Shown: positions 1 through 53,573 of the stretch, piece by piece
Layout of the letters: each line of letters starts with the position of its first letter
How positions within the stretch are numbered: position 1 is the stretch's first letter
From: Dimargaris cristalligena
Lineage: Eukaryota
DNA: 53,573 bases
Assembly (NCBI GenBank): GCA_003614675.1
Contig: ML002266.1
Location: forward strand, 1 to 53,573
Direction of reading: 5' to 3'
Position numbers and translations under genes: made by a program
Notes under the pieces: model-generated
What the model was told of the DNA's origin: nothing
What the model saw: the letters and a program-made list of their open reading frames with translations, nothing else
Databases searched by the model: none

Positions 1-1686
1 TCGAGAGTGCTACGCATTCAATTCCTCCCATCTACACTCCAACATCTGTGCGTGTGGGCCCTAAGCTATGCGACCCATAGGTCAGTGGGTGTAAAATCAG
101 CTATTTCTTTGTGGGGAATGAACCTGGCTCGTGGGTATGGGGTTACTGGTTTATTGGCGACTATCCAGTATTCCTGACACTAACCATTCAAATATAGAGG
201 TGTACACTACCGCCGTGATCCACCCTATCCCCTTTCTAGACACTGACACCCATTCCGTTTAAATATCGGTGAATACTACCGGTTCTTGCGACCATGCAGT
301 TACATGCGGCTTTCACCCCGCAGTAACAATAAACCGGTCAGATGACACTGCCTATTCACTAGAAGATCCGTGTTCAAGAACGTGATCGGCCACCAGAAGG
401 GCAAGCCCATAGAACCATCCTCCGGCTATTATTCTCCCCCCCCCCCTTGAGCCGAAATAATTGGGATTGAGGAGAGGGGTGTATTCTAAAATAAATAGTG
501 ATTGTCAGTGTATTTGAATATTGGTTCTTTTTCCAAAAATAAATAAATATATAGAATCAAACAATAAACTCGGGGAAGTTTCGCTGCTGTTCTATTAGTA
601 TTTTTCCTCATTTTTGGAGATTATCAATAATAAAAAGCCAGCCACCGGTACTATGAAATCCAGTCTTGTATAAAGATTTATTGCGTTTCCCGAGATATCT
701 AACTAGCCAGACCAGTTGTGGTTTTCCGGAACCCCTAATGATTTCATTAATACAGCAGCTAAAAAGTATTTATCCGTGCTCCATTTTAATCTACAGTTCA
801 AGGTTCAGGACTGTATTTATGCCGCCATGCCGGCGGCAGTTTTAAACACCGGGTCGACGTTCGCCCGAATTGATGGCTTCTTGGTGACGTGGGTTCAACC
901 ACCAATATGTGTATCGCTACTTGCATCTTAGTGGCAGTTGAGCTCCAGCTGACTCACCATCCTTGGCCGAATTGTGGATACAATTTCGGTATCTGTAACC
1001 TTTAAGGATTTGAGGCAAAGGGGATGGGGGGGGGTAGCTGCAGCCGGCCAGCCAGTCGCTTAGTTGTCTGACTCATGGTTTGTTTTTGGGGGGCATGACT
1101 CCCCCACCGGACCAGCCCCCCCTCTCCCCATCCCCCGCTTCACCCGGGCTCTTTTTTATTTGCCCACTGTCCCATTATTATCAGATGACTACAGAAGTAT
1201 TTCCGCCTTAATGTCCTGTTGCTTCCCAAACAATACACCTCCCTGATTTGTAGTTGGTTTTTTCCCCAATACGGATATGGGTTGGAGTTTCTTGGGACGC
1301 TCTCCCGGAATCACGCTTACGCCTGGCCACCGTCGAGCCAAGTGACGTGTTAAATCACCTCTCTCCCCAGGGTTGAGGTACGAATATGCAGCTCGGTAAA
1401 TAGCGGTTGCGGATAAATATTCAAGGGGGCGTACTATTATATTTCCTGGATCGGAAAGCAAGACTAATCGATTGATTGTTTCGTTGCCCGGGTTTCCCAA
1501 ACCCGTAGGTGATATCAGTGGCTTCACCTGATTTAATCGGCTGACGGGCCTGACCTATTCCAACCATAGTTTAATAGAAGGACTACGATTAAAGTCAATA
1601 TGAAAGGAGCCCTTTATTAATACCCCTGGCTGAAATGAAGTCTTAAAATAAGCGGGTTTGACGTAGGGGAACAGGGCGGATTCGAC

Positions 1687-1694
1687 TATATAAA
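1687..1694 (+). promoter_or_regulatory. TATA box (TATATAAA) upstream of the HSP20-domain gene
   Basis: TATATAAA about 250 nt upstream of the ATG at 1935, followed by a pyrimidine-rich leader. Confidence 0.5.
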
Positions 1695-1934
1695 CCATGC
1701 CCCGGATTCGCCGGTTTTCATTTTATTAGCCTTCGATGATAACTTAACTCAGCCGAATTATTTGTTAGTATCGCTTCCAACCAGCCGCTGTCTTATTATT
1801 ATTATTATTTCTATTGCACTCTTTCTACCAGTTCCACTTAATTTTCCCCGCGTGATCGCCTGTGTTTATCCCTCCATTCACTCCGAGCCCGTCTCTATAT
1901 TTTATAATTATTTTTGTGACGCACTTTATCTACC

Positions 1935-2666
1935 ATGTCAGGAGGGTTTTTCCAAGACCGCTTTTTCAAAGTGGACACCCACCATGCGTTTACGGTGGAA
2001 CGTGAGTATGAGGTATCGCGCAATCATTGTTTCCCACCCAAAGCGGGTTCGCCGTGTATTCCCCGGAAGACTGTGCCCACTGATCACCACCACTTCATCC
2101 CCGTTCAAACTGGGACGACCACCACGAGCTCATCTTCGTCGTCGTCATCTTCCAGCTCCAGCAGCGGTACCCATAGTTGCCACCCTCCCAAACCCGAAGT
2201 CTGTATTCCCGGTTTACCCGTGTATTGCGGTGGCCCTAACGATGGGATCCCTCACCTTCCCCTCCCCGGTGGCGGTAGTCACAAGTGGGACACCGTCGTC
2301 GAAGGTACTCCCGAGGCCTCGGCCCTCAGCCAGGGGGTGGGCAAGATCTGCGAAACGCCTGACCATTTGTACGTCCAGGTGGACTGGCACCAGCGGCCCC
2401 GACATCTCCAACCGGACCGGGTGGTGGGTCGCCACGACGGGCGTGAGTTGGTCATCCGCTGCGAACAGGACCAGGGTAGTCGCGTACGGGAGATATTGAT
2501 GGTGGTCAAGTCGGACCGCGAGGATGTGCTTGAACGACGGGTGAAGATTCCGGACAATGTGGATATTGAGCGGTGCGAGACTCACTTTAAGGACGGCGAA
2601 TTTTGGGCCCGGTACCCTAAAGTCAAGGGCGAGCCGATTTTTCATACTTGGGGCCTGGGGCTGTAG
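1935..2666 (+). CDS. Small heat-shock (HSP20/alpha-crystallin-like) domain protein with long Cys/His/Pro/Ser-rich N-terminal arm, 243 aa
   Basis: Intronless ORF with good start context (ACCATG). The C-terminal ~100 aa follow the alpha-crystallin strand pattern: ICETPDHLYVQVD, DGRELVIRCE, LERRVKIPDNVDIERCETHFKDGEFWARYPK (cf. F.R...LP..VD...I.A.F.NGVL.I..PK). Confidence 0.75.
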   Translation: MSGGFFQDRFFKVDTHHAFTVEREYEVSRNHCFPPKAGSPCIPRKTVPTDHHHFIPVQTGTTTTSSSSSSSSSSSSSGTHSCHPPKPEVCIPGLPVYCGGPNDGIPHLPLPGGGSHKWDTVVEGTPEASALSQGVGKICETPDHLYVQVDWHQRPRHLQPDRVVGRHDGRELVIRCEQDQGSRVREILMVVKSDREDVLERRVKIPDNVDIERCETHFKDGEFWARYPKVKGEPIFHTWGLGL

Positions 2667-3685
2667 CCGGCCGAACCGACCATCCTACCTGGAGGGGACA
2701 TGCGCCTATTAACCAGTCTTGTCTTTTGACTATTTATATTTAGTAGATGACGCGTTTTCTTATTAGCAGTCCTTGGTTGTTCATACCTGGCCTAGTTCCC
2801 TATGCCCCGCATCCTTGTAATATTATCCCGAATGGCCTACTGGTCTTGTAATAGTTTATTTACCCGAGTTTTCGTCTATCAACCATTATTTACCATTGTT
2901 TCCTCTTAGTTTACGTTTTACTTTACTTCTCAATAGGATTTATGCCTAGGTCGGCGTGGGTTAAATACACCTGTCTCAGACCCATTTAGGGTGAGACTCG
3001 AGTGCATAATATATCTTCCGCCCACCTCTGTTTTGTTGTGATTGTACAAGAATATAAATCAACCGTTTTAGCTATCTATCCATCTCACTGGGCTCGGCCA
3101 TTGCCGCTGGGCACCAGTGGTGGTGGTTCAAGTGACGTATCAAAATATGGGTAAGGAGGCGTTTACCCAAGGCAATTCTTGGGACGAATATTAGTATCGC
3201 TGCTTTAATTGAGTTTACGTATCCCCTTTACCAGACGATAATGGACCACGCCCCGTCTCTCGTTTTCGGCCAAGTGCGCCGGGCTAATTTGGTCAGCTGA
3301 TGAATCAGTCGTAGATCACACCAACATAGAGTGAAGGGATACTCCTCCTTCTCCCACTCTATCTTTTTGGTATTTCCACCTCTCACATTCAGCATAGGCT
3401 GTGCGGGCTTGGGTGGAAACGTCCGCCCGACTTTGGCCAAAGTTGGCCGTTCCGCACCGATATTCCTACACTTGTACTACCACACTCTGTCCCACCATCC
3501 CGGTAATAATTGGACCAGAATTCGACAAAGACGAATCGTCACCCCGTTTCCAAAGGGCCACCGGCGTGCCGTTTCAGCTACCACCACCACCCGCATTTTC
3601 CCTGATTGATTTCAATAAAATAAAAGAGTGAACAGGAAAAGTTGTGTGTGATAGATTAGGTGTGGTGGGGAAGAGGATATGTGGC

Positions 3686-3742
3686 CACAGACACAGACAC
3701 AGACACAGACACAGACACAGACACAGACACACACACACACAC
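3686..3742. repeat. Compound microsatellite (CACAGA)7 followed by (CA)n
   Basis: Read directly; it explains the CLCLCL, VCVCVC and SVSVSV spurious ORFs here. Confidence 0.95.
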
Positions 3743-4290
3743 CCGTTTTTTGGTCCAACGGACAGGAAAAACCCGCCGACCCGTCGGTGATGACGCCAGC
3801 GGTGTTCGCCAATAAAAAAGAAGGGTGACCATCGACAACAAGGCCCTCCGCCGAGACCCACCGCCCGGGTCCTTACGAACCAACGACGTCGGAATATTGA
3901 TTACCCATTCCCAGGATTCCCTCCCTTGTTTTTCCACCTCCTTTTCGCCCCGAATGCAACGGAAAATATAGGGAATAAGAGCAATAAGAGTTATATATAC
4001 AGATTAATAGGATAGGCAAGATGTAACAAAGGCCGAACAATCGTTATTGGTGTATCTTAAAAAATTGGCTTATAAGAAAGCCCAATGAAAAAATTAGATT
4101 AGAAAGTGCAGCAACCTCTGGTTCGCGTCATGTATTATGTGAGCCACAGGACTGGGGTGATCAATCAGCCTACCGAACCAATGGATGACGGCCATTGGCT
4201 CCAGCAACAACCCTCGCACACGTTGTGTGGATGCAGAGGGTCGTTTCGTTAGTTGGTTTTCATTACTTTACCACACGGTAGGAGGAAACA

Positions 4291-4297
4291 TATAAAA
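4291..4297 (+). promoter_or_regulatory. Candidate TATA box (TATAAAA) for carbonic anhydrase
   Basis: TATAAAA about 450 nt upstream of the ATG at 4740, followed by CT-rich sequence. Confidence 0.35.
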
Positions 4298-4739
4298 CGG
4301 GGTACTCAGCCTGTCCAGTGTGGTTGTGACTAACTCTATCCGATTTCCCTATCTCGCCCCTGACTGTTTCCTTCTGTGTCGCTTGGCTTTGCTTACATCA
4401 ACCATTTGGGCCCTTCACTGTATTGAGCCAATTCATCTCCTATAAACACACACACATACACACGTTGCCTACACTTTTTATATTTCTCAGGCCATTATCA
4501 AAATCCGCATTAGGCGCCCTACCAACTCCTTTGTTTCAGCTTCGTTGAGGTAGAATTTGCTGAGCAGCAATCTACACCAGATTACATACACACGTACATT
4601 ATATATATATATATAACAGGTTATCTCCTGACTATTATTTTTTTATTGTTATCTTTCCTCCCGGTGTGACTGGTTTACCCTTTTATTATCCCCACCTCCT
4701 CCGTTTTCTCCATTCCCTCCCTAACCCCGCTCAATTAGC

Positions 4740-6063
4740 ATGCCGTTGGAAAAAATTCTCCGTCAGAACCAGGCCTGGGCTGCCTCGTTTAAGAAGGAGC
4801 ACCCCACCCTAGCCGCTCGTACCGCCCAGGGCCAAGCCCCCGCGATTCTTTGGTATGGTAAGTCCTGCTCAAACAGCTCCCTGCTTATTTACCCTGGCTG
4901 ACTATTAACCGCCGCCTCATTTGTGGCTTCCTTTCCCTCCGTTTCTTCCCGCAGGGGATTCTTTCGATGGTTTCCGAATGGAGAAGTGGCCTATGCTGCC
5001 ACCTCGCCCTTGTGTCTGTGTGCGTGTGGGTATATGTTGAACAGCAAACAGGTGCTTCTCCGCCCGGTAGGACAACCATGTTGTACCGTCCCGGTTGGTT
5101 TCGGAGGGAGGGAGGGCTGCGCTGGAGGAAAGTCGCTGGGAATTAATATTTTCCCCACGTGCGTAGCGGGGCCACTTATTGGCTGAGTCCATAATGTGGG
5201 AATCGTCCTTCCCTTGCCACTGGTGAGATTACTCCTACATATCTTAAGGTTTGGTGGAGAAAGGATTGAAGATGATAACCCAGCGCCTATCATTTGTTCT
5301 TAATTTCAGTCCAGAAGCAGGGTGGAAAGAGAGAGGGGGGGACCCTTACCTTAATACCAGCCCCACCACCTTCCTCTCGTTCTGACTCTCCCCTTTGGCA
5401 TGGTATCGAACTAACCCTGCATCGTCTATCCCAATTACTCTTACTATATCACTATTGACTACTCACTGGGTACTCCCAGGCTGTTCGGATTCCCGGGCCT
5501 CCCCCGAAGTCGTAGCGGACTGCACATTGGGCGACCTTTTTGTGCAGCGCAACATCGCCAATGTAGTGCACCGGGGCGACCCCAGCAGCATGTCCGTGCT
5601 CGAATACGCCATCCGCCACCTCGGTGTACAGCACGTGGTAGTCTGCGGCCACACCAAGTGTGGCGGCGTCCAAGCGGCGCTGGCCAACAAGTCGGTCGGG
5701 TCCTATTTAGACCCCTGGCTGGAAAAACTCAAGCGCCTCATTCCCCGTATCCCCCCGCCGTCCCCCCCTTCGCTGGCCTCTTCACCTGATGTTGCCTGCT
5801 GCCGCATTCCCGCCTCCGAGGCGGCTACGGCGGTGGGTTACGGCGAGTTGGAACGCCAGCGGGCCCTGATTGATTTGAATGTGTACCAATCGCTCTACGA
5901 AATCGCCCACTCCGAGGTGGTCCAGGCCCGTTGGGAAGAGAATGCCATACCACTCACTCTCCACGGATGGGTATACAATCTGGAAACCCTGGAGTTGGAA
6001 GATATGGCTGTGGAAGTGAATTCCCGCGAAATGGCCGATAAAATGTTGACCTCGTACTTGTAA
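4740..6063 (+). CDS. NCE103: Beta-class carbonic anhydrase, 233 aa, 2 exons
   Basis: Exon 1 4740-4857 (MPLEKILRQNQAWAASF...GQAPAILWY), intron 4858-5479 (GTAAGT...CAG), exon 2 5480-6063. Splicing restores WYGCSDSR. Also GDLFVQRNIAN, LEYAIRHLGV, VCGHTKCGG (Zn ligands C, H, C) and LHGWVYNL. Confidence 0.95.
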
Positions 6064-8628
6064 TTCACCCCCCTCCCCTTACTTCCCCCACCCCCTCTTC
6101 ATTCCTTTCCAACCAAGATATCCCCGCTTCTTCCCCAACTCCGCCCCATACCCAGTATTATGGTTTTTTGCCTGACACGTCCAGCCTCACCGTCGGCCGT
6201 GCAAAATTGTAAGGCAGCAAAAAACGACCAGTTGGATTGTAGATTATATACTTGGAAGTCATTGCCTCCGACTTCCGCTTTATTGGATTCATATGTTCAA
6301 TCGTTGTTCGAGTGCCGCTTATTATCAGGAGGTGCCCATCTATACATACATTTTTATACATCTATCATACACACTTATTCATACTCTCCCCTTGCACAAT
6401 GTGTTTGTACATTTGGAGGACGCGGGTGAGTTCTATTCCTTGCCTCCCTCGCCTTCACTCTTCTTCATAAACCAGCCGTCATTTGGGATCACCAGGCATG
6501 ATAGTTTTAATGACTACACTACAAGGTGTGGGTTCAAAGGAATAATAGGGCTGAATGAACTGGTGTCAGCGACTTGCTTCCACGGCTGTCACCTGTGTCG
6601 CTCCTTAATCCCACCCAAGAGTGTATACTCCAATATATCTATTTGGGGCCCACCTAGAGGGCTTCGTGGCACGCTACCTTGTATAGCAGGTATCCGCTGC
6701 TCTGTGAGGGTCGCACCAATGGCGTAGATGGCCGACTGTTGTGGAGTATTCAATCATCCGCCATTTACCGCCAACGGTACTTGATTCATTGGTATCGGAA
6801 GTATTCCACGGTTTGATTATAATGCCCCCTCCCCTACTCTCCTTTCCCCCCTACACCACCAATTCCATTCAGAACTATTTGTATGGGGGGTTTTCAATCA
6901 GCCAAGTTATAGTAGGATGGACGGTCCGCCGAATGAAGTTATGGAATGTAGGATATGATTTGGGAATACTCCGTATTAAACTATGCCTAGACCTAGAATA
7001 ATCTATACATATGGGAGAAGTTCATCCAAGCTGTATAACAAAAAATCCATTAGATTCGGCCAATATTACTAGTTAAAAATAACTTTCCCATATATTCTCC
7101 CATACACATATAATGCAAACCCTTATATAGCTGGGCTGAATTTCACCCATATATATATCAATTGCCAAGCCGAAAAATCCCAGATTATCATTCTAACCAC
7201 AAAGTGCCGTTGGGGCCTCATTTATTGCCTAAGTGGGCCAACTACTCTGGCCACCACTCCATCCACCTCCTCTTCCCCCTTTCTGCTAATCTGGGACCTC
7301 AGCCTAGTGGGCCCGTTCGAAGCATACACGGGAGCGGTACCACTACTTGTTCTCCATTGACTATTTTTTCACGTTGCTTGCTAGATTAGGTAAAGGACTG
7401 GGCGCGCGCGCTCAGCTGCTTTATTCGACCGCCATTTGCGAAGAATCCACGGTCTTCAAAAGGCATACGTTCGCTAACCTATATCTATAACTATTTCTTC
7501 CCTGGTAACCCTGGCTAGACCTTTTATAAATAGTCTAATGAATATATATACAATATTAGCTAACGATGTAAACTATACATTCCCCGAGACTCAAGGTATC
7601 TCTAACCTCTGGCCAAGATTCGCGATGATAGTGGGTCTAAGGTTACATTGCACTTTTCCTAAACTAATGTAGCCAAAATAGTTACAGTTAGCTACGGAAA
7701 AGGAATATTGCTAGCATGGCTATTAATATTCGTCAGTTTTTGAACATGTCGGGGTTTTAGGACGACGGGCTGTGCTTAATGGGGTAATTATTATTACTCC
7801 CAAAGTGAGAAATGCCCAGAAATATATTAGCAGACGCTGGCCGAGCCGAGGTCGAAGTTGTGGTTGATGGTTCTTTTTTATTGCTAGTTTGAATGACGCG
7901 GCGAATTATGCGAACCATTGTGGTGGTAACTTCTTGTCCTACCCTAGTGTCGGGTAGGGGAGCATTCCTAATTATCGAGTAAACAGGGAGAGAAAAAAAA
8001 CTGGAGGAGAGGGAGGAGGATATGTATATAAGTATAAATGTGGACATAACAATAAGCGACCAACAACTGATGTAGTTAATGTTAAACAAAAACATAATAA
8101 TAAAAAATAGCCAGAAAAAGGAGTGGAGGGAAGGCATATCTCACAATATGAGCACGAGTAGCTGCTACCGTATTGGTCTTGAAATGTACGGGTGTGTACC
8201 CAACAGGTACCAATGGCTGTCCCAAAGCTAAAGATCTGTGAACAAGAGGTGTTCTTGGCCTTGATTTTGTGGGGCTTTACAACGCACCCGCTCCCCACAA
8301 CCTTTACAGAACCTTTGATATTAATGGACATGTCGTTAGTCTGGGTTTACTTATAAATACACAGGCTATCGTCCTCTTTTATATACTCTTAAATATCTGT
8401 ATATACGGTTGATTGGTATACATCTTCCTTGCGTTTGAACGCCCAACCTGCTATTTTCCTCAAACCTATTTTACCATAATTTTCACTTCCTTCTCTATAC
8501 ATGTGCCATCTACTTTTTTTACGGCTTGAATAATCACCCTTAATTCAAACTCGACAGTTGCTCCTTTACGCCAATATCCCCCAGTTCTAGAATTGTAATA
8601 GTACATTTTTTGCTGAAATAAGCCGACC

Positions 8629-10698
8629 ATGTTGTCATTTTCACCCTTTGGCTATCTGGGAGCCGTCTTGCTTACCTATGTCTGCCTCGAAATAAGCCAC
8701 ACTCCCCCCGTTCAAGCTGAACTTTTTCGTCTGCCGCTTCGGTACGACTATCCCGACACCCGTTCTTCGTCCCCGACCAACACCAAATCCCCTTTCCTTT
8801 CGCCCCAGTGGCCTCCTCGGGCAGTGACTTCCTCTACGACGTCCTTAGCCGTCCCCGGTCCCATGACGGGGGGCGCCATGACCCGTTCTGTCTCCACCCC
8901 GACCCCCCACGCCCGCACGCCCACCGATGGTAGTGGAAGCGGTAGTAGTGAGGGCGACGGAAGTGAAGCCAGTCGGAAAAGTGGGGCTTCTTCCCTTTGG
9001 CCGTGGCCGGGGCTGGGTAGTACGCTATCGCTCCACCAACTTCCACAGTCCGTGTACAACTTGGTTACGGGGGGCTTATTAGCCCCCGCTTACTCGCCGT
9101 ACGACGAGTCTTCCACTTTCCGCGGGTCATTGGCGGACGTTATGGTCAATAGCGACCAGGCCCCTCACTACCGACTGGGGGATAGCCAGCCCTTCCGGCC
9201 CCCGTATGTGGAAATTCAATTCGACGGTATGGGCCGCGTATTCCGGTTGGCGGTGGATACCACCGTGAACGGATTGGTGCTGTTCGATGATATTCCATTA
9301 CCACCCGTCTCTTCCGCCTCCTCGTCTTATGCATCATCAGCCGCAGCGTCGTCGTCTTTTGCTTCAGAGCCGGTTTCACCCTCGTCGGCCTGGTCGCCGA
9401 ACTATACCCTATCGAGCTCCCTACACTCCTTGAGCCACCGGGGACGCCAGCGGCAAAATAAGCGGCACCAACAGCCGGGTGAAACCGTCAACCACTGGCT
9501 CAAACGGGTCTACCCTAAATGCCAACAACACCGGTGGAAACGCTGGTTGGCCGAGGGAAAGGCACAGTCCTCGTCGACGTTTATCTTCAAGGGCCAGGAA
9601 GTGGAGAGCAGTCCGTGTTACACCGTGGCCCTCCAGATGGAACGAACGGAAGTGTCCGCGGGGCCGGACCGTCGGTTCGATTCGAGTTACTGGCGGATAC
9701 CGAACGTGCCGGTGCATGTGATTAAAGACCGGCGGCGACTGGGTGGACCATTCGATACATTTGCGCTTGACGGTATTTTGGGACTGGGGTTGTCGAGGCA
9801 GGACCAAGTAGTGGTTGATAGTGAGGAGGCAGCGGGTAGGGATAATGGCAGCCACGGTACGGATACGACGGGAACATTGTTGGCCGCTCTATGTCGGAAT
9901 CCGGAACTAGTTTGGTCCACCCGTGCTCCGACGGCTGGGTCTGCGAGACGGGGGGAAGGGGGGATGGACAAGAACAACTCTAACCCCCCCTCGGCCGCCA
10001 ACCCGACTAACCGACTGGTTCCTTCGGTACGTTTCCGCCTTACGTCGGATAATCTCAGGGACCATCGGATTGAACTATGTGCCTACGACAATGAACCGAT
10101 TGCCAGCGGCAGTTCAACGGCACCCCAATCGCAAACCCAAGCCCAGTCTCAGCCGTCGTCATCATCGTCGGCCCCTATGACCATAGTTGGTGATGGGACC
10201 GAGCCCCAATCGACGGAGTTTACATGGTTCCCAGCCCTTACCTCACCCGGCATGGGTCCCCGCGGGGCTTGGCGCCTGGGCCCCGAATCCGACTTCCATC
10301 TCGAAGGCCTCTATTTTTTATCTAGTGCAACTCAGCTGGCATCGCCCCCGACGTTTGTGTTCAACAGTTTACTTCCCAAAGTGTTGGTGCCTAAGGGGCT
10401 CAAACATGAAGAATATGATGATGATGATGATGAGGAGGAGGAGGAGGAGGAGGATATGAATATAGATGGGCACCCCGAATCGACATCATTTCATCTAAAG
10501 GAGGCAAACTTGGTCACCCTGGTGAATGGTGAAAACTATAGTCTGGAGGATACGTACATGGGCCCACCTGATCAGCCTCTGGTGCTGCTGGGTCAACCGT
10601 TTTTACGCCAATACGAAGTGGTATTGCGGAATACCAAGGGTGGTCAGCCCGAGATTGGAATCGGTCGGGTTCGCTCGACCCGTCCCCCTTCTATTTAA
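8629..10698 (+). CDS. Secreted pepsin-like (A1) aspartic protease homolog with degenerate catalytic motifs, 689 aa
   Basis: Hydrophobic N-terminal signal. Pepsin-fold landmarks FRLPL, FRLAVDTT (first DTG site), DGILGLG, FVFNSLLP (second DSG site) and LLGQPFLRQYEVVL...IGIG, separated by long Ser/Pro-rich and acidic insertions. Confidence 0.75.
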   Translation: MLSFSPFGYLGAVLLTYVCLEISHTPPVQAELFRLPLRYDYPDTRSSSPTNTKSPFLSPQWPPRAVTSSTTSLAVPGPMTGGAMTRSVSTPTPHARTPTDGSGSGSSEGDGSEASRKSGASSLWPWPGLGSTLSLHQLPQSVYNLVTGGLLAPAYSPYDESSTFRGSLADVMVNSDQAPHYRLGDSQPFRPPYVEIQFDGMGRVFRLAVDTTVNGLVLFDDIPLPPVSSASSSYASSAAASSSFASEPVSPSSAWSPNYTLSSSLHSLSHRGRQRQNKRHQQPGETVNHWLKRVYPKCQQHRWKRWLAEGKAQSSSTFIFKGQEVESSPCYTVALQMERTEVSAGPDRRFDSSYWRIPNVPVHVIKDRRRLGGPFDTFALDGILGLGLSRQDQVVVDSEEAAGRDNGSHGTDTTGTLLAALCRNPELVWSTRAPTAGSARRGEGGMDKNNSNPPSAANPTNRLVPSVRFRLTSDNLRDHRIELCAYDNEPIASGSSTAPQSQTQAQSQPSSSSSAPMTIVGDGTEPQSTEFTWFPALTSPGMGPRGAWRLGPESDFHLEGLYFLSSATQLASPPTFVFNSLLPKVLVPKGLKHEEYDDDDDEEEEEEEDMNIDGHPESTSFHLKEANLVTLVNGENYSLEDTYMGPPDQPLVLLGQPFLRQYEVVLRNTKGGQPEIGIGRVRSTRPPSI

Positions 10699-11280
10699 TA
10701 TAGGGGAGATATACTTGTAGTTTAGTGGGGTTGCAATAATATGGCTTACACCCCGTTGGAAGAGGGTTATAGTGCCGCTCAATTTTGATGGTGATACTGA
10801 TCCTATACACCTAATAAAGTACTCGTATCGACCTCAGTGGCTATTCGTTCTTGGCTACTTCTTGGAAAATATTGTAAAGTTGGGTGAGAAGGGGGGGGGA
10901 CTGAGAGATGCGAAAACTAAACATTTCACCTACTAACCGAAAACGTATACTAGACATTGGACCCGGGTGGGTGGTTGGAACACTCGGTAGAAGAGAGGAA
11001 AGGAACACCGGCCTTCCAAATCCCCCCTCCCCACCCTCCGCTTGTATCTCCCGGCATCTATTCTCGTTATTTCTATTTCTTTTCTCAGGTTTGCCAATTA
11101 TCCTCGACACCCATCGGATTGCTGCATTTGGCTTTTCGCTGACCCACCAACCTTGTGACATCCTCCATTGGGGCCCGCTCAGCCGAACCCCTCTCTAATT
11201 TCCGAATTCGGCGCATGTTACCCTCCCCCTGCACACATCAATACCGCATCCACTACCCATAATATTTTACTGCCTCCACC

Positions 11281-12120
11281 ATGGCTGAAGCCCAAGACAA
11301 TAGCGTGATTCCCGAAGCACCTCCGCTTGTCTTTGACCCGAATCGGGAACGCTTCCAAATCGAACTGGAATTCCTCCAATGTTTGGCTAACCCATGGTAC
11401 CTTAATCGTAAGTCCAAGGCTACAGTGTAATAAGAACCGTACAAACGTGGGGTTTGGTGCGGGCTAGTCGCGCCTCTCCCCTCCATTAGTGGGGACGTTT
11501 TAAGTACAAATACAATATTACACTTACAAAGTCCCAACTTAGCCGTCCTTTGTCCCCATGAACCTGTATCGACTCCTCTAACGCTGACCTCACCTCGTCT
11601 CCCCATTTATTAATGGTTCGGTTGCTCCTCCGCCATAGACCTCGGTCAGCTCCAGTACTTCAAAGACCCCCAATTCGTGGCCTATCTCAATTACCTTCAA
11701 TACTGGAAAAAGCCCGAATACGCCAAGTTCATCATGTAAGCTAAATAACGCTTCACCCATCATGTTGCCAACATCACCTATATAGATAAGCCATCCCCAC
11801 ACGCATCTACACCGCGTTTTTGGCATACGGATTTTTTTAGGAAACATCGCCCTTGGATTATTTATTTATATTTGATCTTAAAAATTAACACTAATATTAT
11901 ACCAAATGTGTTTGTATTCATCTTCTATAGTTATCCCCATTCCCTCTATTTCCTTGACTTGCTCCAACACGCCGAATTCCGGGAGGCCATCGCCAAACAG
12001 GATGTGGCCACTTATATTCACCAAAAGCAGTACTTCCACTGGCTCTTCTTCCGCCGGGGCAAGCCCCTATCCGAGAATCCCGATGAAGAAGAACCCTCGC
12101 AGCCAGTCCCCAAGCCATAA
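11281..12120 (+). CDS. MED31: Mediator of RNA polymerase II transcription subunit 31, 137 aa, 3 exons
   Basis: Exons 11281-11407, 11639-11735 and 11931-12120 with GTAAGT/TAG and GTAAGC/TAG introns. The spliced product RFQIELEFLQCLANPWYLNHL...FVAYLNYLQYWKKPEYAKFIIYPHSLYFLDLLQHAEFR is the Med31/Soh1 signature. Confidence 0.97.
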
Positions 12121-13931
12121 TGGCCTGTTTCATTCTTTTTATATTTTTATAGAACCCCTCCAAGTAGGGATAGCATTCCGTTAAGGAGGGGGTAGGAAAT
12201 ACCCAATCTCCTCTTCCCTCTCCTTCTTTTATGATTTAAATTGCCAATTGTAGCATTGGGGGGTATACTAAACAATCGCCGCCGAGAGAGCCACTAAATG
12301 AATTGCTAATGTACATTAAACTGTCATGTAAAACTGAAGTTCGGAGGTTTTTCCTTTCTTGGATGGTTAATCCGAAATTGCATATATATGTTGAGCCCTT
12401 ATAGTAATAACCCACTGGCATATATTTGGTGCTGTAATCGCTTTGGTTTGATTCAATGATGTGGATGTTTCCAAATAATGGCGCATCTCCCCAGGGGTCT
12501 CGCTTTCAATTGCTAAACCCTGGTTAATAAACAGCTGCTTGCTGCAAGGTACCTGTGGTCTTTTCTTCAGAATGGTTCATTATTTTCAAAAACCATGGAT
12601 GTCGGCAACGCCCTTGCTAGTTCTTAGTGTTAGGTACCTACACTTCACCCCCCCCTCCCGCATTTATTTTTCCGTGTATCTAACTCGAGCTCGACAAGGT
12701 CCAATCCTCCATCTCATCCGAACTGCATGTCCACGGTGGTCTACCGCCTGGGACACTGTTATAAGGTGTAAAAGGGAACAGCCAGCCAAAGTCTAATCAA
12801 AGGCCCATAATTGAATATATAAGAGAAATCCGATGCAGCTGTATAACGAACCATCCGTTTGATGGGGCAGGTCTTACAGGTGAAAAAGAAAAACCCCGTC
12901 GGTTTGCCCATACATATAAATGTATATATATATATCGCTTGAAAGTGTGTACAGTTGCGGACTCTCATCCTTATATTTATGGATTGTCCAAGCCCCTCTT
13001 TGCAGTTCTTTTCAAAAGCAAACCGATGCTATTAAGCTTTGGTTTTTCAGCCTTGGTATACTGCCATCAAGGAAACTGGCAAAACTCGTACATACAACCG
13101 GAATGCATATTTGCGCCCATCCATGTAATGACAAGTTAAAAAACCTCAATGTTAATTACCCCGGGGAATAGACCAATATAAACAAGACGCGATGCGCTTG
13201 TCAGGTTACGTTTACCTTTAGCTCACTTATAGTATCGTAGCAATCTAACGGAATCTGCGGCTGCTCATTGTTTTTGCGGACTGAACTGGTGACGACCACA
13301 ATTTATCGGTGGCTAGCCAACCACATGCATTAAAGAACTAAAAAATAAGGCTTAATTTTACAGGGGGAATGGGAGCATAGATAACTTATAAAATACTTAA
13401 ATAAACCAAATATGTCGTTAATGGCTCACGTCGATCATCGCGTTCATTGTTGAAAATAATATAGTAGTATAATATGAGATACTCATGAACCCCAAGAACG
13501 CATCAGCCAAATAATTTAACTCGTTAATAATAATCTGACATCGCCCCAACTACTCTGGACAGCAGGATAAATAAACCATAAATATAACGTTCTTACATAA
13601 TACCAACCTTTATGTCAGCAATTATATATCATCCATCTTTAGTACAGCCAGTGAGTGGCAGTCGAGAATATATTACTGCCACCCGCTTAAATGTTTATAT
13701 ATGCTCGATAGTAGCGGAAAGACCATAAAAACGTGGAAATATCCTTGTATATAATTACAATATAGGTGGGTTATAGTGTTGGCCACGGAGCCCAACTAAG
13801 AGTGAGCATAGTAGTAATGATAAGTAGTTGATGTGCAAATATACCTTAAGGCAAATTCCAAAAAACAAAACAGCCGAGGGCCAGCATAATTACTTTAGAC
13901 GGAGAATTTGGGAAAACGAAAAACCCTTTCA

Positions 13932-15479
13932 CTATACCATCAAGTCCAGTTGATCATCGAGAACTTCGAGAGATAGCCAAAGAGACTCATTTAACCCGTA
14001 TATGTCTTGGAGTAATATCTCCGCAGTCGAACGGTGCACTCGGATGGCCAATTTGAGGTTGCCTTCGGAGCCGCGGCGTAGGTGCACCATTCCACCAGCC
14101 GTGAAATCCTTGAGCGTAGGGGGCTGCGTATAAGAGTCCGGTTTTAATACGAGGCATTTGTTCTTGGCCGTCATCTATCCCAGTGCACCGACCAAACAAC
14201 AGTGCCTTTTAGATAACTCAGACATTTTATCCTTGTCATAAGAATTGGACGGGCCAAATTCCCAGCTCAAAAGGACCATGCACATCAATAAATTGGAGAA
14301 GTTTCTCTCCGCATTGGTTAGCGTTAACGCTTTCATTAGTGTATCCAATTCGCTTTATTGGCCGGTGGTAGCAAGGACCGCACTGATGCTGACCATCCCT
14401 TGTTTCCAGATTAGGTCAGTAGTGCCCTCGGACCACCCCCGCCCAAAGTTGTTAACGGGGTATTTGCTTATCGTTTCATTTGCGTATTTCTTCGAAACAT
14501 CCCCGTAAGACATGTCTAATGTCTTATACGTAAGGCTTTGCGGGATCATAGAAAGTTCGTCTGCGTTCAATGCTGGCAGAGTATTAAGCAACGGGAATAG
14601 GGCTCGCCTTTGTGGTCTGTTTAACCCAGTATAGTATATATACGCCCATTCCGCCTTAACGAGATTCCTTCGGTCCGGTTTGGATAGGCATTCCAGGGAT
14701 TCCTCAGAATAAGTCGGCAGACTCGGATGTCTATCAATTTTAACTCTATAGCCGTCGCTATTTTCCCAGACGGCGGTCATGAGTACGCCCATTGGCTGCA
14801 ACGGAAAAAGTAGGGTTAAATCAACCAAATTGGCAATATATATAGTGCTTATTACAGGCTTAATATCTCGTGCCTTTCCAGCGGCCGATTATAAAGGGAT
14901 GTACACGCCAGCGAATAGCCGTGATTAAAAATAGAGATTAGTCGATGGGCGTAGAAACGGAAATTGGGTCAATAAACCCATACGCTAACCATATGTGTAC
15001 AACTCGAAATGCCAGCCTTCGAAATAGAGGGGCCAGTCCCGATAATGACTAGTCGAATGACAGCGCGGCTGGGGGAATGTTTTATTCGAAACGGGTAGAC
15101 TTACTTTGAAAAAATTCTTAGTGTCTTGGTGTTTCTTGAAGACATCATATAATTGGCCATCCACTTGGGAAAGTCTCCAACGGTCATCAAATGATATTTT
15201 GTCCATTATTAGATGGATAAGTTCGGGAGGGAGTTTTGTCAAATGGTGAACGGATTAGCTTTGAGAAGCCTCGGCATGCGCATTGAAAACTTTCCTGCGT
15301 GTAGGTTGCAATCTAAATATAATTTTGTCGTCGTCGTCATCATCATCGTCTGATGTATCGTCGTTAGAATAATCGTCATAGTCTGATATCCCATCTATAT
15401 CCACACATTGAGGGCGACTAGCTACACTGTAGGCCGGGGCTAGACCTAACAAAGTGGCGGGAATAAGGTACAACTTCAT
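13932..15479 (-). pseudogene. Secreted F-box-like protein gene (412 codons, 2 exons) interrupted by three in-frame stops
   Basis: ATG at 15479 (MKLYLIPATLLGLAPAYSVAS signal peptide), exon 1 15479-15105, phase-0 intron 15104-14796 (GTAAGT...TTTAAC...TTGCAG), exon 2 14795-13932. Four listed ORFs join into one reading frame with TAA at 15257-15255, TAA at 14357-14355 and TAG at 14177-14175. F-box-like LTKLPPELIHLIMDKISFDDRWRLSQVD starts at 15242. Confidence 0.75.
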
Positions 15480-16513
15480 TGCCAACAGACGGCAAACCGA
15501 TGAAGTGAACAGGAGACGAGCCTGAAAAATAAATAAATTGAATTGGCCAAACACGAGCTAATACTAATAGCGGAATACAGCAGGGAAATCAGCTACCGGC
15601 TAGAGTGAGGTAGGCCGGGCGGCAGTAGGCGTGGTGGAAAAAACAATGGGGGGAGAAAGGGCAGTGTAAATATAGGAGACGGATACTGGGGAGGCCTAGG
15701 CAGGGAGGGTGCCAGTTGAGCCCGTCGGGAGAAGTCGAGGCCATGCTCAACCAATGTCTGCTATTTAGTAGATATTTTTTTTTGGCACACGAATACATAC
15801 CCTACGTATGTGCCTTGCAGCAGAGAAAAAGGGCGGTCGTTCCACCAAAATATAATGGGGGGATATTTTCAATCCAGGTCGTTGGACTGAGTTCTCTATT
15901 CATATGTTAACGAATACAAATATACAACGCGGGTAACACAGAAATGGCCAAGTTGTGGCTAAACAACGCTGTGGTGTTACTTCGTGCAACCCTGCGCGGT
16001 GAGTGGCATTCTCTTTCCAGGGTGACCATAGGCTTAATTGTGAGGCAGTGGGGCTAGGAATAACCACCGCAATAAGGTCCGCACCATGAATCGCCTCAGT
16101 ACGGGATTTAAGCCGCACAAAAATTAATTGACATAGGGGATCGGGGCACACAGAAGTGACTAATAAGTCCACTAGACGTGGCGTTCGGCAGTCGTTCGTT
16201 GTCACCCTTGGGCTATGAGAAACTGGCCCAAACGAAACCAACGTCCAGCCGAGATTTCACGATACCTATTCTAGTGCCCCAGGTCAATAGTCCCCCTATG
16301 GTGACTCTCCCTTATGTTATTTTGGTGGCGGTGGTTGAGGTTAGTCAAAAAAAAGGGGAGGGAGTAAAAAACCCCCCGTTACCTAACGCTGACCGAGGTT
16401 GCCATATCGGTTCGCAGCGCTCTTCGTATTTCCCTCTTCAATCACCCAGTAAGACAATGGTATGACGGATATATAACCCTTTTTCAGTGTGGTGTGATAT
16501 ATACCCCCGAGCA

Positions 16514-17230
16514 ATGGCACTGCCGGTCACTTTGCTTCTCACTTTCCTATTGTCGGGAGTGTCACCAACCCAGCCCCTATGTAACTCCCCATTATATATT
16601 ACGCATAGCTACGGGAATCCAAAGGGTGCCATTTATAAGAATAGGCCATACCAGACTGTATCCCTCTTCCTCTAGACGGAAACTTAGGAACGGTTGGGTG
16701 CTGCTATACGCCAAGCACACCAATGGGCTCGCCACGATTAAGCCATCACTCCACCACCTCATGAAGCCGTTTACAAAACCCGTTATTTCACCCCGAAAAT
16801 CACATGCCCTTAGTCATTTCCAGCCGCCTTGTTCATCTACACGCCCTCCCTACATTACCGCTATGTTTAACTAAACGAATTCCTTTATACTTGTTGACTA
16901 TAATACTGTAGGAATGACTATCGGTCATCGAACTTTTAGCCCACGATTATTGTTTCTTGAGCCACCATGTAAGCACATAATTGCCCTCTGAATGAGTAGA
17001 CGGGCTTCCCATATTGAGCTGAAGGGCAAATAAGAGGTCGGGCCTAATTTTCATCAGAACCATTGGCTAGCAGCATCACGGGTGTGCTGGCCTGAGTGTG
17101 CCTTTGTGATGCTCGCCCTACATCCCAATTTACTGTACATAGGGGTCTAGTTATGGAATAGCTGACATCTTGGCCAAATGGGCTGGGATGGTCATTTCTA
17201 ACTTCCGGCATTATCGACGGGGCTTCCTGA
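16514..17230 (+). pseudogene. Degraded relic resembling a secreted S28-family serine peptidase (PRCP/DPP7-like) N-terminus
   Basis: Collinear fragments: signal-like MALPVTLLLTFLLSGVSP (16514), YKTRYFTPKI (16772), HRTFSPRLLF (~16925), AFVML (~17100) and YGIADILAKWAGMVISNFRHYR (17152). These match in order the S28 motifs YF.Q..DHF, TF.QRY, PIF...GGEG and G....LA....A.V...EHRYYG. Stops, frameshifts and remnant splice sites lie between them. Confidence 0.4.
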
Positions 17231-17900
17231 TGGAGGCATTGCCTATGTATCTGTAATAATTTTCTCGGAGTGATAGCTGTGTTATCCCATCCCCTCCTCT
17301 TTTTGCCGTTGGGGGGCTGGGGCTGAATAACTATGGCACGGGCAGATAAATTATCCCCAGAGGTGCCATTTGAAAGAACTCTCTAATATACTATACATTT
17401 CCCTAGAGAATAACTACATCACCTGAAGGACTTTAGCATTCCCTTGCCGCGTTGTTTACCACCATTGTATGGCATCTATCTACACTACATGCCACTGGGG
17501 TTGGGTGTCTTGCTATATTCAGCCTAGTTAAATAGAACTTATTGCCCCAGGCGAGTCTGTGTCTTATAGGGTAAACATAATGTAAAATATTATGTATCAT
17601 TTACTCATATTGGCGTACAGCCTGAGGTGAATTATGAGTAATATGAGGCTGATATTACCGCAAGGTATATTATACAAGATAAGTGCAATCTAGCTGTGCA
17701 CTATTAAGTCCATTTGAAACAACTGATTTTATGGGTGTAAGGGGCTTCTCACCTAGTTCCCCATACGCATTACAATCAATTATTATTATTTTTACAGTTA
17801 AGTTAAATTTCACCTATATTTATTTCTATATAATAGTGCTGTGACTCGATCTATATATAAATGAAGAGAGGGCACCTCCACTCTACTATATAAACGTACT

Positions 17901-18470
<570 letters not shown>

Positions 18471-19728
18471 TTAAACGGCAGAGTTGTTAGTGGTGGTGGT
18501 AGTGGGAGGAGGAGGGGGGGGTTGTTGATGACCCTGGGTGGCGGAACTTCAACAATTAAGGAAACACGGGAAGACGGAGTCGGAGTCGGAGCTGGAGGAG
18601 CGATGGAGGGATGTATAGGGGTAGTTAGTTAGTTCAAAGAGCGGAATCGAAAAGAGACGCGCTTGGGGTAGAATGATGGAGGGTGGAGGAGGTTAGAACC
18701 GCGGAATCTAAAAAGGTAATTGTAGGCAAACTGGGAAACACGAATATAATAAAATCCAGGTGTGTATGTTTAAGGAAATGTGCCTCATTGGAATCTAGGG
18801 GAAGCGGAATCACTTGGCATACAGCTGCCAGATAAAAATAAGTAAAGCATCCAGATGGGATGGCGTTAAGGCAGGCTGGTAGGCTTTTCGGAGGAATTGG
18901 AGGCCGCAGTCAATTTGGGGCGTGTCTGTGGTATATACAGCCTTAATTATACCAAGGTGACGTTGATTAGATGTAGGCCTCTATCCTCTCCTCCACCATT
19001 TGGGATCATTTCTGATGATACCCACCCTTATAGCTACAATAAATGGTCGACCAGAGAAGCTGGGTGGGATCATTTATATAAATCTACCATCTAAGAGAAA
19101 GGGGGTGCAAAAGCGACGTGGTTGAAACATGTCCTAGAGATATCAAAAATTATTAAATATATATATGTGTATATAGGACCACCGACTGCTTCAATACACC
19201 AATAAACAAACAGTGGGACATTATACCATAGGCAAACAACCGCCAGATCAAGTAAAGTAAGGAGAGGAGGGGGAGACAAGGCTTAGCAAGTGCTAGTAAG
19301 TAGTGGATGGACGAAAAGGACGAGAAGAAGAAAGACGAGAATCATCGCTGTTTGGGAGTGGACGGAGAGGGAAGGAATATTCATGAGAAACTGCTGACAA
19401 AAACCACAGACGCAGAGTACGAAGCAAAGAGACTACAGAAATAACACGCACACGCAGTTAAAAGAAAAGGTGACCAAAGGCAATCAACCGTGGATATCTA
19501 ACTACCCATTGAAATATATGTTCATAAACCAACAAAACTCTCCGAATTGAAGAAAGCGAGAGATACGAGATTTCGGAGAAGGCCAGCCGATAACAGCCTC
19601 CCCCCCATCAACTTTATAAAGGCGATACTGCTCAATCAATATATCTATATCCATATATTTAGATATCTGATTACTTGCCCTTTTTAGTCCAGCACTTTTG
19701 CCCCATCTAACTACACCACCTTACCGAA

Positions 19729-21709
19729 CTAGTTTCGCACGTAGAACAGGACGTATGGTAGACAATCATCGGACCCCTGCGTAATGACAGTTTCGTGGGC
19801 AATCCGCTTAATGGCAGTATCGTCAATATTCAGCCACTGCGACTTGGACTGCAAAATGTCGCAGGTGTAGTGACCGCCCGTCAAATGACGGCCGTGGTGG
19901 TACACGACAGCCAGCAGGTCATACTGGATCGGTTTCTTGGGCTGCCGGTGGTGCGGGGGGAAGAGGGTGGAGGGTAGGACCAAGTGATGGCCGTATTCGA
20001 GGGGCTTCTGCAGCTTCTGGGCGCCATTGGCGCTGGTGTATACGAACCGGTTGATGTGCAAAATAAGGACGGGGGGGAGTTCTTCCAGCTGGAGCTGCTT
20101 AGTGGCTTGGACGGTAAACCCGCGCGGGTCGGTGAAGCCCTCGAGCGTTTCGGGTTGAACCAGGTGGTTGAGCGCATCTTCGACCGTTTTGACGGCCGGT
20201 GGGCTGATGTCCAGGAGGAGGGATTGGAAAGGCTCGTAGGTGATGGAGTCCTTGGAACCTGGGCAGCGTAGTACTGACCGTTGTTTGCCACCGAAGATCT
20301 GGGTGATGGGCGAGTCGTTCGCGGCCACGGTACGAGTGCTCGACACGCGGTTCTTCTTGCCCACCTCCATCCAAGCGTAAGGGGTAGCAGCACCTGTGGC
20401 ACCATTGCCACCGTTAGTCGCCTCCGCTGCCGCGCCATTGGCGCTCTTCTGGGACCGGCCCACGGACATGAACTCGTCATGCAAGCCCTCCAATAGGAAT
20501 CCCATAAATTCCTGGGCATCTTCCTGCCGACCCCTCAATGAATCGAACTTCTTGAGGCTGCGGAGGGCATTGTAGACGTTTTCGGGGCTCAGCGGTTCAC
20601 CCACTTCATCGGCGGCGGTGCTGATGGGCAAAGGCTTACTCTCCCGGAATTCGTTGACAAAGGCCACTAGGGAATCGGTTAACGGGGTGGAGCTATTAAA
20701 GCTGTGGGTGCTGTGAGTCTCAATCTTTTTAAGGAGGTTAAAGAAGGGAGGGCAGAAGAGGAGGGCCTGGAGAATGGAGTTCATGAAGCACATGTTGCCA
20801 CTGTTGACCAGGCCACGCGGCTGAAGCGTGGTGCGCTGGAAAGAAGGGAGGAAATTGGCCAGTGTATCGGCAATGGACCGGAACCGGGGTGATCCGTTCA
20901 CTAGGCCATTGGAAGAATTCGCAGTAGCGCCACCATTGGGGGCGGTGGTTTTACGCGTAGGGGTAGTGGTAGCCGAGGAAGGCGCATCGGTAGCCGCCGA
21001 AGAATTGACAGTGCCAGACTCGGGGGTTACATTAGCTTTGCCGGCTTCGCGGGCCTTGACTAGGTCGGCCCATGATTTGGTAGTCGAGGGTTTGGTGCCG
21101 TCTTGCGAAGCGCTTGGCTTAGCAGGGGTGGCTTGAGGGACAGGCCCGGTTTGGGGGGCGGCCTTGGCTGGGGCCGGGGTAGCTGTGGTAGCGGTAACTG
21201 TGGATTTTTCGGATGTCTAAAAAAGTGGCGTTACAAAGGCGGGATCAATTCAAGTAAGTATCGGTGGGTTAGATCCAGGACTTAAGATTTGGACATGGAT
21301 GTTTGATACACGCCTGAGAAAATAACCTATATTAAAGAAATGGGCTAAATAAATATACATATTATCGGCCTACGCCATAGATAAGTACGGTATCTCGCGG
21401 TAGGGAGAGTACACTTACCGAGAGGGCCAGGGGAGTGGGCTCGGGTTTCTTTTCGGTGGCTGCCGGAGTCGTCGCCACAACCTTGGGACTGGGCTGTGAT
21501 GGTTTGACGGGCAGGGGTGTCGTTACAGGTACTTTCGGCCTTATTGGGGCGGCCTCGGCTGGTTTGATATCATGTTCAGGGGCAGTCTCGGAGACTTTGC
21601 GGGCTTGGCGGGCCTGTTTCCAGTAGCCGGTTGGGACCTCGGATGAACACCACGGTAGCTTGAGGGTCGATTCCTGAACCTCCAGGTCATCGAAGGAGTA
21701 TGGCGACAT
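19729..21709 (-). CDS. UBP3: Ubiquitin-specific protease Ubp3/USP10 family, ~592 aa, 2 exons
   Basis: Exon 1 21709-21419, phase-0 intron 21418-21217 (GTAAGT...TAG), exon 2 21216-19729. KSWADLVK motif, Cys box PRGLVNSGNMCFMNSILQ, GRQEDAQEF, WMEVGKKN, His box YHHG...GGHY and WLNIDD. The exact start is less certain. Confidence 0.93.
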
Positions 21710-22590
21710 GGTGTCGAGTCAAAAACAGACTATGCACTAGTAATGGACTAGAGATCGATATACAGGGAATGGGAAAAGTGGGTCGACAGATGGATAAACT
21801 GGACGTGGGTGTATGCGTATATATATATATATATATGTATATGCGTGTGTGTGTGTATGCGTTTGCAGATGAACGTAGAACTGCTAAACGAGAGGTTAAA
21901 CGAGGAAACCGATTGAAAGAGACGGAGGAATGGTAACGAAACAGAGAGTGACTTTAATACAAGACGAAAACAGCGGAAACAAGAATAGGGCGGCTAGGGA
22001 GAGTGTTGGTCAGGTTATAGTAGTTGAAGGTGGCCGAATAGTCCAGCGAGGAGGAGAATGGAAGGAATCGGACTTGGACAGCTAAACCAAATAAAGGGCC
22101 ATGTACCATAAAACTAAGGGAAAAACGCAACGGGTCACTTGGGCACTACTATACTACTATACTACTACTACCACTACTATAAGCGAAAAAGCGGCACAGA
22201 GAGAGAACCCGGCTAACGTGGCTGCTTGTAGGTCAGTCTAGTGGTGGGAGGGAGGGAATTTCAAGAGATATCATTATGATATGGGAGGCAGGGAAATCTA
22301 GGCTGGCCGGTGGGAGAAAAGCCTGTCCATTGCATAATACTTCGGCTCTAACCCAGAATGCCTCAAACTAGCAGAGCACTACCACTCTATTACTCAGTAA
22401 TTGTGGACCCCGTTGTCCCAGTCCCGCTTCCTTAACTCGTCGAAGCCTTCCATGGGAACTACTCCTCTTCCAAACTAAGTTCTCCAAGGCCACATCCACC
22501 GTACCTTTGCTACTTCTTCGGCCCCTCTTACCATATTCCCTATTGTGACCACCCGATTCACCCTGTGATTGAGTTTCCCCCGACGACCGA

Positions 22591-24066
22591 ATGCCACCAC
22601 CTCCGCCTACCCCTATACCCACAGTGGCCCTATTCCATGGCCTTGCCTACATCACCTATGCATATTACACACTAGTCATAACCACTGCCTTGGCCTTGTT
22701 ACCCCTCCTGTCCGTCCGACAGCTCCTTCTACATGGCAAGACCCGATCCGACGAAGCTAAACCTCCTGCCCGTGAAACTCATTCAGTTATCCACCGCTTC
22801 TGGTCGAGGTTCCAACGGTGCACGGTTCCCAAGCACTGGTTTGCCCATTTTTACCTGGTTGGCGCGGTTTGGAACGCCTCCCTAATATGCATTATTCTCA
22901 AATACTTCGCTCTCAGCTCCAATGCCGCCAACATCGACGATGGCTCGCCCATGTATTACGTCTCCGGGTTGGCCAAGTGGCTGTCGGCGGAATTTCAATG
23001 GACGTTCACTGTGGCACCACCACCACCACCCGGTAGCTTACCAAACGGGCTAACCCATAGTTTATTTTGGGACTGGCTATCAAACGCCGTAGCTATAGGC
23101 CTGGATTACGCCGCCGTACTGACGACAGGCTCTGTCCCAACCCCGATTCTACAACGGCTGGATATTGCGGCTCTATCCGTCCCCACAGTATCCGTCATTT
23201 TGCTACTCCTATTTCAAATCCACCTCATGCGGCGCGTCATGGAATGCTATTTCATGCAGCGTCCGTCAAACTCGCAAATGCACATAGGACACTACCTACT
23301 GGGACTATCGTTTTACATTGTCACGGTGCCCACTCTGCTGCTCGATACCCTTCGTTTGACCCTATGGGACGCTAGTATGCCCGCGTTAACGGCCACCACC
23401 AGTCCCTTCCCCCCACCTCTCCCCGATTCATTTGGATCCCAGGCGGTGCGGATGCTATATCCCCTTCTGGCATTCTTTTTATATGGTGTAGCATCGTACC
23501 ATCAATCCCGCTGCCACTATATCCTCGCCCAGCTCCGCACCCCTTCCGAGCCAGTCGCCCCGACAGCCCCCAAAGAAGTTAGAAAAGGCAAACGCCCCCA
23601 GTTCCCTCAGTCGGCTCTTACTGAGACCCATGGCAAGTCGTCGGTGGACGCCAACAAAGGTCGCAGCACTTCTGCGGTCTACCGAATTCCCGCTGGCGAT
23701 TGGTTTACCGGGATCGAATGTCCCCATTACTATGCCGAAATTCTGATTTATCTCTCACTTACTTTCATGGCCGTGCCGTGGCTGGCTACCACCGTAGAGC
23801 CTGCGACGGAAAACTTCACGCAACTCGCCGCTAGCCCCTCTACGTCGGTGATGACATTATCCCCAGCGGCAGCCATGCCGGAGCACTTGGTCAGCTATTT
23901 ATGGCGCCTAACCACCCCAAAACCGGGTCTTGGCTTGTTATTACTTAATACCTGGAATTTGGTGAATCTGGGCATTTCGGCCTGGTCCACCCATGTCTGG
24001 TACCAACGAAAATTCAAGTCAGAGTTTCCAACGGGGCGGTGGATCCTAATTCCGTATGTGTTTTAG
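22591..24066 (+). CDS. DFG10: Polyprenol/polyprenal reductase (steroid 5-alpha-reductase family, Dfg10/SRD5A3), 491 aa
   Basis: Multi-pass membrane ORF with HGKT, TVPKHWFAHFY, HLMRRVMEC, SQMHIGHYLLGLSFY, HQSRCHYILAQLR, YRIPAGDWF...CPHYYAEILIY and THVWYQRKF...RWILIPYVF. Divergent from UBP3 across 881 bp. Confidence 0.92.
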   Translation: MPPPPPTPIPTVALFHGLAYITYAYYTLVITTALALLPLLSVRQLLLHGKTRSDEAKPPARETHSVIHRFWSRFQRCTVPKHWFAHFYLVGAVWNASLICIILKYFALSSNAANIDDGSPMYYVSGLAKWLSAEFQWTFTVAPPPPPGSLPNGLTHSLFWDWLSNAVAIGLDYAAVLTTGSVPTPILQRLDIAALSVPTVSVILLLLFQIHLMRRVMECYFMQRPSNSQMHIGHYLLGLSFYIVTVPTLLLDTLRLTLWDASMPALTATTSPFPPPLPDSFGSQAVRMLYPLLAFFLYGVASYHQSRCHYILAQLRTPSEPVAPTAPKEVRKGKRPQFPQSALTETHGKSSVDANKGRSTSAVYRIPAGDWFTGIECPHYYAEILIYLSLTFMAVPWLATTVEPATENFTQLAASPSTSVMTLSPAAAMPEHLVSYLWRLTTPKPGLGLLLLNTWNLVNLGISAWSTHVWYQRKFKSEFPTGRWILIPYVF

Positions 24067-27000
24067 AAGAGTGGGGGGTGTTCGGCCGGTGATCACTAGC
24101 AATGGACAGTATCAGGGACAACATTTTCCCTTCCCCCTCTTAGCATCTATTAAAATCAGTTTTAAGGGCCCTTAATCCCCAAGCATACGCACTCCCGTTT
24201 TTTCCTTTACAGATTGGCATCTAATATTTAGGTACCCCTCAAATTATCGTTTATCCCACCTGGTAATTACTAATATTATGTAATCATTTATTCCCCCTCC
24301 CCATGAATTCCCAACCCAAAACGGGTATAAACTTGGTTGCTGATGTGTCTTATTTCCAATTGCATCGGCTTAAACTCGATACTCGTATAATAGGGTATAC
24401 TCGCCCACATGCCATTATCCATGGGGTACTCAGCGAGGGAACTACCTGAATATTTCGAGTTTGACGGGCCTCGTGGCAGTTCGGGATTAACCTCTTCTTA
24501 AACCTCATGCATTGTCTGTGGCCGCTAGGGTATGCCTAATTGTTCTTATTTGTAATTCACGCTCGTCTAGGCCCCACTGCCGATTTAGTACCACGCGAGC
24601 GGCGCCCATGGAGGAAGTAAGCGGGGCTGATTGCGAACCTGGCCCTTACATTCTACAATATATGGCTATATATCGGATAGCTATAAATTATAAAACGCCG
24701 AGTAAGTGGTTTTTTTTTAAAGAAAAATAACAGACGTATTCGGCTTCTAACTTTCATCACAGCTATTGTATATCACATGCCTAATGGGGTAAGCCCCACC
24801 ATTGTGCAAAGAAACTTGCCTACGAGTATACAGCGGTTCATGCCGATTCACGGGTTCATTCAAAATGATACGTATAATAGAAAGGAAACCACAGGTCCTA
24901 AAAGTTTGGACTCATGGGCAATCATATAGATACCAGAAGGGAGGGTGTGACCTTAGCGTGATCGTGGCAACCACGTATGCCCACTTTCAGACAATAGGAC
25001 TGACCTCAGCCGTTACCTCATCACAATATATAGTCAGGAGGTATTCAAATGATCTCAGTAGTAAGCGGCGGGTGGGCCTTGATAAACGCGATGTCTAAAT
25101 ACCGGATACTAAGCCAAATACCTTTTTATAGATTGGGGCTTTTAGCCTAAGCATAGCATACCTAGTGTTACACTATTCTAGTACCATGCCCTTACTTAAT
25201 AATTGCCGGCCAGTCAACGAAAGCAGGGGAGGTGGGGTGTTACTCACCTTCCTGGCTTCCCTCTACCCCAAATCGATGAAACTTGATTAGTATGTCCCTC
25301 GCCCATTCACTTCACACCTACTTAAACATTTAGGCACATGTGTTGGGCATGTTACTCGTGTTAACTTGGTGCCCTCCTTCCCTCCTCTTGTGATTTTTCC
25401 ATACCCGAAACTCCAGGCCACATTACTGAATCACCGGGTAGGTAGCCTTGGCTTTCCATGGGCCCGAATTTCTCGTGCCTCGTGCTTTGGCCCCTCACTG
25501 TATTATTCACTCCCCCTCCCTCCCAATATATATATACATATATATATAAGTATAATAATATGCACTAATCACCATTTATAATATTTGCACACACGCCATC
25601 AATTGAAATATACATGTTTTCCCACATCCTCGGCTATTTGTTTTTTTGTTGAGGCAGTTGGCTAGCCAGACCACTCCATTTTTATTTCCCTACGTTTGAA
25701 ATTCCCTTATTCTACTGTTCTTTGCCTAATTTTCTTACCTCGTATTATATCGAGGTATGATACTTCGCACCCTGTTTGGCCGATCCGCTTGGAATTTTCC
25801 AATATCTCCGTTTACGGTGTAATTTTTGGGGGTAATCCTGACGGACCTCTTTCCCCGTTTAATAATTAAAAACTTATGATTCCAGGTTCATTACCCACCA
25901 ATAGGATATATTATAGACGAAACGTCTGGCCCATGTGTTTATGTTTTGGGCAAGACTGGCCTCGGCCGATTTTAAATAATCAGTGACTCAGCCCAATGCT
26001 ATAGCTGGTGGTGCGTAATACTGTAGTCTAGGTAAGCGCATAGGAGTGCCGCTGAAAAAAAAAACGAAGGGGGGATACCAAATACGCTTGCCAGTTCTAG
26101 CTTAAATCCTACGTATTGAGGGATTCGAGGAGGTTTTTTTTTTTGGAGATTCGGGAATGTGAGTATTCTTTCGTTTCAAATTCACATAGCATATCCAACA
26201 AAGTTCGCGATGCCTCATTTAGTATTATTAGCGCTGGCCAATGCTCTCGTATTGTTCGTTTGGGACTTTGGTGCCAGGCTCATAATAAATAACCCTAAAA
26301 CCCTTTAGCGATATACTTTACGTAAGGTGCGTCGATTAGGGGGCCCACCTAACGAACCGTTCCGTTTTCATAATAAGGGTGAGCGGGGCTGTAAGCTGCC
26401 CTAATTGAGGTTCTTCTACTTGGACAGATTAGTTACCGTTTCTGAAGTGAGCTTTGCCCTACAACTCAGACCTCTATGTATGATGGCTCGGGCTATGATT
26501 CCAATTAGGATTCTTCCAAAAAGGATACATTTCAAAACCACAATATTCAATCCATCAATTACCCTAGTTTTCCCAACCCCCCCCCCCTCCTTGATTATTT
26601 TACTATTCCGAATACCCCCCCCTCTGTTCTGGACAACTTAGTATTCAGCCACTAACTATTTCTCTTGCACCCCACTGCCACTTCCAGGTTAACCCCTCGT
26701 TTTATTACGCCTCCGACCCCCCCCCCAACTCCCTCTTCTATTACACATAACACTGTAGAAGTTTGTCTACTGTTACATAATCAATGGCCATGAGACGGAA
26801 CCTATTCCAAGTATAGATTAATACGCAACCCAAACTATGGGGGTAATATATCGTAGGCCCCTAACATAATCAAATAATAGGCAATCCAGTAGACTAAATA
26901 AAGAGATATGATTCACTACTTGAACACCGTAGATTTCGCAGTAGTGTAGTAGTCGGACGTACCACTATAACAACAATAACCCGTAACAACCCTCCTATCT

Positions 27001-30000
27001 ATACATATCCATACGCACGCATACACAGCAAATAATAAAAAATAAAAGAATGAACTTGGGCAATCGTAATAGATTATTCCTAATATGGTCCATACTAGCT
27101 CGGTTGGGCTACTAACGTAAACGATGGACAAATCATGACAAATTCCCGGGCCTGCCTTGTCTTGTCTTGACGGAACTTGGCCCGGCCTGGGGCTTATTGC
27201 TATTTGATCTCAACCGGGTCCACCCAGGTATATTAGGCCAGATTGGGACGTCTGTTTTAATTTCGACCGGTTTTGGATTTGTTTGGCTCGTTCGGGTCAA
27301 GCAACCATTCCCCAGTGACCCCAAATTTGGGGGGTTACCGCTGAATGACAATGGGGAATGTGGGGGAGCACTGCTATTAGATGCTCATTTGTGCCACACC
27401 CATACTTGTAGTATTTTTGCAGGCACAGGTAAAACCATGGCACGGCATAATAGGAATACTGGCTTATTGCACCTTTCTATGGCTAACTTCGTTTAGGTCT
27501 ACTAGGATATCGCCCTCGAGTGTATTTTTATCCCCCAAGAATTACTGATCAACTGAATGCTTCGTTCTTTACCCTACATTTTGGTTGGTGGAAACCTAAC
27601 AGTATCTACTGTCGCCTGCATACATATCTACATATAGAATATCACATTGGTTTTTTTAACAAGAAGTATTATAAGAGAGTAGAGTATACATGATATTATT
27701 GCAGCCCATACTATTTAAGATATTAAACTATACCCGGGTAGTTGGAAGACCGGCCATTGTAACTGGTGTAGCCGTCGGTGTTCATAATTTTTTTATACTG
27801 TATACTGTCACACTGATAGCCACATCTTACACACACCCATGTCCATACAAGTATAAATCCATTGTTGAAACATCATTGAACGCAATGCTGATAAATGGAT
27901 GTGTGGCGAACTCCATTACCAGGAGTAGGTTCATTTTAAATAACAATTTTTCTTGGATCATCCCCAATCACAATGGCGTTGTGCACACTGGACAATATAT
28001 ATGGTTTTGGCTTCCAAATACGGTTCTCAAACTCCCACTTTTGTACCCATAGTGTGAGGCCGTGGTAGTCCTTGCGGAGGACTTACCATATAAGGAAATT
28101 ATCCACTGTATAAAGTCAAATTGGCCGGTTGTCTTTCTGTTCCATGGGAGTGGAGTGTGTGTGTATGGATGTATGTGTGTGGGTGGGTGAGTGGAATGAA
28201 TGTGGAGGAATGGTTTTTGGCTACCAGGCATCGAGTGATGTTTATCACCATTCTCACACCTCTTTATTCAAACACCGCCTTCCTTCTTTGACATAATCCC
28301 ATATATACATATAGATCCACTTTAACCAGAAGTGTACACATGTGTATATAACCTCTTATGACAATCGATTCACACACATACATGCATTCTCTCTCTTTGT
28401 CACAGTTAATGATGGGTACAGGTCATCCGAAAACCGGGGTTTACCTGCAAATTGATAACTGTCACCACCCGAGAATTATCGAATCTAATAGATTTATAGA
28501 TCCACTTTTTACATATTATACAAGGAGTATGTGAATTTGAAATGTAGGAGTGGGAGATAATAGAGACCATGGGTGATCTAGGCAAAATAGCAGAATGTCT
28601 TTCCATGGCCATTTCATTCAACTAACGGATAATATGCCCGCACCCGTGCATCTCATATTTACATTTTATTATTATAGATCAGCTCCCCGGCGGATGGGGG
28701 GGGGGGGTTCCGCTCATAACCCTCTAAAGTGGCATGGCACGCTCCTTACCCCATGGTACCTCGAATTTGGTAGGGCTGAAAAGTCCAGTCATTTTGGGGA
28801 CTTTCAACTTACCCATTTCCAACCCGTGGGCTTTGTAAGAGAAGTTCAGTGAACTTCATGGTATTCGGGCAAGGGCTGAGAAGTGACGTGTACATTGAAG
28901 TAAGATAAAATAGTAATAGGAAAATGAGGGAGGGGCAATTATCGAGGTGGAAGCAATGGAGCTGGGAGATATGCGGATGGTATATAGGCTATTAGACACA
29001 TACCTCGCTTATCCTTATCACCCCAATTTTGAAGGAAACACTATCCGAGATTGGCCTTCCCGCCCCCCCTTCTTCTTCCACTAATCTTCTTGGCCAATTC
29101 CCGGTATACTTGTGTGGATCCACATTGTACTGACACACTCCTTATCAAATCCTCATTGGAAGGGCGGCTAATCTCACTGTGTCTCCTACTCAAAAAGCGG
29201 TATTAACCAGGTGGGAATGAGTGAATAATTAGGCCCCAGTTCAAGAATACTAAAAAAAGGGGCGGGGGAAAGAGAGGGGATGTTGTAAGAAATGAGACTG
29301 AAAGGGGGAGTTGAAAAATAATAAGAAGGGGTCCTTAAATTTCGAGGGTTAAGGTGTGGATTGGAGGGTGATGCCTATATAACCGAGCCTCGGCTATTTT
29401 TACCTGTTCTCCCCACTCTTACCCTTCTCACCATCGAAATAGGCCACCTTACCACCTCCATAAGGTAATATGTATTTCAGATATATATATATCTATCTAT
29501 ACGAAAAGTGGCATCCGGTGTTGCCCAGGGAGACGGTATAAAAATGGCCTATAATGTTTATTGACTACCCCTTGTTACCAGAGAAGGTTGTCTAAGTAAC
29601 TACACTTGGAATACCGTAGGTCACCGCTTCAAACATTTGCTGGGGTTTCCCAGAATAAGGATCCGTAAAGGAATGGCTTTGAACATTTCATACTTCCCCT
29701 ATCCTCCCCCTTACCTCTTCCATCTAGCGCTGCTTTAGACCATTAATGGATTGTTTTAGGACCTGCATTGTATTTCTAGTTGCCACGATCTTTTAATAAG
29801 GTGGACGTCCTATCCAAAGCACACCCCTTTCAATTATCCGGCATAAATGATGAGTGGTTCCGCCACACAACGGATATACTGCATTGCAAAAATCCTCCGT
29901 CAGATAAGAGAATGAATGATACGACAAAATTGTTGTGCCGTTTAACGTGGTATGGTCGATTGCCAGTATCGGATACCGTCTCACACTTAGAGTTAGTTAA

Positions 30001-33000
30001 ATAATACCTATATCTAGTACCGCATCATTATTTATTTTATCCGAGGTATTGAGCTAACATGGAAACCAACTGTCCGAATCAAAATACGTCCAAGATCCTG
30101 CTAGAAATGGGGACGAAGTTTGCTTCCAAAGGGTATACTTAGTAATAATAATCATGAAAGCTGTCCAGCAGCCACTCCTCTATATACTGTGGGATTGGTT
30201 TGTATCTATTTCACCAAGTATTTCTCCTACCCCCACTGGTTGCAATCCACGGGTTCGAATGCCCCTTCTTTTATACCCCCTCCCCTCTAACCCGATGATC
30301 ATTTCCGTTCCGAATAGCCGGATACCACCGGCACTCGCGTCAGACTGTTCCGAAAAGAAGACCAGGCTCTCCCCTCGTATTCCCCAGAGTCCACCCGCGC
30401 TACCCAAGGATAACCCTAAAAGCAAGGATTGACAGCCCAAGGTGGCGGTGTGTCGTGTGTGTGGTGGGCCCCATCGATACGAATAGATGCGTTCCTTTAC
30501 TAGCCAAGCTGTATATGAACTTCCGTTACCCTGATTTGTGTAATTTCGGGACATGAAAACGCATATGGATAGTTCTTTTTCTTTCGTGGTTGGTGCTAAA
30601 AATTAACTGCCGAGATTAACAACCAGAATAACAACAGCAGAAGCCTTATGTAGGCGCAATATTGCCCTTTAATTCGGCTAGCCTTATTCAACCAGGCATC
30701 CTAACCCATATGCTCACTCACATGAGTTCGGTAATTTTGCCAACAGTTGACCTAGCCATTTTAGGCCCTGTCCCTCGCTTACTGATTCGAACCAATCACT
30801 CGTAACGTTACGCTGGCCTGCTTATCACGATGGGTCTGTTCATTTGGATTTTCGTTTCATTTCCACTCATTCATACTATCCTCTTTCTATTGGAAATTTA
30901 AGCAAAATGCCAAGAATGCCAGTGCAAATAGACTAATCTTTATTTGAGGGTATTGAAACGACATTGGGCCATCTCCTCCTTAATTTAACCTGGATAAAGA
31001 AGTACTATTATAGATTATGTGATCCAAACTGGGCTCATAATGCAGAATCATATAGAAATAGGGCCGACTATTTACCGTGATTGTCCGACACTGTTTCACC
31101 CGGCCATGCTAGTACTATAGTTCAATCCCGAGAAACAGAGAGTGGCGTAGAATTAGCGAGAGACAGAGCGAGGAGGAGGGCCCCCCACATGTGGTTGGGG
31201 TTGGATAGTTGGTTGGTTAATAACCCTTTCCAAATGGTGCCCCATTTCCCGGCCAAATTTCGCACGCACGGGCACGTTACTCATTCTTTCCTATCATCCT
31301 TGGGTACTCGATTAGTGTCGTACCGACCATGGGATAAGAGAGGGGGGAGGAGGAGGAGGAAGAAGAGTAAGAGGAAAAGGAAGAGGAGGAGTAGCATATG
31401 ACAGTGCCCCTATGATAAATTCCACCAGCTATTTGTTTACCACCCTTCCCCACAGCTTCACTCTTTCCCTCCATTCCAGGCATCCACTGGTCAGTTTTGC
31501 TAGGCTTAAGGGTTATACAGGTGCGCCCACCCCCCACTTGCTAAGTCTCTCGATTGTAGTCATTCATGGGAGCACAAAGGGTAATACATCTTGTTACTGG
31601 CTAATTTACCTTTCCCCATTTCTTTGCACTTCCCCAATGAATAGATATTTTCTTCCTCATGCCCTTTAACTTGTCCGCGCCAGCCACTGCCTACTTCAAT
31701 TTACTTGAATGGAAATACACCTGATTTATTTACCGTTGCCATTACCCGTGCCATGGCTGTCGCTGCATTATTCATAATAACCCAACATACGCATAGTTCA
31801 TTCGCTATATATGTATGCCTGAATAGAAAGCCTGCCCTGTTTGCAATGGTACTGGCGGGCGCAAGCAAATGAACTTCCCTGCCTGTCGGGTATCCTATGA
31901 CCGGGTTAGATTTGACAGCTGGCTTCTGAATTATAGAATCACTGACTGGTCCAAGGTATTTAAAGTGCAAATCCCGAAAATAGGAAAGGGCAAATGGGCT
32001 CCCCGCTGAAACTGGGAATAGGTGCAGGTAAGTGGGTATAGGAGAGGCCAGGGAATAACCCAAGGATTCGGTCGTCAATTGGACGGCGCTGTGGGTATTG
32101 GTGGGGGAGGAAACGAATGACAAGCACGAAACTAATGGTGGTAATAGTTGTGAGATTGACCCTAGTTGGGGTCACGCGTAGATTATTGACCAGGTTTAAG
32201 CCAAACTGCCCCCAAGACATCATAATGCCACTTTAATGGTGATAATAGGGGAGGGCCACTTTCCCCTCCTTTCCTATTACACTTATCTTCAACCAGCCAA
32301 AGGGTTTACCCGCTCGGGTAATTACAAAGCAGACCAGTTAGGCTGGATTTATAAATGTATATATAATATAGGGTGTGGGAGGCGGGTAAAGAGAAATGTC
32401 GGTACTATTAACCTATCAGAATACGCTACCCAAACTCCTCTACAAATGGACCACCCACTGTCACAGAGCAGTAGACCTTTCTCTCTTTTTCTCCGCCCCA
32501 CGCGGCATTCCCCCTTTTTTAACCCCAATCGCAGCTGATTGGCATTTGGTAGGATGGTATTGCCAATCCAGGGCCTAAACTAGTGCACCTATAGGCCGTA
32601 AACTGTTACCGCCAAGCTTGACCCTTTTAAACGTGTGTGGATCGCTGCTAAGATTTACCACCACTTTCCTTGGTAGGAGAGTCTTTTACTATCTTATCCC
32701 AGACTGGGCGAATAGGCTGGTGGAGGAGGGCCACAGGTGGAGGCGGGGTGGCTAATATGTGAAAGAGGGGACGGGCGAGGGCAGTCTTTTGATGATGATG
32801 ATGATGATGTTAACATTCGCTTTTAACGAGTTGCTTGGAATTGGTCAAGCTACCCTTGGTATGATATGCCCTTTACCTGGCCACAACCCTCCCCACTATT
32901 TTAACTCAAAGGGTCGAAGGGGAGTGCCCCGCGTTGGGGGGATTGGGCGCTAACGCTATTAATGGGGGACACCTACTCGTCCTTTTACTGGTCATGCGTT

Positions 33001-35534
33001 TTAGCCTCTACTTGGGGGCTGGGGGGACACCTTGCCCTGTTTCTCCCTTCCGCTTTAGTATAAAGGTGGTTAAGCTAAGTTGGCCCAACGGCCACACGGT
33101 ATAGTCAGTTAACCCAAAGTGGTTTCGAAACTCTCCCACCGCATTCCCGTCCTCGTCTTTTGCAAAAAATAAAAAAACGGAGAGAGAAATTATGGAATAT
33201 ATCGACCCTCCCACCACTTCCTCCCTGAGCTCTGTTCCGAAAGCCCAACCGCCACCGTGTATCATATTCAGTAGCGGCACACATGTGTAACATACTTTTT
33301 CGCCCCCATTTCCTTCGTATATTACCGGGCGTCCTAATGGGTTGTCACATTCAGTAGTCCTTAGGGGCGGGGTGGTGCCTCCCCCCTTATTTACTGTATC
33401 ATCTAACCGTGCCTTGACCATCCTCCTCATTCCATCACCACGCGCACTACTTTTGCATACACATGCGTGAAAATATTTATATCAATATATACGCGTACAG
33501 CCCAAGAAACTGAATTGATATAACGTTATTAAACAGCAAGCAGCTTCAAATATTCGGGCGGCCCTTGAGAGTGGTGAATACTGAAATAATGGCAGTGATG
33601 GTTAACAAAAAGAGTACCGAATCGATTTAAATAATGGGGGAGGGGATCGAGGGCACGAGGGTGGCTTTACCTGTTGACCCATTGAGATTAAACGTAGCGG
33701 AGTATAAAAACCCTGTATGGGGTGGTGATAGCGGGACCTAATTCAGTTCTCGGTCATCTTGATTATTTATTTACCTCATGGTATAATTTTCGCTACCAGG
33801 CAACCGCCATCTACCATTACATTTGGGCACTTTTCCCTCCTTCCAACCACTACACCATGTTTTGTACACTGTGGGTATACCAAGAAGGGGTGCTCTAGCG
33901 GTTTTAAGTCCGCTATGGTGGTGCCAAGAGGTGAGAGGGTGGTATTCGCAGAGGTTAAAGGGGAAGAGAAACTCTCCGTGTGGGTTTTTTACCTAGAAAC
34001 TGAAGCGCCGCTGGACTGAGGGGGTAGGCATGAAATCCAGTGTGCTACACCAAAATAGGTTGTACCAGGGAAAGACTGTTTGGTACTGACAACGGCGGCG
34101 CGAAGTGGGGCGGAAGGTTAATACGGGCCATTGGAAACAACCCGAGGGAAAAAATAAAGCAAGAGGGAAGTGGAAAAAGGGCCAACATGTAAACCGAGTA
34201 TTAGTAGCTCCAAATAGCCGCTCCCTTCCCCGGTGGCCATCAGCTTCCACCCCCTGGATTTGACCGGGTGCTCCAGGACTGGTTATGTCTCATAAATCAA
34301 ATATGGGAAATGCCCGACCGAGCTGGGCAATGAATACCCTGTCTATATTTTCAAATTAGGTGGCATTTATAAAATTATATACAGGTGGGTTGATTTTCCG
34401 CCCATAGCTCCTACTGCTCTCCCAAGTGGTATCTCAGCCGAGTGACCCTCGACGATCATCGGTCCATCATGTAGGGCTGGATGATCGAGTGTAGGTGGGG
34501 CTGGTTGAACCAGGAATTTAATCATCTGCTCTGTATTAAATGATAAACCGATGGAACCCCAATTCGCCCAATCGTAAGTGGGGAAGAGAGGGAGGGGGGA
34601 GATCCTGAAGCTACACTAACTGTAGTCGATTAGATATATTCATCTAAACCCTCCCTCCTTTTCTTTCTGGCTTTCACAAAAACGCCCAACCACTGAAGTG
34701 CTGAGGGAACCATGATTGGAATGCGTCGTATCCCGATGGGCATGTTCATCCTTCCACCCCCACCGGCACTCTAGCTAGCACCGCTCTCTCATAATTGGCG
34801 AGGGGGTGTCAAGAATAACCATCGTGGGTTGAATGACAATGACCGCCGTAAATCGATGAGATACGATCATCCGGCCGACCTACTAGGGATAGGGAGAGGG
34901 GGAAACGTGTCCGCTAATTATCCAGATATACTCCACCGATTGGTAGAGGCCGTAGAGAATAGATACTACAACTCCTCCTCGTGGCTTTTCCGAGATTAAT
35001 GCACATGGGTAATCGCTTCTCGTGCGGTAAAGTCCGGCCGCGGTGATAACACATGGTTTTATTATTACGATGTGTTTAATAGATTGAAAATTATGGAGCT
35101 GTCTGCCACCAAAATATAGGAGTGCTTTTCTGGCGACATTTACTTTTCGGTCAAATTGCGGGGGGCGGGGAGACGGAGAATATTCGAATAAAGAAATATG
35201 AGAAGGAACTGGCCTAAAATGGTTTAAAATGAGACCTTGGCATTTCACAATATATCCGAAATTTATACTCCCAGCCAGGGACGAATAGTCAAACGAAGGG
35301 AGGGGGAGGTGATTTTTTTAATAAAAAAACCCTCCGTATTTTACTTTACTCGTTCTTTAGCTTACCGAGGTATCGGCCTGGAATGCCTGTACCCAGCTGA
35401 CCAGTTGAAATTGGCCAAGGCCACATAGTAGTAGCATGGGAGCGACGGGAGACCACGCTACATATTGCTGCGACGATCTTTCATTCACGATAGATGGACC
35501 CATCGCATCCCCTTGTGCATCCTTGAGTATAACC

Positions 35535-35565
<31 letters not shown>

Positions 35566-37453
35566 CAATAACCAATGGGTAGCCTATTTTGCTAGGATGC
35601 CCACCATCGACATGGTATCTACGAGATGTTCAGCCGTGCCATGCGAGTTTAGCCCGGCCATATCGATTAATTTGAGCGATCGGCAATGATAAACTAGGTC
35701 CGTCGCCACTTAATATCCGTGACTTACCTAAAAATGGGGCAGGGTAGGAAGTGGGTAGAATCCACCCACTCCGGTGATGACCTCCGCCCTAGGCGGCCAA
35801 TCCTTCGAATCGTTGTCCGACTATGACAGCCCTTCGGAGCCGCATGCACCCCCCCCCTCCTCAACGTCTAGGATATACACCGTATCCCCCCTCCCACCAA
35901 TGGTGGTGAATAAAAAGCCCAAAGAAAATAAAGGAAAGGGGAAGATATGGAGTGGTACGCACTCGACATCGATGAGAGGTGAGAGGTATCCAGATTTTAG
36001 GTGACAGGGGTGTGTCGCCCGATACCAGTAATGGTGAAGAGGGGGGATTTTCTTACCTCCGCCTCAAGCATTCCCCCCTACCCCTCGTTACGTATACCCC
36101 CTATCCTTTACTGCCTATTGCCAATTTCACGGGGAATCCCAGCTGTTCGGCGTGTAACCGTCAAACTAAAACTGTTGAACCGTGTACCCAATCAATCCCG
36201 ATGGACCAGAGTCTTGTTCACAACGATACCCCGGCGCCTCCTAATCCCCGTTTCCCTGTTTTCCTATTACCTTGGTGGATAAGGGAAGGGGACTCTAGGT
36301 CCATAGCTTAAATATTACCGGATGGTATTAATAGGCGTCGGAAGGCACAATCCATTCCGAGATGGGGCAAGACGGAAAATGTTTTGTGTAAAATTGCAAT
36401 GAGGCCAGGGTAATTACAGGGTAGACGATGTCACATAACTATCACCATTATCTCTCCCGTTGAAACGGGGCGGCAGAGGGCGAATAATAATAATATTATT
36501 ATTAGTAGTAGTAAAATGTATTACCCTCTGCCCCTTTTCTAAAGTAATGGACTGGTATGACCGAGAGCGAGCAGGAAGGAGGAGTGGAGGTAAGGAATGG
36601 ATCGCGGTGGTGGCCAAGCCGAGGATAATTCTAGGAAGGGCTACGAAGAGAAATTGGATATTTGTTTGGAAGGTACCGGTAATTCGCATGTATGCCAGTG
36701 TCCCATTGGGCATTAAAACCCAAGCTAGTGCGCCGGGGGACATTGGTAATACCGACTGCTAGGCGAGTGGGTATTGTGGGGGACGCTCAGACACTGGCAC
36801 CGGCAGAGTACTGGGGCAAATACATAGGTCGTGTAATTTTGTCGGGCATTAGACTGGCTAAAGTGGGCACTGGAGTAGAAAAGAGTGGCGAGGTGGATAG
36901 TAGGCGAGAGGGTATGTCGGTTACTTCTGTGAGGGCAATAAGAACCAGCTTACCGCCCTACTAATTAATTCACTTTGGCTACCCCTGGCCCAGGTATTTG
37001 GATTTATTCGCTTTAAATGAGCCAGCACATTCGTCCTCTGTCATCATCACGACCACCCTGGCACCTACTGTAGGAGCCAATCTGGTGGGTTGCCCCCCTC
37101 CTCCATAGTTCCCCTATAATACCAAGATGATTGAAACAAAAACCGGGGTAGGGTTGGATGAGAGGGGGGTCGAGGCGGATAGTCCCTCCCCTTTTCCCCA
37201 CCCTCCCCCTTTTGTTCATCCAATGATGAACAATACAGGCCTATACGTTGCACCTACCCTTTTTCGCTTTAGTTTGGCAATACGAGTGGAGGGTATTGTT
37301 TTATGCAGAGGGGTAGCTAATCGGGGTTAATCATGGGGGAGTCACCACTGTATTTGCTGCTGTGGTTCCCCCCCCCCCGTATTTTGCGCTTCTAGGGGCT
37401 TGCACATTTACCAATGGCTCATATCCCGGAGCCCTGTACCCGAGGGGGAAAAC

Positions 37454-37460
37454 TATAAAA
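37454..37460 (+). promoter_or_regulatory. Candidate TATA box (TATAAAA) for the velvet gene
   Basis: TATAAAAGG 450 nt upstream of the ATG at 37904, followed by a long CT-rich leader ending in (CT)n(TA)n. Confidence 0.45.
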
Positions 37461-37859
37461 GGTGGGCCTCGCATCACTCCCGGGTACTTGTTATCGCCTA
37501 TTCTTCTCCCATCACCTATATATAGTATATGGACTTTTTTGTGCTTGTTCTCTCTGTATATCTCTGGCTTTCCGTGTCCTTCTCTCCAACCTGCCTTTCT
37601 ATTCCTCCGCTCTATATGTTTAGTGTGTCGACATATCTCTTCCTTACTTGACTCTGTATATGCATGCATACAATCTTCCAACCATAGACCTGTATAAATA
37701 TAGCTCCCGAAACCTCCCCCTGCCTGCCTCCTTTCTTTCTCTAGAATTTTATTTATTTAATTCCTTGACCCTCTGTTTATGTGCCCCACTGTATAACTCC
37801 TTCTGTACTTTTGTTAGCGCACCTAGTCTTGTCTATATCACCCTCTCCCCATACATACT

Positions 37860-37895
<36 letters not shown>

Positions 37896-37903
37896 TACCT
37901 ACA

Positions 37904-40057
37904 ATGGGCAGCCCGTCCCGTTCACAGTCGCCTATCTCTGGCTCCGCCACCCATGGCTATAAATTCCTCGAATCAAGTGACTTTGGTATCCTTCGTGTAG
38001 ATCCATCCCAGTACCAACTGGTTCCCCGCCAACAACCGAAGCAGGCCAAAGTCTTCAGTCCAAAGGACAAAGACCGCCGCACCATTGAGCCACCACCAAT
38101 TATCCAGCTCAAGGCCATAACCCCAGCAGTTGCTGACAACTACTCCGACTCCGCCCTTATGGGGGGTAACTACCTACAGAACCCTTACCTTATCATGTAC
38201 GCGGCCGTTATCCCCGCCCACAATGATGGCCCCATCGGGTCGAAGCCGACCGCCACCTCTGCGAGTGGTTCTGCTTCCTCGCCGCTGGCCTTAGGCACCC
38301 TAGTATCGTCGCTTCATCGGCTAAAGGATCTTGATAACTCAGACGCTGGTTTTTTCGTTTTCCCCGATATCGCTGTTCGGCAAACCGGCGAGTTCCGCAT
38401 TCGGTACAGTCTCTACGAATTATTCGATAACCGGGTCCACTTTTTGACTTCCTATATTTCTGATGTATTTGTTGTGTACGCCAACAAGCACTATCCCGGC
38501 CACTGCGAGTCCACTTTTCTATCCCGGTCGTTTTCGGACCAGGGCGTGCGCATCCGTATCCGCAAGGAACACCGGGTCAAGTTCTCGCGCCGGAGTAACC
38601 TGGCTACTTCCGGTAGCTTGAGTTATAACCAATCGACCCGGGGCGACAGTCCGAAGATGGACCGGAATATTACGACCACATCGACTGCTCCCGCTAGCAG
38701 CCCGGTTACCCCCACCAAGCGGGTCCGCCAGGATGATGAGCAGTCCCCGCATGCCCAGCCCCGGCCGCGCCTGACCTACCAGCATATCACCCATGCCACA
38801 AATACGTACTCGCCCCCCACCCAGACACGCCAGCCCCAGCTAACCCCCCAGCAGCAACCGCAACGGGCCCACTTCAGTCCCTCGGCGCTTTCTATTCCTC
38901 CTCTGGCCCACCATGCCTCCTATCCCAACTCCCCGAAGAACAGTTATTCCCGGCGTCCCCCCACCCACCTCCACCCCCAGCAGCGCCATCCTTCGCCCCT
39001 TCCCCAGCACCAGTCCCACCAAGCCTATTCGGTTCCGCGGTACTCTACTAGCCAATCAGCCCAACCCACCACCCAATTGCCCCCCATCCAAAGTTTGCCG
39101 GTTACCCGCCCTGCCACCACCGGCGCCGTTCCCCAATACCAAGCCAACGGCCCGGAGCTACGGCAGCGCCACAGCTCAGCTGGCCTCGTTACCGCCATTC
39201 CTTCCCAGCCGCGCAAAATGGCTCCAGCCCCGATTAAAGGCAATGCTTACCCTGCCGTAGGGCTGCCACACCAGTCGTCCGTGCCCGTTCAGCAGGATCC
39301 TAGTGTAAACCACCGGCGCTCTTATGAGGCACCGAGCATGTCAACCAGCAGCTACCAGCCCCCGGCTTATGCGACGGACTCCGCCCCTCCTACCGCTTCG
39401 CCCCGGTTGGCCCCGGCCTATTACCTCCACCCCCGCCAGTCGGCCCAGCCCATCGCCCCCGCTCCCGCACCTTATGCTTACCCTCCTCAACAGCATCAAG
39501 CCGCGTCGTACCAGCATCCGCAATACACGGTTCAACAGCAACCTATGCCGCCCCCGCCTGTGCAACCCGCGGCCACTAATGGCGCGAGGTCCTACTCGGC
39601 CAGCTATACATCGCCCCAGGCTCCTTCTGCCCATCTCCCGCCGGTATATGGTTCCACAGCTCCCGATAGTTACCATCACCGCTCGCACTCGTATACGACT
39701 GCTCCATGGCCTGAGCATGGTCGGCCCGAGGCCCCTCCTCATGCTCACGCCCATGCCCATGGTCATGCTCAGCCCCCTCCTCCATCGCCTCACGCCCACG
39801 CTCCCCGCCATGCTTTACCACGGGGGGCAGCTCCTGTACCACCTTACCCGCAACAGTATGGACCTCCCGGCCCAGCTCCTCCTATTGCGTCGGGTGCGGC
39901 TGCTGGCCAACCCTATCCTCAGCACCCGTCTACACCAGCTGCTGCTGTGCCTTATCCCTCATCGACACCTCCCCACCAACACCCCCGCCCCCACCATCCC
40001 CACCCGCAGCAGCCCCATGCACCCCACCCTTATCATGTATCCTATGGTACTCGTTAA
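37904..40057 (+). CDS. Velvet-domain transcription factor, VosA-like, 717 aa
   Basis: True ATG at 37904 (the upstream GTG extension runs through a microsatellite). Velvet motifs YQLVPRQQP, DRRTIEPPPIIQL, YLQNPY, GTLVSSLHRLKDLDNSDAGFFVFPDIAVR..GEFR and ESTFLSRSFSDQGVRIRIRKE, then a P/Q/H/Y-rich low-complexity tail. Confidence 0.93.
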   Translation: MGSPSRSQSPISGSATHGYKFLESSDFGILRVDPSQYQLVPRQQPKQAKVFSPKDKDRRTIEPPPIIQLKAITPAVADNYSDSALMGGNYLQNPYLIMYAAVIPAHNDGPIGSKPTATSASGSASSPLALGTLVSSLHRLKDLDNSDAGFFVFPDIAVRQTGEFRIRYSLYELFDNRVHFLTSYISDVFVVYANKHYPGHCESTFLSRSFSDQGVRIRIRKEHRVKFSRRSNLATSGSLSYNQSTRGDSPKMDRNITTTSTAPASSPVTPTKRVRQDDEQSPHAQPRPRLTYQHITHATNTYSPPTQTRQPQLTPQQQPQRAHFSPSALSIPPLAHHASYPNSPKNSYSRRPPTHLHPQQRHPSPLPQHQSHQAYSVPRYSTSQSAQPTTQLPPIQSLPVTRPATTGAVPQYQANGPELRQRHSSAGLVTAIPSQPRKMAPAPIKGNAYPAVGLPHQSSVPVQQDPSVNHRRSYEAPSMSTSSYQPPAYATDSAPPTASPRLAPAYYLHPRQSAQPIAPAPAPYAYPPQQHQAASYQHPQYTVQQQPMPPPPVQPAATNGARSYSASYTSPQAPSAHLPPVYGSTAPDSYHHRSHSYTTAPWPEHGRPEAPPHAHAHAHGHAQPPPPSPHAHAPRHALPRGAAPVPPYPQQYGPPGPAPPIASGAAAGQPYPQHPSTPAAAVPYPSSTPPHQHPRPHHPHPQQPHAPHPYHVSYGTR

Positions 40058-43000
40058 ATCGGGCACTGAGCTCTCACCTCCCCTTACTTTACACGCCCCT
40101 CCTTCACCCGCTCCATGTATATTACTATTGCTATTTCAACTGTTTTTTCATCTATTAATGAATAAAATACCTTAGATCTTATTTTTCTTGGCTTCGAGAT
40201 TCGTAAAGTAACACCCGGGTCGTTAGTAAACTCGGTTTATTAGTAGACTGGCGACATGTATAAAATTAAGCGGATATGCTATATCTACGATAATTAGATG
40301 TATGTACCCCACCCCTTCTGTTTCATTTATTTACAACCTAACCCGCTAGAATAGGGGAAAGATACGTAGAGGGACATTCCTTAATTTAGAATTCGAGAGA
40401 AGGTCCACTACTCCTCCCGAATATTAGGGATGGAAAGTGGCCGAAAAACGGATAAGGGACTTGTTTCCAATTGGGAAAGCCAATGCCCCCGCGCCCCCGC
40501 ATGAGCCTTTCATTCGCGAGCTGGACTGCGCTTAAGATCTTGTAAACTGCCGTTCTATATATATATATATATGTGGCATAAACTTGACATTAGCCTGCTG
40601 GGGAGGGGGGGGCTACTGGGATTTGCAACGGTGACTGGCCAGACCTAGCCATGCCAGATAGTAAGGATACCCGATGGTAATCCCGCCGCCTGCATGTGTT
40701 CACATGAGCTGTTTTTATTTTAAGATTAAAAATAATTTAAAATAATTTAAAATAATAGTAGAAACGCCAGACATGTAAATGTAAGTAAATATACACCTCC
40801 ATAGGGGGCGAAGTTTCAAGCGCGACTGTATAGGACTGGGAGGGAAACGTCCAAGGGCCAAATGAGCGATGTAATTATTATTTGTAGTCCGGGCCCTATC
40901 ATCCCCCTATATGTTGTTCATGAAACGGCGGATTCGTTACCGAGCTGGATCGGAGACCCCATCCATTCTGAGAATGGGATGGGTGTAAATAGGTAGGTAA
41001 GTAGGTAGGTGTATAGGTTAAGTAGGCGTTTTTGTAATGGGGTTGCTAGAGGTTTGGAATTGCTGTAGGCCTCCTTCCCCCTTTTGCATACCTACTACCC
41101 CTTGGGTCTTCTTTTCCTCGGCGTGGTTATAGTAATATGGGGGGATTGGAAAAGCACCTTGACCCGTATATATATATATATATACCCTCCTTTCAATTGC
41201 GGCCCTCCCATCCTCTTTGACCCCCCTTCCCCCGTAGATGGCGTCAAAGAGCTGGATTATCCAGAAGAATGGAGTAAAGCTCTCTCCTCCTCCCCAAAAA
41301 TAATGTGGCCAGGGTGAATAAGGTTGGGAGGACCAAAGAGGGAGCGGATACGCATCGGCTAGGTGGTGGTGATCCAATGTCGGCGGGGCTTGGGTTTCAC
41401 CGAACATGTCGTCGTCAGGATATTGGCTACACAGGCTAACCCATTGGAGCGGAAACAAGGGACGACCGACGGGTCCCCCTCCCTCCCCAAAATACTAAGC
41501 ATTATAACTATTACTATAATGATAATAATAACCCTAATAATCTATATTATCTATTGGTGGGCAAGAAGGGGGAAAGGGATCGCAAAGCGTAAGCAGAGAG
41601 GAAGAGAGGTAGGAAGGGAGAGGGGGTCGAACATAAAAGCAGCCGATATAAAGGAGACCAACAATGATTCAAAGAGAGATCATCGTATCGTTCGATCATT
41701 GCTGCGATGTTTGTTTCTAGGGATGAGATGGATACACCATTTTACACCAACCGTTTCGCTTCCTTTCCTTCTTCCTTTCCCCTTTTCCTTCCCTCGCACT
41801 TGCACTCTCCCTTCCTCCGTCTCCCCCCTCCTCGAGCTTGCCCTTTGTCCCGCTCCCTTTGTAACCCATGTAATCCGGTAATTCGGATTACCGCTACTAT
41901 CCATACTGAATCCTTTGTGGAGGAATGGTCGATGAGTAGGCAACCCTGTTGAATCAGTATAAGAGAAGAACCCCCCAATGTCTTTGTATCACTAGATATG
42001 GGGGCATGCAGCTCCCTCCCTATATTTCCACTAATATCCAACCAGAGCCCCTCCTCTACACCCCCCCTCCCCAAACTCCCGTGATTATTCACGAACATCG
42101 CACCTAACCCCCTTTCTGCCCCCCTCACCGTACATTGACTTACCCGAATCCTATTTGTGCTACTTACGGCTATACGTACCGCCGGTAAAAGAGTATCCAA
42201 TAAATGGGAATCCGTTGCCATCAACTTTGTAATACGGGAGAGGTTCCGTAGGGAAGGGTAAGAGGAGGAGGGGGAGGGGGGAGTAATGGAGGATAGGGGA
42301 TAAAATAAGGGGAGGGGGGCCGGCCGGGTGGGTGGACCACAAATGGTGCGGTGACCCAAAATAGCGACATAGCGACATGGTGGTTCCACTGGTATGACCT
42401 GACCAGACACCGCCGAAGGTTGGGTGTTGCCCTTCTCCATTACACTCTGGCCTTCCCTTCACTCCGCTCCCCTCTTCTCTCCTCAGCTACACTGGCCCCT
42501 TGGTATCCCCCCACTTAGCCTCCTTTAAACCTACTGTACCTAGATTGCCTCCGCATTAGACTAAACCTTGTCCCTCGAAGCCCCGGCATCCACACTCCTA
42601 TTATTCACATCCACTCTTCGCACCCCAAAAGTTCGGTGGATTTTTTTATTCGCATCGGATATACATCATCTGGATTCGAGGTCATCCTTTTTCACACAAT
42701 TATAATTGCTTCAACCAGCCACAACCTAAATACACACAGATTCGTATATATGTGTGAGAGAGAGTACGAATGAGAGTAATAATAAATTATTCTAGCGGTA
42801 CAGCAGAAATTCCGTTTAGGGATATGCGTTTTTACTGGGCCAAACTCCCCTTGTCCCCATATCACTTTGTACATTTTCCGCGTAATCTTATATAGTTTAG
42901 CAAAATTCTTTCATATGTTTTCCCCTCAGGGACTTACCCTCCGCCATTAATTTGAGATGGATTCTGGAACACCAGGCAACCGCAAATGGAGGGCTGGGGC

Positions 43001-46000
43001 GTTGGCGGACTAGGAAACGTAATCCGAGGCGCGTGTGGATATATACTAGCAGCCTTATAACTAACCCAACCCTACGTGGTGCGACGACCGGGCTCTCTCT
43101 GTGCCGCCCATTTGTCCGTGGTGGCCCCCCATTCATGGCATTCTACAGGGCCGGTACACTTTCCCAACCTCTGTGTTCCCAAGTCTTTCTTTATCCGCCT
43201 TCTTCAGTCGTATTATTAGTGTTTTTTTTACAGAGCTAGTGGTGTAGTTTCGGTTGAAAGTATTATAAAGGGATAGGTGAGGGAATTGCTTATACTATTT
43301 ATTTTTTTGAATAAATCGAGGGCGGTATGTGATGGGGGCGATATCAGCCCGGGTCGCCATGGTTATAGGAGGGTGCGCGCTGATAACGTATGGACAAGAG
43401 GGATATGTATGTATTCCCCCTCTTCCTCGCTCATCATACTTTCCCGGCTCGCACCCACCCACGCACTCTCTCTCTCTCTCTTCTCTCTTTGAGTAGGCCC
43501 AGACTAACATAAAGCCCCATCTGTTTCACAAACTCACCACATACTGAGTGTACCACTTAGAGGCACCTGCTAGGAGGGCGAATTAGAACGTGCCCCTATA
43601 AGGCTCCCCCGCAGGTGTAAAGGGAGGCAGTTTATATTAGTGAACAACCCAGATAGATGACGGGAAATGGGGTGTTCAACCAGCTGCTTGTCTAACGAAC
43701 AGCGTGTAACCCCCTTTTTCTCCCCTCCTCTGTTTTCAACTCGACCCAGGTTTATATGGATTGTCCCTACACCAGCAATAAAAGTCAGGCGGATTTACAG
43801 GGATAGCAGAGTACAGGAATCCCATGGTCTAATACGATGGTCTAGGTGATAGGTGAGATGGACCGACAGGGCTATTACATAAAGGTGTTAAAGAGTCTGG
43901 AAAGAAAAGGGGTGAGTAATAGTAGAGCAGCAACCCCCTCTCTCTCATGAAGAGTGGCCATTCAGAGCGTAGCGCCGATTATATAATCGAAGACGGGGAA
44001 ATATACGGGGATTAGGCCATTTATCTCGGTATTATAAATGGCGCGGTATTTCATTTTTACATAATATAATATATATATGTATTATGTATAAATTGGGGTG
44101 GCGATTAATTGATTGGAAGGGCGTGATTCCGCGCAAACCTATCGTTAGATCGCAATCTACTCCAAGCAGTCCGATCAAGGATAATGGGATCAGGTATTAA
44201 TTAAAGAGCAGTCTGAACAAAGAAATCCCTTAAATGGGCAGTGGGATGTGCGTAATATACGTCAATCGGGGAATAGGAATAGAGGTCGGTAATGGGTAGG
44301 TGAACGGACGGGAAATGATATTAATATTGTCGCATCCAGCCGGTTTGGGCGACCAAAGCACTCCGGACTAACCTTTAAAATCCTAGAGCGCGCATACTTA
44401 GACGACAGTCCCCCCCCCCCTGTTAGAGGCCAGTAACTACAGCCACAAGCGGGTTGTCCAGTGGCAAGACAGTGGGGTCGTCAAACGTGGATCTGCACCA
44501 ATTGTATTCAAACTTCTCTACAGCTAATCCCGCATACTATTATGGTCAGTGAAAGTGCTTCAATTTTTTAATACTAGTCATCGGCACCTACCGTGACCGC
44601 CATTTGCCAGGCCGAGTTTGTTGAAGTCACAGCGAACGGCCCCGAATTTGGTACGGAGGTCGCCACCCGCAGCCGTGAAGAACGGGTGATAGGAATGTTC
44701 AGTCGCAATGCCCCCATGTATGCTATTTGGAATTTCCTTTAGACGCCGAAACTAGAGAAATTAGATTTATAATTAAGATATCAAGTCATACAACTGGGTA
44801 TTTGAGGGCCGGTGCTGCCTTCTTACTTGACCTTTCAGTTTGTAGACCAAGGGCTGTTTTATACATCTATACTGCGAAGTCTTCATATTTCCGCCAGATT
44901 ACAGCGGTGGTTTCCATTTCTACCCATACTTTCTCCACATTGACGTCCGGCGCCAGACTCAACCTCTACGGACTTTATGGGACCTGTGGAAGCGCTGCCC
45001 CTTGCTGCCACTATGGTCAGTGTATCCCTCTGACTTCCCAGGCACTGTAGCCCCGTTTTACCGCCATACGAAGGGCGCACCAAACGGGCGGGGGAATTTA
45101 GCCGGCTGACAATCCCATCTTTCTTGAATAATCCCCGGGTAGACTTGCCAGCTGGGGATTTCATACTGATTATTTTAGCCCATTCGCCATAGAGTTATCC
45201 GCTGACTCTCACCCACCGCCAATGCACCTTTAAGCCAACATACTGTTTATCCGTAGTTATAGTACAATTACGATACCGGGTGGTCTGGCCCCCAGAAGAA
45301 CGGAGTCCCTTAAATGAGTGGGAGGGTAAGGCTGGGGCATGGGTCTTTCTGTAACCGGTAGCTTTCCAGACCACGCACACTCACCCTCACCAGTCGTGGG
45401 CGGGGCCCATAGATAGCACAGCCGTTCAATCACTCTGATTCCCGGTTTACCTTTAGGTATGCGAGTGTACAGGAGTGGACCCCCCCCCCCCCCATAGCGA
45501 TACCTGCGGAATAAGGGCGCTGCCATACCAGCCAGGGTAAAAGTGCAAAGCGTAAAAAAGAGCTTAGGAGGGGGGGTGACTATGGAGGTAACGAGCCAAA
45601 AGGGAAAAACCAACGGTGTCAAAATAATAATAAAAAAGGGGGGCTGTAGCGACCCACCTGCCACAGTGTGGGAGCGAGTGTGAGTGGTCGGGAAAACAGT
45701 CCCTGAGCTCTGCATGTGTGGTATTATTATTATTTAGAGAGCAGTTTTGACCCAGTGGCTGTGCATACCCAAAAGGCCCAGGGCACTATTAAGGTGCACC
45801 AAAACAAACCAAGGTTTAATGTAGAGTATTAGGGGGGTGATTGATCGGCTGTGTTGGATGATGCTTGTTGTAGTACACTTCCTTAAACAAGGACATACTT
45901 TAGGCCTAGTGTGACAAGGTTAAGGGAGTTGATGGAAAGGTGTTATTAGTTCGGTTTGGCCTGGTGTGTGAGTAATACGGCCTCGAACCTTTGGATTTTA

Positions 46001-46745
46001 TACCCCTCCTCCCCTCACACCTAAGGACCGTAACCCCAAGCCAATCACCGAGAAGGTCCATTGTTCTCTAATGCCAAGCCAAATCAGTGGTTGAGCGGGC
46101 CGAAGGGGAAACTGGACTAGTGCCCTTTTTAAAGGCCGCGGCGGGCAAGTAAGTGCGCCGGTTATTAGGAGAGGGGAGGGGCTTGCTTGGTCTATTACAG
46201 GCAACACGGTCCGTCTTGCCTTCCCCTACGCGTGTGTTTCAGAGAGCAGCACCGAAACGAACAGAAGGCGAGGGGAGAGGAGATCAAGTGGTCCCGTCTC
46301 ACTTCGACTCCGGCCCACTCTCCATCGGATCGACGGGGACGAGAGGGCCCCTTGGTTCGTGCCGCGGGTTTCAGTGTCGCGCGGCACGGCGAATAGAACA
46401 ATAGGGAAGGAAAGAGAGAGAGAGAGCCTATTTAGCTGGCTCCACTCTCTGAGCTTGCTCTGGTTTCACCCTTCCTTCCCGTTCTTCACTGCCTTTCGCT
46501 CGTCTTTCCTAAGTGTGTCTCTCTTTCGCCTGAGTGTCGTCCGTTTAGTGTGCTGTTTTTTTCTTCTATTTACGTGCCTTTCAGATCTTGGTCACCTCAT
46601 TGAACTGTTCTTTCTTCGTTCTATTTCACCAACCTCGTACTACTCCAGTTTATTTTTATTCTATTGAATTACCCATTGGTAAAACCATCTTTACCGACTT
46701 CTCCCCCCACCTTACTTTCTCAACTCCCTTCAGCGAATCACCACC

Positions 46746-48682
46746 ATGGGCAAGAAGACTAACAAGCGGTCTAACAAAGGCGGCAACACCCCCAATAGCA
46801 ACTCCGGCCGGAAGGGCAGTGGCGGTGGAACTCCCAAGAAGGCAGCTACTCCGCCTCTTTCGGGACCCCAAACGACGAATGCTGTCCCGCAACCGCAGCT
46901 GCCGCCCGTTGTCGATTCTGAGGTGCCCGCCGCCCTGTCCGCTAGTGATGCCGAGCTCCGGCCTGCTAAGATTATTCAGGATACCGTGACGTCTGCTACC
47001 ATTACCGATCTGAATGAACCCATTCAGCCCGTGCCAGGTAAGCGTTGTGCCCCCCTAATCCACTACTGGTCCGCCTTATTATGTCCTATTCATGGAAATC
47101 CATAAACATATTCGTTTGTGTAACTACCCTGTGACGCGGTTTACGTATGTAGCAGGGACATGGCTAACCTATTGTTGTCTGTCTTGTTATTCTATTTACA
47201 TTATTTACCCATGGTCGGGGATGTATTCGTCCCCTGCATTCAGGCGTGCCTGTCGCATCCGAGCCCCTCGTCCCCGCCACCCGGGATGCTCCTATTGAGA
47301 AGGAAATCCCGCTCCCTGACCACGGTAAGCATCTGTCCCTTCCGCATATCGCCTGATTTTTGTTTTGACTTTGGATTGCTTCAGGTTACCTTACCCTGGG
47401 TCGGAAGCAGCGTACCTGCAAAGGTGGCAGTGGGGGGTGAAGGGAGGTGTCAAAACACCTTTTAGCCAGTCTTCTCGCGTCTATGGTCTACGGCCATCTG
47501 CACTGGCTGTGGCTATGACGTGTGTGGTGGGGGAAACCGAGGAAGGTACTCTCTTCCCTTTTCGCTCCGCTTTTTCTCCCATGGGAGAGAGGGTTTCACA
47601 TGCGACCCCGCACCAATCGGTAGATCTGTTGCTACCCAATTTGGTTATAGCTGTAGTTGGTATTAATAATAATCTATCTTCGAGTTTGCAGCTATTGGTG
47701 GGGTTGGCTGGCTGCTTAAACAACTGTCCCCATTTACTAATATGCAATTTATTATATTAGCGAGCTGAACCAACTCATTGTTTGTTCCATGGCTCATCCT
47801 TTATTCCATCCATTGGTTTGTTTTGCTTCCCCATGCCTAATTATACCCTTTCTAGTCAAAAACCCGTTCCCCAAGAACAGCGTGGCCAGCTTCATGCCCG
47901 CGGTGGTGTCTGTGGCCGATGAGCCTGTTGTGGTTCCCCCGACCAAAACCGCCCCGGTCCCTGAAGCGGTGGGCACTCGTACCACCGCTGCTGATGCCGA
48001 TACCACCACTACCGCTGCTGCCCCTTCGTCAATGAAGGCCGATACCGACGCCTCCGTGAGTTCTCTGAAATCAGTGGGCATTGCTCCGCGCAGCGATGGT
48101 ATTCCAGCCCAACCCGCCGTGGCTGTAGCCCCCGTTCCCGTAGCACTTGATAGCACCCCCATTGAACCCACCCGGGACGCCATTCCCGCGAATGACACCG
48201 TTCTGTCCCCCCATAATGTGAGCGACGTTACCCCCCGGGCCACTCAGCAGCTGATGAAGGAAAAGGCCACGGCTGGTTTGGCTGCCACCGATGCGCCTGG
48301 TCCGGCGCGCAGGGCCGGGTCCAACCTGGGCTTAAACAGTGCTAATAACGCCGCTACTACCCACACCAATGCTGCCACGGCCGCTATGAACGGCCAGTCT
48401 ATTCTGACCGGGGTGAAACCCTCGGAAGCGGTTATTCCCGAAGCCCGTAAACCATCGGTTACGACAAACGGAACTGCGCCCGATGCCACTGCAATCCCCC
48501 CCGCCGCCCCGGCCCAAAACGCGACAACAAACGGCAGCACCGCCCCGGCTAATGCCTCTCAGACATCCTTGCCGCCCCAAACTGCCGAGGCGGTTCAGGA
48601 GCAGGCATCGACACCTGCCAAGACCCAGAAGACTGGGTTCATGAAGCGTGTCATGCGCCGCGTGTCCCGCATTTTCAACTAA
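46746..48682 (+). CDS. Hypothetical intrinsically disordered Ala/Pro/Thr-rich protein with basic termini, 399 aa, 3 exons
   Basis: CCACCATGG start. Exons 46746-47037, 47244-47324 and 47856-48682 with GTAAGC donors and CAG/TAG acceptors, all phase 1, giving a 1200-nt open frame with GC3-rich codons. No family recognised. Confidence 0.8.
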
Positions 48683-50293
48683 AAACCCTATTAGCCTAAC
48701 CTACCAATAATGACTTCTTCCTCCACAACATACTATTTTACCCCTACTACTTGTTCAATTCTTTATTCACCTTTTGCTACTTGCCCGGCCCCACCCCCTG
48801 CTCTCCCCTGGCTACTTTAGTTTTGTTTTAAGCCAATCAACGAACCCTCCCCCCCCGTTGCGTTGCTAATGACCACTTTCTTACATATACTTACCTATGT
48901 ATATATTATTGGCAGATGCGCATAACCTTTCTTACCGGGTCTTCCCCCTTTTTTTTGTCTGAAATTCCCGTGTCCATTTTTTTAAACATGTCCGTCTTTT
49001 TTTTTCGATCAGAAATGCACCTTTTACACCTACGTACTTGACTCTGACCGTATCCCTAATACTAGAGAATTTAATCGACGGCGGCTTATTTGGAGATCAA
49101 TTTTAATTAGTTATGTCTGATTTGCGCAAGTATATTTATATATTATAAATTTATGTATCCACGAGTCAGCCACCTTTCCTATAGGCATAAATAAAATCAG
49201 TGTCCCAATTTCCTTTTAAAAGTGCGGTTTTCCAACTTGACGCGACCGGGACATATATATATATATATTTGAAGACAATCCAGCAGCTCATCGGAATTAC
49301 CGTTGGTGGCCATTAACGATTAGATAAACCATACTGGGTTGATTTTCTGAAATGTAAGACCATGTAACGCTATGTCACATGTGCGTCTCATTCCGGTAAT
49401 TAATGACCATAGGTGTAATATTGGATTCGCAAGAATCCTAGAACGTCTAATGGATCCCTAAAAAAAGGGAGTAATCTATTTGAAGTATATTATTCTATTC
49501 GTCTATTCACTGGTACTCGCCCTCTCCTAATTGGCAGAGGAGTTTAAAATCAAAATCAAAATATAGCATTTGGCACACTACTGAATGCTAATGTCTGTAG
49601 TTAAGTACCCTTATTACCCAGTAGGGGTATCCCGTCATTGGGAGTAATGGCGTCTCATTTACACAACCAAACATTCAATTCTGGGTGCGACATCCTTAAA
49701 TGAAGTTATAGGAATGTCCGAAAGAGGAAGCTATTAAATCCAATCTATATAGATATATTACTGAACAATCCATTCGAATGAATGTTTATTAAATAGGGAT
49801 AACTATGGATATGAATAATGCTAATGCAAGCGGTATGATAATAGAATGGCCTAAACACTTAGACAGAATGATAACAAGACACCAGTAGATGAATGGGAGG
49901 TAAAGGTCAAGTGTTGATATATATGGTGAGGGGCCCCAGGTGTTTCTTGGGAAAGAAAAGAGTATGTGATCCCTTTTCCACTCACACAGCCTATCCAGGG
50001 ACCAATTCACACGTTAAATTAAAACCAGACTCTCAATAGGGCAAGCGTATGGTCATGGGAGAGGGTCATTGCAAAGTGAGTAGGGAAGTGATGGGTGAAT
50101 AAAGGAACCCCCCATTAGTTGAGTGGTAGGGTTACTGTATCAGTTAGCCCTTCCCCTGAAACAGCACGCCGTCAACACCCCTTTTCCCTTCGAATGGCCA
50201 TGAATAATAACTAAAAATAGCAATAGTGATAGTAGTAGTAGAAATAATAAAAATGATAATAATAAAGAAACCGCCCTACTTCATATTAATAGA

Positions 50294-51046
50294 TTAACAA
50301 TACTCAGTGATTTTTAGCCAGTCAATGTAGGCATAGTAGGCGCTGGCAATGTTCCAGTCCACTACCCCGGCCCAAAAGCTATTTTGCGATCCATCCCATA
50401 CGCCCATGCGCAAGGTATTTGCCTGGGCGGGGTACGGTTTGCTGGTTCCCCGGGGCAGGGTCCGCACCAGGGCCCCGTTCACGAACCACTGGACATGCTG
50501 GGGCGTAAACTCAATGGCATAGCGCAGAAACCCGTCGGTCGCCCCCTGTGCGGAGTGGTAGCCCGGCAATTCATCGCCCGCCACCCGCTGACCGTCCACG
50601 AAATACATGGACTGCACCCGGTGGGCGTCCATGCCGACCCATTCCAAATCCAGCTCGTCTTTGGGGGTGGCGCCCTGCATGATGAAGGCGGTCACGACTC
50701 CGGAAGTGGGGCCGGCCTTAATGAGGGCCTCGATCCGGCCGCTGCGGATGGGCTTGGGGTACACTACGGTGGTGCCCCCGCAGGCTTGGGTGAGTCGCCA
50801 AACCATGGCGCCGTTTTCAATGTAGGCATTTTCGGGACACCAGTCAACGCGGAAATCTTTCATTTCGTCGGCAGAGTTGAAGTTCCACTCCTTGGTGGAA
50901 CAGACGGACTGCGCTACAGTGGGCTGGAATACGGAAAGAAGGAGGAGGGCTTGTAGAGCCAGGGTCACCAGCCGGAGAAGACGGGGTGGAGATGGTGCCG
51001 CTAGGGTGCGCTGCGTAAGCGGCGGTGGCGTAGAGTTTGGGCGCAT
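50294..51046 (-). CDS. Secreted glycoside hydrolase family 16 (Crh-like transglycosylase/glucanase), 250 aa
   Basis: ATG at 51046, hydrophobic signal LLRLVTLALQALLLLSVFQPTVA, SGVVTAFI, catalytic DELDLEWVG (ExDxE), YAIEFTP...WFVNGALVRTL, YP and GVWDG. Confidence 0.92.
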   Translation of the reverse strand: MRPNSTPPPLTQRTLAAPSPPRLLRLVTLALQALLLLSVFQPTVAQSVCSTKEWNFNSADEMKDFRVDWCPENAYIENGAMVWRLTQACGGTTVVYPKPIRSGRIEALIKAGPTSGVVTAFIMQGATPKDELDLEWVGMDAHRVQSMYFVDGQRVAGDELPGYHSAQGATDGFLRYAIEFTPQHVQWFVNGALVRTLPRGTSKPYPAQANTLRMGVWDGSQNSFWAGVVDWNIASAYYAYIDWLKITEYC

Positions 51047-53573
51047 GGTTGTAGAATAATGGCGCGACGGAAAGGCGGGGGGCTGGTAATGGGTGGGGTA
51101 ATTTGAAGCTAGCTGGAGTTCCAATTAAACCGATACCGGTCCTTGTAAAATTCAAAACTATGTGAATGGACAGGTAGGCGTTGTAGTTTGTGCAATAATA
51201 TAGTCTGGGTACTCTCCAAAATACAGATTTTACAAAAAAAAGGGCTAAAAACGAGCATTCGCATGTACAGAAATTAACAATGAATAAAGTTATAAGCCGG
51301 GAGGGGGAGCGGGTTTGAATACGGATCACAAAAAAGTTCAACAATGATTCAGGAGCGAGCCCACGGGCTTTTAAAGTCCGGGATGAGCGGACTTTCTCTG
51401 ATTACCATCAAGGCCCTCTGTCTCTCTCACACCCTCCCTAACCCTCCTTGATTTTTTTTAGAACTCAGCGTTATTTGACCACTGATTGGAGCAAGCTAGC
51501 CATAGCCCTTCTCCTCCTTCTCTTCCCCCCTTATCCCCTTTATTACATAATCTTCGTGGAAGTGTATTGGTGCCAGTTCCGATGCGGTATGTTTCTTACT
51601 TGGATGATCCCATCTTCACCTCCCCCCCCTGTAATCCATTTGGCTGTGAGATTGCTCATGTTCCGCTCTTTTGACCATTCCCCTTTTAAGCTGTCCTGTA
51701 ATAGATTGATTACCCAAATACGGTATTCTAAAGCGAGGTCCAAAAAAATAAAATCGATATTGAAAAGGATGTCTAATAACCAGATTCTTTCCAACATTCC
51801 CGTCTGAATCGACATGAGAATGGAGGGCTGATCATTTTACCTTCATATCCAGGAACAATATCTATTTTCCCGCTCTTGCCGGTTTGCATTTGATTTATTT
51901 ATGCATCCTAGGCTCATGTAGGCGGGGGGAAGTGCATTTGTATGCGTATTTCTGGTTGGCGCACCATATGAGTGTAGGTCAATTTATATGATTTTCATTT
52001 ATATTGAGGCATTCCCAACTCATCAGTGAATAGACGATGGATTCCAGCAAATCATGAGGAGAAGGAGGACAGGTGGAGATGGAAAAAGCGGAAGAGGAGG
52101 TTGATAAAATACGTATTACGGATCAAGATCCGGGTGGAACTTTAGCCATTAGATAGCATGAATATAGGTGTGGATGGCTGACTGTATGATTCAGTCTAGT
52201 ATGCCGGAATACCCTTTGCAGCCTCAGGCATTAGTCCTTACACTCGGCTTATAAAGGGGTTCCAAAAGCCCAAAGCCATAAGGTGAGAGGATACGGCTGG
52301 TCATTGAATCAGTTGGTCGGTGGGTGAGTGGGACTGGAGGAGGGATGATAGTCGAATGGTGTGGGCACGACCGGACGGGACTTCCCACCGGATAAAGAGA
52401 ATGGGCTGGGCAGGGTCACCTGAGTCGGTCACAGATCATCGTAGTAGGCAGCTGAATGGAACCATGCCAGTCAGTAAATATACAAAATAAATATAAACCA
52501 GAACCCCATGACGTTCATACCGCCGGGCGGGAGTTGAGCAGCGCCCAAGCGAGAACGTGAGACAATACCAGAAAGGGGCAGAAGAAGGTGTATCTGACAA
52601 TAAATACGTTGGAATGTCACTCTACTACTGTGTACCTTTTATTCACAATACATTTACCCTGGACAGTGCATTTATTTTTGGGACCCTAAAAACAATGGGC
52701 CGGGGGAAGGACGAGAAGGGGACCATGTCATCGATTTAGCCCATCGGATCTTGTTCTGGCGCTGGTAGTATTGATTATTATATTGCCATTAGTGTTTGGT
52801 TTTAAATGACTCTAAACGGAGGTGGGTCTGGGACTGCTATAAATGTTACTTTCTATGGTTAATGCGTAAATTGTCTGTGGGGTTGCAGTTGCAAGAATAT
52901 CAGACCAATGCCCATAAGCAATATAAATGTAATTTTGGATTGCTCCTTAGAATACGAAAGAAGTCCAGTTCAAGTAGACAAGAAAACATAATATTCCCTT
53001 GATTGGCTGGAATCAGTCAAGACTAGCCGATCTAGCTATCCCTAAATGATATCACTGTTCGTTTCCATTAGCTGAATCGAAATTTATTTATCTGCTTTCA
53101 TTAATCGATTAAATTAAGATTAATGGCAACTCTCGAGTGCATGTACATTGCTATTCGATTGTAATGTATGGTACACATGTGTGAATTATATTATCTGCCG
53201 AGATCGATGTTATATATTGGGGAAAGCTGGGCGGCCCCATAGTGATGGTGGTCACTTAAATGGCATGATTGAGCTATAGACAACCTATCAAATTACACTA
53301 CGGTCCACTATATATCCCAAATTATACCACCCAAACCACAAGAATTTACGGCAAAAAAATAGATAATAAAAGTTGTATTATTGAGTTTTTTCTTTGTTGT
53401 GATATAGCCAAACGGCTATAGTAGTATTGGGCATTGCCCTATTTATTTTTACCCTTTTTATTGAAACCACCGTCCATACTTAGGTGATTAGTCAAGGAAT
53501 TGGCGCTGCTAGCCTAAATATTCCCTTTTTATAGTTGTTATTGTTATACAACGTCTATATATTTATTGTTGAT

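Follow-up and report, generated by a model that had tools for sequence, protein, structure and literature searches.

The export of F-box proteins is well established for bacteria and for one insect, and viruses use such proteins as well. VirF of Agrobacterium and AnkB of Legionella are exported F-box effectors, and SSGP-71 of the Hessian fly, Mayetiola destructor, itself carries a signal peptide. Signal-peptide effectors with a conserved N-terminus and a divergent C-terminus are furthermore represented by the RXLR proteins of oomycetes. For SSGP-71, an N-terminal F-box combined with a target-binding domain as well as interaction with host Skp proteins are reported by a source that also lists the Ralstonia RipG/GALA proteins as exported bacterial F-box effectors (PMC4617103), and a signal peptide is stated for the diversified effector genes of the Hessian fly generally (PMC7330099). 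In a comparative paper, the link between the F-box domain and eukaryotic pathogenicity is called unclear (PMC8146833), and no example of an exported F-box effector from a fungus was found in the full-text literature searched. The Dimargaritales are parasitic and form haustoria (PMC9866270); little is known about the manipulation of fungal hosts by haustorial mycoparasites.

Within a stretch of 53,573 nucleotides from Dimargaris cristalligena (contig ML002266.1, referred to as the window), the minus strand holds what is likely a nonsense-disabled member, probably inactivated not long ago, of a gene family known from this species only, in which a signal peptide is joined to an F-box-like motif. 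Observed directly are the anatomy of the locus with its stops, the existence of the family in a single species, and the conserved N-terminal signal. Upon translation, exon 1 (15479..15105) opens with a signal-peptide-like start and continues with an Asp tract, then a basic patch and finally the F-box-like motif (Table 1). All pieces quoted in the earlier note, i.e., MKLYLIPATLLGLAPAYSVAS, the Asp tract, FRLQPTRRKVF and LTKLPPELIHLIMDKISFDDRWRLSQVD..L (codons 80-110 of exon 1), were recovered at these positions and in a single frame, but the claim of one exon has to be qualified by the in-frame TAA at codon 75, a stop that had already been stated there. Exon 1 contains one stop in this frame versus 7-11 in the other five frames (expected 7.3), and the 287-codon frame downstream (14795..13935) contains two versus 7-18 in other frames (expected 15.1); both frames are real and far from chance. 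The basic patch is without conservation in the family alignment.

Table 1. Features of the locus (positions are those of the window).
Feature	Position	Strand	Basis or remark
Signal-peptide-like start MKLYLIPATLLGLAPAYSVAS, then RPQ	15417..15479	-	codons 1-21; translation
Asp-rich tract, within variable spacer	15327..15383	-	codons 33-51; translation
Basic patch FRLQPTRRKVF	15285..15317	-	codons 55-65; translation
In-frame TAA, codon 75, in the spacer between signal/acidic part and F-box-like motif (stop 1)	15255..15257	-	
F-box-like motif LTKLPPELIHLIMDKISFDDRWRLSQVDGQLYDVF..	15105..15242	-	codons 80-125; PF00646 and PF12937 matches
Intron, GTAAGT donor at 15104, likely acceptor AG 14875-14874	14874..15104	-	alternatives 14859 or TTGCAG 14796
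Probable linker codons (ARDIKPVISTIYIANLVDLTLLFPLQ), F-box-like motif to C-terminal domain	14796..14873	-	paralog alignment, tblastn
C-terminal domain, family-specific, mostly helical, 287 codons	13935..14795	-	no Pfam family
In-frame TAA in conserved block ..SISAVLATTGQ[stop]SELDTL (stop 2)	14355..14357	-	paralogs have F, I, Y, L or H there
In-frame TAG in conserved block ..VGALG[stop]MTAKNKC (stop 3)	14175..14177	-	paralogs have F (one M) there
TAG-TGA pair closing the frame	13929..13934	-	paralogs continue 14 residues beyond
12 further codons (KGFSFSQILRLK) and TAA	13890..13928	-	colinear with paralog tails (..KYREGFPPPRPSSQQ)

The proposed splice to a domain of about 287 codons stands insofar as this domain is present, but its acceptor is probably located further upstream, and two extra stops had gone unmentioned. 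In the alignment, LLFPLQ (in-frame codons 14813..14796) falls on coding residues of the paralogs P0004, P0012, P0017, P0018 and P0036, the longer run upstream of 14796 (..LVDLTLLFPLQ) matches paralog coding sequence (..RVLFPMQ, ..KLLPVQ), and the tblastn alignments extend up to 14831 for P0004 and to 14834 for P0012. Because the codons before 14796 align with coding residues of five paralogs, the TTGCAG acceptor at this position probably lies within coding sequence, and the in-frame acceptors 14874 or 14859 fit better.

For identifying relatives, 1.84 billion cluster representatives were searched with phmmer, giving 19 matches at E ≤ 0.001, of which 17 are true relatives (E between 1.1e-30 and 3.2e-4), all 17 named Dimargaris cristalligena. 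The other two are spurious, P0006 being a 2611-residue Ala-rich repeat protein matching in 27 stretches and P0020 an abalone proline-rich protein. A profile search with alignment A2, with at least three family members among the matches listed, added one member, resulting in 18 paralog loci. A word-indexed protein search returned nothing for P0002 ("near" lengths) or P0001 ("longer" lengths), and no paralogs were found elsewhere within the window, tblastn included. Intact members comprise 290-490 residues, and eight loci bear the UniRef name "F-box domain-containing protein." As the earlier note had proposed for a single gene, signal-peptide-like start, F-box-like motif and C-terminal domain follow each other in this order, uninterrupted, in the annotated proteins of 11 of the 18 paralog loci. 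The refuting condition named in the earlier note, paralogs without the signal peptide or starting behind it, thus does not hold for these eleven; the remaining seven models are without the N-terminal part, starting no earlier than the exon-2 boundary, perhaps just because exon 1 is missing from the models. Mean pairwise identity amounts to 46% in the start, 13% in the spacer, 23% in the F-box-like part and 28% in the C-terminal domain, making the start the best-conserved and the spacer the least conserved region of the protein. The intact layout is that of a cleavable-looking signal peptide ending in RPQP, a fast-evolving acidic/polar spacer, the F-box-like motif, a short linker and a helical domain of about 250 residues. 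Among the sequences searched, the family has many copies and is restricted to one species, as effector families often are.

The eleven complete paralogs begin with M[KR]xY..TLL.LAL......RP, with a conserved RPQP closing the start, and the window copy aligns with this conserved region, showing one basic residue, a 19-residue uncharged run and a hydrophobic core with a mean Kyte-Doolittle value of 1.92 over 12 residues. Across these 12 starts, one K or R within the first 2-4 residues is followed by an uncharged run of 14-25 residues (best 12-residue Kyte-Doolittle mean 1.6-2.7), then [SAG]-x-[SG] and then R/H-P. By a heuristic combining composition and conservation, which underlies the signal-peptide call throughout, this corresponds to the layout of a basic n-region, an h-region of about 7-15 residues and small residues before the cleavage site. 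Intact members are predicted to enter the secretory pathway.

With respect to the F-box-like motif, the outcome of the HMM comparison suggested in the earlier note is divided: a match exists, and paralog P0004 passes the Pfam cutoff of 20.5 bits for PF00646 (25.0 bits), but the window copy stays just under it (19.4 bits, E 9.6e-4, profile positions 1-27 of 43; 14.8 bits versus PF12937). P0026, P0034, P0024 and P0010 give weaker matches of 12-18 bits in the same register, with which the motif of the window copy is also in register; among the eleven signal-bearing paralogs, one is above the Pfam F-box threshold and six are without a Pfam F-box match at E < 1. A predicted export signal and a predicted F-box thus coincide on one protein in P0004, P0024, P0034, P0026 and P0010, the two parts being split by a stop in the window copy. 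The family motif spans 40-50 residues with the consensus LPxE[LI]..I...L...[DS]L..LS.....L, and an LPxE[LI] start with the spaced hydrophobic pattern of helices 1-3 is found in all ten sequences of alignment A3 (consensus L..LP.EL...I...L...DL..LS.....L), P and E being invariant. At the position of the Trp in the usual ..CKRW.. of F-boxes, all aligned family members have L, M or Y. When 177,635 PDB sequences were searched with the motif profile, the F-boxes of Skp2 and FBXW7 occupied ranks 1-3, aligned in register, at E values of 0.31-0.52 that are not significant alone, and the full-family profile gave nothing significant against PDB sequences (MCM2 at E 0.087 via the acidic spacer, FBXW7 at E 0.86). 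In the ESM Atlas, the best named cluster for P0004 residues 62-130 is F-box (0.93), as are the ten best named matches without exception. AlphaFold2 folds the motif alone into three helices (8-17, 20-39 and 41-57) at a pLDDT of 86.8; for this model, Foldseek placed no F-box (best E 2.1, unrelated), and VIA-align reached a best Z of 4.2, with a Cdc4 fragment at rank 34 (Z 3.5) within noise. The F-box assignment thus rests on sequence.

The C-terminal domain, described earlier as being of no recognisable family, indeed matched no Pfam family and no solved fold in the searches run. The AlphaFold2 model of P0004 has block mean pLDDT values of 62-94 over about residues 190-430, for which Foldseek gave no match at E ≤ 0.001 and VIA-align only background-level similarity (best Pex8, Z 5.7, rmsd 13.7); the ESM Atlas score for the first 146 residues of the domain did not exceed 0.80, which is noise.

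Regarding the state of the window copy, its disabling mutations, as seen against intact relatives, are real in the DNA. Contigs of runs X1-X3 are identical to the window at the locus, and the X5 contig, from a separate study, spans it with ten differences, none of them at stops. With the same letters in X1-X3 and in X5, sequencing or assembly error at the stops is excluded, the three internal stops being unchanged in the contigs of all four runs, which stem from two studies, and the TAG-TGA pair showing no difference in any run compared. Beyond this pair, tblastn alignments proceed to 13902 for P0004 and to 13905 for P0034. The locus shows no signature of RIP-like hypermutation (CpG observed/expected 1.01-1.05, CpA 1.02-1.07 in the segments starting at 13001 and 14001). 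Owing to the three internal stops and the terminal TAG-TGA pair, the window copy is most likely not expressed as the effector protein described in the earlier note; most likely, no full-length protein is made from it, and the locus is a young pseudogene. That it might still be functional, be it by readthrough, RNA editing, unrecognised introns, a variant code or with only the 74-codon upstream frame (signal and acidic tract) as product, is highly improbable, even though the constancy of the stops across two studies would fit such a gene, as would the absence of any frameshift across about 440 codons and the retention of 44 of 52 family-conserved columns (85%; paralog range 71% to 100%). Since family residues are retained in the window copy to the same degree as in intact members, the case for a dead copy rests on the stops. 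Removal of stop 1 by a canonical GT-AG intron that spares the F-box-like motif is impossible, as no AG separates the two, and stops 2 and 3 are flanked by colinear, conserved paralog sequence and hence do not lie in introns. A variant genetic code is excluded by TAA or TAG terminating all six of the other ORFs checked in the window, which points to the standard code; in the UCH, steroid dehydrogenase and GH16 genes among the window's genes, the Pfam domain reaches the last residue or nearly so. In total, a functional product would take three to five separate bypass events. In addition, all four coding differences between runs are non-synonymous, which speaks against a functional locus, albeit the case for relaxed constraint is weak because there are only four.

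The intact members are candidates for effectors that would hijack protein degradation of the host fungus. Family proteins would pass into the secretory pathway; once secreted from the parasite, they might dock on host Skp1 via the F-box-like motif, and the C-terminal domain might then pick host proteins for ubiquitination, the latter two steps being modelled on the exported F-box effectors of bacteria and the Hessian fly. Elaborated further, this would be a private Dimargaris family of secreted F-box adaptors that leave the haustorium, enter the host mould's cytoplasm, bind to its conserved Skp1 and mark host proteins for destruction through the helical domain, with RPQP as candidate processing or uptake motif and the window copy as a casualty of the gene birth and death typical of such families, a scenario that we regard as unlikely. 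Possible as well, if on the doubtful side, are secreted proteins with a degenerate LPxEL helical segment that have lost Skp1 binding or never possessed it, and that would act extracellularly or by another mechanism. The scarcity of Pfam matches among the signal-bearing paralogs, the replaced Trp and the fold searches, in which no F-box fold was recovered, all favor such proteins, but the weak matches share one register and one place in the architecture, the motif profile and the language-model search both point to F-boxes, and the invariant P and E as well as the hydrophobic spacing persist in a motif of just 23% identity. Improbable, in turn, is a membrane-tethered F-box adaptor of the parasite's own, in which the hydrophobic start would serve as membrane anchor or organelle address and the F-box would work in the cytosol with the Dimargaris SCF. 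As a rule, F-box proteins do work in the cytosol or nucleus of the producing cell, growth and decay of F-box families are seen across many eukaryotes irrespective of parasitism, and secretion of the family is a prediction from sequence. The pattern of the start, however, with one basic residue, an uncharged run of 14-25 residues around a core of about 12, and small residues followed by R/H-P, agrees more closely with a cleaved signal than with an anchor of 20 residues whose C-terminus is cytosolic, and a many-copy family of one species diverging fast outside the signal also speaks against an own adaptor.

The window locus, most likely a dead copy, is of value as a pointer to the family, the about 18 loci of which make up a short and concrete list of candidates for secretion and Skp1 binding. 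Should the effector proposal be true, no earlier ubiquitin-ligase-mimicking effector family would be known, by the literature searched, from a fungus or from fungus-on-fungus parasitism. The orphan C-terminal domain may define new substrates.

Compared with known systems, the family shares with ordinary fungal F-box proteins (FBXO-like, PF00646/PF12937) an F-box near the N-terminus, a variable C-terminal domain and the weak, divergent character of the F-box. The latter proteins, however, are not known to carry a signal peptide or to act outside the producing cell, whereas in the Dimargaris family the signal-peptide-like start is conserved and all members come from one species. The oomycete RXLR proteins resemble it in the conserved signal region, the short motif right behind it (RPQP in Dimargaris), the variable acidic spacer, the divergent domain and the many paralogs, dead ones included, but the family is without RXLR or dEER motif, the role of RPQP is putative and the organism is a zygomycete mycoparasite. 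The bacterial proteins RipG/GALA, VirF and AnkB are the model for the proposed mechanism, being parasite-made F-box proteins meant for the Skp1/SCF ligase of the host; their delivery relies on type III or IV systems instead of a eukaryotic signal peptide, and they have LRR or ankyrin partner domains and are related to the Dimargaris family in sequence within the F-box only. SSGP-71 differs in its C-terminal leucine-rich repeats, versus a helical domain matching no fold, in coming from an insect that injects it into plants rather than from a fungus parasitising fungi, and in its reported binding of host Skp, which for the Dimargaris family is proposed from sequence. What both have in common is a eukaryotic parasite, an F-box close to the N-terminus followed by a further domain, and a large, diversified, lineage-specific family.

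The elements that the earlier note had read in exon 1, namely a signal-like start, an Asp-rich tract, the basic patch FRLQPTRRKVF and an F-box-like motif, are all present on the minus strand. The reading frame joining exon 1 and the 287-codon part is not a product of chance, as in exon 1 it is interrupted by 1 stop versus 7-11 in the other five frames and in the 287-codon part by 2 versus 7-18. At its end, the C-terminal frame terminates in TAG-TGA. Elements and frame of the proposed gene are thus real, but it carries three to five stops and probably uses a different acceptor.

Features of the locus and annotated neighbors in the window
Feature	Position or sequence	Strand	Remark
Exon 1	ATG at 15479, 125 codons to GTAAGT donor (15104)	minus	translation
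Signal-peptide-like start	MKLYLIPATLLGLAPAYSVAS-RPQ	minus	first element of exon 1
Asp-rich tract	codons 33-51	minus	exon 1, after signal-like start
Basic patch FRLQPTRRKVF	codons 55-65	minus	exon 1
Stop 1, TAA	codon 75, 15255-57	minus	exon 1, between basic patch and F-box-like part
F-box-like part	LTKLPPELIHLIMDKISFDDRWRLSQVDGQLYDVFKKHQDTKNFFK	minus	last element of exon 1
287-codon C-terminal part	after the intron, to 13935	minus	translation; same frame as exon 1
Stop 2, TAA	14355-57	minus	in-frame, C-terminal part
Stop 3, TAG	14175-77	minus	in-frame, C-terminal part
Beta-carbonic anhydrase	5386-6063		ordinary neighbor
UCH ubiquitin hydrolase	19729-21216		ordinary neighbor
Steroid 5-alpha-reductase-like protein	22573-24066		ordinary neighbor
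GH16 glycoside hydrolase	50294-51124		ordinary neighbor

The acceptor originally proposed, TTGCAG at 14796, gives a phase-0 junction but probably lies inside coding sequence, since five paralogs have coding residues (..RVLFPMQPMD.., ..KLLPVQ..) aligned to the in-frame codons that directly precede it (..LVDLTLLFPLQ). Moreover, tblastn alignments with the paralogs P0004 and P0012 extend to 14831 and 14834, and an in-frame AG at 14875-14874 is the first after CTAAT/TTAAT branch-like sites. On these grounds we take the intron as 15104..14874, which would add 26 linker codons, and keep 14859, where a second in-frame AG ends, and 14796 as alternative acceptors. At 14796-14813 (minus), TTT CCG TTG CAG (F P L Q), with its pyrimidine run and CAG, has the look of a strong acceptor, yet in five paralogs the codons aligned with it encode LFP[MLV]Q. 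An equivalent acceptor is apparently used in some annotated paralog models (P0009; P0008 begins there); alternative acceptors may exist in the family, or part of these models may be incorrect.

A word-indexed protein search with the C-terminal part gave no match; phmmer, run exhaustively against 1.84 billion cluster representatives, retrieved 19 proteins at E<=0.001. Two of these were set aside as compositional matches: an Ala-rich repeat protein of 2611 residues, matched in 27 stretches, and a proline-rich protein from abalone. The remaining 17 relatives all carry the name Dimargaris cristalligena (two annotated assemblies), with none from other organisms at this threshold, and an eighteenth paralog, P0036, was found by profile search. 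Dimargaritales are described as parasites of Mucoromycota and some Ascomycota, acting via appressorium and haustorium (PMC9866270). In one assembly, several paralogs sit on very short contigs (about 2.9-7.5 kb). For P0012/P0027/P0028, one annotation fuses the family member to the gene upstream, whose 126-residue product has a signal-peptide-like start of its own; the other annotation has two adjacent genes.

The order of signal-peptide-like start and F-box-like motif proposed for this copy proved genuine and family-wide, and intact paralogs bearing both were found: for 11 of 18 paralog loci, one annotation or more has a protein that starts with M[KR]xY..TLL[GST]LAL..H....[SG][RH]P[QKH]P, i.e., one basic residue, a 14-25-residue uncharged run with a hydrophobic core, small residues and Arg/His-Pro. 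Behind this start lie a spacer, the LPxE[LI] motif and, after a linker, the C-terminal domain. Mean pairwise identity is highest, at 46%, over the N-terminal ~25 residues and falls to 28% in the C-terminal domain, 23% in the motif and 13% in the spacer. The other seven paralog models begin at or past the exon-2 boundary and may simply be missing exon 1, as the start of P0008, MQPMDAIMAHAW, matches PMGVLMTAVW of this copy.

Across the locus, the contigs of sequencing runs X1-X3 are identical to the window, and a contig from a different study (X5) covers all of it with 10 differences, 0 of them at a stop. TAA or TAG terminates 6/6 ORFs checked in the window, and the Pfam domains of the genes for UCH hydrolase, a steroid dehydrogenase-like protein and GH16 extend to or nearly to the last residue; hence, the organism reads both codons as stops. 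Stops 2 and 3 lie within paralog-colinear blocks (..AVLATTGQ[stop]sELdtL.. and ..GALG[stop]mTAknKC..) and are therefore not removable by introns, and no AG occurs between stop 1 and the F-box-like motif. In the stretch 13890-13934 (minus), the TAG-TGA pair is probably premature as well: tblastn alignments with paralogs continue through it, and twelve further codons (KGFSFSQILRLK) plus TAA equal in length the paralog tails (..KYREGFPPPRPSSQQ; ..EGFPPPRPSSQQ), sharing GF with them, although the closest paralog, P0003, likewise ends early. The Pro-Pro-Pro of the paralog tails is Ser-Phe-Ser in this copy, as if via C-to-T changes. Three of four TAA/TAG stops (14175-14177, 14355-14357, 13932-13934) fall at columns with an aromatic residue (F or Y) in paralogs, which a Tyr codon intermediate, one step from stop, may explain.

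Judged from its sequence, this copy is most likely dead. Of the 52 columns in which the family is conserved to 70% or more, it retains 44 (85%; annotated paralogs 71% to 100%), and it shows no frameshift, but a still functional locus would require three to five bypass events at the stops and is highly improbable. All 4 coding differences between window and X5 contig are non-synonymous (V64I, E86D and, in exon 2, D151G and R240H), consistent with recent inactivation followed by unconstrained drift, though n = 4 proves little; five more differences lie within the 309-base stretch from donor to TTGCAG. RIP-like depletion of CpG or CpA was not found in the region. Collinear short patches of 80-95% identity from other contigs overlie ..KLAIRVHRSTAE.. 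and other conserved segments, in line with paralogs located elsewhere in the genome.

Between about 10700 and 19700, the locus stands alone in about 9 kb, the only other frame of at least 150 codons being an unmatched one of 168 codons (16368-16874). It is flanked by the UCH gene and an uninterrupted 693-codon ORF (8617-10698, +) that begins with hydrophobic residues and includes stretches rich in Ser and Pro and an acidic segment (DDDDDEEEEEEED); no Pfam family matched this ORF at E<=0.001. The GC content of the window peaks at 0.61 (38001-40000), in a stretch where a velvet-domain gene (37769-40057, +; PF11754, E 1.2e-36) encodes a long tail rich in Pro, Gln and His.

The C-terminal domain, earlier described as of no recognizable family, indeed has no Pfam family in this copy or the paralogs. 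An AlphaFold2 model of P0004 (19-row family alignment; mean pLDDT 66.6) is good at about residues 190 to 430 (block means 62-94), predicting a mostly helical domain with a small sheet near the conserved ..PKLAIRVRRS... Foldseek with this model gave no match at E<=0.001, and a wide VIA-align search reached a top Z of 5.7 (rmsd 13.7), within the stated background; as far as these searches with the P0004 model go, the predicted domain has no known fold.

Evidence for an F-box is moderate and at the sequence level, and the motif is accordingly termed F-box-like. Against Pfam PF00646 (cutoff 20.5 bits), P0004 scores above the cutoff (25.0 bits) but this copy below (19.4), and scores of 12-18 bits (PF00646 or PF12937) come from P0026, P0034, P0024 and P0010, each time at one and the same position of the alignment. 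Eight loci are named 'F-box domain-containing protein' in UniRef. With a 53-position motif profile against 177,635 PDB sequences, two Skp2 F-box chains and the FBXW7 F-box took ranks 1-3 in register, at E of only 0.31-0.52. A protein-language-model search with P0004 residues 62-130 gave an F-box cluster at 0.93, a lead only, and its 10 best named matches were all F-box families. When the motif is modelled alone, three helices are predicted with confidence (pLDDT 86.8), but neither Foldseek nor VIA-align grouped this model with F-box structures. Pfam F-box matches at E<1 are absent from 6 of the 11 signal-bearing paralogs.

The effector reading of the earlier note is partly supported: its architecture is real and family-wide, but this copy is most likely dead and the mechanism is a putative one. 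Intact proteins would quite probably enter the secretory pathway, and chances are about even that the motif binds Skp1 and acts as a working F-box. That the proteins reach the host cytoplasm and there stand in for the substrate receptors of host SCF ligases is, as a whole chain, unlikely. One main rival is a parasite-internal, membrane-tethered F-box protein; shape, short core and conservation of the start favor a cleaved signal rather than a membrane anchor. The other is a secreted protein whose motif has lost Skp1 binding.

In the full-text literature, where most subscription journals lie outside coverage and absence is no proof, neither secreted F-box effectors of fungi nor F-box proteins of Dimargaris are the subject of any paper found, and the term F-box is absent from the main text of a Kickxellomycotina comparative paper and a zygomycete secretome paper. 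A comparative study of Ascomycota describes the link of F-box domains to eukaryotic pathogenicity as unclear (PMC8146833). The locus, of little interest in itself, matters chiefly as a lead to the family, which would be a variation on an already known kind, exported F-box proteins. VirF and AnkB share its logic and use different export routes. The same applies to bacterial GALA/RipG (PMC4617103). The Hessian fly's SSGP-71 family comes closest in its design: it combines an F-box with leucine-rich repeats, has a reported interaction with wheat Skp proteins and belongs among the fly's hundreds of diversified signal-peptide-encoding effector genes (PMC4617103; PMC7330099).
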